Source: an uncultured Clostridium sp. (GTDB taxonomy: Bacteria; Bacillota; Clostridia; TANB77; CAG-508). Taken from it: a stretch of DNA of 64,000 bases. Both the position numbers and the translations under genes were made by a program. The notes beneath the pieces were generated by a model, which saw only the letters and a program-made list of their open reading frames with translations, was not told the origin of the DNA and searched no databases. The stretch is from positions 4,365-68,364 of the forward strand of contig CAMEWM010000001.1 in the NCBI GenBank assembly GCA_945946655.1. Direction: 5' to 3'. Of the stretch, positions 1 to 64,000 are shown in pieces. How positions within the stretch are numbered: the first letter of the stretch is position 1; every line of letters begins with the position of its first letter.

Positions 1-538
1 CTTTAAATTTTTTATAGAAAAAATATGCTGTGTTCAAGTATTTATACTCAGGATTATCTGTATTCATTTCTAATTTTGTCGGTTGAGTCAATTTTTCATA
101 ATTTTCTCTTTTTATTATCTTCGTATTAAATAATGCATCATAGTTAGGATCAGATTGTAATTGCAGTCTGCTTCTTCTTCCCGAATGCAATATAGAATCA
201 TCAATTTTTTTCAAATCAACAAAATTAATCTCCTCTGAATCTTTATTTATTTCAGGAAATGTTTTTCTTAGCACATCCATCATTATCATTAGTGTTGTTA
301 TTCTTTGTTGTCCATCTATAAGATCTAAATAATCTCCAGCCTTTACAACAACTATTGATCCCAAAAAGTAACATTTATTATTTTGGTTTTCATATCCTTC
401 ATATAAATCATCCCAAAGGGCCTCTAACTGCTCATTTGTCCAACTATATTGTCTTTGATAGTTAGGTATTCTATATATTTGATCACAATTAAATATTTTA
501 CTTATTGTTTGATTTTCTGGAGTAAATGTATCTTCCAT
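1..538 (-). CDS. DUF262 (GmrSD/ParB-like nuclease N-terminal domain) protein, partial; C-terminus runs off the window start
   Basis: Own translation from ATG at 536-538 behind AGGAGG: MEDTFTPENQTISKIFNCDQIYRIPNYQRQYSWTNEQLEALWDDL...LIDGQQRITTL. The IPxYQRxYxW and DGQQR motifs are typical of DUF262. Absent from the ORF track because it is open to the window edge. Confidence 0.75.
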   Translation of the reverse strand, partial: MEDTFTPENQTISKIFNCDQIYRIPNYQRQYSWTNEQLEALWDDLYEGYENQNNKCYFLGSIVVVKAGDYLDLIDGQQRITTLMIMMDVLRKTFPEINKDSEEINFVDLKKIDDSILHSGRRSRLQLQSDPNYDALFNTKIIKRENYEKLTQPTKLEMNTDNPEYKYLNTAYFFYKKFK

Positions 539-554
539 ATTATCCTCCTATAAA

Positions 555-3500
555 TTATGCTGTTATTTCAGCATTTCTATTTATTTCTTCAATATCCTCT
601 CGAATTTGTTTAAATGCTCCTATATTATCTTCAAACACTTCAGATACCGCACCTAATGAACTAAATGGATCCTCTGTTAATACTTGTAGGCTTATTGTTC
701 CATTCTTTATTACATAGTCAATTAGCATCTTTACAAATTGTATTTGTTTACTGTTTAGCCTGTTATCATTTATATATTTTGAGAATATTGAATTTGCTGT
801 TTCACTATCTAATCCAACAATATTTCTTACAACTTGAATTACATTTTTATTTCCAAATGCTTGTACGAATTCACTATTATTTCCGAGTTCTTCAAACATA
901 ATTCTTTCTAAATCTTTCTTTTCCATCTCATTTAATTTCTGATTATGTTTAATTTTATATATTATTAAATTATCAAGATTTCCATTTAAGAACTTTGTAA
1001 CTTTCTTTTTATAGTTTGTATAATCTCCAGTTGAAGTTATCTTAGGATCTTCATTAGTTTCTGTTATTGTTAATGTATCTTCTATATCTGTTACCCATAA
1101 CTTTCTTGGTGGATTATCTATAAATTTGATTAAATCTCTTAACTCTTTTCTTGCTCTTTCAATTTCAAAGAAATCAGCTTTTTGCCAATATTCTTCATCT
1201 GAAGCAAACATGATTAGTTCTTTCTTTTCAACTATTTGTGGAATAGTTCCTAATTTCTTTAAGCTTTCTACCAATTCAGATAATAATGAAGTCTGTCTTT
1301 TAGTGTTCTTAACTCTCATTCTTCCGATTTGTACTCCATATACCAAGTTATCAAATCTTTTTGCGTATTCATCACTATCTTCAGTTAAGAATATTGGTAT
1401 TAATTGTTCTTTTATTTCATCATAAGCCACATAATCTATATGATCCCATTTTTCTTTTTTAGAATATCTATCTATGAATACTGTCTTGCCTCTTACAACA
1501 AAACTTTCTCTATTTAAATCATTTATTCTTGCTATAAGTTCACTAACTAATTCTTCTCTATAATTTTTATATTCTTCCTGTGCTTGATATTCCATGCTTT
1601 CTAATTCTGTTATCAAATCTAATTTTAGAACATATATTTTTTCTGTTAAAGATATTGTATTTCCTGCTTCAATTCCTCTATCATTTTCTTCAAAGAACTC
1701 AAAGTTTCTACAGCAATCAAATATATAAAATTGTGTTTTATCTATTCCTTCACCATATATGTCTTTACAAAGTCTTGTTCCTCTACCTATCATCTGCCAG
1801 AATTTAATCTTCGATTTTACAGGTTTGAAAAATACTAAGTTCAATACTTCTGGTACATCTATTCCTGTGTCTAGCATATCAACTGATACAGCTATTTGTG
1901 GAAATTTTTCAGGTATTTCAAAAGATTCTATAACTGTACTTGCAAAATTCACTTGATTGTCTATTACTCTTGCAAATTCTCCATTATATTTTGGATATAT
2001 TGAATTAAACACATTTACTATTTCTTCTGCATGTTTATGGTTTCTAGCAAATATAATAGTTTTACCTAATTTATCTCCACCTTCAACTTTTAAACCTTTA
2101 CTCATTAATGTTTCTAATACTAATTTTATAGTATCTCTATTAAATAGCCACGAATTAATCGCTGTAGAACTTATTTCATCTGGTACTACTTCATCCTCTT
2201 CAAATAGATTTTCATATTCCTCTTTATCTTCTTGTTTTAATTGGCTATATTTTATTCCTCTATCCAAAAACTCTGTATTAGTTTTTATGGTATGATAATT
2301 TACTAAATATCCTTCTTTAACTGCTTCTTCATATTCATAAACATATGTAGGTACATTATTTTCTAATTCAAAAAACTTATATGTATTCTTATCTACATCA
2401 TTTCTAGGTGTTGCAGTTAATCCAACTAATAATCCATCGAAGTATTCAAATATTGCTTGATATTTTCTATAGATACTTCTATGTGCTTCATCAATTATAA
2501 TTAAATCAAAATGTCCTGCAGTAAATAATTGATTTCCATCTTTTGCTTTCATTGTATCTATACAATTTATCATAGTTTGATATGTTGAAAATACTATTCT
2601 ACTTTCTTCTGGATCACCATCTTTAGAAGATAGTAAATTACAACATGACATATCTGGAAGGAGCTTTTTAAAGTTCTTTTCTGCTTGTTTTACTAACTCT
2701 GTTCTATCTGCCAAGAATAAAACATTTTGAACCCAATTCTTACCTGTCAAAACATCAACAATTGATATTGCAGTTCTTGTTTTACCTGTTCCAGTTGCCA
2801 TTACTAATAATGCTTTTCTATGTTTTTGTTCAAATGCTTCACATACACTTTTAATTGCTTCTAATTGATATGGTCTATTTGTAATTTTGTCATCAATAAA
2901 AATATGTTCCAAATTTTCTTTAGATTTTCTTCTATTTATCAACAATTGTAACTCTTTTTGTGTATAAAATCCTGCTACTTTTCTTTCTGGATAATCAAGA
3001 TCATCCCACATATAGATTTCTTTTCCATTTGTATAATAAATAACAGGTCTTTGAGCATATTCTCTTTCTATACAATCAGCATATAGTTTAGCTTGTTGCT
3101 GTCCATATTTAGCATCTTTACTTGTTCTTTTCGCTTCTACTACTGCTAATGGTTTTCCATTTTCTCCAAATAAAACATAATCAACATATCCCTTATCTTG
3201 AGTTGGAGTCATATCTTTTACTTCTAATTCTTCTACAATATTCTTTCCCAATTCCCATCCTGCAATTTCTAAATCCAAATCGATAAATCTTTTTCTGGTT
3301 TCAAATTCACTAATGTCATCTACTTTGAAGTTATAAGATTCTTTCTTGCTTGTCCTTGCACTTGTTAGTTTCTGTCTTAATTCTTCATTTTCTTTTAATG
3401 TTTTTTCTAATTCAATATCTTTTTCATATAATTTATTTTCAAGTTCTTCTCTTTCTTCTTTCTTTAAATTATCATTACTTAAATCTGGAAGAATAGATTC

Positions 3501-3905
3501 ATCAAATGTAACCTCTTCATAGTTTGAGTCATAGCAGTATGATATCCAATTCATAAAATCAAATAAATACTTTAAGCAAATAACCGCTTCTTCTCTGCTA
3601 ACTTTTTTATTACTATGTACAGAAAAGTTTCCTAACTTAATAATATATGTTATTTCTTTAAAAACATTTTCATCAACCATATTTTTAAAATTAATATCAT
3701 AAATTAGAGAAGATAAATTATCTTGATATGGCATTGTTAATTCTTCATCATTTGCATATAGCCATTTAACAGCTAATTCCAATGCTCTTCTACACATTAT
3801 TGTACAAGATACATTTGTTATTGCTATGCTTTTTTCAGCTTCAACTGATGCTTCTGCAAACGCTTTAAATATTTCATTTTTTAATATAAAATCAAAATTT
3901 GACAT
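555..3905 (-). CDS. hsdR: Type I restriction enzyme R subunit (HsdR) with N-terminal DUF4145-like domain
   Basis: PD-(D/E)xK block DYVLFGENGKPLAVVEAKRT, Walker A MATGTGKTRTA, DEAH box IIIDEAHRS, motif VI QMIGRGTR. Lies downstream of hsdM/hsdS. The ORF is open to 3932, but the ATG at 3905 has a GGGGGA RBS. Confidence 0.9.
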   Translation of the reverse strand: MSNFDFILKNEIFKAFAEASVEAEKSIAITNVSCTIMCRRALELAVKWLYANDEELTMPYQDNLSSLIYDINFKNMVDENVFKEITYIIKLGNFSVHSNKKVSREEAVICLKYLFDFMNWISYCYDSNYEEVTFDESILPDLSNDNLKKEEREELENKLYEKDIELEKTLKENEELRQKLTSARTSKKESYNFKVDDISEFETRKRFIDLDLEIAGWELGKNIVEELEVKDMTPTQDKGYVDYVLFGENGKPLAVVEAKRTSKDAKYGQQQAKLYADCIEREYAQRPVIYYTNGKEIYMWDDLDYPERKVAGFYTQKELQLLINRRKSKENLEHIFIDDKITNRPYQLEAIKSVCEAFEQKHRKALLVMATGTGKTRTAISIVDVLTGKNWVQNVLFLADRTELVKQAEKNFKKLLPDMSCCNLLSSKDGDPEESRIVFSTYQTMINCIDTMKAKDGNQLFTAGHFDLIIIDEAHRSIYRKYQAIFEYFDGLLVGLTATPRNDVDKNTYKFFELENNVPTYVYEYEEAVKEGYLVNYHTIKTNTEFLDRGIKYSQLKQEDKEEYENLFEEDEVVPDEISSTAINSWLFNRDTIKLVLETLMSKGLKVEGGDKLGKTIIFARNHKHAEEIVNVFNSIYPKYNGEFARVIDNQVNFASTVIESFEIPEKFPQIAVSVDMLDTGIDVPEVLNLVFFKPVKSKIKFWQMIGRGTRLCKDIYGEGIDKTQFYIFDCCRNFEFFEENDRGIEAGNTISLTEKIYVLKLDLITELESMEYQAQEEYKNYREELVSELIARINDLNRESFVVRGKTVFIDRYSKKEKWDHIDYVAYDEIKEQLIPIFLTEDSDEYAKRFDNLVYGVQIGRMRVKNTKRQTSLLSELVESLKKLGTIPQIVEKKELIMFASDEEYWQKADFFEIERARKELRDLIKFIDNPPRKLWVTDIEDTLTITETNEDPKITSTGDYTNYKKKVTKFLNGNLDNLIIYKIKHNQKLNEMEKKDLERIMFEELGNNSEFVQAFGNKNVIQVVRNIVGLDSETANSIFSKYINDNRLNSKQIQFVKMLIDYVIKNGTISLQVLTEDPFSSLGAVSEVFEDNIGAFKQIREDIEEINRNAEITA

Positions 3906-3932
3906 ATTATATCCCCCATTTATAATATTCAT

Positions 3933-5084
3933 TTAACCAAAGTATTTATCCATCAGGCTTTCATATAATTCTTGAATTTCATCTAAACTTTTTTGTATTT
4001 CAAATTTCTGTTTATCGATTTGTTTAACAAACTCAGCAAATTTATTTTGTAGCTCTATTGGTGGTATCGGTATCTTTAAATCGTTTCCATATTCTTTAGC
4101 ATTTATATTAGGTTGAGCAACTACTCTTTGTTTATTTTCCACCCATTTTTTATAGTTATCTGTTTTTGTATAAATAAATATATAATCAGGATTGCATATA
4201 TTAAGATCTAGCCTAAATCTAATACAATACCCTGCATAGATACAATATCCATCATTTTCATTATATTTGTATGTTTTTCCTACAGTTGCCCCTGTCCTAG
4301 CAAATAATATATCTCCATATTTTAAAATATATTTATCAATATTATTCTCATTTTTAGGAGATGCCATACTCTGATTATTTAATCTGCCATCTTCTTGAAT
4401 ATCAGTAATTCTAACATATCTAGGTTGTCCTTCTACAAATTCACCTGCGGAAGCCCCTGAACCATATTCTCCTTTTATTACAGATATTTCATTTAATGTT
4501 TTTAGATCAAACTTTTGATTTTCAAACATCTCGACAAACTGAGATTTGATTAATTCATCTAATTTTTCAATCTGTTGTGTTTTTAACTTAATTAAATCTT
4601 GTACTTTATCAAGTTGATTCGCTATTTCTTTTTGTTCTTTTATAGTAAACACAGGAATCATCAAACTTTCAATATGATTTGCTTTTAAATAGCTTTGTGT
4701 AGATTTATTTTGTTTTCTTGCTAAATGATTCTTAACATGAGTTGATTTGAAAAAATTTATAAAATATCTATAATCTATTTTTGAGTTATCTAATCTAACC
4801 AAAAACATATTTTGTCCATAAAACTCTCCATAAGAATCATCTACTATTGCCGTTTCTCCTAATGTTCCAATCATGCTAATTAAAATATCATTTTTTAAAA
4901 TTGGCCTGTTTTTTGATATTTTTTTATAGTCATCTATTGATATATAATTTACATTTTCAAAATTTATTTTACCACCTTTAATATTTTTTGATGTAACATA
5001 AGGAATTCCACTTCCTGTGTATTTGGGTGTTTGTGGCATAATCCAAAAATCATCTAATAAAACATTTTTTAGTTCTGTTATCAT
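3933..5084 (-). CDS. hsdS: Type I R-M specificity subunit (HsdS), two target-recognition domains
   Basis: 383 aa between hsdM and hsdR. Two similar halves each end in a coiled-coil conserved region (KEIANQLDKVQDLIKLKTQQIEKLDELIKSQF and NKFAEFVKQIDKQKFEIQKSLDEIQELYESLM). Confidence 0.88.
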   Translation of the reverse strand: MITELKNVLLDDFWIMPQTPKYTGSGIPYVTSKNIKGGKINFENVNYISIDDYKKISKNRPILKNDILISMIGTLGETAIVDDSYGEFYGQNMFLVRLDNSKIDYRYFINFFKSTHVKNHLARKQNKSTQSYLKANHIESLMIPVFTIKEQKEIANQLDKVQDLIKLKTQQIEKLDELIKSQFVEMFENQKFDLKTLNEISVIKGEYGSGASAGEFVEGQPRYVRITDIQEDGRLNNQSMASPKNENNIDKYILKYGDILFARTGATVGKTYKYNENDGYCIYAGYCIRFRLDLNICNPDYIFIYTKTDNYKKWVENKQRVVAQPNINAKEYGNDLKIPIPPIELQNKFAEFVKQIDKQKFEIQKSLDEIQELYESLMDKYFG

Positions 5085-5085
5085 C

Positions 5086-6543
5086 TTATAATATTCCCTC
5101 CAACTCTTTTAGTTTTTGTTGGATTTCATCTTCCATTTCAATTACTCTTTTTAAAATAACTTTAGGACTCTCATATTCCTTCTTTTCTATTACTATTTCT
5201 TTATATTTATTAATTGATAAATCATAATCATTTTCTACTATTTCTTCTTTAGATACAAAGAAAGATTTTTCTGTTCTAGCTCTATTTTGTTCTTCTTCTG
5301 AACCTCTTTTGTTAAATCTATTTATAATATCAGGAATATCGTTTTCTTTTATTGGCTGTCTTTGATCATCTAAACTAAATCCATCCGCTGTCATATCATA
5401 AAACCATACTTTGTCTGTTCCGCCTTGCCCTGTTTTTGTAAATATCATAATTGCTGTAGAAACTCCTGCATAAGGTTTGAATACACCACTCGGCATTGAT
5501 ACAATTGCTTCTAATTTATGATTTTCTATTATTTCTTTTCTAATAGCTTTATGCTGATTTGAACTTCCAAATAGAACCCCATCAGGAACAATTGAAGCAA
5601 CTCTGCCTCCTTTTTTTAGTATTTTTAAGAATAATGCTAAGAATAATAATTCTGTTTTCTTAGATTTGTTTGTTATTCCTAATAAATCTTTAGAAATTGT
5701 TTCCAAGTCTACAGATCCTTTGAATGGAGGATTTGCTAATACTAATGTATACTTGTTTCTATCTTCATTATCTTCTCCTATAGAATTCTTGTATTCTATA
5801 TTTGGATTTTCAATTCCATGTTGCATTAGGTTCATAGCACTAATTCTTAACATTGTTGTATCCATATCAAATCCATAGAACATTGTATTATTAAAATGCT
5901 CTTTTTCTTCTTTATCATTGAATATTCCTTTATGATTTTTCCTTAAATACTCTCCTGCCTCAACTAAGAAACCTGCACTACCACAAGCAGGATCCACAAT
6001 GATATCTTGTGAATTAGGTTTCATAAGTTCAACCATCATCCTAATAATATGTCTTGGTGTTCTAAATTGCCCATTAGTACCTGCTGTAGATAATTTTGAA
6101 AGTAAATATTCGTAAACATCTCCCTTAGTATCTCTATCCTTCATAGGCAATCCATCAATACCTGTAACTACCTTTTGTAACATAAGCGGTGTTGGAACTA
6201 AAAATATTGCATCTTGCATATATTTTGCATAGTTAGAATTTTTCTCATTTCCTAATGATTTTATAAACGGAAAAACTTCATCTTGCATATTTTTAAACAT
6301 TTTTCCTGCTTCATAGTCTTTAAATACACTCCATCTACAATGTTGATGTGCTTCGTCAAAAATTCTATTTGTTTTAATTCCTATAAAAACTTCATCTTTT
6401 TCGTTTCTAATTTCTATATCATCTAATCCCTTTATAAATAGTAAATATGTTATTTGTTCAATAACTGATAAAGGATTAGTTATTCCACCTGTCCAGAAAT
6501 ATTCCCAAATTCTATCTATTTTATTTCTTACTTCTGTATCCAT
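5086..6543 (-). CDS. hsdM: Type I R-M N6-adenine DNA methyltransferase (HsdM)
   Basis: Motif I VDPACGSAGFL, motif IV LANPPFKG, N-terminal HsdM_N-like region. 1-nt gap to hsdS. Confidence 0.92.
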   Translation of the reverse strand: MDTEVRNKIDRIWEYFWTGGITNPLSVIEQITYLLFIKGLDDIEIRNEKDEVFIGIKTNRIFDEAHQHCRWSVFKDYEAGKMFKNMQDEVFPFIKSLGNEKNSNYAKYMQDAIFLVPTPLMLQKVVTGIDGLPMKDRDTKGDVYEYLLSKLSTAGTNGQFRTPRHIIRMMVELMKPNSQDIIVDPACGSAGFLVEAGEYLRKNHKGIFNDKEEKEHFNNTMFYGFDMDTTMLRISAMNLMQHGIENPNIEYKNSIGEDNEDRNKYTLVLANPPFKGSVDLETISKDLLGITNKSKKTELLFLALFLKILKKGGRVASIVPDGVLFGSSNQHKAIRKEIIENHKLEAIVSMPSGVFKPYAGVSTAIMIFTKTGQGGTDKVWFYDMTADGFSLDDQRQPIKENDIPDIINRFNKRGSEEEQNRARTEKSFFVSKEEIVENDYDLSINKYKEIVIEKKEYESPKVILKRVIEMEDEIQQKLKELEGIL

Positions 6544-6554
6544 ATTTGCCCCCC

Positions 6555-6755
6555 TTATTTTTCTATTTCAACGATATCTTCAATATCGCAATTTAATATA
6601 TTACAAATCTTGACTAATATTTCTACTTGTACCGATTCATTTCTTCCAAGTTTAGCCATAGCATTTGTTGTAATACCTGCTTTTTCAGATAATTGTGTCT
6701 TATTAATCTTCTTGTCTATCATCAATTTCCATAGTTTATCATAATTTACTTGCAT
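6555..6755 (-). CDS. XRE-family helix-turn-helix protein, candidate controller of the Type I operon
   Basis: 66 aa. KINKTQLSEKAGITTNAMAKLGRNESV is a typical HTH_3/HTH_26 pattern. First gene of the operon, GGAGG RBS. Confidence 0.75.
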   Translation of the reverse strand: MQVNYDKLWKLMIDKKINKTQLSEKAGITTNAMAKLGRNESVQVEILVKICNILNCDIEDIVEIEK

Positions 6756-6794
6756 AAATTATTCCTCCATAAAACGATTTTTTATTACAAAATT

Positions 6795-6845
6795 ATTCTA
6801 TCATTTTGCCTCTTTTTATTCAAGATTTTCTTGAATATTTCAAGA
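6795..6845 (-). promoter_or_regulatory. Candidate sigma-A promoter plus operator for the HTH-hsdMSR operon
   Basis: On the minus strand, -35 TTGAAT (6818-6823), 17-nt spacer, -10 TAGAAT (6795-6800). Perfect palindrome TTCAAGA-TTT-TCTTGAA (6819-6835) overlaps the -35. A third half-site TTCAAGA lies at 6839-6845. Confidence 0.4.
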
Positions 6846-6894
6846 AGTTTTTTCGACAATATATTTTATACTAAACTATACTTTACTAATCTAT

Positions 6895-6933
6895 CCTTAC
6901 CTAACCTTACCTGCGTCGACGACCCGTCGACGG
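6895..6933. repeat. GC-rich block: CCTTACC x2 followed by palindromes CGTCGACG and CCGTCGACGG
   Basis: Read directly: CCTTACC at 6895-6901 and 6905-6911, CGTCGACG at 6914-6921, CCGTCGACGG at 6924-6933. A G8 tract follows at 7036-7043. Function unknown. Confidence 0.6.
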
Positions 6934-7188
6934 TTCATTGCATTTTCCAAAAAACTCACGTAAAAATTTACTTTTGTGTGAATGTAGGTGGGCTGTGGGT
7001 GGTGAAATAATAAAAGAATTGACTTCATGTATGTCGGGGGGGGATTACCCTTTCAAAAACATTAAATCAATTCTATTGAAATTCGATATATTTTATTTTT
7101 TATACCCTTAGATATGTAATTTATTATTATTTAATTTTTATTTTCTAATTCATTCGATTTTTGATAGAGTTAGCATTAAATTTTTGAT

Positions 7189-7440
7189 TTATTTAACGCT
7201 TCCTATTAATGTAGGTCGAGATAAAACTGATGTTATTTTTCTTTTATCTTCAAAAGTTAATGTCCAACTCGCTCCACTCACCTGCTCTCTAATTTTATAT
7301 ACCTTATTAGGCTCACCTAATTTATCTTTTAGTTTTTTTATTACTGTTTTTCTACAACTATACAAATGTATTTGGCTTCTTGCATAGTCTATATGTACTA
7401 TAGTTTCTTGTTCTTCAAAATCTGTATTATATAATTTCAT
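7189..7440 (-). CDS. Hypothetical protein (83 aa)
   Basis: ATG at 7440 preceded by GAGGAGG. No recognisable motif. Confidence 0.5.
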   Translation of the reverse strand: MKLYNTDFEEQETIVHIDYARSQIHLYSCRKTVIKKLKDKLGEPNKVYKIREQVSGASWTLTFEDKRKITSVLSRPTLIGSVK

Positions 7441-7671
7441 TCTTACCTCCTCAATTTTATCGTATGTTTTTTCACACAATACATATAAGTTAAATCACAT
7501 ATATCAATATTATTTTTGTTTCTTATCGATGTGTAAAATCCCACAACTATTCTTTTACTTGTATGTATTGCTATGTCTATGTTTTCTGTCATTTTTATAT
7601 TGTTATATATTCGCTACTTCAATATATGTGAAATCACACATGTTTTATAATATTACCATATCATTACTATT

Positions 7672-8094
7672 TTATTGTTTCTTTCTTTTATATCTTTTAT
7701 CTTCTTCTGGAATATAAAAATTATCAGTTCCATATACTTTCCACTTATCAGAAAAACCGTATTTGTTTGCTTTCATAAATGGAGCTCCAGAAAAAGTTTG
7801 TCTAATAAATCCTCTATCGATTAGAATATCTAAATCAGTTCTAAATGTTCTTAAATCTCCATATAGTTCTTCTGCTTCTGTAGATGTTAAAACTATTTCA
7901 TCTTTATTACTTTCTTTTGTATGTGGATTATACTTATATCTACTTTTTAATATTACATATAATCCTATCTGTCTTGGTTTTAATGATTTCCATGCTCTTG
8001 ATTCAATCATATCTTTACATATTTTTGTGAAAGCAGATCGTTCACAACTACTTTCAAAAGGTGCATTCTTAGAAGTATTAGCCTTTCTTGACAT
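7672..8094 (-). CDS. Hypothetical protein (140 aa), mobile-element associated
   Basis: ATG at 8094 preceded by GAGGTGA. No recognisable motif. Confidence 0.5.
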   Translation of the reverse strand: MSRKANTSKNAPFESSCERSAFTKICKDMIESRAWKSLKPRQIGLYVILKSRYKYNPHTKESNKDEIVLTSTEAEELYGDLRTFRTDLDILIDRGFIRQTFSGAPFMKANKYGFSDKWKVYGTDNFYIPEEDKRYKRKKQ

Positions 8095-8241
8095 AAAAAT
8101 CACCTCGAATGAACCAAAAGATGTTGCTTTTTTCTATTGTCTGATGTATACTGTAAATAAGTTTTATGATGAACTCGTAGGAGAAAATAAATGTATTCGG
8201 AATCGCTTATGTAATACATTTGTTTTTCTCTATTTTTCTTT

Positions 8242-8436
8242 TCAATCATTTTTCATCACCTCCACGCTTTTCGTACATTGATTTTGGATCCAAATATCAA
8301 TTAATGCTTTTTTAAAATAAATTCTATTTGCAATCCTAAAGTTTGGTATTTCCCTATTTTTTATTAGCTTTCTCACTGTAGAATCACTACAGCGGAGATA
8401 TTTAGTTAATTCTTTTACATCGAAAACTTCATCCAT
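8242..8436 (-). CDS. Excisionase/AlpA-like helix-turn-helix DNA-binding protein
   Basis: 64 aa. LTKYLRCSDSTVRKLIKNREIPNFRIANRIYFKKALIDIW fits the HTH_17/MerR-type excisionase pattern. Confidence 0.6.
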   Translation of the reverse strand: MDEVFDVKELTKYLRCSDSTVRKLIKNREIPNFRIANRIYFKKALIDIWIQNQCTKSVEVMKND

Positions 8437-8439
8437 ATT

Positions 8440-8607
8440 TTAATCCTCCTCTTTCTTATTTTCTTCAGCTAATTTTTTCTTAGCTTTTTTAAGCCAATAT
8501 CTTTTGTTGATTTCTCTTACTTTGTCTTTGTTGTTTTTTCTCCAGAGTCTAGCATTCTCTCTTTTCATTTCTGCTACTAATTCATTAAGTTTTTCATCAT
8601 TCTCCAT
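8440..8607 (-). CDS. Small basic coiled-coil protein (55 aa)
   Basis: ATG at 8607 behind GGAGGTG. MENDEKLNELVAEMKRENARLWRKNNKDKVREINKRYWLKKAKKKL. The longer track ORF start lacks an RBS. Confidence 0.4.
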   Translation of the reverse strand: MENDEKLNELVAEMKRENARLWRKNNKDKVREINKRYWLKKAKKKLAEENKKEED

Positions 8608-8790
8608 ATTTACACCTCCAATCTTTATAATAATCTTGACAATCTTCACACAAAAATGTATAATGTGATTGTGATAAACATTTTCGTATCGATAAAGATA
8701 TTTAAACATATGTTTGTATGTCTGTCAATACAACCACACAAAGATGTATAAAAAATTTTTTATTAAAAAAATAAACACGGAGGAATAAAA

Positions 8791-9669
8791 ATGAAGTTAG
8801 CAAAAAAACTTAAATTATTGAGAGCAGAAAAAGGAATTACACAAGACACTCTTATAAAAGAAACTGGCCTTTCTGCTCAAGCAATTCGTAATTATGAGAA
8901 TGAAGATATGGATAGACTACCTAATACTGTTCAATTAAAAATACTTAAAGATTACTTTGGTGTAACATATGAATATCTATTAGATGATAATTGTGAAAAT
9001 AAAACACCAGAGTCTGTTAATATTGGAAAAAAATTAAAATTGTCAGACCAATCTCTTAATAGAATTACAGATCTACAAAATCATAATTATCAATATTTTC
9101 CTGAGGAAGGTATTTATTATAAAGAAGGAGTTAATGGTGAAAATTCATTTAATAGATGGTTGGAATCGTTTGACGAATTTAAAAGATTTTCTGTTAGACT
9201 TGATATATTTTATAATTTGAATAAGCTATTAGAAATAGCTCCATATTTCATGCATTTATCAGACTTATGCAAAAGCCTTGAAGATAGTTTTAATTCTGAT
9301 AAAGTATTTATTTCTAAGATCAATGATTTATTAGATAAAAAAATAGATGAATATAAATCTTGCTTTGAGGTAGAAGATAAATCTGATTTCCTAACAAATG
9401 AATTTTTCGAATTAACAAATCATTATAAAGAATATAAAGATTATTTAAATAAACATAAAAAAATTCCAGAGAAAGGATTATTTCTTATTTTAGATTATAT
9501 TAGTTCATCTGCTTCTATAATTTATGAAGATGCTTATAAAAATTTGAGATACTGTCAATATGAGATTTCTGAAATAATTAAAAATAATCTTATAAATCAA
9601 TCTGCTACTTTTGATGAAAATTTTATTCCTTCCGAAATCAAAAATATATTAAAGAAAGAAGGATTATAA
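8791..9669 (+). CDS. XRE-family HTH regulator with long C-terminal domain (repressor-like)
   Basis: N-terminus LRAEKGITQDTLIKETGLSAQAIRNYENE is an HTH_3 pattern. GGAGG RBS. Its stop is 1 nt from the int start. Confidence 0.75.
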   Translation: MKLAKKLKLLRAEKGITQDTLIKETGLSAQAIRNYENEDMDRLPNTVQLKILKDYFGVTYEYLLDDNCENKTPESVNIGKKLKLSDQSLNRITDLQNHNYQYFPEEGIYYKEGVNGENSFNRWLESFDEFKRFSVRLDIFYNLNKLLEIAPYFMHLSDLCKSLEDSFNSDKVFISKINDLLDKKIDEYKSCFEVEDKSDFLTNEFFELTNHYKEYKDYLNKHKKIPEKGLFLILDYISSSASIIYEDAYKNLRYCQYEISEIIKNNLINQSATFDENFIPSEIKNILKKEGL

Positions 9670-9670
9670 A

Positions 9671-10813
9671 ATGAGCGTAATGGAATTAACTAAAAACAAA
9701 AAATATAAAATTGAAGTTGTTCTTGGATACAATGGTGAAAGAAGAATTAGACATCTTGAAACTTTCTATGGTAAGAAAAGTGAAGCAAAGGCTTATGAAT
9801 TTGAGCTTAGAAAGAAGTTATTAAATGGTACTGATTTTCAAAAAAGAAATATGACCATAAAAGATTTAAGTGAAGAATATTTTAAATATAAACAGGACAC
9901 TATTGAAAAGAAAACTTATATTAATTATGGTAGAAGATTAAAATTAGTTATTAAACGAATTGGATATGTAAAAGTTAGAGAAATTAATATGAAAATTCTT
10001 GAAGATTTCTATCATTACTTAAGACATAAATATATTACAAGAAAAGGTACACCTCTTAGCCCTACTACAATCCAACACTATTATGCATTATTAAATGGTA
10101 TGCTAGAATATGCGGTTAAATGTGGATACAGAGATGATAATCCTAATAAAAAAATTGATAAACCTAAAAGAGCTAAACCAAAGAAAAATAGTTATACTTT
10201 AGAACAAGCAAAAAAATTGGTTTCTGTACTTCCAAATGAACCACTAAAATATCAAGCAATTATTCTTTTAGCTTTAGATTCTGGCTGCAGACGTGGTGAA
10301 CTTACAGGATTAACTTGGGATGATATTGATTTCAAAGATTTAAAAATTAATATTAATAAAACTACTCAATATGCCTATGGCGAAATATATGAAAAGGGAA
10401 CTAAATCAGCACATAGTGTAAGAACAAATTTCATTCTTCCCTATACTGCTGAAGTCCTAAAAAAATTTCAAAAAGAACAAATGGAAAAGAAATTACTTTT
10501 AGGCTCTAAATGGCAAGGAAGTAAAAGAGTTTTTACTACTGATTATGGTGCAGATATTCATCCAGATACTCTTACTAAAATAATGAAAAAAATTGTAGCA
10601 AAATACGATTTGCCACCGCTTACCCTTCATGGATTAAGACATACTAATGTATCTCTTATGATTTCTAAAGGCGTACAACCTCAAGTTATTAGTAGAAAAG
10701 TTGGACATTCAAGTATTCAGGTTACTGATCAATACTATTCTCATTTCTTCGAGGATGAGTTTAGAGATGCTACAAATTCAATTAGTGATATTTTTGCTGT
10801 CAACGAAAATTAA
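9671..10813 (+). CDS. Tyrosine recombinase / site-specific integrase
   Basis: Catalytic-region motifs DSGCRRGEL (Arg I) and HGLRHTNVSLMI...VGHSSIQVTDQYYSH (H-x-x-R ... H ... Y). N-terminal SAM-like domain. Confidence 0.9.
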   Translation: MSVMELTKNKKYKIEVVLGYNGERRIRHLETFYGKKSEAKAYEFELRKKLLNGTDFQKRNMTIKDLSEEYFKYKQDTIEKKTYINYGRRLKLVIKRIGYVKVREINMKILEDFYHYLRHKYITRKGTPLSPTTIQHYYALLNGMLEYAVKCGYRDDNPNKKIDKPKRAKPKKNSYTLEQAKKLVSVLPNEPLKYQAIILLALDSGCRRGELTGLTWDDIDFKDLKININKTTQYAYGEIYEKGTKSAHSVRTNFILPYTAEVLKKFQKEQMEKKLLLGSKWQGSKRVFTTDYGADIHPDTLTKIMKKIVAKYDLPPLTLHGLRHTNVSLMISKGVQPQVISRKVGHSSIQVTDQYYSHFFEDEFRDATNSISDIFAVNEN

Positions 10814-10842
10814 AATAGACGAGATTTTATATATGATCCCGC

Positions 10843-11746
10843 CTATTTTTTTACTTCATCAATAGATCTTTTTATTCTCATAAATCCCAAATAATTTGTC
10901 ATTTCTGGATACATTACGGATGTTGATGAAACTCCCATATATAAATAATTCATAAATCCTATAATATGTTCATACTTATTATATTGTATATTACTTCCTT
11001 CAAAGTTAATCTTATATTCACTTTTAAATGGTTGTAATATGCTATTTATAAGTTTTTTATTATTCATATATGGATAAAACATAAATTTATTTTCTCCTTG
11101 AAGCCCTTTATACATTATAGTTCCATCATTAATACTTAAAATCATGTTATGTCTTAAATAATAGTTTTCATCATTATTGTATATTTCATCCATCTCATTT
11201 ACTATATTTATATAGTCAAAATTAAGTTTATTACAAACGATAAATGTTAATATTTGATCTCGTATATTATCTACAGGGTTAAACTTTATTGTTCCACTAT
11301 CATTAAAAATATATGGATTATTGCTTTGAATCTCATTTCTCAATAATTTATTGTCTCGTAATTTTAATAACGCTTCTTTAAGATTATTTTTTGATAAATC
11401 TGATTTTACTTCTCCTATTGCAACTACACATTCAATTGGGAAAAACCTTTGTTTATTATTATTTTCTATTAACGGACAATTGTTCTTATCATATATTATA
11501 AGATCGCACTGTGTGCTTATTTTTCCTGTTGAAGTTATAATAAAACCATCACCAATTTCTAATCTTCCTGGAATAACATTTCTCAACAAATCTTTTGTCA
11601 ATTCTTCTCTATATCTTCCAAATTCTCCGCGGATGAATTAATTTTCCATCTCTATCAACAAATATATTTTTTGAATTTATTGTATAATTATCAACAAAAT
11701 TTTGTATTTTATCATCCAATATTGTTTGAAATATTTTATTACCCAT
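10843..11746 (-). pseudogene. PD-(D/E)xK nuclease-like protein (DUF6602-like by recollection), interrupted by a 1-nt insertion
   Basis: ATG at 11746 gives MGNKIFQTILDDK...DRDGKLIHP, then the frame breaks at CCGCGG (11627-11632). The next frame continues GEFGRYREELTKDLLRNVIPGRLEIGDGFII...CDLIIYD...AIGEVKS (D...E-x-K). Span length 904 = 3n+1. Confidence 0.55.
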
Positions 11747-11764
11747 CTTTATTTCCTTTTCTTC

Positions 11765-12706
11765 CTATTTTTTTACCAAGTTTGTTATTTTACTTATAAC
11801 ACTTTCTAATTCTTTCGACTGTTTTGATTTTTCTTCTTCTGTATTCATATATTCTAATTGCATATCTATTACAGCCTTCAAATATCCATAATATTCTTTA
11901 CTCTGCTCTTCATCTAATTCATGTATGCTTATACTTAATATACCATAAAGATTCTTTAACAGTTTTCTAACTCTTGGATCAAATTCTTCTTTAACAGCTT
12001 CTATCTTTTTATCCATGTGTTCATCTTCTATTTTCTTGCTTCCAAGATAAAAGTTTATCATTTTTTCAAATATTCTTCTAAGATATGCATATGCTCCAAC
12101 ATAGAATTGATCAGCATTTGATAAATCAGCTTTTTTATAGTCTTCATAAGCATTTAATCTCTCTAATATTTTTTTATATTTATCAAAATCAAACCCCTTA
12201 ATTGTTATCATTGACGGATTTTGGCCAATTTTTCTAACAATAAATTTTCCATCTTTTAATTCTATTGAGATCATCATCAAATATCGATGCGCATCATTAT
12301 TGGTACATTCACAATAATATTCTATATACCAAATAATATTATTTAATAGCATTTCTTTATTATATGGTGGTTGCATTCCATGGAGGAATCCACTTGACAT
12401 TTCTATTCTACCTGGTATTGGAGGAGTCATAGATCCTTTAGGTGTCTTTGTAATACTCATATAGTAAGTAAAATTTATATCATGTTCTAATTTTCCACAA
12501 CTCTTCTCTATATTAAAAGGAAATTCTTTTTTACATTTGTGGCAATAAGTTACAATTTTGTTTTTATTAAGACCAATATATTTAACAAAATTTGACATCT
12601 CTGTTTCATTTAGTTCATATACCCCTTCTTTTAATTCAAATACTTTAAATTCTTCTTTTGCATATAATGGTACATCATTAAACAAATAGTCTATATTTTT
12701 CTCCAT
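11765..12706 (-). CDS. Hypothetical Zn-ribbon protein with DUF4145-like C-terminal helical domain
   Basis: ATG at 12706 behind AGGAGG. CHKCKKEF zinc-ribbon half-site. C-terminal AYAYLRRIFEKMINFYL...SISIHELDEE resembles the DUF4145 pattern also seen at the hsdR N-terminus. Confidence 0.6.
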   Translation of the reverse strand: MEKNIDYLFNDVPLYAKEEFKVFELKEGVYELNETEMSNFVKYIGLNKNKIVTYCHKCKKEFPFNIEKSCGKLEHDINFTYYMSITKTPKGSMTPPIPGRIEMSSGFLHGMQPPYNKEMLLNNIIWYIEYYCECTNNDAHRYLMMISIELKDGKFIVRKIGQNPSMITIKGFDFDKYKKILERLNAYEDYKKADLSNADQFYVGAYAYLRRIFEKMINFYLGSKKIEDEHMDKKIEAVKEEFDPRVRKLLKNLYGILSISIHELDEEQSKEYYGYLKAVIDMQLEYMNTEEEKSKQSKELESVISKITNLVKK

Positions 12707-12781
12707 TTTGTCCTCCTTCTTGATATTTTCCCACATTATATCACTTTTCCCTCAAAAAATAAACCGCCTAACACTACAAAA

Positions 12782-12825
12782 ATAAAGTGCAGAATTTGTA
12801 CTTTAAAATCACACAATTGCACTTT
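12782..12825. repeat. Inverted repeat TAAAGTGCA-N26-TGCACTTTA upstream of the 11765-12706 gene
   Basis: Read directly. Shares the 14-mer AATTGCACTTTAAA with the palindrome at 32108-32134. Confidence 0.6.
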
Positions 12826-12890
12826 AAATTTTTACTAATTTTTCAATTACAAAAACTTTCGCCACTTTTTCGCCACTTTTTTAGGCAAAT

Positions 12891-12921
12891 AAAAAAATCA
12901 AGGAACTTTGAATCCCTTGAT
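12891..12921 (-). terminator. Rho-independent terminator downstream of the tRNA fragment
   Basis: Minus strand: stem ATCAAGG/CCTTGAT (12897-12903 with 12915-12921), 11-nt loop, then TTTTTTT. Confidence 0.6.
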
Positions 12922-12926
12922 AAATC

Positions 12927-12971
12927 TGGTTGCGGGGGTAAGACTCGAACTTACGACCTTCGGGTTATGAG
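12927..12971 (-). pseudogene. Orphan 3' half of initiator tRNA-Met (anticodon loop to CCA), att-site scar
   Basis: Minus strand reads CTCATAACCCGAAGGTCGTAAGTTCGAGTCTTACCCCCGCAACCA. This covers the CAT anticodon loop, T-arm GTAAG-TTCGAGT-CTTAC, and acceptor 3' strand plus ACCA. No complementary 5' acceptor strand or D-arm lies upstream. Confidence 0.75.
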
Positions 12972-13089
12972 GGTTACATAACGTATTTTATTAGATGTGT
13001 TGAATTGTATTGTATGCTAGTGATATTAGTACTTTGCTGGTTTTTTATTTAGTGTACAATTTTGTTAAAATTGGGGTGATTTTGAAAAT

Positions 13090-13114
13090 TTGATCCCCAA
13101 TTTCTCCCCAATTT
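13090..13114 (+). repeat. Left copy of the 25-bp direct repeat (candidate attL core)
   Basis: Exact match to 35184-35208. Flanking bases differ on both sides. Confidence 0.7.
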
Positions 13115-13202
13115 TTATTGGAATATTTTAGGAGATTTGTACTAATTTCGTTTGATTTTTATTGGAAGGTTTTAGGAGATTTGTACTAATTGTATTTGAT
13201 TT
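13115..13202 (+). repeat. Tandem 44-bp repeat x2 directly inside the left direct repeat
   Basis: TTATTGGAATATTTTAGGAGATTTGTACTAATTTCGTTTGATTT versus TTATTGGAAGGTTTTAGGAGATTTGTACTAATTGTATTTGATTT (5 mismatches). Confidence 0.8.
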
Positions 13203-13305
13203 CTAATAGTAATTAAATTTATTTTTTACGATTTTGATTATTTTTTTAAATGAATTTTTATTACTATTTTAGATTTTTAATTAAATTTTGAAAGGAATGA
13301 TTTTT

Positions 13306-13611
13306 ATGGATTTAGATAATAAAGTTAATGATTTGATGAGAGAATGGATTATTTTTAGAGATGAGTGTTTGAGCAGAATTACTGAAGAAGATAAAGGACA
13401 TTTAATTGAGTTTGATAAGTATTGTGATAATATTTTGAAAAATGTTGCAAGTTGTAATAAGAAGTATGTTCAAAAGCAATTGGACAAGCTTGATGAGAAT
13501 TATCTTGATTATATTGGTTATTGGAATGATAAATATTATAGGGCTGGTTTTGGTGATTGCTTGAATTTGGTTATTATTAGTTTGGGTGGTGGTAAATTTG
13601 AAACTAGGTAA
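13306..13611 (+). CDS. Small hypothetical protein, paralogue of the next ORF
   Basis: ATG at 13306 behind AAAGGA. C-terminal QLDKLDENYLDYIGYWNDKYYRAGFGD matches QLDKLYDDFMRYLDYWNENYYRNGVID of the next ORF. Confidence 0.55.
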   Translation: MDLDNKVNDLMREWIIFRDECLSRITEEDKGHLIEFDKYCDNILKNVASCNKKYVQKQLDKLDENYLDYIGYWNDKYYRAGFGDCLNLVIISLGGGKFETR

Positions 13612-13636
13612 ATATGGTGTTTGAGCTAAGAAGTAT

Positions 13637-13972
13637 TTGGAAGAGTATAAGCCTTTTAAGTTTTCTCGTTTGGTTATGGATGGTTCTGTTATGGATTATT
13701 TGTTGGAGTTTGAATATCATTTGAAGGGTTATGCTAATTTGATTGAGTTTGAACTTAGAGAAAAGTTTCCTGCTCCTTCTGAGAATGAGAGTTTTGTTGA
13801 GCAGGTTAATTATATTCATATGATTCAGGAGATGGTTGATGAGTTTGTTCAGTTTCAGCTTGATAAGTTGTATGATGATTTTATGAGGTATCTGGATTAT
13901 TGGAATGAGAATTATTATAGGAATGGGGTTATAGATGGTTCTCAGATAGCTATGGGATGTTTTGAGGAATAA
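13637..13972 (+). CDS. Small hypothetical protein, paralogous C-terminal module
   Basis: TTG start in the track. Shares the YLDYWN-x-x-YYR-x-G module. The N-terminal half loosely recalls TnpV-type transposon proteins (low confidence). Confidence 0.5.
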   Translation: MEEYKPFKFSRLVMDGSVMDYLLEFEYHLKGYANLIEFELREKFPAPSENESFVEQVNYIHMIQEMVDEFVQFQLDKLYDDFMRYLDYWNENYYRNGVIDGSQIAMGCFEE

Positions 13973-13980
13973 AATTAATA

Positions 13981-14014
13981 CCGGAAGAATTTTAAATTTT
14001 CTTCCGGTGGTTTT
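13981..14014 (+). terminator. Rho-independent terminator
   Basis: Stem CCGGAAGAA (13981-13989) with TTCTTCCGG (13999-14007), followed by TGGTTTT. Confidence 0.65.
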
Positions 14015-14053
14015 ATGATACCAGAATATTTTTCGATTTTCTTCTAGTATTTC

Positions 14054-16633
14054 TTATATACCAGAAAAAGGTTCCAGTTTTTGTTCAAATATTAAATTAA
14101 TTAAGTCTTCTTTTTTCAAATCTTGTTTATATTCTATATTGTTTTGGCTTAATATTTCAACTATTTCTTCTTTTTCAAATGTTGTTAATTCACCTTTTAA
14201 TTGATCTTCTATTATCATTGAGCAATAATTATAGACTCTAGTAGTTTCCTCTTTTTCAAAAGGTCTATAATGTCTTTTTATTTTTATATATAAATTTGTT
14301 TTATCTTTCACATCATTATTTGTTAACATTGTTATTATTTCATTAACCTTTTCTTTTTTCTTATCTTCATTTTCTATTTCAATAACGCATAATATATATG
14401 TTATAAATGTCTCAAATTTGTTTTTTTCTTCTTTTATATATAATAATTTACATTCTAAAAACATATTAATAATGTATTCTTTCATAGAATCATCTATAAT
14501 ATTTTCATTTCGTATCATTATATATTCATAGAACTCATCTATCTCATATTGGATCATCCCTTCATCATAATATATCACATATTTATTATATATTCTTAAT
14601 GTTTGTATTAATATCTCTTTATATCTTTTAGTCAATTCTTCATCATTTAGATTACTAATTCTTAATGATATATCTATTATCAATTCAAGTATAGCATTTA
14701 TATCTGTATCTATAGTTACATAATAATTAGTTTTTCTTAAGAACACTATATTTTTTATTGTTTCTTCTTGCTCTAAAAATTCTAATAACTCATCAAATAT
14801 ATCTTCTCTATATAAAATGTCTTTATTAATTTTATTATCTTTAACTATATTAAAATTATAGTAATTTCTATAAATATTGCATATGGATATCGGTTCTAAA
14901 CAATTAAACATATGATTTAAAGCGATTCTTGCCCCATTATATTTCTTTATAAATTTTATATTAGTAGTAAGCATTGTTAATATTTTTTCAAGAGCTTTAT
15001 ATATCATTTCTAGCTTTACTCTTTTATACTTAGTTTCACTTTCTAATAATGTATATATTGGTATAATTAATAGCTCAATAGCATTTCTTAAGTTTATTTC
15101 GGATTCTTGATTTATTGCTTCTTTACAAATTACTATTACAGTGTCTACATACATTCCATCAATTAAACTTACAAATTTATCCCCATTTTTTATAAATATC
15201 TCTTTCATTATTCCTGTTGTCTCAAATAATAAATTTTCATTATTTAACTCCACAATGTCTTTAATATTATTTAAATAATAAGTTAATATGATTTTAATAG
15301 TTAGCTCTATATTATCCTTATTATTGATATATTTATTTTCTGATCCTAAAATAATTAATGCATAATATGTCTTTTGAATAATCGATATAATATCTCTGTT
15401 CTTTTCTTTTAAAGCTATTTTAGAGTATTCTTGTAAATATTCTAATATATATTTCTCTATAAAAATATCATTTTCCCCAGTCGATATAATCTCTGCTAAT
15501 AGCGGTTCTTCTAAATGGGTTATCTTATTTTTTCTTCTTTCTAACCTTTCTTTTGCAATATTAACATACACTTGCATAGCTTCTCTAAAGGCTATTGTGT
15601 CATTTATATTGTCTCTTACTATCATATTAATACATTGTACATATGCGGTATATATTTGATTGAATACTTCCATAAAACGTATATCGCTTTCTATTTTTTG
15701 GTTATTTCTTTCAGTATATTTCTTTATAATTTTGTATTCTTTTTCCAAGCATTTTGTAGTAACTTTTATCTTCTTTTCGCATTCTTTTATTATTTTTACT
15801 TTATCCAATTTATTCGATATAACTACTAAGTCAAGTCCAAATAATATAAAAATATATGTCAAACAGCAAATGTAAATTGATGTACTAATATAGTTATTAC
15901 AAATAATGTTAGACATAAATATAAATAAAATAGAAATTATTACTACTACAATATATTGTAAAATATCATATTTTTTATCATTTAATATCTTATCCATAAC
16001 TGAATTCATATATTTATATAATATTTGCTGTTTATATGTATTTAAAGAAAATATTAAAGCAACCATTCCGATTAGAGCTATTCCTGTGTCAGAATATATA
16101 TTATCTACTTTTAATTCAAAATCTATTATTACTAATAGTTTACTTATTATACATATCAAAATTATAAGTATTAATAGACTTATAAAAAGATAAATCGTTT
16201 TATATTGATTAAACTTTTCTAGTTCAAACAAAGCAATTCTTCTTTTTATTGCAAGTATTTTTTCTCCTATAAGCTTTTTTATTTTCTTATTATTCTTTAT
16301 TATTTTAATCGTTATAATAATTATAATAATACCAATTGCACAACCTAAAATTATCGTTTTATATGTATAAATAAATTTTGTAATCCATATAAAAAAACTA
16401 CAAACATAGAATATTAATGAAAATACTATTAATCGTATAGTCCAATGTGTAATAGAACCTATTCCTTTACCAGAAATAATATCATTATTATATAATTTTC
16501 TAACGCATTTCCATGCTATTCTATACGCAATTAAACCTATTATTGCCATAGCTATATAATTATATATAATGTTATCAAATAATATATATTCTCCTGTTAC
16601 TATTTCAAAAATTGGTTTTAGTATTTGTTTCAA
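14054..16633 (-). CDS. Large orphan membrane protein (859 aa): N-terminal ~8 TM segments plus ~570-aa all-helical cytoplasmic region
   Basis: Long uninterrupted ORF. Hydrophobic stretches through about residue 290. No catalytic motif recognised. Confidence 0.7.
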   Translation of the reverse strand: MKQILKPIFEIVTGEYILFDNIIYNYIAMAIIGLIAYRIAWKCVRKLYNNDIISGKGIGSITHWTIRLIVFSLIFYVCSFFIWITKFIYTYKTIILGCAIGIIIIIITIKIIKNNKKIKKLIGEKILAIKRRIALFELEKFNQYKTIYLFISLLILIILICIISKLLVIIDFELKVDNIYSDTGIALIGMVALIFSLNTYKQQILYKYMNSVMDKILNDKKYDILQYIVVVIISILFIFMSNIICNNYISTSIYICCLTYIFILFGLDLVVISNKLDKVKIIKECEKKIKVTTKCLEKEYKIIKKYTERNNQKIESDIRFMEVFNQIYTAYVQCINMIVRDNINDTIAFREAMQVYVNIAKERLERRKNKITHLEEPLLAEIISTGENDIFIEKYILEYLQEYSKIALKEKNRDIISIIQKTYYALIILGSENKYINNKDNIELTIKIILTYYLNNIKDIVELNNENLLFETTGIMKEIFIKNGDKFVSLIDGMYVDTVIVICKEAINQESEINLRNAIELLIIPIYTLLESETKYKRVKLEMIYKALEKILTMLTTNIKFIKKYNGARIALNHMFNCLEPISICNIYRNYYNFNIVKDNKINKDILYREDIFDELLEFLEQEETIKNIVFLRKTNYYVTIDTDINAILELIIDISLRISNLNDEELTKRYKEILIQTLRIYNKYVIYYDEGMIQYEIDEFYEYIMIRNENIIDDSMKEYIINMFLECKLLYIKEEKNKFETFITYILCVIEIENEDKKKEKVNEIITMLTNNDVKDKTNLYIKIKRHYRPFEKEETTRVYNYCSMIIEDQLKGELTTFEKEEIVEILSQNNIEYKQDLKKEDLINLIFEQKLEPFSGI

Positions 16634-16657
16634 TAGTTTTCCTCCATAATAATTCTA

Positions 16658-17278
16658 TTATTTATTGTTTTTATTTTTGGGCAAATAATTTTTAATATCA
16701 TTAACAAAAAATGAAAGTAAATCTCCTTGCTTAAGTCCCTTTCTCTTTTGTCCCATATCCTTTCTAATTTCAAATACTATTTCTTCTAGTAAAAATAAAT
16801 TTTGCATAGCTATTGTTTTATCTTGTGAAAGTTCTCTAAATTTAATCCATTTTTTTATTACCCTGCTTGATCCCCATAATGTAAGTGACTCTGAAAAAGA
16901 AGATATATCATTTATCATTTGCTCTTGAGTATATTCTTCTTGATTATTTCTAGTGCTTTTTTGCAATTTGTATACCATTGATATAAAAGCTTTATACGGT
17001 TCTTCTCTTTTTTCATACAAATATCTTTTTGTTATTTGCCTGTATTCTATAAATTTAGATACAATTGAACTAATCAATACTGTTACTATAGATATACCAC
17101 CTGTAATAATTGCTACAATAACTACACTATCCATACTAGATGTAATACCACCTATTTTTTCTATTCCTTTTATTAATAAAATTCCTATATGTTTTATTAA
17201 TAAATATATTAATAAAAATAAAATTGCTACAATTGCTAAAGAATATATCATATTCAATACTTCTTTAAATTTCTTCAT
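16658..17278 (-). CDS. Orphan membrane protein (206 aa, 2 TM plus soluble C-terminal domain)
   Basis: ATG at 17278 behind AGGGTGA. Candidate own promoter TCGACA-N16-TATGAT upstream. 24-nt gap to the 859-aa ORF. Confidence 0.65.
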   Translation of the reverse strand: MKKFKEVLNMIYSLAIVAILFLLIYLLIKHIGILLIKGIEKIGGITSSMDSVVIVAIITGGISIVTVLISSIVSKFIEYRQITKRYLYEKREEPYKAFISMVYKLQKSTRNNQEEYTQEQMINDISSFSESLTLWGSSRVIKKWIKFRELSQDKTIAMQNLFLLEEIVFEIRKDMGQKRKGLKQGDLLSFFVNDIKNYLPKNKNNK

Positions 17279-17407
17279 AAAAATCACCCTTTTTATACTA
17301 TCATACTTTATTTAAATATTTTGTCGAAACCTGTCTTTTCTTATCAAAAAAGCAAAAAAATTATGTAACTTTCAATTACTTTCATATTTTGCTTTTCATC
17401 AGTATAT

Positions 17408-18640
17408 TTAATTATTTTTTTCATCAAGCAACCAATCCAACACATTTATCTTCTTTATTCCATCAAAGTCTGCATCTAAATCATCATCTAATGTCAAAAT
17501 GTATTTAGGATAATTATCATTTATTTTCCTCAATGGAGTTAATTCTCTATCTAAAATTTTATTATCTCCTTCATTTTCTCCTCTAGTTGTTAATGCAACT
17601 TGATAATATATAGTATTTTCTGGCTTTCTTGCTACGAAATCAACTTCTAAATCATCATATTTTCCTATATATACTTCATATCCTCGTCTCAACAATTCAA
17701 GATACACAACATTTTCTAATATATGTCCCATATCTCGGCCAGAGCCTTGTCCTAACATATAATATCTTAATCCTATATCTATCGCATAATATTTTTCTTG
17801 AGTTTTTAAAAACTCTTTTCCTTTAATATCATATCTGTTGGCTTTAAATATTAAATAACTATCTATTAATGCATCTACATAGTTTGAAATTGTATTATAT
17901 GATGAATTTTTTTCTATTCCTTCAATATTATCACTTATGCTTTTCATACTCGTTCTATTCCCTATGTTGTCATACAAATATTTTGTAACTCTTTCTAAGA
18001 CATTTTTATCTGTTATTCCTTTTCTTTGCATTACATCTTTAAATAAAATAGTGTTATATATTCCATCTAAAAATAAATTTATATTTTCTGGGTTTATTTT
18101 ATATAATTCAACTGCTTGAGGAAATGAACTATATCTTAGATAATCTCTAAATTTTCTTGACAAGTCTGTTTTATCTTCAAAGCTTGATAAATATTCTTTA
18201 AACGATAATGGCAACATTTTTATTTCTATATATCTTCCTGTAAGCAATGTTGCTAATTCTGAAGATAATAAATATGCATTTGAACCTGTTATATATAAGT
18301 CTACATCTTTATTTATAAATAGGCTATCTACTGTTTTTTCAAATTCGTTTACATTTTGAATCTCATCTAGAAAAACGTATGTCTTTTTTCCTTTTACTAG
18401 TCTTTCTTTTATATATTCGTATAATTTCTTTCTGTCTTGTAATTCCTCATAATCTGCGTTTTCAAAATTTATTGATATTATTTGCTTTGCTTCTACTCCA
18501 TTTTCTTTTAAGTAATCTTGAAAAATTTCAAGCAATGTTGATTTACCACATCTTCTTATTCCTGTGATAACTTTTATTATTTGTTGATCTTTGAAATTTT
18601 TTAATATAGATAAATAATTTTCTCTACTTATTCTTTCCAT
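17408..18640 (-). CDS. AAA-type ATPase with DUF4143-like C-terminal domain
   Basis: ATG at 18640 behind AGGAGG. Walker A GIRRCGKST, Walker B VFLDEIQ. The size and layout match the common ATP-binding protein/DUF4143 family. Confidence 0.8.
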   Translation of the reverse strand: MERISRENYLSILKNFKDQQIIKVITGIRRCGKSTLLEIFQDYLKENGVEAKQIISINFENADYEELQDRKKLYEYIKERLVKGKKTYVFLDEIQNVNEFEKTVDSLFINKDVDLYITGSNAYLLSSELATLLTGRYIEIKMLPLSFKEYLSSFEDKTDLSRKFRDYLRYSSFPQAVELYKINPENINLFLDGIYNTILFKDVMQRKGITDKNVLERVTKYLYDNIGNRTSMKSISDNIEGIEKNSSYNTISNYVDALIDSYLIFKANRYDIKGKEFLKTQEKYYAIDIGLRYYMLGQGSGRDMGHILENVVYLELLRRGYEVYIGKYDDLEVDFVARKPENTIYYQVALTTRGENEGDNKILDRELTPLRKINDNYPKYILTLDDDLDADFDGIKKINVLDWLLDEKNN

Positions 18641-18782
18641 AAATCTCCTCCTAACTATAATAATTATACTATCTTTTATCATTATAGTCAAGTTTTTTCA
18701 AAATTATGAAAAAACTTTTGTTTTTTTAGTAGTTCTTTCAAATACCCCTTAATTTTTTTTACTCTCTAGCTAACTATTAAAC

Positions 18783-18828
18783 AAAAAAATATCAATAAAT
18801 TTAAAAACTTTCTCAATTTTATTGATAT
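18783..18828 (-). terminator. Rho-independent terminator ending the SNF2-to-Res operon
   Basis: 11-bp perfect stem ATATCAATAAA/TTTATTGATAT (18789-18799 with 18818-18828), followed on the minus strand by TTTTTTT. Confidence 0.65.
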
Positions 18829-18851
18829 TTTATCTTCTTCATTCTTTTCTC

Positions 18852-21800
18852 CTATTCTATCGGAACTACTCCTGTAACTAAATTAATTAAATTTTCATAA
18901 CTATCTACAACACCATATTTAACTGCTCCATTACTTATTGCTTTAAAGTGTTTTCTAGCACAAGCAATTTTTCCTTGCTCTGCACCTTTTAGTTGAGCTG
19001 ATTGCATACTTCCTTTTGTTTCTGCAATAAAGTAAATGTATTTTATATCTTTATTATCAAAAACTAATGCCCAGTCAGGATTATAATTTCCAAAGGGTGT
19101 TCTTATTTTAAATCCGTTCGGAAGTTTTGCATATATGGTAACTTCTCCTTGTTCTAGTTTTCTAGCAAATTCCATTTCAATAGTAGAATCAGTTATTACA
19201 TAATCATAAATGTGTTTCTTAACTTCAAGTGCATTTACTCCTAATTTTCCTGTTAGATTATTTTCTGTGAATATTTCATTACTGAATTTATCTTCTGTTT
19301 TGTTATAAGTAATTCCATCAATTATAGTAGTTGCTTTTTCATCATTTATTAAATTAGATGCTTTTCTTATAAATTCTTCAGGATTATACTTAAATTGTTC
19401 AAATACATCTTGTCTTATATTCTTCAAAATTTCTATAATTGTATGTCTTGTAAGTCCTGTATCTGTTGCAATGCTTCCTATTAAGTCATATTTAGTTGTT
19501 ACTGGTACAAAATCATCATAAACTTCGTTTCTAACTTTTCCAACTATCATAGAATCTTCATCTTTTAGTTGGCTTACACTCATTGTATTTCTTTGTTCTC
19601 CTTCAGTTATTCTGACTCTCATTTTGCTTATAATTAGTTTATCATTTAAAGCTTTTATTGCTTTTTCTATTAGTTCATTAGAATCAAAATCAACTTCATA
19701 TATAGATTTTACATTTATTTTATTCCATAACTCTTGAAATTCTTTTTTATAGAAATTATCATTTAACTTTAGATTGCTAATGTTGTTTTTATTTGCATTA
19801 CCTATTTCAATTTTTGTTTCTGTAAATAGTGATGTTATAAGTTTTGTATATTCTTCTATATGATCTTGCATTACTTCAGGAATACTAATTGCATTGTTTG
19901 CAATATCTTCTTTTAGTTTGTGTGTGATGTTATCATTTTCATCAATGTAATCATTTTTCATAAAATCTCTGTAAATTTTATTTACTACTGTTTCATCTAT
20001 AGGTAATGATTTTCCATCTTTATTTACTAACTCTCTATCAATAAATATTTTTTGCTCAAACTTATCAAATGATTTTCTTGATAAGTTTGCTGATATTTCG
20101 CTTTGTAATGCTTTTGCAAATGAATCATAACTTTCACTTGCTATAACAGTAAGATTATTGATATTAAAGAAATCATCTTCAAGTTCTCTATAATCCATTC
20201 TATCTCCATTGCTATTAACACAAATACGAAGTCCTCTACCTATTTCTTGTCTTTTACTTATTTCAGAATTACTTTTCTTTAAAGTACATATTTGGAAAAT
20301 GTTTGGATTATCCCAACCTTCCCTTAATGCTGAGTGAGAAAATATAAATCTTACAGGTTCTGATAATGATAATAATCTTTCTTTATCTTTCATAATTAAA
20401 TCGTAAGCATCTTCATCAGAACTTGTCCCCTCTGCTTTATCATCAATCTTAGAATCAATAAATATTTGTTCATCTTCAGATAATCCTTTTGATGCTTTTT
20501 TATCTATTGAAAAATAACCACTGTGTACTTTTTTTCCATTTAATGAATCTAAATATTTTTTATAATCTTCATCTATGAAATTATAAAATTCATTATATAT
20601 GTTATTATATTCTTCTTCAAATATTTTTGCATATTCTCCATTATGTGCTTTTTTATTTTCATCATATACTTTGTATTTGGCTACTTCATCTATAAAGAAT
20701 AAAGATAATACTTTTATACCCTTTTTATAATATTCTCTTTCTTTTTCAAAATGTGATCTTATAGTTTCTCTTATTTGTATTCTAGCCATATAATCTTCTT
20801 CTGCATCTCCAATTATTTGACCAGTTGTAATTTCTTTTCCATTTGTAAATTTTACAATATCATAAGACATATTTTGAGCATTTATTTCACTTATCACATA
20901 GCCTCTATATTCTTCTAATTCACCTGATAATTCAAATAAATTTGCTCCTGCACTAAACTTTTTAGTTTTCTTTGTTACTCCTGTAGATGATTTTGTTTCT
21001 ATTTCAATATATGCAACAGGATCAGACTTACTTATTTCTACCCTATCCAAATATAAATATGTATCTTCTGATTTATTATGTAATAATTCTATTCCTTTTA
21101 CATTTATTTTTTTAACAAGTTTTTGATTATAAGCATCTACTGCATCAAGTCTATATACCATATTATATTTGAACTTTTCTTTGTGAGTAGCAGAATAACG
21201 AATTATAAATAAAGGATTGAACTCTTTAAGCATTTCTTCTGTTTTTCCCATCTTTTGTGGTTCGTCTATAATAAGTATAGGATTTGTTGCTTTTAATACA
21301 TCTATAGGTTTTCTTGATTGTAGTTCATCAAGTTCTTCATATATTCTTCTATTATTTTTTGATTTTGTGTTAAATGCTTGATAATTCATTATCATAACTT
21401 GTATGCTATTATCTTCAGCAAAATTATTTATATTGGCTATATTTGAAGAATTATTTGAATTATATACAAAAAATCTTATTTTCTTCTTGTATAATTCTTG
21501 AAAATGTTCCTCTGTTATTTGAAAAGATTTTAGTACACCTTCTCTAATTGCAATGCTTGGAACAATAACAATAAATTTACTCCATCCATAAGCCTTATTT
21601 AACTCATACATTGTTTTTATATATGTATAAGTTTTTCCAGTACCTGTTTCCATTTCAACAGAATAGTTTTCATAGCCTTGATTATCTGTGTAATCTAAAT
21701 TATTTTGTTTTTGTACTGTTCTTATATTTTTCCTTAATTCTTCTGATGTAAGCATTATTTTATTGTTTCCAAAAGAAATAATATCTTCAACAGAATTTTG

Positions 21801-21968
21801 ATTCCAATAATCTTTTCCAGTCGCATTTCTTAAATCAAATTTAGTTTCTCTTCTACCAATTAAATCATGTCTGGTTCCTTTAGGTTGTCCTTCAAAACAT
21901 TTTACAATAGATAAAGAAGCATCTTCTTGATATTGTTGCTTTTTAAATTTTAGTTTCAATAAATTCAC
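18852..21968 (-). CDS. res: Type III restriction enzyme Res subunit (SF2 helicase plus C-terminal PD-(D/E)xK nuclease)
   Basis: Walker A METGTGKTYT, motif II IIDEPQKM, motif VI-like QEIGRGLRI, C-terminal NPDWALVF...IAETKG nuclease motif. Confidence 0.88.
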   Translation of the reverse strand: MNLLKLKFKKQQYQEDASLSIVKCFEGQPKGTRHDLIGRRETKFDLRNATGKDYWNQNSVEDIISFGNNKIMLTSEELRKNIRTVQKQNNLDYTDNQGYENYSVEMETGTGKTYTYIKTMYELNKAYGWSKFIVIVPSIAIREGVLKSFQITEEHFQELYKKKIRFFVYNSNNSSNIANINNFAEDNSIQVMIMNYQAFNTKSKNNRRIYEELDELQSRKPIDVLKATNPILIIDEPQKMGKTEEMLKEFNPLFIIRYSATHKEKFKYNMVYRLDAVDAYNQKLVKKINVKGIELLHNKSEDTYLYLDRVEISKSDPVAYIEIETKSSTGVTKKTKKFSAGANLFELSGELEEYRGYVISEINAQNMSYDIVKFTNGKEITTGQIIGDAEEDYMARIQIRETIRSHFEKEREYYKKGIKVLSLFFIDEVAKYKVYDENKKAHNGEYAKIFEEEYNNIYNEFYNFIDEDYKKYLDSLNGKKVHSGYFSIDKKASKGLSEDEQIFIDSKIDDKAEGTSSDEDAYDLIMKDKERLLSLSEPVRFIFSHSALREGWDNPNIFQICTLKKSNSEISKRQEIGRGLRICVNSNGDRMDYRELEDDFFNINNLTVIASESYDSFAKALQSEISANLSRKSFDKFEQKIFIDRELVNKDGKSLPIDETVVNKIYRDFMKNDYIDENDNITHKLKEDIANNAISIPEVMQDHIEEYTKLITSLFTETKIEIGNANKNNISNLKLNDNFYKKEFQELWNKINVKSIYEVDFDSNELIEKAIKALNDKLIISKMRVRITEGEQRNTMSVSQLKDEDSMIVGKVRNEVYDDFVPVTTKYDLIGSIATDTGLTRHTIIEILKNIRQDVFEQFKYNPEEFIRKASNLINDEKATTIIDGITYNKTEDKFSNEIFTENNLTGKLGVNALEVKKHIYDYVITDSTIEMEFARKLEQGEVTIYAKLPNGFKIRTPFGNYNPDWALVFDNKDIKYIYFIAETKGSMQSAQLKGAEQGKIACARKHFKAISNGAVKYGVVDSYENLINLVTGVVPIE

Positions 21969-21975
21969 CTCTTTT

Positions 21976-22770
21976 TCACATTATTCCAAAAAGTCCGAGT
22001 ATTCCACTAGCAATTAAATTTGTTCCTGTTCCCATTGCAATTTCTTTTAATAATTCTACTACCTTATTCTTATTTTTCTTATTACAACTTTCTTTTATAT
22101 TTTCAATAATTTTTTCACTTAGATTACTTTCTTTTTGCATTAGATCAAGTTTTTCTAACACGATTTCAAATAATTTATCATCATTCACTTGATTAAAATT
22201 CGTTTGATTTATTATTCCATTATTAGTATTACAATAAATATTTTGAGTAATAATCTTATTCTCTGTATTTTTATTTTCTGTTATAATAGGCTCAATGTTT
22301 TCATAATAAATAAAGGCTACTCCATTTTGTCCACCTTTTATAATCGTTTTTTCGTTTTCGAATTTTATAATATTATTTTCTTTACAAAATTTCAAAATAT
22401 TTGCTCTTGCTATATCATCCATATTCAAAAATATCTTTTTAAAATCTTCTCTTTCTAATGCTCCTTTTTCATAAATAATCTCCTTCATTTGCACAGCCTT
22501 GTAATTCAAAAAGTCCGTTCTTCCTTTTTGAGTCAGTCTCGGAAAATGATTATATTGTGTCTGTCCAAGAATTCCTCTTAATATTTCTATACAATTTTCA
22601 TCTACCAAGTCTCTATTTTCTTGCCAAAATTCTGAAATATCAAAGTCTTTAGCTATTATACTATCAAGTATTTTTATCAACTCTTGATTATCTTTTACTA
22701 TTCTTTTTTCTATTTCAATATCTTTAGAATATATATAATTAAAAATATCTATATTTAATTCTGTTATCAT
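21976..22770 (-). CDS. Orphan 264-aa protein with C-terminal hydrophobic tail, embedded between mod and res
   Basis: Start overlaps the mod stop (ATGA, 22767-22770). 8-nt gap to res. The C-terminus AMGTGTNLIASGILGLFGIM looks like a tail anchor. No known motif. Confidence 0.6.
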   Translation of the reverse strand: MITELNIDIFNYIYSKDIEIEKRIVKDNQELIKILDSIIAKDFDISEFWQENRDLVDENCIEILRGILGQTQYNHFPRLTQKGRTDFLNYKAVQMKEIIYEKGALEREDFKKIFLNMDDIARANILKFCKENNIIKFENEKTIIKGGQNGVAFIYYENIEPIITENKNTENKIITQNIYCNTNNGIINQTNFNQVNDDKLFEIVLEKLDLMQKESNLSEKIIENIKESCNKKNKNKVVELLKEIAMGTGTNLIASGILGLFGIM

Positions 22771-24718
22771 ATTACATTTACCTCTGTTTCTTGTGATATT
22801 TTTTTTATTCTTTCAAATGTATTTATTTTATCACTATCAGTTTTAAATGAACTTTCTTTAAATACTATTTTCAAAGGGTTACATTTACAAATTTCATCTA
22901 CTATGTTTATATCTATGGTATCATCAAAACATGCGACAAGTGAATTATTTTCCACAAAATAAACATTATTATTAAATATTTTTCTTTCTTCTATTGATAA
23001 ATCTAATGTTAATCCTAAATCTAATATAACTTGTGTCAACAAATCTTCTGATGTTCTATCTTCTTTTATATTAGATTCAAATATATTTAGTTGAGCTTGT
23101 TGTAAATCGGTTGGAGCATAATATACATCTTTCATATTAGATGAATCCACCTTATAAACTCTAAATCCAATGTCCAAATTAGCATTTTTTATCTTTTTAC
23201 CAACATTTTTTATTCTTTTTTCACCCAAATCACATATAGTTTCGTTGTCTTTAACACCATCTTCTATCAAGCGTTCTGGCAATTGAACCATTATAAATTT
23301 TATTTTTTTACTGTATTCATTGTTGTACTTTAAGCATGCATGCGCAGTAGTTGCACTGCCTGAAAAGAAATCTAAAACATAATATTCATCATCATTTAGC
23401 CATTTAATTAATTGTTCTATCAGTCTAACTGGTTTTTTTCCATTTTTAAATTTTATATTTCCTTCATCATCTATATTTCTCATGTCAAAGTGAAACCCTT
23501 TCCATAAATCTCCTCTATATGTACACCTAGTATAATTTGACATGTAGTTATCTGATTGCTTTAAGCAGTCTGAAAACTTTATATACATTCTTATCGAACC
23601 AGTTGCCGTCTTAAATAATAGCTTATTATCATACAAAAACACTTTATTTTTTTCATATTTTTCTAAAATAGATTCATCTATTTTTTTACTATATGGTGCA
23701 TCGCATATAATTTCGGAGCTATCTCGTTGTACATATATTTTTTAAAATCATTATCAATTTGCATTAAAGTATTTATATTATCATTTGTTAATTTTAAATT
23801 ATACCTTAAAAATTTATCACTTATTGAGTGATTTGATTTTAAATATTCTATTAAATTGTATGTGCACATTTTTTCGTCAATAACAGTTTTATAATGTGTA
23901 TCAAATAACTCTCTCATTTCATCAACAAGTGGGCACTTTTCTTTTGTATCTTTATCTTTATTTTTTTTGTATATTAATATATAGTCTTTAACTTTAACAA
24001 ATGTTTTACTCACATGAGCCGCCTTAGTTCCAAAAACCTCTCCACTTTCAATGGTCAAAATTGTCACAAAATTATTTTCTCCATATATTTCATCACATAT
24101 AATTTTTAAGTCAGCAACTTCATTATCATCTATGCTTATGAAAATATAGCCATCATCTCTTAATAGATTTCTAGAAATTTTTAATCTAGAATACATCATT
24201 GCAAGCCAATTACTATGAAATTTACCATTACTTTCCTGATTAGATACTAGTTTATTATCATATTCATCTATCTGTCCTGATTCTTCTAATTCATTCTCAT
24301 TTATGAATTTATCATTATAAATAAAATCATTTCCTGTATTATATGGCGGATCAATATAAATACATTTAATCTTATTCAAATATGATTCTTGTAATATTTT
24401 TAATACTTCTAAATTATCTCCCTCAATATAAATATTTTTTGTATTATCAAAGTCAACAGATTTTTCCTTAACTGGTCTTAAGGTTTTATTGCAAGGAGTA
24501 TTAGCATTTACTAATGCCTCTTTCTTTCCAACCCAAGATAATTGGTATCTTTCTTTTCCATCATCTATTATATCTTTAGATAATTCTTGTTTTAGCATAT
24601 CAAAATCTATTTTTCCTTCACTTATGCAGTCAGGAAATAATTCGGATATCTTACTAATATTATCTTTTACAATATCTTTTGACTTCATATCTAATTTATG
24701 TATTTCTTCATTATTCAT
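22767..24718 (-). pseudogene. mod: Type III (beta-class N6A/N4C) DNA methyltransferase Mod, split into two ORFs by a frameshift at an A7 tract
   Basis: N-terminal ORF 23678-24718 has motif IV IYIDPPYNTG. C-terminal ORF 22767-23642 has motif I DFFSGSATTAHA. Order IV-TRD-I is typical of Type III Mod. Adding one A to the A7 run (23681-23687) fuses the frames. Confidence 0.85.
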
Positions 24719-25322
24719 TATTACTTAATTCCTCCTTTTGCTTTTTTAATTCTAATATATTCTTATTCAATTCTACTTTTTTATTAAATTGTTTTTCTGA
24801 TTTCATTTTGTTTTCAAGTCTTTCTATTTCTTTTTGAACTTCTTTCAATTTCTTGCCTTTTTCTAATTCTTCGTCTATATTATTATTTTGTTCTGAAATA
24901 TTTGTAACACTTCTTATGATATTTTCATATACTGCATTTAAATCAATTCCATTAAAGTTAAATTCTATTTTTTCATTCCAATTTGTAAAGTAAATATCAT
25001 CATTGTGTTTTATTGCATATTGTACTTCATCCTTATAGCATATTTCAAATAAAATAATATATGGTATATTCTTTGTAATCACTTTAATTATATTTTGACA
25101 ATTTACTTTTTCTTTCAATGTAAGTTCAAATATTTCTATTTCTTCAACATTTTCCGTTTTTGATATATTCAATGTATCTTCTGATATTTTATATTTCCAA
25201 TATATTTTATCAATTTTATCAACAAATTCTTGTTTTAAATTTGAAGATAAACTAACCTTTTCATAAAATATTTTCTTTGGTATAAATTTATCTACTATAC
25301 ATTCTTTAGGAAGTTCTATCAT
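24711..25322 (-). CDS. DUF4391-like protein
   Basis: 203 aa. The N-terminus IPKKIFYEKVSLSSNLKQEFVDKIDKIYWKYKISEDTLNI matches my recollection of DUF4391, a family typically next to SNF2 helicase and methylase genes. Start overlaps the SNF2 stop by 1 nt. Confidence 0.6.
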   Translation of the reverse strand: MIELPKECIVDKFIPKKIFYEKVSLSSNLKQEFVDKIDKIYWKYKISEDTLNISKTENVEEIEIFELTLKEKVNCQNIIKVITKNIPYIILFEICYKDEVQYAIKHNDDIYFTNWNEKIEFNFNGIDLNAVYENIIRSVTNISEQNNNIDEELEKGKKLKEVQKEIERLENKMKSEKQFNKKVELNKNILELKKQKEELSNNE

Positions 25323-28300
25323 TATACAATTGCTACAAATGCTATAAGTTCAAAATCATCAAGTCCTGATATATCATTTTTTAGCATTGTAGTTCCTCCT
25401 TTCCTAAATAGACTATCAATATCACTTTCTTCTTTTACATCTATAATTGATGTAATGCTTTTATTAAGTAAATCTGAATATTTACTCATATCATTTCCGT
25501 CATTAGTTATTTCATTAAATTTTGTATATGCTTCCTTAATTGGCTCTTTCTTTCCTTTTGATACATATCTTATTAAATCTAATGTATTTTTCACATTTAA
25601 GTGATTAGATAATATTTCTCCATTTTCTTTTATATATACTATATAAAATGGATGTAACTGATTTGTGCTTTCAATATTTACATTAGCATTTATGTTTTTT
25701 AATATGAATATTGCTCCCTTTTCTACTCCGTTTTGTTCATCAGATAATACAACTGAGTGCATTCCATTTGAAACATAGTCTAAATTTCCGTTATGATTTA
25801 TATATTCAACTAGATCCATTCTATAGTCATTTAATCCTAAATCAGTAATCGAAACACCTGTATTCATATCTTCAAGGTCAACAACTTCTTCTTTTAATTT
25901 TTGTAATTGTGCTTTTCTATATTCCATATCACTAGATTGATTTGTTAAAACATTATCTTCTCCTGTAGCAGAAATATCTAGCATATACATTCTACTTTCT
26001 ACTCTATTTTTTAAGTTAATGTAATCGTCCAAATTCATATTTGGCCAGAAATTAACTAATTGTATCTTTGAATTTTTAGAACCAATTCTATCTATTCTTC
26101 CAAATCTTTGTATTATTCTTACAGGATTCCAATGTATATCATAATTTACTAAATAATCACAGTCTTGCAAGTTTTGTCCCTCACTTATACAGTCAGTTGC
26201 AATTAGTATATCAATTTCCTTGTCCTTTTTTCCCTCTAGTATATCTCTATTTTTTGAAATAGGAGAAAAATTGATTAGTAGATTATTATAATCTTTATCA
26301 ATATTCATTGTGCATTTATTAGCACCACCACCTGTTACAAGTGCTGTATCTAAACCATATTCTAATTTTATAACTTTGCTTACATTTTCATAAAGGTAAT
26401 TAGCAGTATCTGCAAAAGCGCTAAAAACGATTACCTTTTTGTTTCCAGCATTTATTGGATTTTCAATTTTATTTCTTATCAAATTTATTAGTTCAGTAAG
26501 TTTCAAGTCATTATTAGGTTGTATTCTTTGAAATTCTTTCAATAAATCAGATAGTATAAATTGATCATACATTAGGTCTTCTTTCCAACCTATTGTATTC
26601 ATATCTTTTAGATTGATTTTTACCTTTCCACCAATTAAGAAATCATTATCCATTAAATCTAGTATGTCTTCATCTTCTTCATAATCCTTTATACTCATAT
26701 CATCAAAAGTTGCATCAGTTCCATTTGTTTCAAAATTTTTTATTGCATCTATTGTAAAGTTTATTTGACTTAGAATTTTACCAATTGTTAATCTAAATGA
26801 ATCAACAGAACTTTCTAATCGTTTTAATAGATTTATTCTCATTAGTTTTTGTAAGCTTTTCTCTCTATCTGATTGTTTTAGTTTTGATGCTCCTCCTCTT
26901 ACTTTTGTATCATATAAATCTTCATATTTTGTAACACAATTAGGCAATATATAGTCAAATGGTGTATATACACACATACTTAATTTTGTTAAAGAGTCAT
27001 ATATTTCTTTGATTGAATAAAAATTATCTATATTAGTTATTTCACTTGTTATGCTTATTGGTTTTAATCTTGTAGGAAACTTACCAATTTTATTCATATC
27101 ATAATATTTCTCAATATGTTTTCTACTTCTTGCTATTGTTACACTATCTAATAATTTAAAGAAATCAAAATCTTCATTTAATCTTCTTAATAGTGATTGT
27201 GAATCTCTTTCTTCTATAGGAAGTTTTGACCATTCATTAAAAATAGTTTGAGCATTTTTTAAAATAGTATCTATTGATTTAGTCTTGCTAATATTTTCAT
27301 CTATCTTATCAGTATTGCCTTCATAAGCCAATGCAAGTTGATTTTTTAAATCTGTAAATCTATTATTTACTGGTGTTGCTGATAGCATCAATACTTTTGT
27401 TTTAACTCCTGCTTTCATTACATCATTTAATAATCTTGTATATCTCGTTTCTCTATCATTTCTTGCACTATTATTTCTAAAATTGTGAGACTCATCTATA
27501 ACAACAAGATCAAAGTTTCCCCAATTTATTCTTGATAAATCAATATTTCCTGACATTCCTTTTTTTCTTGATAAGTCTGTATGATATAATACCCTATAAT
27601 TAAATCTATCTTTAGCAAGGATATTGTCTTTATATTCGTTATTATAAGTATTCCAATTATTTGCCAACTTTTTAGGACATAAAACTAAAACACTTTTATT
27701 TCTTTCTTGATAATATTTTATAACTGCAAGTGATGTAAATGTTTTTCCTAGTCCTACACTATCTGCCAAAATACAACCATTATATTTTTCAAGTTTATTT
27801 ATAATTCCTAATACTGCATCTTTTTGAAAATCATATAACTTATTCCATATTACAGACTCTTTAAATCCAGTTTTTTCATTTGCTAATTCATCTTCTGAAA
27901 CATCTAGCAAGAACTCATTGAAAATATTATACAAAATAACATAGTAAATAAATTCAGGAGAATTTTCTTTATATAAGTCTGAAATAAAATCAATTACATC
28001 ATCTGTAACATCCTTTAAAACACTTTTATTATTCCAAAGTTCCATGAATGATTGTAGATAATACTTTGTCATTTCATAATTATCATCTATTTTTGTTACA
28101 GGATTAAATACAGTATTATCTTTCTGATACCCTAATCCTGCTGATGAAAATTCGTCTACATTCAAATATGTAATTTTATCATTTATATTCATAAACTTTT
28201 GAATTGGATTATTATTAACATTACTTTTAAATTTGGCTTTGTTTTTTATCCATTCTGCACATTCTTTTGCAATTGCTTTTCCATTAAGTTTATTTTTTAG

Positions 28301-28585
28301 TTTTATTTCAAATTCTGATCCACTAATACTTTTTTCTCTTTTAAAATTGTCTAACTCAAATATTCTTTCTGTTTTAGTGTCTTTCTTTTCTTTTATAAAT
28401 GTTGGATTAGTAAAAATAAAATCTAACTCTTTAATATTTTTAAGTTCTTTTTTTAATTCAGAAAAACCATACATAGAAAATACTGCTGATGCTATAAAAC
28501 AACTATCATTTGCTTTTATTTCTTCTTTTAAATCATTTCCAAATTTATTTACTCTATTATCTATTACTTTCATTTTATTCCCCAT
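25322..28585 (-). CDS. SNF2/Rad54-family helicase (about 1085 aa) with non-catalytic N-terminal extension
   Basis: Motif I ILADSVGLGKT, motif II VVIDESHNFRN, motif III LMLSATPVNN, motif VI QRFGRIDRIGS. Alternative start ATG at 28573 behind TGGGGA. Confidence 0.88.
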   Translation of the reverse strand: MGNKMKVIDNRVNKFGNDLKEEIKANDSCFIASAVFSMYGFSELKKELKNIKELDFIFTNPTFIKEKKDTKTERIFELDNFKREKSISGSEFEIKLKNKLNGKAIAKECAEWIKNKAKFKSNVNNNPIQKFMNINDKITYLNVDEFSSAGLGYQKDNTVFNPVTKIDDNYEMTKYYLQSFMELWNNKSVLKDVTDDVIDFISDLYKENSPEFIYYVILYNIFNEFLLDVSEDELANEKTGFKESVIWNKLYDFQKDAVLGIINKLEKYNGCILADSVGLGKTFTSLAVIKYYQERNKSVLVLCPKKLANNWNTYNNEYKDNILAKDRFNYRVLYHTDLSRKKGMSGNIDLSRINWGNFDLVVIDESHNFRNNSARNDRETRYTRLLNDVMKAGVKTKVLMLSATPVNNRFTDLKNQLALAYEGNTDKIDENISKTKSIDTILKNAQTIFNEWSKLPIEERDSQSLLRRLNEDFDFFKLLDSVTIARSRKHIEKYYDMNKIGKFPTRLKPISITSEITNIDNFYSIKEIYDSLTKLSMCVYTPFDYILPNCVTKYEDLYDTKVRGGASKLKQSDREKSLQKLMRINLLKRLESSVDSFRLTIGKILSQINFTIDAIKNFETNGTDATFDDMSIKDYEEDEDILDLMDNDFLIGGKVKINLKDMNTIGWKEDLMYDQFILSDLLKEFQRIQPNNDLKLTELINLIRNKIENPINAGNKKVIVFSAFADTANYLYENVSKVIKLEYGLDTALVTGGGANKCTMNIDKDYNNLLINFSPISKNRDILEGKKDKEIDILIATDCISEGQNLQDCDYLVNYDIHWNPVRIIQRFGRIDRIGSKNSKIQLVNFWPNMNLDDYINLKNRVESRMYMLDISATGEDNVLTNQSSDMEYRKAQLQKLKEEVVDLEDMNTGVSITDLGLNDYRMDLVEYINHNGNLDYVSNGMHSVVLSDEQNGVEKGAIFILKNINANVNIESTNQLHPFYIVYIKENGEILSNHLNVKNTLDLIRYVSKGKKEPIKEAYTKFNEITNDGNDMSKYSDLLNKSITSIIDVKEESDIDSLFRKGGTTMLKNDISGLDDFELIAFVAIV

Positions 28586-28885
28586 TTCATATATGCTTAG
28601 ATTTTATCATATTTTTACAATTTTTACTACTTTTTGTAAGAAATTTGTCATATTTTTGCCATTTTCCAAAAGAGATTTCATAATTTTTAATTTTCTTATT
28701 TAAGAAGGGTTTGGGACTTTCCCAACTATCAAGAACCCTTTGTATGCACAAAGGGGAATCTTGCTAAAAACATTTCTCTTATTTTAGTTCTTTTTGCTCC
28801 AAAACAATGTAAAAAGAAAAGTGACATTTTTATCTGCCACTAATCATTTCACATCTAAAGTAATTTAGCTTATACTCCAGTTATC

Positions 28886-29755
28886 TCAACTATTTTGTAG
28901 CGATTCCCTAATTAGGGAATCGCTCATTCTATGGTCATCGTCCTTAATTTCAATACCACCACACATTTCATATAGTCTTGAAATTATTGAATCAACAATA
29001 CTATAATTTTTATTTATACATAATCTTTCTCTTAATTGATTTCTGTTATAATTTGTGGTTATAACAATCGGCAAATAATTATTATATCTATTATTCACTA
29101 TCAAAAATAATTTTTCTAATACCCATTCTGTTGGCTTTTCTTTTCCTAGATCATCAATCACTAAAAGATCAACACTAGAATATAAATTCAAATAATCTTT
29201 ATCAGAAACTTCTGAATCGCTATATGAATCTCTAATAAAATCTAACAATTGTATTAAAGTTCCAAATATTACTGATTTTCCGTTCTTAATAATTTCATTT
29301 GCAATGCATGATGCTAAATAAGTTTTACCCACACCATAAGCTCCTGTTATAAAAAGTCCTTTATTAGTTGTTCCTTTTATCAATTTATCTACATATTTTT
29401 TAACATTTTCATAAGCATTTTTATTCTTATTTGTTATTTTATAATTTTCAAATGTGCTATTTAATTGACGTTTTCCTAAATTATTATTTTTAAATAATTT
29501 GTTTATTTTACTTAAATTGATTTTTCTTATTTTGTCTTTTTCAATGTATTCATCGTATTGTTGCCAAATTTTACTAGCTTCATTACAGGTACATCTTTCG
29601 TATGCAGTTGCTATATCTTTATAAACAATATTGACATATAGTGCAGTATAATCATTTATATGTAATAACTTTCCACAGAATTTGCACTGCTTGTGCATTT
29701 TATTATCAGTATCTAAAACTATGTCAGAAATCAATTGTTTTGAATCCACTACCAT
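28886..29755 (-). CDS. DnaC/IstB-like AAA+ helicase-loader ATPase
   Basis: Walker A GAYGVGKTYLA, Walker B LLVIDDLGKE, N-terminal CxxC zinc ribbon. Follows the replisome-organizer gene. Confidence 0.8.
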   Translation of the reverse strand: MVVDSKQLISDIVLDTDNKMHKQCKFCGKLLHINDYTALYVNIVYKDIATAYERCTCNEASKIWQQYDEYIEKDKIRKINLSKINKLFKNNNLGKRQLNSTFENYKITNKNKNAYENVKKYVDKLIKGTTNKGLFITGAYGVGKTYLASCIANEIIKNGKSVIFGTLIQLLDFIRDSYSDSEVSDKDYLNLYSSVDLLVIDDLGKEKPTEWVLEKLFLIVNNRYNNYLPIVITTNYNRNQLRERLCINKNYSIVDSIISRLYEMCGGIEIKDDDHRMSDSLIRESLQNS

Positions 29756-30239
29756 TTTCACCTACCTTTATATCATCTTCTAATCTATTATTTTCTATTT
29801 TATTCTTTTCTGTTATATTCTCTTCTTCCACGTTACTTGACGTTTGTGTAACGTTACTTTCTTCTTTTTTCTTATCTCTAAATCTTTTTTGTCTTGCTCT
29901 ATTTTGCTCTAAAATTTTCTCATATTTATCAATACTTTGATACTTATACCAGTTTTTAATTATATATGTATTTTCCTGATATATTAGCATCTCTAAATGG
30001 ATTAATTTGTTCAATATATTTTCCATTTTTGCGTCCGTTTTGTGAATGATTGTTGCAAGTTCATGCACTGTCATCGGATTATTTTCTGAAATCATTAACT
30101 TTCCTTCTTGCATACACTGTCCTGCTATTGTTAATAATTGAATCCATACTCTAAAAAATGTGTCCCCATCACGTTCTTTGAGTAATATTTTGATTTTTGG
30201 ATTTGCAAATATATCTGTAAACACTTTAATCCATTGCAT
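29724..30239 (-). CDS. Phage-type replisome organizer (N-terminal domain) / DnaD-like protein
   Basis: MQWIKVFTDIFANPKIKILLKERDGDTFFRVWIQLLTIAG matches the phage replisome organizer N-terminal pattern. Paired with the DnaC-like gene. Confidence 0.65.
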   Translation of the reverse strand: MQWIKVFTDIFANPKIKILLKERDGDTFFRVWIQLLTIAGQCMQEGKLMISENNPMTVHELATIIHKTDAKMENILNKLIHLEMLIYQENTYIIKNWYKYQSIDKYEKILEQNRARQKRFRDKKKEESNVTQTSSNVEEENITEKNKIENNRLEDDIKVGENGSGFKTIDF

Positions 30240-30251
30240 GTTTTCCCTCCC

Positions 30252-30455
30252 CTACTTTTTTAATGATTCTTGTTCTTTATTGTTTAAGTATTCATCTAGT
30301 GCTTGTACTCTAAATAATACTCTTCCACCAACTCTTGCACATGGTATTTGTTTTCTTCTTACTAATTGGTTTACTAACCAATATGAAATTCCTAAATACT
30401 CTGCTGTTTCTTTCATTGTTAGTGTTTTTCGTTCTACCTTTGGCAATTCTGGCAT
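30252..30455 (-). CDS. Excisionase-family helix-turn-helix protein
   Basis: ATG at 30455 behind GAGGTGA. LTMKETAEYLGISYWLVNQLVRRKQIPCARVGGRVLFRVQALDEYL is an HTH_17 pattern. Confidence 0.7.
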   Translation of the reverse strand: MPELPKVERKTLTMKETAEYLGISYWLVNQLVRRKQIPCARVGGRVLFRVQALDEYLNNKEQESLKK

Positions 30456-30700
30456 ATAATCACCTCTCTTTTTCTTAAATTCTTTATGCAAAAATATGTA
30501 TAAATATTAAATTTTATATATTCTTGCATTTACATTTGTATAATTTAGTTAACTAATTATTATCTATTATTTTAGATGTTTTATTTGCTCTAAAAAACCG
30601 TACAGATAATAATTCTAAAATTTATTTCTATTGTATGGCTATTTCTTTATTTTTTTAATTTGTAAAAAAATTTATGATTTTTGGTATATTTTCCAATATT

Positions 30701-31010
30701 ATTTCGCCTATGTATTCAGAAAGATTAAATCTTAAAAATTTTTTGTAGTTTTACTAAGATTTTTGAGTCTTTCTTCGCCTATTTGTATATAGGAATATTA
30801 AAATTTTAAAATTCTTTATAAATTTTGTGAGATTTTTTAATTTTATTTCGCCTATTATATTAGAAAGCATAAAAATTAATTTTTTTAAATTTTTTGATAG
30901 GTTTTTCCATTTTTCTTCGCCTATTATGTATGAAAGCATAAAAAATTAATTTTTTAAAAATTTTTGGGAATTTTAATACTTTCATTTCGCCTTTTATATA
31001 TAGAAAGGTT
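30701..31010. repeat. Five tandem ~70-bp iteron-like repeats (core TTCGCCTAT), candidate replication origin or Rep operator
   Basis: Core at 30703, 30774, 30847, 30916 and 30986 (spacing 71, 73, 69, 70 bp). Whole units are homologous (TTCGCCTATTAT-TA-GAAAGCATAAAAATTAATTTTTTAAA). A degenerate sixth unit may lie near 30633. Confidence 0.8.
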
Positions 31011-31042
31011 ATAAATTTAATACAAGTTCAAGGAGGAAAATT

Positions 31043-32101
31043 ATGAATTATGAATTAGAAATAGCATTTGACTTCAAAAATTCAAAAGAGTATTTTGTAA
31101 GATACGAACCAATCGAACTAACAGACTCAGAGAAAATACCAGAAAAACTAAAGAATAAAAAATTATATGTTTTTGAAAAAGTTAAACCTAAAGCAAAAAA
31201 TATCGGAACATTTCTGCTTGAATTTCTAAATTTAGATTTTACAAATGCTTTACATTTAAATTATTTTTTAGTGCATTATTTTCTTGTTAATTTTATTGCT
31301 AGTAAAAAGAATTATCTAAATTTTGAATATTATAAAAGTATTGATTTAACATCTGAAATTATGGATAATCCAAAAATAATATTAACAGAAAATGAATTTA
31401 TAGATTATGCTGAAGGGACGAAATTACTTTATTTTAGTTTTATTGACTCTGCTCAATTTGTTTTTAAGAATATCGCAGAAAAAATATATTTCAAGACATT
31501 GTTTGAATCATCTACTGAAGAAGATTCAGATTATGAAAGTCTAAAGATTTTGAAAGATAATGAAACATATGAATCAATTTTAGATAATATATCTGAAAAT
31601 TTTAAAGATATAAAAATGAACTTTGACTTAGATTCTTTCTTTTTAGGTTCTAACACTAATAAGTCAAAAGATAATATTAGGTATTACTATTCTTCTAATG
31701 ACTTTACTTGTCTTTTGTTTATTTGTATGAAAGAATTTATGAATTATAAAAATAGTTTTAGGATTATAAAATGTAAAAATTGTAATCACTATTTTATTCC
31801 TAAAACTGCACATAAGACATTGTATTGTGATAATATTTTTAAAGATGATCTAACTTGTAAGGAATTTGCTGATAAGGTTTCTTCTAGTAGAACATATGCT
31901 AATGATCCTATTTGTAAAAAGTATAGAAATAGATATAAAAATTTGAGTAAACAAGCTTCTATTAGTAATAATCCTGAGGTATTAGCTCTTTATGAAAGAT
32001 ATAAAGTTGATGGTGCTGTAATGCTTGATAAATATAAACATGATGAAATTAGTGGTAGTGATTTTGAGAAATGGATTGATGGGATGAAAATAAGGAAATG
32101 A
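31043..32101 (+). CDS. Hypothetical 352-aa protein with C-terminal Cys-rich (zinc-ribbon-like) region; candidate iteron-binding initiator
   Basis: GGAGG RBS. CKNCNHYF...YCDN...TCKEF...ICKKY cysteine cluster. Lies directly downstream of the iterons. Confidence 0.6.
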   Translation: MNYELEIAFDFKNSKEYFVRYEPIELTDSEKIPEKLKNKKLYVFEKVKPKAKNIGTFLLEFLNLDFTNALHLNYFLVHYFLVNFIASKKNYLNFEYYKSIDLTSEIMDNPKIILTENEFIDYAEGTKLLYFSFIDSAQFVFKNIAEKIYFKTLFESSTEEDSDYESLKILKDNETYESILDNISENFKDIKMNFDLDSFFLGSNTNKSKDNIRYYYSSNDFTCLLFICMKEFMNYKNSFRIIKCKNCNHYFIPKTAHKTLYCDNIFKDDLTCKEFADKVSSSRTYANDPICKKYRNRYKNLSKQASISNNPEVLALYERYKVDGAVMLDKYKHDEISGSDFEKWIDGMKIRK

Positions 32102-32107
32102 ATAGAA

Positions 32108-32134
32108 TTTAAAGTGCAAAAATTGCACTTTAAA
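32108..32134. terminator. Perfect 12-bp palindrome between convergent genes (probable bidirectional terminator)
   Basis: TTTAAAGTGCAA-AAA-TTGCACTTTAAA. No strong U-tract, so the terminator call is tentative. Confidence 0.45.
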
Positions 32135-32161
32135 AATTCTAATATAAAAAAATTACAAACA

Positions 32162-32689
32162 TTATTCTTTATTACTATTTATTAATATCTTTATTAGTGT
32201 ATTAAACGTATAAATTGATAAAAAAACTCTTATAACACATCGTATTATTAATTCAATTATTATAGCAACAAAAATAAAGTTGATAATATAATTAAGTCCA
32301 TATGTAGTAAAATAAAATATAATTGAAACTATTAATAACAATCCTAATGAATATGAACTTTTTATAAATAGTTCATATATATCATTAAAGGATTTATTAT
32401 TTATCAGTAATATTAATGGATTACTATTATTGTCTTTATTTTTTTTGTATTTTTCATCTGTTTTAAATACTATAAAAATAGATAAAAATGTTAAAATAAA
32501 CCCAAATAATGTTCCCGATGTAGAAATTATCATATTTAAAATTTCTGTTTTTTGTGTTGCAAAGTATTCTATTAACGTTTTATTAAAACATAGTAAAGTT
32601 ATTATTGCTATAACTATAGATATCAATAAATTATATTTTAAAATAAAATCTAATATGCCGTCTCTTATATCTATTATTTTATCTTTCAT
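32162..32689 (-). CDS. Small 4-TM membrane protein (175 aa)
   Basis: Four hydrophobic segments. Starts 10 nt after the stop of the 315-aa ORF. Confidence 0.6.
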   Translation of the reverse strand: MKDKIIDIRDGILDFILKYNLLISIVIAIITLLCFNKTLIEYFATQKTEILNMIISTSGTLFGFILTFLSIFIVFKTDEKYKKNKDNNSNPLILLINNKSFNDIYELFIKSSYSLGLLLIVSIIFYFTTYGLNYIINFIFVAIIIELIIRCVIRVFLSIYTFNTLIKILINSNKE

Positions 32690-32698
32690 AAAACACCT

Positions 32699-33646
32699 CT
32701 ATTTAATATATTTATTATATATATTATTATATGCTTCCTTTATTTTTTCATAAAAATTTTCAGATTCGATTTGATCAGGCTCTAAAGTAATTCCTGTTGT
32801 TAAGATATCTCTTGAATAGTTTACTGCAATTTGCTCATTTAATTCATTTATTCCAACTATATCCAATTTAAAATATTTTTCCGTATCTTCATCTTCTATT
32901 TTTAATTCATTAATGCTATTTTTTAATTCTTCTGCATCATAATATGGTTGTTTATTTTTCTTTGTTATTCTATTAGGTTTTATTTCTATTGTTATTGTTT
33001 GTTCAACATCTGTAGTTCTTTTGGTAAGATCCAATGCTGCAGATGCTGCTTTAAAAAAGCCTTTATTAGACGCCTTTTCACTTAATAAGAATTTACTGCT
33101 TGTTGTAAATTTAAAAGATTTGATTTGTTGTAATGAATTAAATTTCTTTTGCTTATTTTTATTTAGTAAATTTTTAAATTCAATCCAATATTTCATTTTA
33201 AGTTTTGTTTTTATATAATTAGCTAAACTAGGAGAATGTGATGATTTCGCATTATATTCAAATGCCATTACTTTCATGTCTAAAAATATTACAAAATGAG
33301 ATATTTCAGCTATACTAGCTGTACTAGATATTGTATCTTTTAAAAATTTTATTTTTCCATTTTCTTCATATCGTGTCAAACCAGAATCATCTGCATTAAT
33401 AAGTTTGCCTTCAATATAATTATCATTAATTGTATCTATTTCAACAAAATCATAAGTTCCATTTGCTTTTTTTAAATACATTGAATAATCTAGGTGTTCC
33501 TTATCAAATGGCATTTTATCAAATGAGCAAAATAATTCTTGAATATCTTTTTTGAAATCTTTTGATAAAACATAAGAATTTGTTTCTTTATCATATGTTC
33601 GTAATTCTATATCATAGAAATAAATTTGTCTTTTTATTTTTCTCAT
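32699..33646 (-). CDS. Orphan soluble protein (315 aa)
   Basis: Clean ORF with no motif recognised. Forms a two-gene unit with the 4-TM protein. Confidence 0.65.
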   Translation of the reverse strand: MRKIKRQIYFYDIELRTYDKETNSYVLSKDFKKDIQELFCSFDKMPFDKEHLDYSMYLKKANGTYDFVEIDTINDNYIEGKLINADDSGLTRYEENGKIKFLKDTISSTASIAEISHFVIFLDMKVMAFEYNAKSSHSPSLANYIKTKLKMKYWIEFKNLLNKNKQKKFNSLQQIKSFKFTTSSKFLLSEKASNKGFFKAASAALDLTKRTTDVEQTITIEIKPNRITKKNKQPYYDAEELKNSINELKIEDEDTEKYFKLDIVGINELNEQIAVNYSRDILTTGITLEPDQIESENFYEKIKEAYNNIYNKYIK

Positions 33647-33850
33647 GTTATTTTCTCCCCCATAAAAGAATATTTAGCAAATTATATCAAATTATGTCAT
33701 ATTATTCAATATATTTTCCTACATTCCCCTACATTTTCCGATTTTCCCGCTCATATCCCCTGTCGGGTTTTGTTTTCCAATCAAAAAATGTTACAATAAA
33801 AACATAGTAATACAAACAATTACTAAAAACAACAGAAAGGAGGCAAAAAA

Positions 33851-35050
33851 GTGACAGGTAGTATTGAAAAGCGAGGAAAAAACAGTTACAGGCTAGTAGT
33901 ATTCAAAGGATATGACCTAGATGGCAGACCAATAAGACATCAAAAAACAATACACTGCAAGAAAAAATCAGAAGCACAAATAGAACTTGCAAAATTTCTA
34001 ACAGAAGTAGAAAGTGGACTAATAGTAGACGGAAACATCCCAACATTTGCACAATATGTGGAAATATGGACAAAGGATTACGCATTAAAAAAACTAGCAC
34101 CATCAACTTATTATAGATATAAACGCATGCTAGAAACAAGGATAACTCCATATTTTGGACATTATAAACTAAATAAAATCAAACCAACAGACATAATGAG
34201 ATTTTATGATTTACTTGAAGAAGATACTCAAATTGTTAGAAGAAAAAATAATAATGGAAAGAAAACAAGAAAGCCCTTATCTCAAAAGACAATATTAGAG
34301 CACCATCGTTTGCTATCAGCAATGCTTCATAGAGCAGTATATTGGCAACTTATTGTAAGCAATCCTGCTGAACGTGTTCAACCACCGAAAACATCTAAGC
34401 CATTAAGACGTCATTATGATGAAGAACAAACTAAAATTCTTGTTGATAATTTGCAAAAGTTAAAAGGCAATCAAATTAAATATCGTACTGCAATTTTACT
34501 TGATATTTTTACTGGAGCAAGGCTTGGTGAACTTGTTGGGCTTGAATGGAGTGATATTGATTTAAAAAATGGTATTATCAATATTAATAAGTCTAGTCAA
34601 TATCTTTCTGAAAAAGGAGTTTTTACTGAGGCACCTAAAACAGAAAGTTCAATAAGAGATGTTGCAATACCTGATTTTATTGTTTCTTTACTTGAGGAAT
34701 ATAAGTTATGGTATGATGAACAAAAAGCGATTGTAGGCGATTTCTGGCACGAATCTAATAGGTTATTTGTTCAAGATGATGGTAAACCTATTAATCCATC
34801 TACAATTAGCAAATGGTTTGAACAGTTTGTTAAAAAGATTGGATTGCCTGTAATTAATTTTCATGGTTTGAGACATACAAATGCAACTCTTCTTATTTCA
34901 CAACAAGTTGATGTTGCAACAGTATCTGCTAGGCTTGGTCATGCACAAATTACTACTACATACAATTTCTATGTTCACCCACTAAAATCTCATGATAGGA
35001 CTGCTGGAAATGTATTAGAGAATTTGTTAATTTCAAGCAAGGCAAATTAG
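33851..35050 (+). CDS. Tyrosine recombinase / integrase (Tn916-Int/phage-integrase type)
   Basis: GTG start behind AAAGGAGG. N-terminal arm-binding-like SIEKRGKNSYRLVV. Catalytic TGARLGEL and HGLRHTNATLLI...LGHAQITTTYNFYVH. Confidence 0.9.
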   Translation: MTGSIEKRGKNSYRLVVFKGYDLDGRPIRHQKTIHCKKKSEAQIELAKFLTEVESGLIVDGNIPTFAQYVEIWTKDYALKKLAPSTYYRYKRMLETRITPYFGHYKLNKIKPTDIMRFYDLLEEDTQIVRRKNNNGKKTRKPLSQKTILEHHRLLSAMLHRAVYWQLIVSNPAERVQPPKTSKPLRRHYDEEQTKILVDNLQKLKGNQIKYRTAILLDIFTGARLGELVGLEWSDIDLKNGIININKSSQYLSEKGVFTEAPKTESSIRDVAIPDFIVSLLEEYKLWYDEQKAIVGDFWHESNRLFVQDDGKPINPSTISKWFEQFVKKIGLPVINFHGLRHTNATLLISQQVDVATVSARLGHAQITTTYNFYVHPLKSHDRTAGNVLENLLISSKAN

Positions 35051-35183
35051 TAATTCAATATTATCTATAAATCTTTTTTGTGACTCTCATATTTATATTT
35101 TTTTGATTTACTTTGTTGCAAAAATAACTTTAAGAATTTTTATGAAATTAGCTTTTCTTAGAGGTTCTATGTCAATTGGGAAG

Positions 35184-35208
35184 TTGATCCCCAATTTCTC
35201 CCCAATTT
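35184..35208 (+). repeat. Right copy of the 25-bp direct repeat (candidate attR core)
   Basis: Exact match to 13090-13114. Confidence 0.7.
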
Positions 35209-35458
35209 GACATAATAGTGCTATTTTTAAGCATTATAGTAACCAATTTGAAGGCAGCAAAAAATCGCCACAACCACTCAAGCTGTAACGATTAAATCAA
35301 AATTGTAAAGCAAAATTATTTCAAACTCGCCTTAGAGTTATGAGTTCCATTAATATTGCACGTTTATCATAATTTCTAAACCTATTCTAGCTTCTTAAGT
35401 TCGGTTCCATTTATAGTTCACTGTTATAATATTATTTAATTCTATTTTGCATTCATTA

Positions 35459-36163
35459 TCATTTCTTTAATTTTTTATATCCCCAATATCCACCGCCGCC
35501 TAATACTCCTAAAGCCATGATTCCTCCCAATGTATTTGAATCTTCTTGATTATTTGTTGTAGTATTATTGTTTTGGCTCGTTGTTTGTGTATTAATTGTT
35601 GTAGTATTTTCTTCTTTTCGCGATTCTTTTATATTTATTTTTATCTTGCTTGTTTTTCCATTAGTGCTAGTTGCCGTTATATATACTGTTCCATATTTTT
35701 TTGCAACAACTTCTCCTGTTGCGCTAACTGTTGCAATACTTTCATCACTTGATTTCCATGTAATATTTTTATCAGTTGCATTATCTGGTGTTATTGTAGC
35801 AGTCAGTTTTTGACTTTCTCCTTCTTTCATACTTGTTACATTTTCATTTATTTTAATATCTGTTACTACTATTGTAGTTGGCACCGTAGATGTTGTTTTT
35901 GTACTTGATTCTGAAGAGCTTGAAGTACTGCTTTTACTTGATGAAGAACTAGATGAATATGGACAAACTCCATTAGTATGTAAATGCGCTGGATGTCCCC
36001 CACAATGATAATGATATGATCCTAATCCACTCTTGTTATTATTATCTCTATGTCCTCCATTTGCATCAGTCCTTCCTGAATGTGCATAAGTATAATTACC
36101 CATGCAAATTATAGTTACAATTGCCATTAATACAGATATTATTCTTTTCATATTTCTTTTCAT
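35459..36163 (-). CDS. Secreted/anchored YHYH-motif protein with Big_2 (bacterial Ig-like) domain
   Basis: Signal peptide, GLGSYHYHCGGHPAHLH, Ser-rich linker, Big_2-like ITPDNATDKNITWKSSDESIATVSATGEV, C-terminal TM. Confidence 0.75.
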   Translation of the reverse strand: MKRNMKRIISVLMAIVTIICMGNYTYAHSGRTDANGGHRDNNNKSGLGSYHYHCGGHPAHLHTNGVCPYSSSSSSSKSSTSSSSESSTKTTSTVPTTIVVTDIKINENVTSMKEGESQKLTATITPDNATDKNITWKSSDESIATVSATGEVVAKKYGTVYITATSTNGKTSKIKINIKESRKEENTTTINTQTTSQNNNTTTNNQEDSNTLGGIMALGVLGGGGYWGYKKLKK

Positions 36164-36281
36164 ACAAAATCCTCCCATTAATATAAATATATAATATCAT
36201 CTTTATTTTAAAAAGTTTATCGAATTTTGTAGAAATTACTTTTTTTCTGTATTATTATATTTTTAGAAAGTAGGTGTTCCC

Positions 36282-37043
36282 ATGACTAATTCTAAAAATT
36301 ATTTAAATAAAATTGTTTCTGTAAAGATTGACAGACCTTTAGGTAGCAAACATCCAAAACATGGTTTTATATACCCTGTTAACTACGGATTTATTCCCAA
36401 CACCATCAGTGGAGATAATGAAGAATTAGATTGCTATGTTTTAGGTATCTTTGAACCAGTTGATTCTTTTAGTGGAAGGTGTATTGCTATTATTCATCGT
36501 ATAAATGATAATGATGATAAGCTAGTTGTTGTTCCTGACAACACTTGTTTTTCAGATGATGAAATTAGAGTTTTAACAAAATTTCAAGAAAGATTTTTTG
36601 AAAGTATAATTATTAGAGATTCAAACTATTTAGAATTTAATAAAAATATACCTGAATTATCTGTTACCAATTTACAAAATAGCTTATATTTTTATATAAC
36701 ACTTGGATTTAAAGTTGAATATGAGCGACCTGAAAACAAGTTTGCATTTATTTCTCTCGGAAATATTCAGTTTATGTTGCAGGAGATTGTTGATGATGAA
36801 AAATGGAATCTAGCTCCGTTAACTTATCCTTTTGGAAATGGAATAAACTTTCAATTAGAGGTTGATGATATAGATACCATCTATAATAATTTACAATCAC
36901 ATAATTATAAAATTGCCTTTGATGTTGAAGAGAATTGGTATAGACAGGGTGCTAAGTTACTTGGAAACAAGGAATTTCTTGTTCAAGATCCTGATGGATA
37001 CTTATTACGTTTTTCCCAAGATTTAGGTCAGAAAGACATTTAA
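36282..37043 (+). CDS. Fusion of a short inorganic-pyrophosphatase-like domain and a VOC/bleomycin-resistance (glyoxalase-fold) domain
   Basis: N-terminus VKIDRPLGSKHPKHGFIYPVNYGFIPNTISGDNEELDCYVLG. C-terminal half has a glyoxalase_2-like pattern (YITLGFKVEYERPENKFAFISLGNIQFML...DPDGYLLRF). Confidence 0.7.
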   Translation: MTNSKNYLNKIVSVKIDRPLGSKHPKHGFIYPVNYGFIPNTISGDNEELDCYVLGIFEPVDSFSGRCIAIIHRINDNDDKLVVVPDNTCFSDDEIRVLTKFQERFFESIIIRDSNYLEFNKNIPELSVTNLQNSLYFYITLGFKVEYERPENKFAFISLGNIQFMLQEIVDDEKWNLAPLTYPFGNGINFQLEVDDIDTIYNNLQSHNYKIAFDVEENWYRQGAKLLGNKEFLVQDPDGYLLRFSQDLGQKDI

Positions 37044-37061
37044 ATGAAATTAAACTAAGTA

Positions 37062-37553
37062 TTATACATACTTAGTTTTTTCATTTCCTATTACCTCAAG
37101 CTTATCTACATATTTATTTAGCTTATTTTCAAATTCATCTCTGTTTTTTTCGAATTCATTTGACCATTTGAACATCATTTTTAACATTTCTATATTTGGC
37201 TTATAGTTTGATTTTTCTATTCCTATTTTCTGTTTTATATATCTTGCTATAATTCTTTTATTTCTTATCTTCTTTGGTATATTTAGATATATTATTTTTT
37301 CTGCCATTTCTAATAGATATTCTAGATTTTTTCTTAATACACCCTCTATTATCCAATCATTTTCTTTATTTATATCTCTTATGATTTCTTTTTGTTGTTT
37401 ATCTGTTCTTTTTTTCTTATTTATATCATCATGAACAATTGAATCTATTTCATAATATTTTATATTATACTTCTCTGATAGTTTTCTTGCTAAAGTAGTT
37501 TTGCCTGTTCCTACAGTTCCTATTATTAAAATTTTCATATTCCATTTTTCCAT
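37062..37553 (-). CDS. P-loop NTPase / nucleotide-kinase-like (topology-modulation FlaR-like) protein
   Basis: KILIIGTVGTGKTTLARKL Walker A. Size about 160 aa. Confidence 0.7.
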   Translation of the reverse strand: MEKWNMKILIIGTVGTGKTTLARKLSEKYNIKYYEIDSIVHDDINKKKRTDKQQKEIIRDINKENDWIIEGVLRKNLEYLLEMAEKIIYLNIPKKIRNKRIIARYIKQKIGIEKSNYKPNIEMLKMMFKWSNEFEKNRDEFENKLNKYVDKLEVIGNEKTKYV

Positions 37554-37622
37554 TTTTATAATTATTATATATTATATTTTACATTTGAGATTCTTTCAAC
37601 CTTATAGTTCTAAATTTTCTTT

Positions 37623-37661
37623 AAAAATTTCAAAGAGAAGTTCCAAGTCTGGAACCCCTCT
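37623..37661 (-). terminator. Rho-independent terminator after the 131-aa membrane protein gene
   Basis: Minus strand: AGAGGGGTTCCA-GACT-TGGAACTTCTCT (12-bp stem with two G-U pairs), then TTGAAATTTTT. Confidence 0.55.
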
Positions 37662-37665
37662 TCTT

Positions 37666-38061
37666 TTATGCCTCCTTTTCCTCTCTCTTTTCATCTTGGC
37701 TAGACTGCCAGCCAGCAATAACAATGACTGCTATACCGGCTAGAATCGTATACCACTTCATGTCAGTATCTACAGGTAGCTCCATTACGGCTTGCCAGCT
37801 TCCTTCCTTAATGCAGAGTATGCCAAATGACACGGCAATGATTAAGCACATTACACCTATGCTTTTTAGCATACATGCAATTCCATCTTCAATGGAATCA
37901 ACTTCCTTCATTAAAAGCCACCTCATGTAGAGGTAGAAAACAGCCGGTAGCATGCTTGTTGCTACCCATTCCAACCGACCTGCATGTAGCATGGACGAGG
38001 AGGTGATAGCCATAGAAATAATAGCTATCATATTATAAGTTACAAATGTCTTCATTTTCAT
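37666..38061 (-). CDS. Membrane protein (131 aa, about 4 TM) in the GC-richer patch
   Basis: Hydrophobic profile. Codon composition is clearly GC-richer than its neighbours. Confidence 0.55.
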   Translation of the reverse strand: MKMKTFVTYNMIAIISMAITSSSMLHAGRLEWVATSMLPAVFYLYMRWLLMKEVDSIEDGIACMLKSIGVMCLIIAVSFGILCIKEGSWQAVMELPVDTDMKWYTILAGIAVIVIAGWQSSQDEKREEKEA

Positions 38062-38170
38062 TTGAAGACCTCCCTTCCTATTTGAAAGGTTTACAAGTTA
38101 CTCCTTATATTATATCATAGTTCACATAATTAGTCAACTGTCATCAATTTTATTTATCGTTTGTAAGTAT

Positions 38171-38204
38171 AAAACACAAAGGAGGGGGAAATTTATCCCC
38201 CTCC
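38171..38204 (-). terminator. Rho-independent terminator of the MBL/DUF3006 pair
   Basis: Perfect 9-bp stem GGAGGGGGA/TCCCCCTCC (38181-38189 with 38196-38204), followed on the minus strand by TTTGTGTTTT. Confidence 0.65.
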
Positions 38205-38233
38205 ACTGTGCGTGCTCGGTTATATTAGCCTAT

Positions 38234-38506
38234 TTAGATGATAGCTTGCATCAGCGCGGTGCGCCTTGCTTTTTCTTCTTCATCCTTTTGGCAAACCTCA
38301 ACCACAGTTTCATCATTGTGTGTCGCAATGAATACATCACCTTCATACACAGGTCCACAGTTTTCAAACTTTTCCATCGGAACGTCGACCATTATAGTTT
38401 CCTTTTTCCAATAGTCTTCTGTCCTGCTGTCTTCAATCCAAATCATTTCAAGTTCACAGACTGCTATGTCTCCCTCTACTCTGTCTACTGACATATAGCT
38501 TATCAT
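38234..38506 (-). CDS. DUF3006-like small protein
   Basis: 90 aa. VDRVEGDIAVCE N-terminal pattern. Overlaps by 4 nt and follows an MBL-fold ComEC-like gene, the usual DUF3006 context. Confidence 0.6.
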   Translation of the reverse strand: MISYMSVDRVEGDIAVCELEMIWIEDSRTEDYWKKETIMVDVPMEKFENCGPVYEGDVFIATHNDETVVEVCQKDEEEKARRTALMQAII

Positions 38507-39555
38507 TGTTTTTCCCTTTCTTTTAGCTCAGTCCCGCTCAGGTAATCTCCAGGCTCACAGTTAAAGCTTACATCATCAGATGTTATTGTTGCTATAACTG
38601 TTCCGTTTTCATCAGTCCGATAAACCTCGACATTACTTTCTTGTAGTTTTTCCATTGTTGTCTTAGTCGGATGTTTATAACTGTTGCCAAGTTCTGCAGA
38701 TATAAGAGCATAATCTGGACTTACACTTTCTAAAAAGAATTCACTTGTTGACGTGTTGCTCCCATGATGCCCTACTTTTAGTATTTCGGCATCAATATCA
38801 TCGCCATTTGCTAAAATTGTGTTTTCAACCTCTTCTTCTGCATCTCCCGTCATTATTATGTCCATTTCTCCGAATGAAACTTTTAAAACGGTAGAATAAT
38901 TATTGAGGTTTCCATCTTGTGGCGTACATATTGGTCCAATGATATTAATTGATGCATCGCCTAAATTGTAGGTCATTCCATAAGTTGCTGTTTCAAGTTC
39001 ATATCCTTGAGTCTTTATCATCGTCATGAGTTTAATGTACCAGTTCGTACTCACTTCGCCACTTTTTACTTCTGGCAATATAATTTTGCCAATGTCGAAG
39101 TTAGTTATGACGTCGTACATTCCACCCATATGATCCTCATGAGGATGAGTACCAAATAGGTAATCAATCTTGCTTATGCCAAGCTGATTCAGATATTCAA
39201 CCACGTCCTTTCCTGTTTCCCGTGTTCCGCAATCAATCAGTGCGGTCTGTCCATCTTGGACAAGTAAAAATGAGTCTCCTTGTCCTACATCAAACATATA
39301 CAGCATGAGCTCTTCTTTATCTTCATCTGCTGTTGATTCGCTCATGTCGCTTTCGTTGTCCGACATTTCTGTCGACGTTGAAATAGTGTCATTCTCCGTA
39401 GACACCGAAGTTGCACTATTCTCTGTGGATGTTGGTGTGCTGTTACCAAGGGTATTGTCAAACAAATTAACCCCTAGTACTATTGCTAATACCAAACCAA
39501 TAACACTAGCTGCAAGTTTTGCTAACTTTTTCCGATCGCTGTTGCCATTTGTCAT
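38503..39555 (-). CDS. Membrane-anchored MBL-fold metallo-hydrolase (ComEC C-terminal-domain-like)
   Basis: N-terminal TM, S/T/E-rich linker, FDVGQGDSFL, HPHEDHMGG (HxHxDH), later HHGS. Confidence 0.85.
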   Translation of the reverse strand: MTNGNSDRKKLAKLAASVIGLVLAIVLGVNLFDNTLGNSTPTSTENSATSVSTENDTISTSTEMSDNESDMSESTADEDKEELMLYMFDVGQGDSFLLVQDGQTALIDCGTRETGKDVVEYLNQLGISKIDYLFGTHPHEDHMGGMYDVITNFDIGKIILPEVKSGEVSTNWYIKLMTMIKTQGYELETATYGMTYNLGDASINIIGPICTPQDGNLNNYSTVLKVSFGEMDIIMTGDAEEEVENTILANGDDIDAEILKVGHHGSNTSTSEFFLESVSPDYALISAELGNSYKHPTKTTMEKLQESNVEVYRTDENGTVIATITSDDVSFNCEPGDYLSGTELKEREKQ

Positions 39556-39676
39556 GTGCGATCCCTCCTTTCAGTTAGTCTTACTATTATATCATAAAAT
39601 AGTTATTAACGCAAACTCCGAATTTGTTATTGCCATCTTTCTTAGTTTGTATTATTATTGTATTGGAGGAATTTAT

Positions 39677-40327
39677 ATGATAGGTAATTCTGTTAATTAT
39701 GATAAAGAATATAAAGAAAATCAATCTATATGGGGCACTGCTAAGTTAGATGATTCTTTAAAAAGATATTTGAAACTACTCGACGGCAAAAATGTGTTAG
39801 ATTTAGGAATCGGTGAAGGTAATAATTCTATAAGTCTTTCTAATTTAGGTTTTAACGTTACTGGAATAGATTCTTCCAAAAAGGCTTTAGATATCTGTAA
39901 ATCCAATTCGAATAATATTAAATTAATAAATGATGATATTAGAAATTATAAAATTGCTAAAGATGAATTTAACTTAATACTTTCTAGATATGCTTTACAT
40001 TTTCTGCATAAAGATGAGGTTTTGACTATTGTGAATGAAATTAAGGAAAATTTATCGGTTAATGGTTTAGTATACATTGCAGTGTTCTCTACAAGTGATC
40101 CTGGAAATTCTAGATTGTACTCTAATCCTAATTATGAGTATGTTTCTAATAACATTTTTCATGATAAAGTCAATAATACCTATATGAGTTACTTTTCTCA
40201 ACCTGAAATATTAGGCCTCTTTTCTGGATTTGAAACAATATTAATTTCTGAAGAATATAGCTTAGATTTAGGTCATGATGCACCTCATTACCACGGTGTT
40301 ATAAAATATATTGGAAGGAAGATTTAA
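39677..40327 (+). CDS. Class I SAM-dependent methyltransferase (TehB-like)
   Basis: ATG at 39677 behind GGAGGA. Motif I VLDLGIGEGNNS. The longer track ORF (from 39305) is antisense read-through of the MBL gene. Confidence 0.8.
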   Translation: MIGNSVNYDKEYKENQSIWGTAKLDDSLKRYLKLLDGKNVLDLGIGEGNNSISLSNLGFNVTGIDSSKKALDICKSNSNNIKLINDDIRNYKIAKDEFNLILSRYALHFLHKDEVLTIVNEIKENLSVNGLVYIAVFSTSDPGNSRLYSNPNYEYVSNNIFHDKVNNTYMSYFSQPEILGLFSGFETILISEEYSLDLGHDAPHYHGVIKYIGRKI

Positions 40328-40331
40328 TAAT

Positions 40332-40844
40332 ATGGAAATACGTGATTTATATGATATTAATAGAAATTTAACTGGAGAAACAATAAAAAAGGGAGATCCA
40401 ATCCCTCCTAACAGATATATTTTAGTTGTACTATCTTTTATTCAAAATTCTAAAGGTGAATTTTTAATTCAAAAAAGGAGTATCCAAAAAGATGGAAAAT
40501 ATGGTTCAACTGGTGGACATCCAAAATCTGGAGAGTCAAGTGAACAGGGCATTATAACAGAAATAAAAGAAGAATTAGGAATTGACATCTTACCTGAAGA
40601 ATTGGATTTGCTTTTTGCTGGAAGATCAGATTCTGAGCAAGTATTTTTCAATGTCTATTATATACAAAAAGATTTTGATATAGAATCATTAGCTTTACAA
40701 AAAGATGAGGTTGACTTTGTAGAGTGGATGACATTGGATCAAATTAAAGATTTAATCGACAAAGGTCTATTCTTAAAAAATCACGTTGAAGAAGTTTATA
40801 GAATGATTGATATATTTAAAAAACGTGGAATTATTCTTAAGTAA
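40332..40844 (+). CDS. NUDIX hydrolase
   Basis: Nudix box GGHPKSGESSEQGIITEIKEELGI. Confidence 0.85.
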   Translation: MEIRDLYDINRNLTGETIKKGDPIPPNRYILVVLSFIQNSKGEFLIQKRSIQKDGKYGSTGGHPKSGESSEQGIITEIKEELGIDILPEELDLLFAGRSDSEQVFFNVYYIQKDFDIESLALQKDEVDFVEWMTLDQIKDLIDKGLFLKNHVEEVYRMIDIFKKRGIILK

Positions 40845-40899
40845 ATAAAAAAGTAAATGTTTTCTTAAACTGAATAACATTTACTTTCTTATTTTCTAT

Positions 40900-42012
40900 T
40901 TATCTTGTTAATTTATCATAAATTTCTGACGCTTTTTTATCAAATTCTTCTCTATTTTGAATTAAATCTCTTAACTCTTTTAAATAGTTATCATACGCTT
41001 TATTTTCAACATATTGAGTTATTGTAGCATACCCATTTATTCCAAATTTTTCCACAGCATGTTCATATGCTCTTTCTATCTGTTGTCTTTTATTTAATTC
41101 TTTATAATGTTCTAAGCCATATGCTATACTTCTTTCAAAGAAATCATCTATATCTATGTTTTTATCAGCAGATGTAAGTATTTTACCATAAATACTTCTT
41201 GGTTCTCTTCCTGATGAAGCTCGATGATCTTCTATCGCTTCTTTTATAATTCTCTTCTCATTCTCATCAAAAAATTCATCTAGTTTTTTATCTGCATACA
41301 TCATCTGCGCAGAGACAATTTCGTGATGTTCCCTGTCTATATGATCACCTATATCATGATATGCAGCTGCTGTATATAAAATATTGTAATTCACATGATA
41401 TTTCTTTGCAATTTCCATTGCTCTATTTATTACTCCTTTGATATGTTCCAAACCATGAGATTTTCCATTAAGTTTATATTGCGGGAACACTTCATTTTCA
41501 ATATATAGTTTTAACTTTTCTTCAATTGCTGGCATATCATTATTAACTATATGCTCAAAGTGTTTGTTTTCTTTTAATACTTTTTTCATTGCTTCTGGCA
41601 CAAAGTTTAAATTATCTATGTTTTCTATATCTATCCATAAGAATTCTAACTTTCCCTTTTTTTCTGGTTCTGCAGGCTCATATCTATCTTTTGCATATAT
41701 TTTTTCATTTTTAAATTTTAATTCATGTGTCATTAATAATTCATGGTATTCTTTGCCTTTCATTATAAAAAAGTTCTCTATAAAAGATACTGGTCTTATA
41801 TATTCAGTTTCTAAATCCATTTCTTCTTTTATTTCTCGTTGTAGTGCTTCTATACTACTTTCTCCCTCTTTTACTCTACCTCCTGGTAAAGTAAAATGTT
41901 CTGAACCAATAGAATGATGTACCAGAACTTTATTTTTCTTTTTTATAATTGCTGATACTCTATAATTTAATAAATGTTCTCCAACATTAACAGAAATATC
42001 TGCCTTTGCCAT
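40900..42012 (-). CDS. NUDIX-HD two-domain phosphohydrolase
   Basis: Nudix box PGGRVKEGESSIEALQREIKEEMDL. C-terminal HD domain (HGLEHIKGV ... AAAYHDIGD). Confidence 0.8.
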   Translation of the reverse strand: MAKADISVNVGEHLLNYRVSAIIKKKNKVLVHHSIGSEHFTLPGGRVKEGESSIEALQREIKEEMDLETEYIRPVSFIENFFIMKGKEYHELLMTHELKFKNEKIYAKDRYEPAEPEKKGKLEFLWIDIENIDNLNFVPEAMKKVLKENKHFEHIVNNDMPAIEEKLKLYIENEVFPQYKLNGKSHGLEHIKGVINRAMEIAKKYHVNYNILYTAAAYHDIGDHIDREHHEIVSAQMMYADKKLDEFFDENEKRIIKEAIEDHRASSGREPRSIYGKILTSADKNIDIDDFFERSIAYGLEHYKELNKRQQIERAYEHAVEKFGINGYATITQYVENKAYDNYLKELRDLIQNREEFDKKASEIYDKLTR

Positions 42013-42033
42013 AAAATATCCTCCACTAGTAAT

Positions 42034-42600
42034 TTATATATTTTTATTTCTTATATATGATCCCGAAAATTCTTCTTTTAGTATGTCCATTCCAACTATA
42101 TCATAATATTTTCCATCCACATATCTGCATTGTCTTATTCTGCCATATTCTTTAAATCCACATTTTTGATAACATTTTTGAGCTCTTTCATTAAAAGCCA
42201 TTACATCAAGTCTAACACTATGTAAATTTATATAATTAAATCCATAATCTAGTATTAACTTAATTGCTTCTGTGCCATACCCATTATTTCTATAATCTTT
42301 ATCTCCTATAAAAATGCCTAATATTGCATCTTTATTGATTAAATTGATATGCTCTAATGATACTGTTCCTATAAGTTTATCTCCATCTAAAGTAACTATT
42401 GCAAATTTTGCTTCATTTTCATTTTTTGTTTTGTTTTCTAAATATTCTTGTTCTCCAGATAATGTTGTTATCATTCCACTTCTACCTAGATAATCCGTTG
42501 TGTCAAAATCATTAAGCCATTGCGTAAAGATTTCTGCATCTTCTGTACTCATTGGAGATAAATAAATTCTGTCTCCTACTATTTTTTTGAAATATTTCAT
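42034..42600 (-). CDS. GNAT family N-acetyltransferase (RimJ/RimL-like)
   Basis: RNNGYGTEAIKLILDYGF acetyl-CoA-binding motif. 188 aa. Confidence 0.8.
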   Translation of the reverse strand: MKYFKKIVGDRIYLSPMSTEDAEIFTQWLNDFDTTDYLGRSGMITTLSGEQEYLENKTKNENEAKFAIVTLDGDKLIGTVSLEHINLINKDAILGIFIGDKDYRNNGYGTEAIKLILDYGFNYINLHSVRLDVMAFNERAQKCYQKCGFKEYGRIRQCRYVDGKYYDIVGMDILKEEFSGSYIRNKNI

Positions 42601-42609
42601 CTTGCCTCC

Positions 42610-43770
42610 TTATAATATTTTACTTATCAATTGATTCATTTCTTCTATATTGTTTTCTTTCATTGCTGATTTTATTGTAACCATTGGTTCTATTATTTCT
42701 ATATTTTTCATTTCAGAAAGTATAGCTTCCATACATTTACCTGCTGATGGTGCCCATGAGCCATTTTCTATTATTCCAACTTTTCTATTTTGATAGTTTC
42801 TGTCCCTTAGTTTTGTTAAGAAATGTTCCATTGGAGGAAAGACTCTTGCATTATAGCTTGATGCTGCTAAAACAACTTTGCTGTATCTAAAAGCATCTTC
42901 AACTGCTTCATCTATGTCATCATTTGCTAAGTCTGTTAATACTACTTTCTCTACTCCTTTTTCTTTTAACATTTCTTCTAACTTTTTAGCTACTTCCATT
43001 GTATGTCCATATATAGATGCACAAGCTATTAAAACGCCCTCATCTTCTGGTTTATAGCTACTCCATGTATCGTATTTATTTATATAATATTCCAAGTTTT
43101 CTGTTAATACTGGACCATGTAATGGGCATATTGTTTTTATATCTAAATTTTTAGCTTTATTTAGTAAAACCTGTACAGATGCTCCAAACTTTCCGACTAT
43201 TCCAAAATAATATCTACGTGCTTCGCATGCCCAATCGTAATCATCATCTATTATTCCAAATTTTCCAAAAGCATCTGCTGAAAATAGGACCTTTTCAGTT
43301 TGTTCATAAGTTACCATTACTTCTGGCCAATGTACCATTGGCGCCATTATGAATTGTAGAGTATGTTTTCCAATATTTAATGTATCTCCTTCTTTTACTG
43401 TCATTTTTTTGATGTCTGGATTTATATCAAAAAATTGTGGTAGCATTTCGAATGTTTTAGCATTTCCAACTAGTATAGTGTTTGGATATTTATCTAGGAA
43501 GATTTTTATACTCCCTGCATGGTCTGGCTCTAAATGAGATATTACAAGATAGTCTATGTTTCTTCCTTGTAATTCATTTTCTAGATTTTGTAGCCATGCG
43601 TCAGTTTTTCTTCTATCTATTGTGTCCATTACAACTACCTTTTCATCTTTTATTAAATATGAGTTGTATGCCATTCCATTTGGTAAATTGTATTGATTTT
43701 CAAATATTTTTAGTTCGTCGTCATTTGCCCCTATATATCTAATTGAATCTGATATTTCTATATTTTTCAT
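42610..43770 (-). CDS. FprA-type flavodiiron protein (MBL-like plus flavodoxin-like domains)
   Basis: ISHLEPDHAG diiron motif. C-terminal flavodoxin-like half. About 390 aa. Confidence 0.8.
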   Translation of the reverse strand: MKNIEISDSIRYIGANDDELKIFENQYNLPNGMAYNSYLIKDEKVVVMDTIDRRKTDAWLQNLENELQGRNIDYLVISHLEPDHAGSIKIFLDKYPNTILVGNAKTFEMLPQFFDINPDIKKMTVKEGDTLNIGKHTLQFIMAPMVHWPEVMVTYEQTEKVLFSADAFGKFGIIDDDYDWACEARRYYFGIVGKFGASVQVLLNKAKNLDIKTICPLHGPVLTENLEYYINKYDTWSSYKPEDEGVLIACASIYGHTMEVAKKLEEMLKEKGVEKVVLTDLANDDIDEAVEDAFRYSKVVLAASSYNARVFPPMEHFLTKLRDRNYQNRKVGIIENGSWAPSAGKCMEAILSEMKNIEIIEPMVTIKSAMKENNIEEMNQLISKIL

Positions 43771-43875
43771 AAAATCTCCTCCACATGATTTTTATAGTAG
43801 TCAATAAATAATTTTTACATGTTCTTAACCTGCTTATATCTTAACACTTCAGAAGCATTTTTTCCATACTTTGCA

Positions 43876-43905
43876 TAAAAAATACATGGATTTTACTCCA
43901 TGTAT
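43876..43905 (-). terminator. Rho-independent terminator of hup
   Basis: Stem ATACATGGA/TCCATGTAT (43882-43890 with 43897-43905), then TTTTTT on the minus strand. Confidence 0.65.
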
Positions 43906-43939
43906 GCATATGAATTCATATTTTATATATTAATTCAAA

Positions 43940-44218
43940 TTATTTTTTATTAACTAAATCTTTTAATGCTTTTCCAGCTTTGAATACTGGTGCTTTTGAT
44001 GCAGGTATTTTGATTTCTTCTTTAGTTTGTGGATTTCTTCCTTTTCTAGCTGCTCTTTTTCTAACTTCGAAAGATCCAAATCCTACTAATTGAACTTTTT
44101 CTCCTTTAACTAAAGAATCTGTTACAACATCAACAAATGCATTTAATGTTGCTTCTGCATCTTTCTTTGTGCTTCCTGTCTTAGCAGCCATTGCTGCGAT
44201 TAAATCAGATTTGTTCAT
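43940..44218 (-). CDS. hup: HU-family DNA-binding protein
   Basis: [28 protein letters not shown]...[41 protein letters not shown] is a canonical HU sequence. Confidence 0.92.
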
Positions 44219-44440
44219 TTAAATTACCTCCTAATAAGATTGTATATGTAGATATAAATTGCATCTACTATTAACATTATTCGCCAATCTTTGATAAAAT
44301 CCTTCTTTTTTTTAAGATATTTTTTGTCAAACGGTTTTGTCTCTAAGAGTTTTGGGATTTTATATTTTAAAGTTGGCTATTTTCAATGGTTTCGAAGTTT
44401 TAGCTTTGCAAAATTTTACATTAATATTTTTATTAAACCT

Positions 44441-46051
44441 TTATTTTTTACTTATTTTACTATAAAACGGTAACATATATAGCTCATCTTTATCAAATAC
44501 TTTTACAATAATCAATGATATTACATAGACTAATATTGCTATTATAATTGCTAATAGTATAGCAATATTTTGCATAATTATACCTTTTAAGAAATTATAT
44601 ACATACATACTAGATATCCCCATTAATAAACTTGCAATAATTGGCTTAATTATAAATTTATCAATATAAAATTTAATCTTAACATTTTTCTTTAAAATTA
44701 CAAGACTAATAGTCATAGATATTACATGGCATATAACCGTTGCAATGGCAGCACCAGCTATTCCTCCAAAAATAAATTTTTCTGGATTTATTTTTATTAA
44801 TATTAGGTTAAGTATAAGTTTTACCAATACTCCAACACTTAGAGATATAACTGGTGCATTTACTTTCCCTAACCCTTGTAATGCTCCATTTACAGTCTGT
44901 TCCACAGTTATAAATATTATTGAAATACTGCTTATTTTATATATAAATTCTCCACTACTTGCATTTGGAAATAGCATCTCTAAAATTGGTTTTGCAAATA
45001 TTATCATTCCTACACTGCACGGAAGTCCTATTAATATTGTTACTAACATAGAAAATGATATTCTTTTTTCTATGCTCCTATTATCCATTCTTGCTTTCGC
45101 AGCAGAGATTGCGGGAACTAGAGCTGTAGCAAAAGCTATATTAAATGATAATGGAAAAGTTACTAATGTATCAATCTTCCCACTTAGTATACCATATTGA
45201 ATTTTTGCCTGTTCCTCTGACATAAATGTTTTTAATCCTCTTACTACTGTTACTGAATCTATATTTTTATTTAAAGATCCTAAAATTGCACTAATTGTAA
45301 GTGGCATTGCAATTATTATTATTTTTTTTACTATTTGAAGTGTCCTTATACTTTTATAATTCTTTATATTTTCACTTTTTCTATCATATTTAACATTTTT
45401 TATATATAACGAAAATAAATATACAAAACTTATAAAAGTTGCTATTGTAGTAGCTAAATTTGCCCCAGCGGCCATAATTCCAGTAGTTTCTTGATATCCC
45501 ATCAAGAAACATATTAATTCAACTATTGCGATAGTGCATATTGTTTTACTAAATTGTTCTATTGTTTGAGATGCAGCCATAGGTCTCATATTTTCATATC
45601 CATTAAAATATCCTCTTAATACCGAAATCAAAGATACAAAGAAGATTGATGGAGCTAATATCATCAGAGTGAGCTTGGCTTCTGGTATTTGTAGCCATAC
45701 ATTCGCAATAAATTCACTACTAAAAAACAATAACAACGAACCAGAAAATCCAACTATTGAAAAAAAAGCAAAAGCTACTTTAAATATCTTTTCTGCTCCT
45801 CTATTATCACCAACAGATAATTTCTCTGAGATTAATTTTGCAACTGCGTTAGGTACACCTATAGATGATATAGTAAGAAGTAATGCATAAATCTGAAATC
45901 CACTGTTATAAATAGCATTACCAGCATCTCCAAATCCTTTTTTATTTGTTAGGTATAGTTTATATATTAGTCCTAAAATCTTTATTAAAACTTGTGAAAG
46001 CATTAAAGTCATAATTCCCTGCATGAAGCTTTGTTTTCTGTTTCTTTGCAT
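44441..46051 (-). CDS. MOP-superfamily polysaccharide/lipid II flippase (SpoVB/MurJ-like)
   Basis: ATG at 46051 behind AGGAGG. About 14 TM segments. The N-terminal FMQGIMTLMLSQVLIKILGLIYKLYL pattern is typical of SpoVB-like proteins. Confidence 0.75.
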   Translation of the reverse strand: MQRNRKQSFMQGIMTLMLSQVLIKILGLIYKLYLTNKKGFGDAGNAIYNSGFQIYALLLTISSIGVPNAVAKLISEKLSVGDNRGAEKIFKVAFAFFSIVGFSGSLLLFFSSEFIANVWLQIPEAKLTLMILAPSIFFVSLISVLRGYFNGYENMRPMAASQTIEQFSKTICTIAIVELICFLMGYQETTGIMAAGANLATTIATFISFVYLFSLYIKNVKYDRKSENIKNYKSIRTLQIVKKIIIIAMPLTISAILGSLNKNIDSVTVVRGLKTFMSEEQAKIQYGILSGKIDTLVTFPLSFNIAFATALVPAISAAKARMDNRSIEKRISFSMLVTILIGLPCSVGMIIFAKPILEMLFPNASSGEFIYKISSISIIFITVEQTVNGALQGLGKVNAPVISLSVGVLVKLILNLILIKINPEKFIFGGIAGAAIATVICHVISMTISLVILKKNVKIKFYIDKFIIKPIIASLLMGISSMYVYNFLKGIIMQNIAILLAIIIAILVYVISLIIVKVFDKDELYMLPFYSKISKK

Positions 46052-46224
46052 ATTTTCCTCCTCTTTCTCATTTATAGAAATATATTCTAAAATACCCAAT
46101 CTATTACATAGTAACTTTTTCATAAAAATCATAATAAAAATATGACAAAATTGCTTAAACTACTTGTTTTTTTCTTGATTTTATAGGATAATATATATGT
46201 AAAAATATTAAGTAATGAAATAAT

Positions 46225-48567
46225 TTGAAAGTGGTGAATCTTTTGAAGGTAATAGATAAATTTTTAAAATACTTAAAAACAGATAGAAATACTTTTCTAA
46301 CATATGTACTAACTTTAGTGAGTTCTTATTTAGTAGTAGATAGAATTGCAGAAATGCTAATTATGGTATTCACCGGAATGGGCGTTTCTTATTGGGGGCC
46401 AATCACATATACTTTGGCACTTGCTTGCCCTGTATTTGCATTTTTATTTTCTTGTTCATCAAAATATGCAGATTCAGATCATACAAAGTTAGCACTTTTT
46501 GATGTATATTTGATTAGTATTTATATAATGATAGTATCTATGTTTACTCAATTTTTCAATCAAATGGGTTGGATACTATTCTTATCAGTTCCTAACTTTT
46601 CATATATAGTAACAAATTTCTTTAGTCTAATAAGACCTGCATTTTCGGCAGTAGCATTATACTTGCCACTAACAACATTTTATCCTGTTATAAAATGGTT
46701 GTTAATGACTATTCACGATACCAAAACTATATATGAATCAATATATGAATATAAAGGTATTAATTTAGCTGACAAATCAGCTTCTTGGGGAGCTTATACA
46801 TGTGAAATGTCATTTGGTACAGATAAGATTACTGGTAAGACAGTAAAAATAGCAGAAGAAAAAAGATTTTATCCAACTTTAATCTGTGGTGTATCTGGTG
46901 CTGGTAAAACTTCTTTATTATTCGAGCCAATGATTGCTAAAGATTTAGATAAAAAATTCTTCTTTAGAGAAATTTCTAAAGAAATGGGATTTACAGCATT
47001 AAAGACTGGAATTGCAACATTAAATTGTCCATATGATAATGAGTATATAAACACTAACTTTAATTTAAATATGATTTCTCCTAAAGAAAATAAGGTTAAT
47101 GTTTATAATACATATATGAAAAAAATGATTATATCTGGTTCAGGCGATAACTACATTTATAGGAATTTAGGACTTACATATATTTCTCCTGATATAGAAT
47201 CAATTAATCGTATAAAGAAAGTTCTAAAAGCTCGTAATATTAAAACAAATATATTAGATCCTAATGATACCTCATCAGTCGGATTAAATCCTTTTATATT
47301 TGATGATCCTATTCAGACAGCAATCGCAATTTCAACTGTATTAAAAGGATTATATGACTCTAGTCATCCAGATATAGAATTAGCTTATAGAGAAAATGCG
47401 GCAAATCAAGCAGTAGAGAATTTATCAATCTTATTAAAAGAAATGTATCCTAGATTGCATAATGGTGACCTACCTAATTTGGAGGATATGCTTAACTGCT
47501 TTACCAATTTTGAATTAATAGAGCAAATGTGTGAAGAAATGAAACAAGATGAAGAACTTGCCAATAAATACTCTGCATTGCTAAATTACTTTGAGAGAAA
47601 CTTCTATAAAAATGCACCAAATAAAACAGATACAGAAAAATTTATCACACATGCTACTTCTCAACTAGATAGTTTATTAAGATACTCTGGTGTAAAGAAC
47701 ATTTTATGTAATAGAGTAAATACTATAAATTTCGATAAAGCCTTAAAGAATGGTGAAGTTACATTAGTATGTACTAGACGTGGAGATTTAGGTCCAAGCA
47801 TTCATACAGCATTTGGCTTATTCTGTATACTCATGATGCAATATTCTGTGTTAAGACGTCCTGGAACAGAAAAAGATAGAGTTCCTCACTTCTTGTACAT
47901 TGATGAGTTCTCTGATTTTGTCGGTTCTTCTACAGATCCATTATTTACTTTATATAGAAAATATAAAGTTTCAACAGTTGTATCTGTGCAAAACCTATCT
48001 CAATTAGATGGAAAAGATAATAAACATAGACAAATAATTACATCAAATTGTTCTAACAAATTTGTATTTGGAAATAACTCTCCAGAGGACAATGAATGGT
48101 GGTCACAAGAAATTGGAGATAAAAAGGAATGGCAATTTAAAAATACTTATGATACATCAAAAGGTGAATATGATCCAAAATACTCAGATATTAAATATGG
48201 ACCAAAAACAAAATATGCACCTGGTAAGATTCAGTCACTTAAATTTAAGCAAAGTTTCTATAAGCTAAGAAACTTAGGTGGAAAGAGTGATACTGGTATA
48301 GTTAACTTAAGCTTCTTATCTGCATCATATTCAGAGAAAAAGCCAATAAAAGAATATGCTTTTGACAAGTATAATACAGGATATTCTGCAACTACAGAAG
48401 ATGATAAAGAAAATAAAGTTAAAAAAGAAAATTTAAAGAATTATCACTTTAATGATGATATTTCAGATGAGGTGGATCCTATAAAAACAGATACAACAGA
48501 TTCTAAATATTTATTTGATAATGAAGATGCAATCGTATTTAGCTTAAAGAAACCGGACAAAAAATAA
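46225..48567 (+). CDS. Membrane-anchored P-loop NTPase resembling TraG/TraD/VirD4 type IV coupling proteins
   Basis: N-terminal TM region, Walker A GVSGAGKTS, Walker B FLYIDEFSDF, later SVQNLSQL. TTG start in the track. Confidence 0.6.
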   Translation: MKVVNLLKVIDKFLKYLKTDRNTFLTYVLTLVSSYLVVDRIAEMLIMVFTGMGVSYWGPITYTLALACPVFAFLFSCSSKYADSDHTKLALFDVYLISIYIMIVSMFTQFFNQMGWILFLSVPNFSYIVTNFFSLIRPAFSAVALYLPLTTFYPVIKWLLMTIHDTKTIYESIYEYKGINLADKSASWGAYTCEMSFGTDKITGKTVKIAEEKRFYPTLICGVSGAGKTSLLFEPMIAKDLDKKFFFREISKEMGFTALKTGIATLNCPYDNEYINTNFNLNMISPKENKVNVYNTYMKKMIISGSGDNYIYRNLGLTYISPDIESINRIKKVLKARNIKTNILDPNDTSSVGLNPFIFDDPIQTAIAISTVLKGLYDSSHPDIELAYRENAANQAVENLSILLKEMYPRLHNGDLPNLEDMLNCFTNFELIEQMCEEMKQDEELANKYSALLNYFERNFYKNAPNKTDTEKFITHATSQLDSLLRYSGVKNILCNRVNTINFDKALKNGEVTLVCTRRGDLGPSIHTAFGLFCILMMQYSVLRRPGTEKDRVPHFLYIDEFSDFVGSSTDPLFTLYRKYKVSTVVSVQNLSQLDGKDNKHRQIITSNCSNKFVFGNNSPEDNEWWSQEIGDKKEWQFKNTYDTSKGEYDPKYSDIKYGPKTKYAPGKIQSLKFKQSFYKLRNLGGKSDTGIVNLSFLSASYSEKKPIKEYAFDKYNTGYSATTEDDKENKVKKENLKNYHFNDDISDEVDPIKTDTTDSKYLFDNEDAIVFSLKKPDKK

Positions 48568-48578
48568 CAAAAAAAAAT

Positions 48579-48609
48579 AAATGGTAGAATAGTCTACCAT
48601 TTATTTTTA
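48579..48609 (+). terminator. Bidirectional terminator between convergent genes
   Basis: Stem AAATGGTAGA/TCTACCATTT (48579-48588 with 48593-48602), A-run upstream and ATTTTTAT downstream. Confidence 0.6.
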
Positions 48610-49545
48610 TCCTAATAATTTTATTTCTACATTTTCCATTCTATATTTTTTTGTCTCTGGGTCTAATTTAAATTCTGCCAAACTTCTTTCTAGTGAAGTC
48701 TCATTCTGTCTTAAGTCAGTTGTATAGTATAAATTTATTTTATCAATCTCTAGCCCATTTACAACTATTTCTCTAAATGTTTCAGCCATGTGTTTCTCAT
48801 CTTCACATAGTAAGATAAGTTGTGGAATTGTTCTAAAACCGGAATCCATTGGGACAAAGTTTTTATAGAAATCATTATATAATTTCATTTTATCTGCTAA
48901 CTTCTTTTCCCAATCTTCTTCTCTACGTATAACTTCGAATATAAAATCAATTGACTTTCCATTTTTGCTAAGAGTAACCTTTCCTCCTGTTGCTCTAAAT
49001 TGCTTTCCTAATTGTTTTGCAGTCATAGGAACTCTTATTTGATACGAGTCAAATGCTTGTACTTTGTCTTTATACGATATAATAACTTGATTACTTGCAA
49101 GTCTCTTTTTTATCATTGGAACAGGTTTCGTATTGTCCGTAGGTTGCCAATTACATTCAATTCCTCTTGAATTTAATAGATATTTTCCCATTTTCTCTAA
49201 GCAATATATTCTGTATATTCCCTTTCCATCTTCAGAATTGAAATAATATCTAGTTAAAATTTTTGTTTTTACTAGTTGTTCCAATTTGTTATTTAATTTA
49301 TCCTGAGATTTAATTTCAAAGTTTTCTTTTTCTAATAATTTAAATAATTGTCTTGATGTTATAAATTCAAACTCATTGACTAACTCCATTATTCTAAAGT
49401 GTAAATCGTTTATATGACCTACATTTATTTTTTGTATTATTTGGTTCATAGAAACATAGCCATCCTTGCCATCAAACACTTTTATTTCTCCTGGTCTTAT
49501 AGCAAATGGAGATGTAGTTGTTTTTATCTCTGAATCTTCAATCAT
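48607..49545 (-). CDS. Replication-relaxation-family-like winged-helix protein
   Basis: LHFRIMELVNEFEFITSRQLFKLLEKE...LEQLVKTKILTRYYF...GIYRIYCLEKMGKYLL fits the Replic_Relax pattern as I recall it. Not verified by search. Confidence 0.45.
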   Translation of the reverse strand: MIEDSEIKTTTSPFAIRPGEIKVFDGKDGYVSMNQIIQKINVGHINDLHFRIMELVNEFEFITSRQLFKLLEKENFEIKSQDKLNNKLEQLVKTKILTRYYFNSEDGKGIYRIYCLEKMGKYLLNSRGIECNWQPTDNTKPVPMIKKRLASNQVIISYKDKVQAFDSYQIRVPMTAKQLGKQFRATGGKVTLSKNGKSIDFIFEVIRREEDWEKKLADKMKLYNDFYKNFVPMDSGFRTIPQLILLCEDEKHMAETFREIVVNGLEIDKINLYYTTDLRQNETSLERSLAEFKLDPETKKYRMENVEIKLLG

Positions 49546-49587
49546 TTTTTATTCCTCCTATTTATAATTATACCGAATATAGTTTTA

Positions 49588-50092
49588 TTATTTAATGATC
49601 AATTTTATTTTCTTTTTATCTCTCACTATTTTTTTCACATATACATCAACTTTTTGGCCATATTTTAGTCCTTCTTTGTATTCAGCCATACCTATCAAAT
49701 TTGGCTTTATTTCTATAAATATGCCTCGTTTATCCTTTTCTGTTTCTCTCACGATTCCTTGTACTATTGTTTTTTCTTGAATATCCTTAATATTATCTTC
49801 CCAAGTTCCTAATATTTCTTTATATGAAAAATAAACTCGATTTTTTTGTTTATCTATATTTTTTATTACAACATCAATTCTTTGTCCTACTTTTAGGCGC
49901 TCTGCTGGTGTCTTTATTCTTGCCACAGAAATATCTTCTATATATAATAATCCGGTCAATTCCATCATCTGTTCGTATAAAAGCTCCATATGGTTGTATA
50001 TTTCTTACTGTTCCTTTTACAATTGAGCCCTTATTCATATTTTTAACAGGGATCAATTTAGAAACTTTTTCAAATTTAATATTCGATTCCAT
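49588..50092 (-). pseudogene. Two-S1-domain RNA-binding protein interrupted by a 1-nt insertion
   Basis: Frame 1: GSIVKGTVRNIQPYGAFIRTDDGID, broken at GACCGG (49952-49957). The next frame continues GLLYIEDISVARIKTPAERLKVGQRIDVVIKNID plus a second S1 domain. Span 505 = 3n+1. Confidence 0.7.
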
Positions 50093-50142
50093 ATCCACAT
50101 CCGCCTCTTCTTTTGTTCATATATATTTTTCCACAATTTTTT

Positions 50143-50865
50143 CTATTTGTCAAGTTTAAGCAGTTCTTTCACTTCACTATCAGTTAAATATCTCCATTGT
50201 CCTATCTTTAATTTTTTTACATCTAAGTTTTCAATTTTCCTTCTATGTAGCGCTAATACTTTTTTTCCTATCGCTTCACACATTTTCCTAACTTCTCGAT
50301 TTTTACCTTCATGTATTGTTATTTGTACTCTTGAAAATTTCTTCTCTTCATCAGTTTTTAATATCTTTACTTTTGCCTTTCCTGATATATAATCATCTAT
50401 TTCAACTCCATTTTCTAGTCTTTGTACGTCTTCTTGATTAACAATTCCTTTTACTGTTACAGTATATGTTTTTTCTACTTCATTTTTAGGATGAGTTATT
50501 TTGTTTATAAAATCTCCATCATTGGTTAAAAGTAGTGCTCCTGATGTATACATATCAAGTCTTCCCACTGGTAATACCTTTTCTTTTACATTCACTAAAT
50601 CTAAAACTGTAGGTCTATCAAATTGGTCCTTCACAGTAGTAACATATCCTATTGGCTTATTTAACAATATGTACACATGTTTTTCTACTTTCTCCACTGC
50701 ATTTCCATCAAACTCTATGATATCTTTTTCTGGATTAATCTTAGTTCCAAGTTCCGTTACAATTTTTCCGTTAACTTTGACTCTTCCATCTAAAATATAT
50801 TCTTCACATTTCCTTCTTGCTGCTATTCCATTATTAGCCAAATATTTTTGTAGTCTTTCCTCCAT
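50143..50865 (-). CDS. rluB: RsuA/RluB-family 16S/23S rRNA pseudouridine synthase with S4 domain
   Basis: ATG at 50865 behind GAGGGGAG. S4 domain ERLQKYLANNGIAARRKCEEYILDGRVKVNG. Catalytic GRLDMYTSGALLLTNDG. Confidence 0.85.
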   Translation of the reverse strand: MEERLQKYLANNGIAARRKCEEYILDGRVKVNGKIVTELGTKINPEKDIIEFDGNAVEKVEKHVYILLNKPIGYVTTVKDQFDRPTVLDLVNVKEKVLPVGRLDMYTSGALLLTNDGDFINKITHPKNEVEKTYTVTVKGIVNQEDVQRLENGVEIDDYISGKAKVKILKTDEEKKFSRVQITIHEGKNREVRKMCEAIGKKVLALHRRKIENLDVKKLKIGQWRYLTDSEVKELLKLDK

Positions 50866-50890
50866 AAAACTCCCCTCAAGCTCAATAATA

Positions 50891-51814
50891 TTAATTATTA
50901 TGAATTTCACGATTCTCTAATTTTTTTAATATACTTTCAAAGTATTCTGGAATCGGTGCCTCTAACTTTAGCTCTTCACCAGTTATCGGATGTTTAAACT
51001 CTAAATATCTTGCATGAAGCATTTGTCCTTCTATGTCAAATTCATTTTTTCCATTCGAGTACACAGAATCTCCAACTACAGGATGTCCTATATAGGACAT
51101 ATGTACTCTTATTTGATGTGTTCTTCCAGTATCTATTTTTAATTCTAGTAAAGTATATTTGTCATATCTTTTTAATACCTTAAAATGAGTTATTGCATTC
51201 TTGCCATTTGGATCTACTCCCATCTTTTTTCTATCTTTTGTGCTTCGTGCAATAGGTAGATCTATAGTTGCTTCGTTTTCTGCTATTACACCTTTTACTA
51301 GAGCAATATACTTCTTTGTAACCTTTCTATCTTGTATTTGTTTACTCATTTTCATATGTGCGGTATCATTTTTAGCTACAATTAATAATCCTGATGTATC
51401 TTTATCAAGTCTATGTACTATTCCTGGTCGTATTTCTCCTCCTATACCAGATAAACTATTCTTACACATAGCTAATATTGCATTAACAAGTGTTCCATCA
51501 GGGTTTCCATTAGCAGGATGTACAACCATGCCTTTTGGCTTATTCACAACTATAATGTCATTGTCTTCATAGATAACTGGAACAGGAATATTCTGTGCTT
51601 CTAGTTTAATTTCACGGGCTTCCGGCATATCTATGCTTATTACATCACCCATCTCTGGCTTATACGATGATTTTTGTTTTTTCCCATTTACTAAAATTTT
51701 CTCTTCATCAATCAATCTTTTTACTGTTGTTCTAGATAAATCTTCTAATTCTTCTACTATATATGAGTCTAATCTTTTCTTTTGATTATTATCCTTTACA
51801 ACTAACTCTTTCAA
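50891..51814 (-). CDS. rluD: RluA-family 23S rRNA pseudouridine synthase (RluD-like)
   Basis: S4 domain plus catalytic HRLDKDTSGLLIVAKN and GRTHQIRVH. Confidence 0.88.
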   Translation of the reverse strand: MKELVVKDNNQKKRLDSYIVEELEDLSRTTVKRLIDEEKILVNGKKQKSSYKPEMGDVISIDMPEAREIKLEAQNIPVPVIYEDNDIIVVNKPKGMVVHPANGNPDGTLVNAILAMCKNSLSGIGGEIRPGIVHRLDKDTSGLLIVAKNDTAHMKMSKQIQDRKVTKKYIALVKGVIAENEATIDLPIARSTKDRKKMGVDPNGKNAITHFKVLKRYDKYTLLELKIDTGRTHQIRVHMSYIGHPVVGDSVYSNGKNEFDIEGQMLHARYLEFKHPITGEELKLEAPIPEYFESILKKLENREIHNN

Positions 51815-51831
51815 TTTTTTCTCCTTTATCC

Positions 51832-52320
51832 TTATTTTTTATCTCTCCCAATTTCAGCTTTTTGTTGATTAATATTTTTAATCTCTTCATTTGTTTTTAT
51901 AGTGTTTTTCACCATTAAGGTTATAAACGCAATCCATCCAATTATTAACATGATGTATGCTATATTTATTGCTGGTAATTTTCCAATCTTTATAAATCCT
52001 ATTACATCCTTATTCCAGATTTTATCAATAAGATTACTTATTCCTCCACCAAGGATAAAAGCTAAAGAAATTCTAACTTTATTATCCATATTTTTATCTT
52101 GTTCTTTTAAAAATTTAATAATTATTATAAATACTACGATATCTGTTAATATAGATATCATTTCACTATCTTTTTCTGCATTTTCTTCATATTTCAAAGA
52201 AATTGTTCCAATTGTATAGCTGTCATTATTTATTATAATAATTTTTGCTATCTGATCTATAGTTATTATTGCAAGTATAATTAATATAATACTTATTTTA
52301 ATTTTTTTATCATTTTGCAT
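51832..52320 (-). CDS. lspA: Lipoprotein signal peptidase II
   Basis: 162 aa, 4 TM. IDQIAK near the N-terminus, GGGISNLIDKI...VIGFI pattern. Upstream of rluD, as in many Firmicutes. Confidence 0.75.
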   Translation of the reverse strand: MQNDKKIKISIILIILAIITIDQIAKIIIINNDSYTIGTISLKYEENAEKDSEMISILTDIVVFIIIIKFLKEQDKNMDNKVRISLAFILGGGISNLIDKIWNKDVIGFIKIGKLPAINIAYIMLIIGWIAFITLMVKNTIKTNEEIKNINQQKAEIGRDKK

Positions 52321-52322
52321 AT

Positions 52323-54062
52323 TTATTCTCTTTCATATATAACAAATTTTTTATCCGAATATAATTCCAAGTATCTATCATCTCTAGATAAAAGCATATT
52401 TAATTTAGAATTTTTATATAATATAACATGAGTAATATCATACTTCTCAAAAGTATCTTCATAATATTTAGATATATTTGATGTATTTATATAATCAGAA
52501 AATATATCTTGTCCTTCATATTTTCCGTCTTCTCCTTTTTCCCCATTAAATTCTGGTGCATACAAATCCGCTCTTGAATCTATAAACACTGGAATGTCTT
52601 GAAATAGTAGATAGCTTCCGTAATTATATTCATTAAATAATCTAATGGAGTTCAAGTCTAGATTTTGTTTTATATATTCAGCTGCTTCTACTGGATATGA
52701 AGAAGGATTAATAAACTCATCATCTAATTTTGGCTTAATTTCTACTACTGCTATTAAAATAATCAACAATAGTGTTGCAATAGTTCCCAATGAAGATATC
52801 ATTATTTCTTCAAGTTCTTTCAGGCCATTAGAATCATATTTCGTAAATAAATCTGTTATTAATTTTGCAACAACAGCGCTTCCTAGCAGTAATAGCATTG
52901 ACTCCTGTCTTCTGGTCATAAACATTAATAATGTTAGTCCTGCAAACATAAACAAATCTTTTAATCTTATTTTTGTATCAGTAAATATTAACAATGCTAA
53001 TGACGCAGCTAATAAAACTAACATTTCTTTATTATCTATTAATGTTAGTGGTAAATGTTCACTAATGCTCTTTGTTGTATTTCCTTTCATTGTTTTATAT
53101 AGATATATATATGGTGTATCTCCTAATGGTGTTAAAAGGCCTGTGAAAGCACATATAATCATTATAACTATAAGCCATTTTATAGACTTGTTTTTTTCAT
53201 ATCTAATTTTATATGGATTTTTCCTTTTCTCTTCTCTATTATTTAATAAGATTTGATGTTTTTCTTGATAATTTTCTTTAAGTATTATTACCTTATTTAC
53301 CTTAGCATTATATGTTTTCTTGCTTTCTTCATCATTTGTTTTTTCTATCTGTTTTTTATGTATTTTAATTCTTATATCATAGATTTTTAATCTTATTTTG
53401 TATATAAGATCCGAATCTATTATTGTAAATATTAGATATTCTGCTATATAGGGCAAGAATATAACAAAGAAAAATGGCCATACTGCGCAATGCAAATTTG
53501 CTATTGCAATAGATATTAGAATTATCCCTATTGCATATCTAATTTTTCTCTTTTCCAAAAATTTTTCTATTAATAATATTGTTAATTCAAGCAAAATGAA
53601 TGTAACTAACTGTGCCCTTGCAGCAATGTAATCTTTAATTAAAAACATTGCGCCAACAGTTATTATTAAAGACACTACTTTATTTTTAGATATTTTATAA
53701 TTTGTACAGTACATTACTATTCCAAGAATGCATGCAAATATTATCGTTGAAACAAATATACCTTGCATTCCACCCATACTATAAATTAAATATATCATAA
53801 CATCATAAGCCCAATGAGGATATGTATATGGCAATTCATGCCATGAAAAAGGATCTTGCATATCAACTGTTTTTGTACTAAGTATGTGTTCACCAATCTT
53901 TATTGTATAATACGTATCATTTTGCAAGGTTACAGGACAGATTGAAATGCAAAATATAATAATAGCAACAATTGCTAATATATGAAACTTTATATTTTTT
54001 ACCTTTTGTGAGTCTTCCTTTTTCTCTTTGTTCTCTGTATCTTTATTGACTAGCTTTCTCAC
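52323..54062 (-). CDS. Polytopic membrane protein with C-terminal extracytoplasmic domain (possible GT-C-fold glycosyltransferase)
   Basis: More than 10 TM segments plus a soluble about 130-aa C-terminus. The functional guess rests only on architecture. Confidence 0.5.
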   Translation of the reverse strand: MRKLVNKDTENKEKKEDSQKVKNIKFHILAIVAIIIFCISICPVTLQNDTYYTIKIGEHILSTKTVDMQDPFSWHELPYTYPHWAYDVMIYLIYSMGGMQGIFVSTIIFACILGIVMYCTNYKISKNKVVSLIITVGAMFLIKDYIAARAQLVTFILLELTILLIEKFLEKRKIRYAIGIILISIAIANLHCAVWPFFFVIFLPYIAEYLIFTIIDSDLIYKIRLKIYDIRIKIHKKQIEKTNDEESKKTYNAKVNKVIILKENYQEKHQILLNNREEKRKNPYKIRYEKNKSIKWLIVIMIICAFTGLLTPLGDTPYIYLYKTMKGNTTKSISEHLPLTLIDNKEMLVLLAASLALLIFTDTKIRLKDLFMFAGLTLLMFMTRRQESMLLLLGSAVVAKLITDLFTKYDSNGLKELEEIMISSLGTIATLLLIILIAVVEIKPKLDDEFINPSSYPVEAAEYIKQNLDLNSIRLFNEYNYGSYLLFQDIPVFIDSRADLYAPEFNGEKGEDGKYEGQDIFSDYINTSNISKYYEDTFEKYDITHVILYKNSKLNMLLSRDDRYLELYSDKKFVIYERE

Positions 54063-54141
54063 TTGTTTATTTCTCCTTATTTATATAATTTATATGGATA
54101 ATTATACCAGTTTATATTATAAAGAGCAATAATATTATTCT

Positions 54142-54169
54142 AAAAAAGAAAGTTGATTTCTCAACTTTC
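54142..54169 (-). terminator. Rho-independent terminator of tsf
   Basis: Stem GAAAGTTGA/TCAACTTTC (54148-54156 with 54161-54169), then TTTTTT on the minus strand. Confidence 0.7.
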
Positions 54170-54178
54170 CTTATTGAT

Positions 54179-55060
54179 TTATTTTAATTGTTTTGCTACT
54201 TCTTCAGCGAAGTTTTCTTCTCTTTTTTCAATTCCCTCACCTTTTTCAAGTCTTGCAAATCTTACTACTGTTGCTCCTTTTTCTTTTAATAGTTGACTAA
54301 CTTTTATATCCATGTTTTTTACAAATTCTTGATCAACTAGGCATATATCTGAATAGAATTTTCCAATTCTTCCTTGTACCATCTTCTCTGCTATTGCTTC
54401 AGGTTTTCCTTCATTCATAGCTTGAGCTTTTAATATTTCCATTTCTTTTTCTACTCTCTCTTGAGGTACATCTTCTCTTGTTAAGAATTCTGGTTTTGAA
54501 GCAGCTATTTGCATACAAATATCCTTTGCAAGTTCATTGTCTGCATTTTTCATTTCTACTAATACACCAATTTTTCCTTCTCCATGTATATATTTCGCAA
54601 CTATTCCATCTGTTGTTTCAAATCTAGCAAATCTTCTTATTGTCATATTTTCACCAATTGTTGCTATTTTATTTATTAATGCTTCTTGTACAGTTTTATC
54701 TGGTTCAGCTATAAATTGTTGAGCTAATAGTTCTTCAACATCTTTTGGATTATTTACAGCAACTTGTTTTACTACGTCTTTTACAAATTGTTGAAATTCT
54801 GCATTTTGTGCAACGAAATCTGTTTCTGCATTTACTTCAGCAACTGCTCCAATTTTTCCATCTTCTGATATATAAGCATCAACTAATCCTTCTGCAGCTA
54901 TTCTTGATGATTTTTTAGCAGCTTTTGTTATTCCTCTTTCACGTAATAACTCCATTGCTTTTTCCATATCTCCATCTGTCTCTGTTAAAACTTTTTTGCA
55001 GTCCATCATTCCTGCACCTGTTTTCTCTCTTAATTCCTTTACTTGACTTGCTGTTATCAT
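54179..55060 (-). CDS. tsf: Translation elongation factor Ts
   Basis: MITASQVKELREKTGAGMMDCKKVL...ETDFVAQN is a canonical EF-Ts sequence. Downstream of rpsB. Confidence 0.95.
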   Translation of the reverse strand: MITASQVKELREKTGAGMMDCKKVLTETDGDMEKAMELLRERGITKAAKKSSRIAAEGLVDAYISEDGKIGAVAEVNAETDFVAQNAEFQQFVKDVVKQVAVNNPKDVEELLAQQFIAEPDKTVQEALINKIATIGENMTIRRFARFETTDGIVAKYIHGEGKIGVLVEMKNADNELAKDICMQIAASKPEFLTREDVPQERVEKEMEILKAQAMNEGKPEAIAEKMVQGRIGKFYSDICLVDQEFVKNMDIKVSQLLKEKGATVVRFARLEKGEGIEKREENFAEEVAKQLK

Positions 55061-55131
55061 TTTATATCCTCCCTTATTTAAACATTAAAGGATAGGGCAG
55101 CCGCCCTACCCCTTTGGTAATCTTTATATAA

Positions 55132-55920
55132 TTATTCAGCTTCATTTGAGTTTTCTACAACTTCTTCAATACTTGTTGGAGCTGTAGCTTCCTCTGTCTC
55201 CATTACATCTTCTAAATCTTCACTTGTTTCTAGAGTTTCGCCTTGTCTTCCTTCAATTACTGCGTTAGCCATTGTATCAGCTATTAATTTTACTGCTCTT
55301 ATAGCATCATCATTTCCTGGAATAACATAATCAACATCTTCTGGATTGCAGTTTGTGTCAATTAATCCTATTGTAGGAATGTTTAATTTCTTAGCTTCTA
55401 ATATAGCATTTCTTTCTTTTTTAGGATCTACTATAAATAAAACTCCTGGCATTTCTTTCATATTCTTAATTCCACCCAAGTTCTTGTCTAGTTTTTCCAT
55501 TTCTTTCTTTAATAGAATAACTTCTTTCTTAGGTAATACTTCGAAAGTGCCATCTTCTTGCATTTTCTCTAATTCATTTAATCTTTCAATTCTTTTCTCT
55601 ATTGTAGAGAAGTTTGTAAGCATTCCACCTAACCATCTTTGATTAACGTAGTACATACCACACTTTTCCGCTGCTTCTTTCATACAATCTTGAGCTTGTT
55701 TCTTTGTTCCAACAAATAAAACTGTTTTTCCTTCCTCAGCTTGCTCTTTTAAGAAAGCATATGCCTCATCAATTTTCTTAGATGTCTTTTGTAAATCGAT
55801 GATGTGAATTCCGTTTCTAGCTTGGAATATATATTCAGCCATTCTAGGATCCCATCTTCTTGTTTGATGTCCAAAATGAACACCAGCTTCTAGTAATTGT
55901 TTCATTGCAACTACTGCCAT
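55132..55920 (-). CDS. rpsB: 30S ribosomal protein S2
   Basis: [27 protein letters not shown]...HIIDLQKT is a canonical S2 sequence. Confidence 0.95.
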
Positions 55921-56055
55921 AATTTTTTCCTCCTTTTAGTTTTTACCCTCCACAAACCTTTAACATTTAAAAGAACTATTGTATTAAAGATTTTACAAAA
56001 GCACTACTTTTAAACTGTAGTTTGTGTGCGTATTTTTAACGTTTATTATTATATC

Positions 56056-56086
56056 AAAAAAATGCCTGCAATGCAAGCATTTTTTT
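56056..56086. terminator. Bidirectional terminator-like hairpin upstream of the rpsB promoter region
   Basis: AAAAAAATGCCTGCAATGCAAGCATTTTTTT: an A-run and a T-run flank an imperfect GC-containing stem. Confidence 0.5.
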
Positions 56087-56666
56087 GATTTTATTTAACT
56101 TTCAGAATAAATTATCTCATTTGACATTCAAAGCTTTCACATTCTATCACATATAAAATACTATCATTCAAAAAATCAACGTTGTCCAACATAAAAGTTA
56201 ATCATTCCATCATAAGTAATATTATCCTTAACTAGTATCACTTGTAGTTTTTTACCATTTAGTTCATAATAGTCGCTAGTTTTACCAAGTGAATGAAATA
56301 AATATCCATACATATTATATTCATCTATATAGGTATACGTACTATCTCCTGATTGCTTAATAATGGCCGTTATATTTATATGATATCTCTTTTACGATCG
56401 TTCCGTCGTTTTTCTTTATCGTTATTATTTTCTCTATCTATCTCATCTTCATATATTTTTCTTTTATCTTTTAATCCTTGTAACATGTTTTCTTCACTTA
56501 CTGTAGGTTGTTTTGAGTTCTTTGCAATTGTTTTTGGCTTTATCTAACCACATAATATATTCAAAATGTTATATAAAATTTTATTTTTTTACTTTTTTCC
56601 TTTTATTTTTTATATTCTTGTGTTACAATATTTAATAGAATATGATTTTGGCATAGGAGGTTACTA

Positions 56667-56948
56667 ATGAATTTAAATAAATGTGAACGTTGCGGATGTT
56701 TTTTTGCATCAAAAAACTCAGTATGTCCTAATTGCGAATCTAAAGATGAAAATGATATTACTCAACTAAAAAACTTTTTAAGCGAAGCCGACACTTCTGT
56801 TACAGTTGAATCTTTAGCTTTCTCTACAGGAGTTTCTTTAAAAAATGTAAATAGATTTCTAAAAGATAAGGACCTATATACGACTCTTACAAATTTAGGT
56901 CTTAATTCTCAAGACAATATAAATAGCAATACAAAAATTTCTTTGTAA
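56667..56948 (+). CDS. Small zinc-ribbon protein (YvyF/TIGR03826-like by architecture)
   Basis: GGAGG RBS. CERCGCFF...CPNCES zinc ribbon followed by a helical domain. Confidence 0.55.
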   Translation: MNLNKCERCGCFFASKNSVCPNCESKDENDITQLKNFLSEADTSVTVESLAFSTGVSLKNVNRFLKDKDLYTTLTNLGLNSQDNINSNTKISL

Positions 56949-56961
56949 ACATATAAAAAAT

Positions 56962-56997
56962 AAAATGATTCTTGTTTTAAGAGTCATTTTATTTTTA
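56962..56997 (+). terminator. Rho-independent (bidirectional) terminator
   Basis: Stem AAAATGATTCTT/AAGAGTCATTTT (one mismatch), then ATTTTTAT. An A-run lies upstream. Confidence 0.55.
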
Positions 56998-57004
56998 TCT
57001 TATT

Positions 57005-58306
57005 TTATTTAATTATCTCTAATATATCTGGAATTTTATCCACTTTTTGTTCGCCTATTTGGTATACTTTTCGTAGTTGTTCAACAGCTTCATTACATTT
57101 TTCTTCGTCATTAGCATATACATATGCTAATGTTTCACTTTTAATTATGCTATCCCCAACTTTTTTTACTAACTCTATACCAACTGCATAATCTATATTG
57201 TCTTCTTTTCTTATTCTTCCGGCACCTAAGTGCATTGCAATTTTTCCTACTTCTTCTGCATTTAATTTCTCTATATATCCACTTTGTTTAGATATCACAG
57301 GAATTTTATATTTTGCTTTTTCAAATTTTTCTGGATCTTCTATATAAGATATATCTCCACCTTGATTTTTTACTAACTCTAAGAACTTTTCGTATGCGCT
57401 TCCATTATTAATTACAGCTTGTATTAATTTCTTATTTTCCTCAATATTTTCGCCTTTGCCATCTAATTTTAATATATATGCTCCTAATTCTAGAACAACA
57501 TTTTTTACATCTTCTTGCATATTTCCATGTAACGCCTCTATCGCTTCAATTACCTCTAAAGTATTTCCTACCATTTTTCCTAAAGGCTGATCCATATTGG
57601 TTACAATGCACACAGTTTCTTTTTTAGCTAGCTTTCCAATATTTATCATTGTTTCAGATAGCTCTTCCGCTTCTTTTATGTCTTTCATAAAAGCCCCACT
57701 TCCACAGGTTACATCTAAAACTACTTTATTTGCTCCTGCAGCAATTTTTTTGCTCATTATACTAGAGCTTATCAATGGTATGTTTGCAGTACAATTTATC
57801 GTATCTCTTAGAGCATAAAGTTTTTTATCTGCTGGTGCTAAATTTAATGTTTGCCCAATTAAACTTATTCCTATTTTATTCACATTATTTATGAATTCTT
57901 CTATATCAATTTCTGTTTTATAGCCTGGTATTGCCTCTAATTTGTCTTTAGTTCCACCTGTGAAACCAAGTCCTCTTCCAGACATCTTCGCAACTTTTAC
58001 TCCTAAAGAAGCTACTATTGGCATCAAAATTAATGTGATTTTATCTCCAATTCCACCAGTGCTATGTTTATCTACTACATTGCCAACAGATGATAAATCT
58101 AGTACATCACCTGAATATGCCATTGCAAGAGTTAAGTTTGTTGTCTCTTCTATAGACATTCCATTTATATATATAGCCATAACTAATGCAGCCGCTTGAT
58201 AATCAGCAATATTCCCTGCTGTATATTCTTTAACAAAATATTCTATTTCCTCTTTTGTTAATTCTTTTTTGTCTCTTTTCTTACCTATTATCTCTAATAT
58301 ATCCAT
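57005..58306 (-). CDS. pdp: Pyrimidine-nucleoside (thymidine) phosphorylase
   Basis: 433 aa. DKHSTGGIGDKITL phosphate-binding motif and a typical N-terminal alpha domain. Confidence 0.9.
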   Translation of the reverse strand: MDILEIIGKKRDKKELTKEEIEYFVKEYTAGNIADYQAAALVMAIYINGMSIEETTNLTLAMAYSGDVLDLSSVGNVVDKHSTGGIGDKITLILMPIVASLGVKVAKMSGRGLGFTGGTKDKLEAIPGYKTEIDIEEFINNVNKIGISLIGQTLNLAPADKKLYALRDTINCTANIPLISSSIMSKKIAAGANKVVLDVTCGSGAFMKDIKEAEELSETMINIGKLAKKETVCIVTNMDQPLGKMVGNTLEVIEAIEALHGNMQEDVKNVVLELGAYILKLDGKGENIEENKKLIQAVINNGSAYEKFLELVKNQGGDISYIEDPEKFEKAKYKIPVISKQSGYIEKLNAEEVGKIAMHLGAGRIRKEDNIDYAVGIELVKKVGDSIIKSETLAYVYANDEEKCNEAVEQLRKVYQIGEQKVDKIPDILEIIK

Positions 58307-58343
58307 TTATTATCATTCTCCTTGACAAAATTTTCAATCATAA

Positions 58344-58973
58344 TTATTTAATAATATTTTTCACAAAAGACAATCTATGTAATGGGCATAATCCGTATTC
58401 TTTAATTGCTGATATGTGTTCTGCTGTTCCATAACCTTTATGCTTTGCAAATCCATACTGAGGATATACTTCATCCCATTGTCTCATTATTCTATCCCTT
58501 GTAACTTTAGCTATTATTGATGCTGCTGATATTGAATAACATTTTGCATCACCCTTTACAATAGATCTATATGCAATTCCATCTGTATCTATTTTAGTTA
58601 ATGCATCTACTATTATTAAATCAGGTCTGACTGATAGCTCCTTTATAGCCATTGTTAAACCTTCTTTAGTTGCATTCAATATATTAATTCTATCTATTTC
58701 TTTTTGGTCTATTATTCCAACACCATAAGCAATTGCCTCATTTGTTATAATCTCATATAATTCTTCTCTCTTTTTTTCAGATACTTTTTTAGAGTCATTT
58801 ACTCCTTCTATCATTGAGTATCTTGGCATAATTGCTGCCGCTACTACTACCGGTCCTGCTAAAGGGCCTCTTCCTGCTTCATCGATTCCACATATACATT
58901 TAGTTCCGGAATTATATATTTCTTCTTCTATTTGTTTTAATGCAATTAATCTTTGTTCTTCTTTTTCTTTCAT
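58344..58973 (-). CDS. rnhB: Ribonuclease HII
   Basis: CGIDEAGRGPLAGPVV active-site motif, DSKK, 209 aa. Confidence 0.9.
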   Translation of the reverse strand: MKEKEEQRLIALKQIEEEIYNSGTKCICGIDEAGRGPLAGPVVVAAAIMPRYSMIEGVNDSKKVSEKKREELYEIITNEAIAYGVGIIDQKEIDRINILNATKEGLTMAIKELSVRPDLIIVDALTKIDTDGIAYRSIVKGDAKCYSISAASIIAKVTRDRIMRQWDEVYPQYGFAKHKGYGTAEHISAIKEYGLCPLHRLSFVKNIIK

Positions 58974-58988
58974 TTTTCTTCTCTTTTC

Positions 58989-59504
58989 TTATTCTTCTAT
59001 ATTTGTTTCATTTACCACTATATTTGCCTCATCATTTGTTTTCGCTATTATATCTGATAATTTATATAAAATTTCTTTCTCAGAATATTTGCATCCTTTT
59101 GATACTATAACTTCATATGTTTCATAATTAATTATAAAATAACTATCTTGATAATTCGTAATCTCTAGTCCTGCTGTAGCAAGATTTTCATCTTTTAATA
59201 CGTAATATTTTTCATATTCTGATTCTGATAAAATATTATTACTAAGGAATTCTTGCAATATTGAATCATTTCTCATTTCACTTAGTTTAGTTCCTAAGTA
59301 TTGTTTTTCTTCTCCTTTTACTGTTTGCTTATCAATATAGTCTTTTATCTTCCATTGTACTTGTAACATATCTGTCTTTATTGTCTCAATTCTTGCTTCA
59401 TGATATTGTATTCTAACAAAATAAACTATTGTTGCGACTATTAATATTATAAACAGTATCATTACTATTAATTGTATCATCCCCATACCTTTATTTCTTT
59501 TCAT
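58989..59504 (-). CDS. Hypothetical N-terminally anchored protein (171 aa)
   Basis: Single N-terminal TM. No motif recognised. Confidence 0.5.
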   Translation of the reverse strand: MKRNKGMGMIQLIVMILFIILIVATIVYFVRIQYHEARIETIKTDMLQVQWKIKDYIDKQTVKGEEKQYLGTKLSEMRNDSILQEFLSNNILSESEYEKYYVLKDENLATAGLEITNYQDSYFIINYETYEVIVSKGCKYSEKEILYKLSDIIAKTNDEANIVVNETNIEE

Positions 59505-59507
59505 ATT

Positions 59508-60335
59508 TTACTCCTCAATCATTTTTAATAATTCTATTTCGTATTTTTGATCTTCTCTTGAAGCATAATCTTCCTCTGATACCTCTGTAATTATATTTGT
59601 ATTAGTCAAATTATAATCTTCTAATATTTTATAATCTTTTAATAAGTCTTGTAAAGAGTCATGTTTTCTTCCATGTGTAATTTTATTAATAAATCCATCA
59701 TTGTTTTTTGTGTCTGCAAAATGTATTTGATAGATATATTTTTCTGCCAATGTTTTATCTAGATATTCATTTAGAAACATATTAAAATCTAACTTAAATA
59801 TATTAGCCATGCAATGCAAATGACATATGTCTAAACATACCTTTAGATGTTCACTATTTATCCTTTTACATATTTCTAATACCGTGCATGCATGATTATG
59901 TTCTGTAATAGAAAATAAATTTTCTATTAGTAGAATAACATTTGTATTTTGTAGCATTTGTACTAGCTCTTTTATTTTCCCTATAACTCCTTGTTCCATC
60001 ATTTCTATAGGCCATGTCACATGATATAACAAATTAATTTTTATATTATATTTATTAGATAAGTTTATTGCGTCTATTATTTTAGATTTGATCAACTCTA
60101 TATCCTTTAGGGCCACCAATTCTATATCATAATTTTCTAATGGTGGATGAATTGTAACTTCTTTTAAATTTGGCATTGTTTGCATTAAATATTCTATTGC
60201 TGACACAATATTATAATTTCCCCATATAGCATCGTTATGAAAAAATTGTAGTTCTATTCCATTACTTTGCTCAACATATTCTTTTAATGATTCTAATCCT
60301 TTTAAACGTTCATCAACTTTTGGATATATTTTCAT
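59508..60335 (-). CDS. Xylose-isomerase-like TIM-barrel protein (sugar phosphate isomerase/epimerase or AP-endonuclease-2 family)
   Basis: Alternating beta/alpha pattern with LLIENL and CLDICH motifs typical of the family. Confidence 0.55.
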   Translation of the reverse strand: MKIYPKVDERLKGLESLKEYVEQSNGIELQFFHNDAIWGNYNIVSAIEYLMQTMPNLKEVTIHPPLENYDIELVALKDIELIKSKIIDAINLSNKYNIKINLLYHVTWPIEMMEQGVIGKIKELVQMLQNTNVILLIENLFSITEHNHACTVLEICKRINSEHLKVCLDICHLHCMANIFKLDFNMFLNEYLDKTLAEKYIYQIHFADTKNNDGFINKITHGRKHDSLQDLLKDYKILEDYNLTNTNIITEVSEEDYASREDQKYEIELLKMIEE

Positions 60336-60409
60336 TTATCTTACCTCTTTTTATTTATATTTCTTTCTTATTGTACATTAAGATATTTTATTTTTCAACA
60401 ATATAAGAC

Positions 60410-60447
60410 AAAATAAATCGATCGTCACATTATCTCGTGACAATCGA
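60410..60447 (-). terminator. Rho-independent terminator downstream of htrA
   Basis: Stem TCGATCGTCAC/GTGACAATCGA (one mismatch), then TTTATTT on the minus strand. Confidence 0.55.
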
Positions 60448-60575
60448 TCCGAAAATAAAAGGGGATGTTTTTGTTTTTTAGTTAGTAATGGAGTAACTAT
60501 TGATTACTAACTATGGTTATATATTACCAATGCTTTTTGTCCATCTTGTGAACTAAATGTAACTAATTGGTATTT

Positions 60576-61832
60576 TTATTGTTCTTGTAACGTTATCGTT
60601 ATATCCTTTTCATGTCCATTTCTGTTTATTGTTACCGTCATTGAATCTCCTATATTATGTGTATTTTTTATTTCATTTAACTCATTCATTGTTTTAATTT
60701 CTTTTCCATCTGCTTTAATTATGACATCACCAGCTTTAATGCCTGCTTTTTCTGCTGCAGAATATTCCTCTACACTTACGACATATATACCTTCAACTAA
60801 ATTATTTCTACTTGCGGTAATTTTATCTAAATCTCTTCCAGAAATTCCAATATATGGTCTCTTTACTTTATTATATTGGATTAATTGTTCGAATATTGGC
60901 TTTGCAGAATTAATTGGAATTGCAAATCCCATGCCTTCAACACCAGTTGCAGATACCTTTAATGTATTTATACCAATTACTTGGCCTTGACTGTTGACTA
61001 ATGCTCCACCACTATTTCCTGAATTTATAGCTGCATCAGTTTGTATTAGTTTATATGTTTTTCCATCAGAATCTGTTACTTCTCTATTTAGAGCACTAAT
61101 CAATCCTCCAGTTACAGAGCTTTGCATTCCAAGAGGATTTCCTATAGCCATAGAAAATTCTCCTACTTGTACAGTATCAGAATCACCAAGTTCAGCTGCT
61201 GGCAATCCAGTTTTATCAATTTTTATTACTGCTAAATCTGTTTCCGCATCAGTTCCAACTACAGTTGCAGAATATTCTGTTGTATCATTATACAAATAAA
61301 CTGTTACTTTGTTTGCTGATCCAATTTCATAATATGATGATGATGACGTTGAGTTTATAACATGATTATTTGTTAATATATATCCATCCTCACTAATTAT
61401 AATTCCTGACCCCTCAGCTGATGCAGTTCCTTGTTGCATCATGAATATGGAATTAACGGTGTATTCTACTTTTATACCAACAATTGATGGTTGTACTTTT
61501 TGTGCAACAGCAATTCCCGTACTAGAATACTCTTCAAGTGATATTTGTGTTGTATTTATTTGTCCACTCGAAGCACTTGTTGATATAGTACTTTTATTAG
61601 TATCTACATTTAATAAATTGTTTCTGATACTAGGTACTCCAAAGCAAGTACCTAATACTAAACCTGCACCTAGCACGCCACTCAAGAATGGTACTGCAAC
61701 AGTTTTTCCAAAACCTGCCTTAGACTTTTTTTCCTTTTGCTTCTTTTCACTAGGATTAACAGCTTTAAATTCCTTACCAGATTTATCTATTACTGTATCT
61801 GGAGCTTTTACATTATCTTTATTCTCTTCCAT
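60576..61832 (-). CDS. htrA: HtrA/DegP-family trypsin-like serine protease with PDZ domain
   Basis: N-terminal TM. Catalytic H (TNNHV), D (TDLAVIK) and S (GNSGGALVN). C-terminal PDZ domain. Confidence 0.88.
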   Translation of the reverse strand: MEENKDNVKAPDTVIDKSGKEFKAVNPSEKKQKEKKSKAGFGKTVAVPFLSGVLGAGLVLGTCFGVPSIRNNLLNVDTNKSTISTSASSGQINTTQISLEEYSSTGIAVAQKVQPSIVGIKVEYTVNSIFMMQQGTASAEGSGIIISEDGYILTNNHVINSTSSSSYYEIGSANKVTVYLYNDTTEYSATVVGTDAETDLAVIKIDKTGLPAAELGDSDTVQVGEFSMAIGNPLGMQSSVTGGLISALNREVTDSDGKTYKLIQTDAAINSGNSGGALVNSQGQVIGINTLKVSATGVEGMGFAIPINSAKPIFEQLIQYNKVKRPYIGISGRDLDKITASRNNLVEGIYVVSVEEYSAAEKAGIKAGDVIIKADGKEIKTMNELNEIKNTHNIGDSMTVTINRNGHEKDITITLQEQ

Positions 61833-62002
61833 TTTTTCCTCCTATGAAACCAATCATTTGGTTCTTTTTAATTTATATATAGCATTTACCTAATAATGGT
61901 TTGCTTAAATATACTTATTAATTTTTCTTTATTCATTCTAACCTAATTCATTCTAATAATACAATACCTTTGTGAAAAATGTGTGAAAAAAAAGAAAAAA
62001 AA

Positions 62003-62181
62003 TTGTTACAGTTCAAAGAATATAATTCTTGATTTTAGCGAAAATAGTTCATATTTTATAAAATTTCGCAATCTCATATCGAGCGCACGCAGCTCATGTG
62101 GCGACACGATATTTCGGCTCATTTTATAAAATATGAACTATTTTCGCTATATAATAAAAATTTTGCTTTGAATCGTAACAA
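62003..62181. repeat. 179-bp nested inverted repeat (perfect 29-bp inner arms, 16-bp outer arms) between the M23 peptidase gene and htrA
   Basis: Inner arms TAGCGAAAATAGTTCATATTTTATAAAAT (62036-62064) and its exact reverse complement (62121-62149). Outer arms 62003-62018 and 62166-62181 (2 mismatches). The GC-richer 56-nt centre has an ATATCG/CGATAT sub-stem. Confidence 0.85.
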
Positions 62182-62182
62182 T

Positions 62183-63217
62183 TTATTTATAAATATACAA
62201 TTGTGGATCTATTTTATTTCCATTTAATCTTATCTCTAAATGTAAGTGGTTACCTGTAGAATTACCCGTTGAGCCAACAGCTGCAATAACATCTCCTGCT
62301 GCAACCACGTCTCCAACTGATGCATACAATTTACTACAGTGTCCATAATAAGTCTGAACTCCATTTGCATGGTCTATGATAATTAAATATCCATATCCAC
62401 TCATCCATCCTGAATATGATACTGTACCTTCTGCTGCAGCTTTTATATTAGTTCCATAAGGCGCTGCTATGTCTAGACCTCCATGAGCATGGTTTCTTAC
62501 ACTAGTTTCTACAGCTCCATATCTGGAAGTAATATTACCAGTAACTGGCTTAACACTAAAAAATACTCCATTAAATGTAGCTTCTGCTATTCTTTCTTGT
62601 TCGCTTTTTATATTTCTTAAGTCTGAGTTTATGCTTGCTCTTGCTACTTCTAAAGTTTCTGTTCCAACACTATCAAAGTCTTTAGTATATTGTTCTTCTA
62701 TTGATATTGTAGCAACATTATCAGAATATTCATTTTTCATATCTTGAATAATATTTTCTGCTTCATCCAAAGTATTTACATATGATTCTATCTCTCCATT
62801 TATTGCAATTGCATAAACTTTATACATTGTAGTTGTATTTTCTGATAAAATCTGTGCTATTTTTTTCTCATCATCTGCTAATACATTTGATAATTTTAAT
62901 TCATATGTTGGTTCTACATTTAACTCTGTGAATATAGCACACGGATTATCCGAAGTTAATACTTCTTTGTTTATTATATCTTCCATTACTGTTTTACTTT
63001 TTACATAGCCTATTACTTCGTCGTTTAATTTTACAGCATATACAGGATTATATTTTATAAATGCTATTGTTATTATTATAAAAAAGGCTACTGTAATAAT
63101 TGTTAATAATTTAAAGATTTCTTTTGTGCAGTATTTTAATCTATGGTATAAAATAATTTCACGCTCCTTTTTTACTGCGACATCTTTTATTATACCATAT
63201 ATTTTATACAAATGCAA
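62183..63217 (-). CDS. M23-family (LytM-type) metallopeptidase, membrane anchored
   Basis: HGGLDIAAP ... GNSTGNHLHLEIRLNG (HxxxD and HxH motifs). N-terminal TM. Confidence 0.85.
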   Translation of the reverse strand: MHLYKIYGIIKDVAVKKEREIILYHRLKYCTKEIFKLLTIITVAFFIIITIAFIKYNPVYAVKLNDEVIGYVKSKTVMEDIINKEVLTSDNPCAIFTELNVEPTYELKLSNVLADDEKKIAQILSENTTTMYKVYAIAINGEIESYVNTLDEAENIIQDMKNEYSDNVATISIEEQYTKDFDSVGTETLEVARASINSDLRNIKSEQERIAEATFNGVFFSVKPVTGNITSRYGAVETSVRNHAHGGLDIAAPYGTNIKAAAEGTVSYSGWMSGYGYLIIIDHANGVQTYYGHCSKLYASVGDVVAAGDVIAAVGSTGNSTGNHLHLEIRLNGNKIDPQLYIYK

Positions 63218-63222
63218 ATTTT

Positions 63223-64000
63223 TTATGCATTTCCATTTTTAGCATATACAATTTTTCCGAATTTATAGCCATTTACAGCCTTTTGTAATTCCATTATTGG
63301 AATTGGCGTTATTGCTATTAAAATTGTATATATCCACTGTATTCCATTTAGTTGTACTAGATTGAATATTTCTGCTAATGGTTTTATAAGCACTACTCCC
63401 ACTTGTAATATTACTCCCAATATCAATGCACCAACTAAATATTTATTTTCAAAAATGCCCACTTTGAATATACTTTCTTCACTTTTTACGTTAAAGCTGT
63501 GTACTAATTCTAACATTCCTAATGACAAGAAGGCCATTGTTCTTCCAACTTCTATTGAATATAGTTTATTGCCTATACTAAAAGCTAGCAAAGTGAACAT
63601 TCCAAGCATACATCCTTCTATTATAATTTTCCACCATAAGCCATCTGAAAATAGACTTTTTTTAGGACTTCTCGGTAGCCTATTCATTATGTTTTCCTCT
63701 TCTTTTTCAAGTCCTAATGCTATTGCTGGAAGAGAGTCTGTTACTAAATTAATCCATAGTAATTGTATTGCAAGCAATGGAGATTTTATTCCTAATATAA
63801 GTCCAACAAATATTGTTACTATTTCCCCAATATTTGTCGCTATCAGGAAGTGAACCGCTTTCTTTATATTATCATATATGTTTCTTCCTTGTTTAACTGC
63901 TTCGACTATAGTAACAAAATTATCATCTGTTAAGATCATATCTGATGCATTTTTTGCTACATCAGTTCCACCTTTTCCCATCGCAATTCCTATGTCCGCA
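63223..64000 (-). CDS. P-type (Ca2+/cation-transporting, type II) ATPase, C-terminal fragment; N-terminus lies beyond the window end
   Basis: The reading frame is open to the window edge: ADIGIAMGKGGTDVAKNASDMILTDDNF (hinge motif) followed by TM7-TM10-like segments. Confidence 0.88.
   Translation of the reverse strand, partial: ADIGIAMGKGGTDVAKNASDMILTDDNFVTIVEAVKQGRNIYDNIKKAVHFLIATNIGEIVTIFVGLILGIKSPLLAIQLLWINLVTDSLPAIALGLEKEEENIMNRLPRSPKKSLFSDGLWWKIIIEGCMLGMFTLLAFSIGNKLYSIEVGRTMAFLSLGMLELVHSFNVKSEESIFKVGIFENKYLVGALILGVILQVGVVLIKPLAEIFNLVQLNGIQWIYTILIAITPIPIMELQKAVNGYKFGKIVYAKNGNA

What the first reader, a model, noticed from the sequence alone, without database searches (positions are those of the whole stretch)
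14054..17287. Orphan two-gene membrane cassette (206 aa + 859 aa) inside the defence island
A 2-TM protein with a soluble tail (16658-17278) is followed 24 nt later by an 859-aa protein. That larger protein has about 8 N-terminal TM helices and a ~570-aa all-helical cytoplasmic region. The pair has a candidate promoter of its own (TCGACA-N16-TATGAT at about 17295-17330) and a terminator region at 13981-14050. It sits between a DUF4143 ATPase/Type III-like operon and the element end, a typical position for defence cargo. I recognise no enzymatic or known defence-family motif. Large membrane-embedded sensor/effector proteins of this kind are typical of abortive-infection systems.
Basis: inference. 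Interest (0 to 1): 0.65.

Follow-up and report, generated by a model that had tools for sequence, protein, structure and literature searches.

The report
Shuffling membrane modules in defence islands
Two real membrane-protein genes sit in a bacterial anti-virus gene island, but they are a loose pairing of three separately mobile modules that travel with restriction enzymes and other defence genes rather than a fixed two-gene machine, and their function is still untested.

Summary
Both ORFs are real. S (16658-17278) has 2 TM helices and a helical tail. B (14054-16633) has 7 TM helices and a 592-aa all-helical cytoplasmic domain. The gap is 24 nt, with good ribosome-binding sites and a terminator hairpin. 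dN/dS is about 0.1-0.25 in all but one comparison. No Pfam, PADLOC, NCBIfam or PHROG family fits, and there is no PDB or viral fold match.

"Orphan two-gene cassette" is only partly right. S is widespread (385 clusters, several Firmicutes orders) and usually occurs without B, next to R-M, OLD, DdmD-like or helicase-TIR genes. In one clade its downstream partner switches between B, the single-gene candidate PDC-S53 helicase and a 305-aa protein.

B is a fusion. Its first ~120 residues match more than 150 stand-alone ~124-aa membrane proteins, many sitting between hsdM and hsdS of Type I R-M operons. Its core is very rare (17 clusters). Distant B relatives lack S.

The S-B block recurs in four defence neighbourhoods, and both genes are dead in a 98%-identical sister strain.

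Best reading: defence-island membrane modules, probably anti-phage or anti-plasmid, with a facultative link. The mechanism is inferred, not shown.

The parts
16658..17278 (-). S: 206-aa membrane protein with 2 N-terminal TM helices (residues 10-28, 51-69) and a highly conserved cytoplasmic helical-bundle tail (motifs LTLWGSS and EIRKDMGQ..GL.QGDLL.FF.ND).
   Evidence: ORF. Topology. AF2 pLDDT 78. 385 homologous clusters. Conservation. dN/dS 0.09-0.28 (0.50 against L030 at very low divergence).
14054..16633 (-). B: 859-aa membrane protein, TTG start, 7 TM segments, N-terminus outside and C-terminus inside. It is a fusion of Nmod with a rare core.
   Evidence: ORF. Topology. AF2. 17 clusters. 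Fusion shown. dN/dS 0.20-0.25.
16274..16633 (-). Nmod: residues 1-~120 of B, with 3 TM segments and a near-invariant GSxxHWxxR signature. It is homologous to stand-alone ~124-aa proteins.
   Evidence: Exhaustive HMMER search. Alignments. Stand-alone contexts.
15809..16216 (-). Core membrane region of B (residues ~140-275, 4 TM segments), conserved in all family members including those lacking Nmod.
   Evidence: BLASTP against P0015. Invariant T183-G189 and neighbours. TM segments.
14057..15808 (-). Cytoplasmic all-alpha (solenoid-like) domain of B, residues ~276-859. The most conserved stretches are ND.FIEKYI.EYL.EYS.IAL..KNRDI and NNENLLFET.
   Evidence: AF2 pLDDT 80-94 over residues 390-720. 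Only generic alpha-solenoid Foldseek hits (TM at most 0.22). Invariant columns.
14087..14173 (-). C-terminal helix-extended-helix (HeH/SAP-like) motif of B, residues ~821-849, conserved in distant members. This is a lead only.
   Evidence: Pfam HeH scores 17.3 bits, below the 28.9 cut-off. Conserved pattern in P0015-17, P0138 and P0145.
16641..16645 (-). GGAGG ribosome-binding site 8 nt upstream of B's TTG start, within the 24-nt S-B spacer. Conserved in all S-B loci.
   Evidence: intergenic sequences.
17300..17327 (-). Promoter-like match TCGACA-N16-TATGAT upstream of S. It is not distinguishable from chance.
   Evidence: 54 matches found against 57.4 expected.
13980..14008 (-). Terminator-like hairpin (10-bp stem, U-rich tail) between B and the convergent TnpV-like genes.
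   Evidence: -21.7 kcal/mol, z = -4.68.
13288..13972 (+). Two convergent small genes (107 and 111 aa; the second is weakly TnpV-like). They are conserved downstream of the B homologue in L008 at 55-62% identity.
17408..18691 (-). Upstream neighbour: AAA_14 + DUF4143 ATPase, the PADLOC single-gene candidate PDC-S01. It is intact in the sister strain where S and B are dead.

Best explanation
**What it is.** S and B are two genuine inner-membrane proteins, probably co-transcribed. They are carried as cargo in the defence region of a mobile element. That element has a replisome-organiser and DnaC-like module at one end and TnpV-like genes plus a tRNA fragment at the other.

**Three mobile modules.** The pair is built from three modules that move independently, each found beside restriction-modification and other defence genes in unrelated genomes:
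1. S is a widespread 2-TM protein with a conserved cytoplasmic helical bundle.
2. Nmod is a 3-TM unit of about 120 residues. On its own it is typically a small gene overlapping hsdM by 4 nt and lying directly upstream of hsdS in Type I R-M operons. In one lineage it follows a Panacea-type antitoxin-like gene.
3. The core is a rare unit of 4 TM segments plus a cytoplasmic alpha-solenoid, ending in an HeH-like motif.

**Most likely function (inferred, not shown).** It is a membrane-based anti-phage or anti-plasmid module. B would be a self-contained sensor-effector. Its cytoplasmic solenoid would sense or regulate, and its membrane part, above all Nmod, would act on the membrane on activation. 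S would be a separate defence-linked membrane module that is co-expressed with B here but can work without it.

**Nature of the link.** The S-B link is facultative, not obligate.
For: **The genes are real and constrained.**

**No known family fits.**, 33/36, 47/51, 76, 80/83.

**Defence context of S-B in four different neighbourhoods.**
- Type III R-M + PDC-S01.
- STAND-like protein + methylase, with GmrSD downstream.
- Type I R-M + DUF4268, and Type II methylase + DUF4268.

**S without B.** It lies next to MutH/Dcm R-M, helicase-TIR, HsdR and Mrr, OLD nuclease, a DdmD-like protein and a Type I-like methylase operon.

**Partner switching.** S is paired with full-length PDC-S53 in three contexts. 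Partners are interleaved in the S tree, and homology breaks at the S stop codon.

**B is a fusion.** Residues 1-120 hit more than 150 stand-alone proteins, while the core has about 6 full-length 50% clusters.

**Stand-alone Nmod.** 28 of 52 genes directly abut R-M genes. About 23 lie between hsdM and hsdS with a 4-nt overlap onto hsdM. In L059-61 it follows a MqsA-HTH/Panacea protein. Panacea antitoxins commonly neutralise small TM depolarising toxins (PMC8832971).

**B relatives sit in defence contexts without S.**

**Joint decay.** In a 98%-identical sister strain S has a frameshift and B has two nonsense codons, while the DUF4143 gene is intact.

**Topology.** The large domain is cytoplasmic.
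Against: - There is no functional data of any kind. Transcription evidence is limited to short low-depth metatranscriptome contigs.
- No proper genome-wide defence-enrichment score was computed. The context counts come from a few dozen loci, many of them repeated samplings of the same lineages.
- Some S contexts are not obviously defence-related: after BioB in L022, and unannotated flanks in L018, L019, L021, L023-25.
- The solenoid fold is generic and carries no recognisable sensor or enzymatic site.
- The AF2 model of the membrane part of B is of low confidence.
- The Panacea link rests on one lineage.
- B, PDC-S53 and the 305-aa protein share no detectable domain, so nothing shows that S interacts with any of them.
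Confidence: 0.5

Rival explanations
1. One reading: S and B form an obligate two-component abortive-infection system. They act together as a membrane sensor and effector, and depolarise the cell on infection.
For: - The spacer is 22-24 nt, with a conserved GGAGG and TTG start and no terminator between the genes.
- The S-B block recurs in four different neighbourhoods.
- Adjacency is kept although S and B alleles have been recombined. Against L014, dS is 0.88 for S and 0.18 for B. Against L030 it is 0.08 for S and 0.15 for B.
- Both genes are inactivated together in L110 while the neighbouring gene is intact.
Against: - S has 385 clusters against 17 for B.
- Most S genes have no tightly linked downstream gene.
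- B relatives P0015 and P0016 have no S, and P0012 has an unrelated 317-aa gene instead.
- Close S alleles pair with PDC-S53 or the 305-aa protein.
- B, H and T share no docking domain.
Confidence: 0.2
2. The function is not immunity in the abortive sense but R-M-associated or element-associated membrane biology. These small membrane modules could tether or regulate restriction complexes at the membrane where foreign DNA enters. Alternatively they could serve entry exclusion or maintenance of the mobile element. B would be a membrane scaffold with a DNA-binding HeH-like tail.
For: - Stand-alone Nmod overlaps hsdM by 4 nt and lies directly upstream of hsdS, as a subunit-like operon member would.
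- S often follows R-M genes closely: 18 nt after the Dcm methylase gene in Parvimonas, and 104 nt after HsdR in L020.
- The HeH-like motif at B's C-terminus is conserved.
- The cassette sits in a mobile element beside TnpV-like genes that are conserved with it.
- Membrane association of Type I enzymes such as EcoKI has been reported. This rests on my own knowledge and could not be verified in the held library.
Against: - S and B also sit beside non-R-M defence genes such as PDC-S01, PDC-S53, OLD, GmrSD, helicase-TIR and DdmD-like proteins.
- In the window the cassette is separated from the Type III R-M by another gene.
- The HeH match is below the Pfam threshold.
- Neither module was found on plasmids, phages or viral contigs.
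Confidence: 0.2
3. Restriction-guard model (PrrC-like logic). The membrane modules are latent toxins held in check by the neighbouring R-M or defence proteins, and are released when a phage anti-restriction factor disables these.
For: - Nmod is embedded in Type I R-M operons, in one case beside a HEPN AbiU2 gene.
- In one lineage Nmod follows a Panacea antitoxin-like gene.
- The PrrC precedent is a latent effector associated with the Type Ic enzyme EcoprrI and activated by a T4 inhibitor of it (PMC1484252).
Against: - The argument is purely positional. No interaction or toxicity data exist.
- B in the window is not inside an R-M operon.
- There is no similarity to PrrC or RloC: no ABC-ATPase or nuclease domain was found.
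Confidence: 0.1
4. Spurious or decaying ORFs without function.
For: Both genes are pseudogenes in L110. Truncated forms P0013 and P0014 are common. A 1-nt deletion variant at 14421 is seen in one run.
Against: - dN/dS is 0.09-0.28 in all but one comparison (0.50 for S against L030, at very low divergence), at synonymous divergence up to dS about 1.4.
- Intact ORFs occur in many contigs.
- S shows strong cross-order conservation.
Confidence: 0.02

Closest known systems
Kiwa (KwaA/KwaB)
   Same: It is a two-gene defence-island system with a small multi-TM protein and a larger partner. It is described as a membrane-embedded supercomplex that senses membrane changes caused by phage infection and conjugation (PMC11785009).
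   Different: There was no sequence hit to any PADLOC or Pfam model. In this locus the large protein is itself membrane-embedded, with 7 TM segments and an alpha-solenoid, rather than a soluble DUF4868 protein. The pairing here is facultative.
PrrC / restriction-linked ORFs embedded in Type I R-M loci
   Same: The stand-alone relatives of B's N-terminal module are embedded in Type I R-M operons. PrrC is likewise linked to a Type Ic R-M enzyme, kept latent by it and activated by a phage anti-restriction factor (PMC1484252).
   Different: No ABC-ATPase or anticodon-nuclease domain is present. These are small membrane proteins. B in the window is not inside an R-M operon. No interaction or activation has been shown.
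PanT membrane toxins of Panacea (PanA) toxin-antitoxin pairs
   Same: In L059-61 the stand-alone Nmod follows a MqsA-HTH/SocA_Panacea protein. Validated PanT toxins with TM helices depolarise the membrane (PMC8832971).
   Different: No Panacea gene lies next to S or B in the window. There is no sequence relationship to described PanT clusters, and toxicity is untested.
PADLOC candidate single-gene systems PDC-S53 and PDC-S01
   Same: They occupy the same islands. PDC-S53 takes exactly B's slot, 24-56 nt downstream of close S alleles, in three neighbourhoods. PDC-S01 is the upstream neighbour in the window.
   Different: S and B themselves match no PDC model. PDC-S53 is a soluble SF1 helicase with no domain shared with B. 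I found no paper characterising PDC-S53, and PDC-S01 is only mentioned in surveys.
RexAB, Zorya ZorAB, and 2-TM effectors such as SLATT, CBASS or Pycsar TM effectors
   Same: They share the general logic of membrane proteins in defence systems that collapse membrane function on infection.
   Different: No hit to any such Pfam or PADLOC model. There is no cyclic-nucleotide, MotAB-like or RexA-like partner nearby.

Membership tests
Any PADLOC-DB v2 defence family (includes Zorya, Abi families, PDC candidates and, to my knowledge, Kiwa) | Significant match of S or B to a family HMM | tested here: not met
   0 families for both proteins at E <= 0.01, while the neighbours hit strongly (REase_III 8.7e-293, PDC-S01 1.6e-154).
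Any Pfam-A / NCBIfam family (including SLATT, holins, transporters) | Score above the curated cut-off | tested here: not met
   nothing above cut-off; none of the 64 S-family members reaches a threshold; stand-alone and fused Nmod proteins have no family.
Phage protein families (PHROGs), e.g. holins or superinfection exclusion | Match to a PHROG, and presence in phage genomes | tested here: not met
   only phrog_17948 (unknown function) at 3.7e-4 for S; none for Nmod. There were no tblastn hits in 50,697 phage records and none in IMG/VR.
Kiwa | KwaA-like TM protein plus KwaB (DUF4868) partner | tested here: not met
   No DUF4868 or Kwa hit in S, B or the neighbours.
Panacea (PanAT) toxin-antitoxin | Adjacent antitoxin with the SocA_Panacea domain (PF13274) | tested here: not met
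   The window neighbours carry no Panacea domain. It is met only for stand-alone Nmod relatives in L059-61.
Panacea (PanAT) toxin-antitoxin | Toxicity of the TM protein, neutralised by the antitoxin | not testable with these tools
   This needs expression assays.
PrrC/Rlo-type restriction-linked guard | Gene embedded within a Type I R-M operon | tested here: inconclusive
   It is met for stand-alone Nmod (about 23 loci between hsdM and hsdS). It is not met for B in the window, which lies two genes downstream of a Type III res gene.
PrrC/Rlo-type restriction-linked guard | ABC-ATPase N-domain plus anticodon-nuclease C-domain | tested here: not met
   No such domains were found.
PrrC/Rlo-type restriction-linked guard | Latency through association with the R-M enzyme, and activation by a phage anti-restriction factor | not testable with these tools
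   This needs biochemistry or genetics.
Obligate two-gene operon (the S-B 'cassette') | Co-occurrence of both genes across the families' range | tested here: not met
   385 S clusters against 17 B clusters. S occurs without B in most loci. B occurs without S in L006-L010.
HeH/SAP nucleic-acid-binding motif (PF12949) | Score above the gathering threshold | tested here: inconclusive
   It scores 17.3 bits against a 28.9 cut-off, but the pattern is conserved in 35-39%-identical members and the AF2 model shows helix-loop-helix at 821-849.

The most novel reading that the evidence does not exclude
S and Nmod represent an unrecognised class of small membrane modules that are wired into restriction-modification and other DNA-targeting defence operons. 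Nmod would act as a fourth, membrane subunit of certain Type I R-M systems (hsdM-Nmod-hsdS). S would act as a shared membrane partner for interchangeable downstream proteins: B, the PDC-S53 helicase and the 305-aa protein. These modules would either position nucleic-acid defences at the membrane site of DNA entry, or act as membrane 'kill switches' guarding those defences. B would be the fused, self-contained version.
Probability: 0.15. Interest if true: 0.8.

Novelty: new variant of a known kind. Interest (0 to 1): 0.55.

Why it matters
If these modules are functional, they add uncharacterised membrane components to the defence repertoire of gut Firmicutes, which is poorly sampled experimentally.

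The more general point is the small membrane protein gene between hsdM and hsdS, overlapping hsdM by 4 nt. Type I R-M systems are textbook three-subunit enzymes. A conserved membrane component would bear on an old question: whether and how restriction is organised at the membrane where foreign DNA enters, or is backed up by a suicide module.

The S/PDC-S53 pairing also suggests that a catalogued 'single-gene' candidate may have an overlooked partner.

All of this can be tested directly with ordinary cloning and phage or plasmid challenge.

Tried and rejected
**Family searches.** Pfam, PADLOC, NCBIfam and PHROGs gave nothing for S, B, T or Nmod.

**Structure-based searches.**
- PDB sequence and profile searches with A1, A2 and A3 gave only spurious TM or low-complexity hits.
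- Foldseek of the S model gave a generic four-helix bundle, with best E = 0.46 against PDB and 0.096 against BFVD.
- Foldseek of the B model gave only designed repeats and TPR/ARM/HEAT solenoids, with TM-score at most 0.22.

**Mobile-element collections.**
- tblastn against 50,697 phage and 72,556 plasmid records found no match.
- IMG/VR scans for Nmod and S found none.

**Remote homology between partners.** hhalign found none: S against T 0.6%, B against PDC-S53 0.6%, B against T 0.2%. I therefore dropped the ideas that T is a diverged S and that the partners share an S-docking domain.

**RNA features.** ARAGORN and Rfam found no RNA gene in 8-20 kb. The tRNA-like stretch is a 3' fragment present once.

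**Expression.** Only contig-level metatranscriptome traces were found, too weak to define a transcription unit.

**Literature.** I found no paper on a membrane gene between hsdM and hsdS, or on PDC-S53. The EcoKI membrane-localisation literature could not be retrieved. One related-loci run failed because alignment A3 was too diverse, so I repeated it with A4.
Full report
**1. The observation**

- B runs 16633 to 14054 on the minus strand (859 aa). It has a TTG start 8 nt downstream of GGAGG.
- S runs 17278 to 16658 (206 aa from ATG). An AGGGTG ribosome-binding site lies 7 nt upstream of the ATG. The 209-aa GTG alternative lies inside that site, and homologues begin MxKK.
- The spacer is 24 nt.

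Other checks:
- The region is 21-22% G+C, so an 859-codon ORF is not a chance event.
- Hydropathy gives 2 TM segments in S and 7 in B. K/R-rich loops place S's tail and B's 592-residue C-terminal domain in the cytoplasm.
- AF2 models are all-alpha. S has pLDDT 78. B has pLDDT 69, rising to 80-94 over residues 390-720.
- A 10-bp hairpin with a U-rich tail at 13980-14008 is significant, z = -4.7.
- The promoter-like hexamers at 17327-17300 exist, but such matches are at chance density: 54 against 57 expected.
- Both genes are under purifying selection. dN/dS is 0.20-0.25 for B and 0.09-0.28 for S in all but one comparison. The exception is S against L030 (0.50), at very low divergence.

**2. Setting**

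Reading along the minus strand, the island contains:
1. A replisome-organiser and DnaC-like pair (30239-28886).
2. An HKD+Snf2 helicase, DUF4391, a split Type III mod gene, a 264-aa ORF with no family hit (21976-22770), Type III res, and a DUF4143 ATPase (PDC-S01).
3. S and B.
4. Two convergent TnpV-like genes.
5. A 51-nt tRNA 3' fragment ending in CCA at 12925-12975, with its own terminator.

A separate Type I R-M lies at 555-6543. An integrase and an HTH gene lie at 8791-10813. The 'defence island in a mobile element' description is sound.

**3. No known family**

- S and B match nothing above threshold in Pfam, PADLOC, NCBIfam or PHROGs.
- They match no PDB sequence.
- Foldseek gives only a generic helical bundle for S and generic alpha-solenoids for B.
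- Neither occurs in phage or plasmid collections or in IMG/VR.

**4. The pair is not an obligate cassette**

S has 385 clusters at 90% identity. B has 17, even when searched with a profile.

S without B. S relatives come from Clostridia, Parvimonas, Anaerococcus, Eubacterium, Mogibacterium and a Bacilli MAG. They mostly have no tightly linked downstream gene. They sit next to:

| Neighbour |
|---|
| MutH/Dcm R-M pair (gap 18 nt) |
| Hachiman-like helicase-TIR protein |
| HsdR, Mrr, AbiEii-like ATPase |
| OLD nuclease |
| DdmD-like protein |
| Type I-like methylase operon |

B without S:
- P0015 and P0016 (35-39% identity, 746-749 aa) have no upstream S.
- P0012 (65% identity) is preceded by an unrelated 317-aa 2-TM protein, T.

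Partner switching. Within one S clade the gene 0-56 nt downstream is B, T (L013), or a ~910-aa SF1 helicase. That helicase is a full-length match to the single-gene PADLOC candidate PDC-S53, E = 4e-290. In the S tree the partners are interleaved, and DNA homology ends at the S stop codon. B, PDC-S53 and T share no detectable domain.

**5. Evidence that S-B is still a unit in its own lineage**

- The S-B block, with a 22-24-nt spacer and a conserved GGAGG and TTG, occurs in four different neighbourhoods.
- S and B alleles have been recombined relative to each other, yet adjacency is retained. Against L014, dS is 0.88 for S and 0.18 for B. Against L030, dS is 0.08 for S and 0.15 for B.
- In L110, which is 98.3% identical over 4.7 kb, both genes are dead while the adjacent DUF4143 gene is intact. 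S carries a 1-nt deletion at window position 17213. B carries nonsense codons at 505 and 700 and a 3' truncation.

These points fit co-function. They are also compatible with simple block inheritance and decay.

**6. B is a fusion**

An exhaustive HMMER search of 1.84 billion representatives found only about 6 full-length 50% clusters for residues ~110-853. Residues 1-120 (Nmod) matched more than 150 stand-alone proteins of 110-135 aa, with E-values down to 1e-38. They also matched a few proteins in which the same module precedes unrelated C-termini (286-412 aa). Nmod carries a near-invariant GSxxHWxxR signature. It has no Pfam or PHROG family.

In 62 metagenomic loci there are 52 stand-alone Nmod genes.
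- 28 of them directly abut R-M genes.
- About 23 lie between hsdM and hsdS with a 4-nt overlap onto hsdM. A TIR protein or HsdR often lies further downstream. These loci are not independent samples.
- Other contexts are HsdM-Nmod-AbiU2(HEPN)-HsdS, Dcm+265 aa-Nmod, two methylases flanking Nmod, and MqsA-HTH/Panacea-Nmod.

Panacea antitoxins commonly neutralise small TM toxins that depolarise the membrane (PMC8832971). B relatives without Nmod also lack S.

**7. Mechanism (inferred)**

All three modules keep company with restriction and other nucleic-acid defences. None is phage-borne.

The most economical reading is a membrane-based anti-phage or anti-plasmid function.
- B would be a sensor-effector fusion. 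Its cytoplasmic solenoid ends in a conserved HeH/SAP-like motif, which is below the Pfam threshold, and would sense or regulate. Nmod and the core TM helices would act on the membrane.
- S would be a separate module that is co-expressed here.

Rivals:
- An obligate S+B abortive-infection pair.
- A role in tethering or regulating restriction complexes at the membrane, or in element biology.
- A PrrC-like guard logic (PMC1484252).

None can be decided without experiments.

**8. Novelty**

No membership in any known family was found. The nearest analogies are functional only: Kiwa (PMC11785009), PrrC and restriction-linked ORFs, PanT toxins and PDC candidates.

I rate it a new variant of a known kind, namely defence-island membrane modules. 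The hsdM-Nmod-hsdS arrangement and the S/PDC-S53 pairing are the most interesting by-products.

Noticed in passing
L075-L109 (e.g. L080:6001-6375, L086:6001-6375): A ~124-aa 3-TM protein gene, homologous to B residues 1-120, lies between hsdM and hsdS of Type I R-M operons in many human-gut contigs and overlaps hsdM by 4 nt. A DUF234 ATPase often lies upstream, and a TIR protein or HsdR downstream.
   Followed up: partly
L011:8001-11414, L012:8001-11398, L118:6001-9320: Close S alleles (85-90% identity) lie 24-56 nt upstream of a full-length PDC-S53 helicase in three different neighbourhoods. PDC-S53, catalogued as a single-gene candidate, may therefore have an overlooked membrane partner.
   Followed up: partly
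L059-L061 (e.g. L060:4913-7327): Stand-alone Nmod follows a MqsA-HTH/SocA_Panacea antitoxin-like protein after a 71-nt gap, and is overlapped by an unknown 312-aa gene. This is a possible toxin-antitoxin arrangement.
   Followed up: no
window 12897-12975 (-): A 51-nt 3' fragment of a tRNA (T-arm and acceptor stem ending in CCA) is followed by a terminator hairpin. It is present once in the window, and ARAGORN finds no intact tRNA. It is probably an att-site remnant marking the element boundary.
   Followed up: partly
window 22767-24718 (-): The Type III mod gene is split into two ORFs of 346 and 291 aa. They match positions 3-313 and 378-621 of one PADLOC MTase_III model, so the gene is interrupted around the target-recognition region. 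This could be a frameshift, phase variation or a pseudogene.
   Followed up: no
L110:7500-11432 versus window 14136-19789: The sister strain carries pseudogenised S and B. A rearrangement joins the truncated 3' end of B to a duplicated copy of the 3' end of Type III res (window 18846-19789).
   Followed up: yes
window 13288-13972 (+); L008:11508-12081: Two small convergent genes (the second weakly TnpV-like) are paralogous to each other (40% identity over 43 aa). They are conserved at 55-62% identity downstream of the B homologue in L008, which suggests they travel with this cargo region.
   Followed up: partly
window 555-6543 (-), 8791-11601: A complete Type I R-M (HsdM 485 aa, HsdS 383 aa, HsdR 1125 aa with DUF4145 and EcoEI_R_C) lies here. 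Next to it are an HTH gene, a tyrosine integrase and a DUF6602 protein. This may be a second island or element abutting the first.
   Followed up: no
window 24711-30239 (-): An HKD+Snf2 helicase (PADLOC C3a139) and DUF4391 lie directly upstream of the Type III R-M. They are preceded by Phage_rep_org_N and DnaC/IstB-like genes. L046 also has a Phage_rep_org_N gene upstream of its R-M/DUF4268/S-B block, which suggests a related element type.
   Followed up: no
L040-L047: A DUF4268 protein (376 aa) immediately precedes S-B in two otherwise different R-M neighbourhoods. A three-gene block DUF4268-S-B may move together.
   Followed up: no

What the first reader, a model, noticed from the sequence alone, without database searches (positions are those of the whole stretch)
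18852..28585. Type III-like R-M operon expanded by an SNF2 helicase, a DUF4391 protein and an orphan ORF
Six co-directional ORFs are packed as one translationally coupled unit. The SNF2 stop and DUF4391 start share nt 25322. DUF4391 and mod overlap by 8 nt, mod and the 264-aa ORF overlap as ATGA, and 7 nt separate that ORF from res. A strong terminator closes the unit at 18783-18828. A canonical Type III system needs only Mod and Res. Here a ~1085-aa SNF2 translocase (motifs I, II, III and VI intact) and a DUF4391-like protein lead the operon. I know of no assigned mechanism for this helicase-DUF4391-Mod-Res arrangement. It lacks the partner genes that would make it DISARM (no DrmA/B/C) or BREX (no PglZ/BrxC/BrxL). 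Two ATP-dependent DNA motors (SNF2 and Res) in one R-M-like unit suggest a distinct sensing or translocation logic.
Basis: partly seen in the sequence, partly recalled or inferred. Interest (0 to 1): 0.72.

Follow-up and report, generated by a model that had tools for sequence, protein, structure and literature searches.

The report
Four-gene Type III restriction system variant
This is a real Type III restriction-modification operon that always travels with an extra SNF2 motor protein (whose nuclease domain is dead) and a small DUF4391 protein, a conserved but apparently undescribed four-gene module found across many phyla; this particular copy has a broken methylase gene.

Summary
On the minus strand, 18852-28585 encodes SNF2 ATPase, DUF4391, Type III mod, a 264-aa ORF and Type III res. 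They are packed with overlapping or near-overlapping stops and starts and end at an AU-rich hairpin with a U-run. The "six ORFs" are five genes, because mod is split by a 1-nt deletion near 23704.

The core order SNF2 -> DUF4391 -> Mod -> Res is conserved in 78 of 80 loci fetched from many phyla. It is also present in every plasmid region I opened that has a Res at least 44% identical. The identity matrices of SNF2, DUF4391 and Res co-vary (Spearman 0.84-0.93).

- **SNF2:** its N-terminal domain has a phospholipase-D (PLD) nuclease fold (best match SauUSI) but no histidine, so Res carries the only predicted active nuclease.
- **DUF4391:** an alpha/beta domain plus an antiparallel coiled coil, with no structural relative. 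One homologue is fused to an ASCH domain.
- **The 264-aa ORF:** not core. It is a rare passenger, always in the Mod/Res slot, with an invariant hydrophobic C-terminal tail.
- **Carrier:** the operon is cargo of a ~22-kb integrative element.

No named system (DISARM, BREX, PADLOC or NCBIfam models) covers the module, and I found no functional literature. My best inference is a Type III enzyme with an obligatory second motor tethered by DUF4391. Verdict: new variant of a known kind, moderately high interest.

The parts
25322..28585 (-). SNF2-family ATPase (1087-aa ORF; likely start ATG 28573, 1083 aa). Architecture: N-terminal dead PLD-like domain, SNF2 motor, conserved C-terminal domain of unknown fold.
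   Evidence: Pfam SNF2-rel_dom and Helicase_C. PADLOC 'HKD+Snf2' C3a139, 2e-132 over the full length. Motifs I, II, III and VI are present and conserved at 90% or more in 60 homologues. The C-terminal domain has no PDB sequence relative.
27851..28573 (-). N-terminal PLD-fold domain of the SNF2 protein, lacking the catalytic His/Lys (HKD) motif.
   Evidence: AF2 model, pLDDT 76. Foldseek hits: SauUSI 5e-5, NgoAVII R, Nuc, PLD3/4. No His in residues 1-330 and no invariant His in 51 homologues. hhalign places the HAK motif of a true PLDc_2 helicase opposite IQxx.
24711..25322 (-). DUF4391 protein (203 aa): alpha/beta domain plus C-terminal antiparallel coiled-coil hairpin carrying the conserved EKQFNKKVELN motif.
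   Evidence: PF14335, 1.6e-43. AF2 pLDDT 96. No Foldseek hit better than E=0.07 in PDB or BFVD. The C-terminal part matches only designed antiparallel coiled coils. ASCH fusion in homologue P0260.
22767..24718 (-). Type III mod, a pseudogene here: a 1-nt deletion near 23704 splits it into 346-aa (DPPY motif) and 291-aa (FFSGS motif) ORFs.
   Evidence: Alignment to intact 650-aa Mods of L001 and L003. PADLOC MTase_III hits on both halves. The intact relative matches EcoP15I Mod at 1.3e-55. The truncated product is found in no other contig.
21976..22770 (-). orf264: a rare accessory gene inserted between mod and res, with an invariant hydrophobic, glycine-rich C-terminal tail (IAMGTGTNLIASGILGxFGxM).
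   Evidence: Absent from 93-95%-identical relatives, where it appears as an ~810-bp insertion. Only 3 homologue clusters, all in the Mod/Res slot. Alignment. No Pfam hit; weak AbiTi tail hit, E=0.0047.
18852..21968 (-). Type III res (likely start TTG 21959): SF2 ATPase plus C-terminal PD..ExK endonuclease, the only predicted active nuclease of the unit.
   Evidence: Pfam ResIII and RE_endonuc. PADLOC REase_III, 8.7e-293. EcoP15I Res 6e-69, residues 67-1015. GTGKT, DEPQ, PD and ETK are invariant in 51 homologues.
18783..18831 (-). AU-rich hairpin followed by a U-run: probable intrinsic terminator of the operon.
   Evidence: RNA fold dG -13.9 kcal/mol, z -4.0, 0 of 200 shuffles as stable. Sequence.
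13082..35208 (.). Context: a ~22-kb integrative element that carries the operon. It has 33-nt direct repeats at both ends, a tyrosine integrase (33851-35050), a phage-type replication module (28886-30239), iteron-like repeats (30665-31016) and a PDC-S01 candidate defence gene (17408-18691).
   Evidence: Direct repeats D8 and D1. Integrase. Replisome organiser and IstB-like ATPase. PDC-S01, 1.6e-154. tRNA 3' fragment at 12927-12963. Lower GC inside the element.

Best explanation
**What it is (shown).** The locus belongs to a widespread, tightly conserved four-gene restriction-modification module with a fixed order:
1. An SNF2 ATPase with a catalytically dead PLD domain.
2. DUF4391.
3. Type III Mod.
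4. Type III Res.

Here it is cargo of a ~22-kb integrative element, carries one extra embedded passenger gene (orf264), and has mod knocked out by a 1-nt deletion.

**How it works (inferred).**
- Mod recognises a short site through its variable target-recognition region and methylates it.
- Res supplies the ATP-dependent switch and the only active nuclease (PD..ExK).
- The SNF2 protein descends from PLD-SNF2 restriction subunits that pair with DNA methyltransferases. It has lost its own catalytic centre. It now serves as a second motor on double-stranded DNA, probably dimeric through the retained PLD fold.
- DUF4391 tethers that motor to the Mod/Res complex. Its globular domain may contact DNA or read modification, and its coiled-coil hairpin makes the protein contact.

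The result would be a Type III enzyme with a Type I-like translocase attached. That motor could give directional long-range communication or clear roadblocks on invading DNA.

In this genome the system is probably silent unless the frameshift is an assembly error.
For: **Synteny.** 78 of 80 loci are collinear as far as their contigs reach. They come from Bacillota, candidate-phyla-radiation (CPR) bacteria, Omnitrophota, Desulfobacterota, Bacteroidota, Fibrobacterota, Planctomycetota and DPANN archaea.

**Reverse association.** Every plasmid region I opened with a Res at least 44% identical shows the same four genes: E. coli, Acinetobacter, Lactococcus, Photobacterium and Listeria.

**Co-inheritance.** Spearman correlations of pairwise-identity matrices are SNF2-Res 0.93, SNF2-DUF4391 0.88 and DUF4391-Res 0.84. 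Mod correlates with the others at about 0.6, which fits shuffling of its recognition region.

**Coupling.** Stop and start codons overlap.

**SNF2 is the most conserved component.** Mean pairwise identity is 0.66, and conservation extends through the N- and C-terminal domains.

**The PLD domain is dead.** The fold is PLD, but there is no His.

**Paralogues.** Related helicases with an intact PLDc_2 domain sit next to large DNA methyltransferases.

**Res and Mod are true Type III proteins.** Res is homologous over its full length to EcoP15I Res, with all catalytic motifs invariant. Mod is homologous to EcoP15I Mod.

**DUF4391.** Confident alpha/beta plus coiled-coil model and an ASCH fusion.
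Against: - There is no direct evidence of a physical complex, or that SNF2 and DUF4391 are needed for restriction.
- Canonical Type III enzymes work with Mod and Res alone.
- The translocase and tether roles rest on analogy with SNF2 motors, Type I enzymes and SauUSI-like architectures.
- DUF4391 has no structural relative, so its role is a guess.
- The ASCH fusion is a single representative.
- Two short contigs of one Vampirococcus MAG show a different gene order.
- mod is frameshifted here.
- I could not read Gao et al. 2020, so I cannot fully exclude that a named candidate system already covers this module.
Confidence: 0.55

Rival explanations
1. SNF2-DUF4391 is a control module rather than part of the attack. 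It would protect the host from its own Type III enzyme or help establish methylation. For example, it could strip stalled Mod/Res complexes from self DNA, or read the m6A mark as a stop signal.
For: Type III systems methylate one strand only, so they carry an inherent autoimmunity risk (established knowledge). SNF2 relatives such as RapA recycle stalled complexes; RapA appears among the weak hits. A DUF4391-ASCH fusion suggests a reader of modified bases. The SNF2 protein has no nuclease of its own.
Against: Canonical Type III systems manage without such a module. The extreme conservation of a 1083-aa motor, and its descent from PLD-SNF2 restriction subunits, fit an effector-side role at least as well. 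Nothing here tests this directly.
Confidence: 0.2
2. These are two independent systems that merely travel together: an ordinary Type III R-M plus a separate two-gene SNF2-DUF4391 defence.
For: Defence genes cluster in islands. SNF2 helicases act in several systems, including single-protein ones such as HmaA (PMC11232893). A PDC-S01 candidate also sits next door.
Against: The gene order is fixed and translationally coupled in 78 of 80 loci, and the association holds in both directions. The SNF2-Res identity matrices correlate at 0.93. SNF2-DUF4391 has no predicted effector domain, because the PLD is dead. Passenger genes insert between the four genes without breaking the set.
Confidence: 0.08
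3. In this window the cluster is a decaying relic. The mod frameshift has inactivated both methylation and restriction (Type III Res needs Mod), so nothing works here.
For: There is a 1-nt deletion outside any homopolymer tract. The truncated product occurs in no other contig, while intact alleles of the same lineage are common. Similar damage is seen elsewhere: an IS in SNF2 of pJM1D, an IS between mod and res in pMsp65, and a split mod in a Listeria plasmid.
Against: All other genes are intact, and the region is 93-96% identical to intact relatives. A single-base indel could be an assembly or sequencing error. This reading concerns only this copy, not the family.
Confidence: 0.45

Closest known systems
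Canonical Type III R-M (EcoP15I, EcoP1I, StyLTI; structure 4ZCF)
   Same: Mod (beta-class N6_N4 methyltransferase with DPPY and FxGxG motifs) is followed by Res (SF2 ATPase plus C-terminal PD..ExK). There is full-length homology to EcoP15I Res (6e-69) and Mod (1.3e-55). The Mod recognition region is variable.
   Different: This Res clade is always preceded by an SNF2 ATPase and DUF4391 in one coupled operon. Res scores below the NCBIfam Type III endonuclease cut-off (378 vs 564 bits), so it is a distinct subfamily.
PLD(HKD)-SNF2 helicases of R-M-like systems: two-gene helicase + large methyltransferase loci, PADLOC 'HKD+Snf2' C3a139, and 'Type-2 BR' DUF499/DUF3780 systems (PMC12839542). Possibly also Gao_RL, which has an SNF2 helicase; I could not verify its composition.
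   Same: Same three-part helicase architecture, aligned over the full length (2e-132). Same pairing with a DNA methyltransferase. A small standalone protein of unknown fold sits beside the helicase, and both DUF3780 and DUF4391 occur fused to ASCH (PMC12839542).
   Different: Here the PLD domain has lost its catalytic His. The partners are DUF4391 plus Type III Mod and Res, not DUF499, DUF3780 and a DUF1156 methylase. Orthologues (42% identity or more) are clearly separated from these paralogues (28% or less).
SauUSI (Type IV ATP-dependent restriction enzyme, 7CLG)
   Same: It is the best structural match of the N-terminal domain. The overall order is the same: PLD, then SF2 motor, then a C-terminal domain.
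   Different: SauUSI is a single-protein, modification-dependent nuclease with an active PLD. This protein has a dead PLD and sits in a methylase-containing operon.
DISARM class 1 (DrmD SNF2 + DrmMI methylase + DrmA/B/C)
   Same: An SNF2 helicase is encoded next to an adenine methyltransferase. There is partial DrmD model similarity in the helicase core.
   Different: The score is far below the DrmD cut-off (157 vs 610 bits). No DrmA, DrmB or DrmC is present.
Type I R-M operons with embedded passenger genes
   Same: A motor subunit works with a methyltransferase core. RhuM, 23S_rRNA_IVP, PDDEXK_3, ORF6N and Bro-N genes sit in the intergenic slots. That these families are typical passengers of Type I operons is my own knowledge.
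   Different: There is no HsdS or HsdM. The nuclease and the second motor are on separate proteins.

Membership tests
Type III restriction-modification | Mod: beta-class N6-adenine methyltransferase (DPPY ... FxGxG) homologous to EcoP15I Mod | tested here: met
   DPPY at residue 123 of the 5' part and FFSGS at residue 92 of the 3' part. PADLOC MTase_III hits. The intact relative matches 4zcf_A at 1.3e-55. The gene is frameshifted in this copy.
Type III restriction-modification | Res: SF2 ATPase with C-terminal PD-(D/E)xK endonuclease, homologous to EcoP15I Res | tested here: met
   4zcf_C at 6e-69 over residues 67-1015. ResIII and RE_endonuc. GTGKT, DEPQ, PD and ETK are invariant in 51 homologues.
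Type III restriction-modification | A two-gene system: Mod and Res suffice | tested here: not met
   SNF2 and DUF4391 are obligate, coupled neighbours in 78 of 80 loci and in all plasmid regions inspected. Whether they are functionally required is untested.
Type III restriction-modification | ATP-dependent cleavage needing two inversely oriented unmethylated sites; hemimethylation of one strand | not testable with these tools
   This needs biochemistry and methylome data.
DISARM | DrmA (helicase with DUF1998), DrmB and DrmC present; SNF2 protein is DrmD | tested here: not met
   NCBIfam DISARM_DrmD scores 156.7 bits against a cut-off of 610. Neighbouring genes have no DrmA/B/C hits.
BREX | PglZ, BrxC and a PglX-type methylase | tested here: not met
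   No significant PglZ or BrxC model hits in the operon or its neighbours. The only BrxC hit, E=8e-4 on the IstB-like ATPase, is a generic P-loop match.
HKD/PLD-SNF2 restriction helicases (PADLOC C3a139; Type-2 BR helicase) | N-terminal PLD domain with a catalytic HxK motif fused to an SNF2 motor | tested here: not met
   The fold is PLD and the architecture aligns over the full length. The catalytic His is absent: no His in residues 1-330 and none invariant in 51 homologues. Pfam PLDc_2 is not detected, unlike in paralogues.
Type-2 BR / DUF499-centred systems | DUF499 ATPase, DUF3780 and DUF1156-type methyltransferase in the locus | tested here: not met
   None of the six products or the neighbouring genes carries these domains.
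DUF4391 (PF14335) | Match to the Pfam model above the gathering score | tested here: met
   149.7 bits against a cut-off of 29.9, full length.

The most novel reading that the evidence does not exclude
This module is an unrecognised class of ATP-dependent restriction enzyme with two different motors in one complex. A nuclease-dead PLD-SNF2 dimer, coupled by DUF4391, converts a Type III Mod/Res into a directional, loop-translocating machine. DUF4391 acts as a new DNA- or modification-sensing adaptor. Such an enzyme need not obey the classical rule of two head-to-head sites. It would define a whole Res clade that the standard Type III mechanism does not describe.
Probability: 0.3. Interest if true: 0.8.

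Novelty: new variant of a known kind. Interest (0 to 1): 0.6.

Why it matters
Type III enzymes are treated as well-understood two-subunit machines, and annotation pipelines call these loci plain Type III systems plus a 'helicase-related protein' and a 'DUF4391 protein'.

The data here show that a whole clade of Type III Res and Mod is locked to a highly conserved SNF2 motor and a protein of unknown fold. The family has about 1,500 clusters at 50% identity. It spans many bacterial phyla, two archaeal MAGs, and plasmids of E. coli, Listeria, Enterococcus, Lactococcus and Acinetobacter.

If the extra pair is required, three things follow:
- It changes how long-range communication and self/non-self control work in this clade.
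- It gives DUF4391 a function.
- It shows how a restriction nuclease-helicase can be domesticated into a pure motor.

E. coli plasmid versions exist, so the question can be tested directly with standard phage assays.

Tried and rejected
**Named systems, considered and rejected**
- DISARM, BREX, Type-2 BR and Hma all fail on their defining partner genes or score cut-offs.
- PADLOC and NCBIfam scans gave no model for DUF4391. They gave no multi-gene system either, even for the intact E. coli plasmid homologue.

**Structure and sequence searches that gave nothing**
- Foldseek of the DUF4391 model against PDB and BFVD: nothing better than E=0.07. The weak endonuclease-like hits are not usable.
- A profile search of DUF4391 against PDB found only designed coiled coils.
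- A profile search of the SNF2 C-terminal domain found nothing.

**Literature**
- 'DUF4391' occurs in two papers. One is a Pfam enrichment table. In the other it appears to be a slip for DUF7941.
- 'PF14335' occurs in none.
- COG pairs and 'restriction-like' searches were empty or uninformative.
- Gao et al. 2020 (PMC7985843) is not held. The composition of Gao_RL/GAO_29 and the system that owns PADLOC model C3a139 therefore remain unverified. I infer they are paralogous because the E. coli homologue also scores only 404 bits.

- The search for related loci with the 55-sequence alignment had no conserved stretch, so I used a narrower alignment.

**Other negatives**
- Phase variation of mod is rejected. 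The deletion is in a CC dinucleotide, not a repeat tract.
- Rfam and tRNA scans of the window found nothing.

Full report
**1. Observation**

The minus strand between 18852 and 28585 carries six back-to-back ORFs:
- 1087 aa, with SNF2-rel_dom and Helicase_C.
- 203 aa, DUF4391 (PF14335, 1.6e-43).
- 346 aa and 291 aa, the two halves of an N6_N4 methyltransferase.
- 264 aa, with no Pfam hit.
- 1038 aa, with ResIII and RE_endonuc.

I read the junctions from the sequence:
- SNF2 TAA and DUF4391 ATG share the A at 25322.
- DUF4391 and mod overlap by 8 nt.
- mod and orf264 overlap as ATGA.
- 7 nt lie between the orf264 stop and GTG 21968.

A Shine-Dalgarno sequence (AGAGGTG) covers that GTG, and relatives' Res is 1035 aa. 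The real Res start is therefore probably TTG 21959. Likewise SNF2 probably starts at ATG 28573, because relatives are 1083 aa.

Downstream there is a 20-bp AU-rich hairpin followed by a U-run (dG -13.9 kcal/mol, z -4.0). It is a plausible terminator in a 25% GC genome. The GC-based scanner does not call it.

**2. The mod gene is broken**

The region 22771-28657 is 95-96% identical to metagenomic relatives that encode an intact 650-aa Mod. The only indel in mod is the loss of one C from a CC dinucleotide at about 23704. This is not a repeat tract, so it is not a phase-variation switch.

The truncated product occurs in no other contig of the collection. The frameshift is therefore private to this genome, or it is an assembly error.

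**3. The core is four genes, and it is conserved**

DUF4391 has 1,516 representative clusters at 50% identity with E no higher than 1e-3. A single peptide pattern found 480 confirmed copies in the species-representative genome collection.

I searched the 80 best loci by tblastn with the window's proteins:
- 78 show SNF2 -> DUF4391 -> Mod -> Res on one strand, as far as the contig reaches.
- The other two are short contigs of one Vampirococcus MAG.
- Hosts include Clostridia, Bacilli, Paenibacillus and Brevibacillus, Saccharibacteria and other candidate-phyla-radiation (CPR) bacteria, Omnitrophota, Desulfobacterota, Bacteroidota, Fibrobacterota, Planctomycetota, and two DPANN archaeal MAGs.

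The association also holds in reverse. Plasmid-borne Res proteins of 44-49% identity were missed by a DUF4391 tblastn search. When I opened those regions (Lactococcus pJM1D, Photobacterium, Listeria), they still showed the same four genes. E. coli IncFIB plasmids and Acinetobacter pMsp65 show them too.

Across 46 complete loci:

| Protein | Mean pairwise identity |
|---|---|
| SNF2 | 0.66 |
| Res | 0.60 |
| Mod | 0.54 |
| DUF4391 | 0.48 |

The identity matrices correlate strongly for SNF2-Res (0.93), SNF2-DUF4391 (0.88) and DUF4391-Res (0.84). Correlations with Mod are only about 0.6. This fits three co-inherited partners plus a Mod whose recognition region is swapped. In line with that, the identical DUF4391 allele is found with Mods of 612, 616 and 650 aa.

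**4. Res and Mod are true Type III proteins**

- Res aligns with EcoP15I Res over residues 67-1015 (6e-69).
- The intact Mod aligns with EcoP15I Mod (1.3e-55).
- GTGKT, DEPQ and the PD...ETK nuclease motif are invariant in 51 Res homologues.
- Res scores 378 bits against the NCBIfam Type III endonuclease model, whose cut-off is 564. It is a distinct subfamily.

**5. The SNF2 protein**

Its motor motifs are intact and conserved. Its best defence-database match is PADLOC model C3a139, 'HKD+Snf2', aligned from residue 6 to residue 1084 (2e-132). DrmD models match only the helicase core, and the NCBIfam DrmD score is 157 against a cut-off of 610.

An AF2 model of residues 5-245 (pLDDT 76, core above 85) has a PLD fold. 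The best Foldseek matches are SauUSI (5e-5), NgoAVII R protein, Nuc and PLD3/4. Known inactive PLD folds (FAM83, MITD1) are also matched.

The domain is nevertheless catalytically dead:
- There is no histidine in residues 1-330.
- No His is invariant among 51 homologues.
- hhalign against a paralogue with a significant PLDc_2 domain puts its HAK motif opposite IQxx.

Orthologues (42% identity or more, full length) are sharply separated from paralogues (28% or less). The paralogues I inspected sit next to large DNA methyltransferases in two-gene loci.

The protein therefore looks like a domesticated, nuclease-dead descendant of PLD-SNF2 restriction subunits. Its C-terminal 230 residues are highly conserved (75% mean column identity) and have no relative in the PDB by sequence.

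**6. DUF4391**

The AF2 model is very confident (pLDDT 96). Residues 1-140 form an alpha/beta domain. Residues 149-201 form an antiparallel helical hairpin that carries the family's most conserved motif, EKQFNKKVELN.

- Foldseek finds nothing below E=0.07 in PDB or BFVD.
- A profile search of the PDB finds only designed antiparallel coiled coils.
- PADLOC and NCBIfam have no model for it.
- One representative (P0260) is fused to an ASCH domain (8.9e-7). ASCH is a fold often linked to reading modified bases. The standalone DUF3780 of the DUF499 'Type-2 BR' systems, which also sits beside an HKD-SNF2 helicase, shows the same kind of fusion (PMC12839542).

**7. The 264-aa ORF and other passengers**

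orf264 is absent from the closest relatives, where it appears as an ~810-bp insertion exactly between mod and res.

- Only three homologue clusters exist among 5.8 billion proteins.
- All homologues lie in the same Mod/Res slot.
- The exact protein is common in gut metagenomes, there with an intact 616-aa Mod.
- Homologues share only 39-53% identity overall, yet keep an invariant C-terminal tail, IAMGTGTNLIASGILGxFGxM. It looks like a membrane-inserting glycine-rich helix. A weak AbiTi hit lies there (E=0.0047).

Across the 80 loci, all three intergenic slots accept passengers. Pfam identifies RhuM, 23S_rRNA_IVP, PDDEXK_3, ORF6N and Bro-N among them. From my own knowledge, these are the usual hitch-hikers of Type I operons.

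orf264 is therefore an accessory gene, not part of the conserved unit. A PrrC-like back-up role is conceivable but untested.

**8. Context**

The operon is cargo of a ~22-kb integrative element:
- A 33-nt direct repeat (25 nt exact) lies at 13082-13114 and 35176-35208.
- A tyrosine integrase lies at 33851-35050.
- A tRNA 3' fragment lies just outside, at 12927-12963.
- A phage-type replisome organiser and an IstB/DnaC-like ATPase lie upstream of the operon.
- Four iteron-like 69-nt repeats lie at 30665-31016.
- GC content is lower inside the element.
- The gene downstream of res (17408-18691) is PADLOC candidate PDC-S01 (1.6e-154).

No DISARM or BREX partner genes are nearby. A related contig encodes Spo0A next to the system, which points to a Clostridia host.

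**9. How it probably works**

Shown by the data:
- The four genes are co-inherited and translationally coupled.
- Res holds the only predicted active nuclease.
- The SNF2 protein has intact motor motifs and a dead PLD domain.

Inferred:
- PLD nucleases such as Nuc and SauUSI assemble their active site across a dimer (established knowledge). The retained fold therefore most simply serves as a dimerisation platform for two SNF2 motors.
- DUF4391's coiled-coil hairpin is a typical protein-protein connector. Its globular domain, and the occasional ASCH fusion, suggest contact with DNA or with the methyl mark.

I therefore favour a complex in which DUF4391 tethers an SNF2 dimer to Mod2Res. This would add ATP-driven translocation or roadblock removal to the Type III switch-and-slide mechanism.

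Rivals:
- A control or self-protection role for SNF2-DUF4391 is the main rival (0.2).
- Mere co-travel of two independent systems is unlikely (0.08).
- Whatever the family does, this copy may be dead because mod is frameshifted (0.45).

**10. Novelty**

SNF2 ATPases, including HKD fusions, are a recognised theme in R-M-like systems (PMC3417536, PMC2292703, PMC12839542). I found no description of this specific module:
- 'DUF4391' appears in two papers, neither functional.
- 'PF14335' appears in none.
- RefSeq names the genes generically.

I could not read Gao et al. 2020. Gao_RL contains an SNF2 helicase, and model C3a139 may belong to it. However, the intact E. coli homologue also scores only 404 bits on that model, and its Mod, Res and DUF4391 hit no non-generic model. 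The relation therefore looks paralogous.

I file this as a new variant of a known kind, with interest 0.6.

Noticed in passing
window 13082-13114 and 35176-35208; integrase 33851-35050; tRNA fragment 12927-12963: A ~22-kb integrative element is bounded by a 33-nt direct repeat (25 nt exact). It has a tyrosine integrase at one end and a tRNA 3'-half fragment (CAT anticodon loop to CCA) just outside the other end. No complete tRNA is in the window.
   Followed up: partly
window 30665-31016: Four iteron-like 69-nt direct repeats lie next to a phage replisome-organiser gene and an IstB/DnaC-like gene (28886-30239). This is probably the element's replication origin.
   Followed up: no
window 17408-18691 (-): An AAA_14/DUF4143 ATPase matches PADLOC candidate PDC-S01 (1.6e-154). 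A homologue lies downstream of res in several relatives as well (L002, L003, L104-L108).
   Followed up: partly
window 555-6543 (-): A Type I R-M hsdR (HSDR_N, ResIII, EcoEI_R_C, with an N-terminal DUF4145) is followed by ORFs of 383 aa and 485 aa, which are probably hsdS and hsdM. It lies just outside the integrative element, so the region is a defence island.
   Followed up: no
window 10843-11601 (-): A DUF6602 protein matches PADLOC PD_DExK and NucC-like nuclease models (6.7e-29). It is another candidate defence effector near the element's boundary.
   Followed up: no
window 14054-16633 and 16658-17287 (-): An 859-aa ORF and a 209-aa ORF inside the element, just beyond the PDC-S01 gene that follows the R-M operon, have no Pfam or PADLOC hit at all.
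   Followed up: no
L039 8467-9999; P0196; P0260: DUF4391 occurs in extended forms. A 510-aa DUF4391-like gene is inserted between SNF2 and the normal DUF4391 in L039. A 376-aa form has an unannotated C-terminal extension. A 380-aa form is fused to ASCH.
   Followed up: partly
L085 (NZ_CP101235.1 3254-12300) and 9 other E. coli genomes: In E. coli the four-gene module is rare: 10 of 5,426 complete genomes, 9 of them on plasmids. In pEC21Z137-115K it lies about 2 kb from repA of an IncFIB plasmid that also encodes phage-like genes (5'-3' exonuclease, LAGLIDADG endonuclease). This may be a phage-plasmid.
   Followed up: partly
L093 (pJM1D), L086 (pMsp65), L095 (Listeria plasmid): Several plasmid copies are damaged in different ways: IS712 inside SNF2, ISPa14 between mod and res, and a split mod. 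This suggests frequent inactivation of the module.
   Followed up: no
L106 12577-12795: In one gut relative a ThsB_TIR (Thoeris) gene lies a few genes downstream of the module, which again indicates a defence-island location.
   Followed up: no
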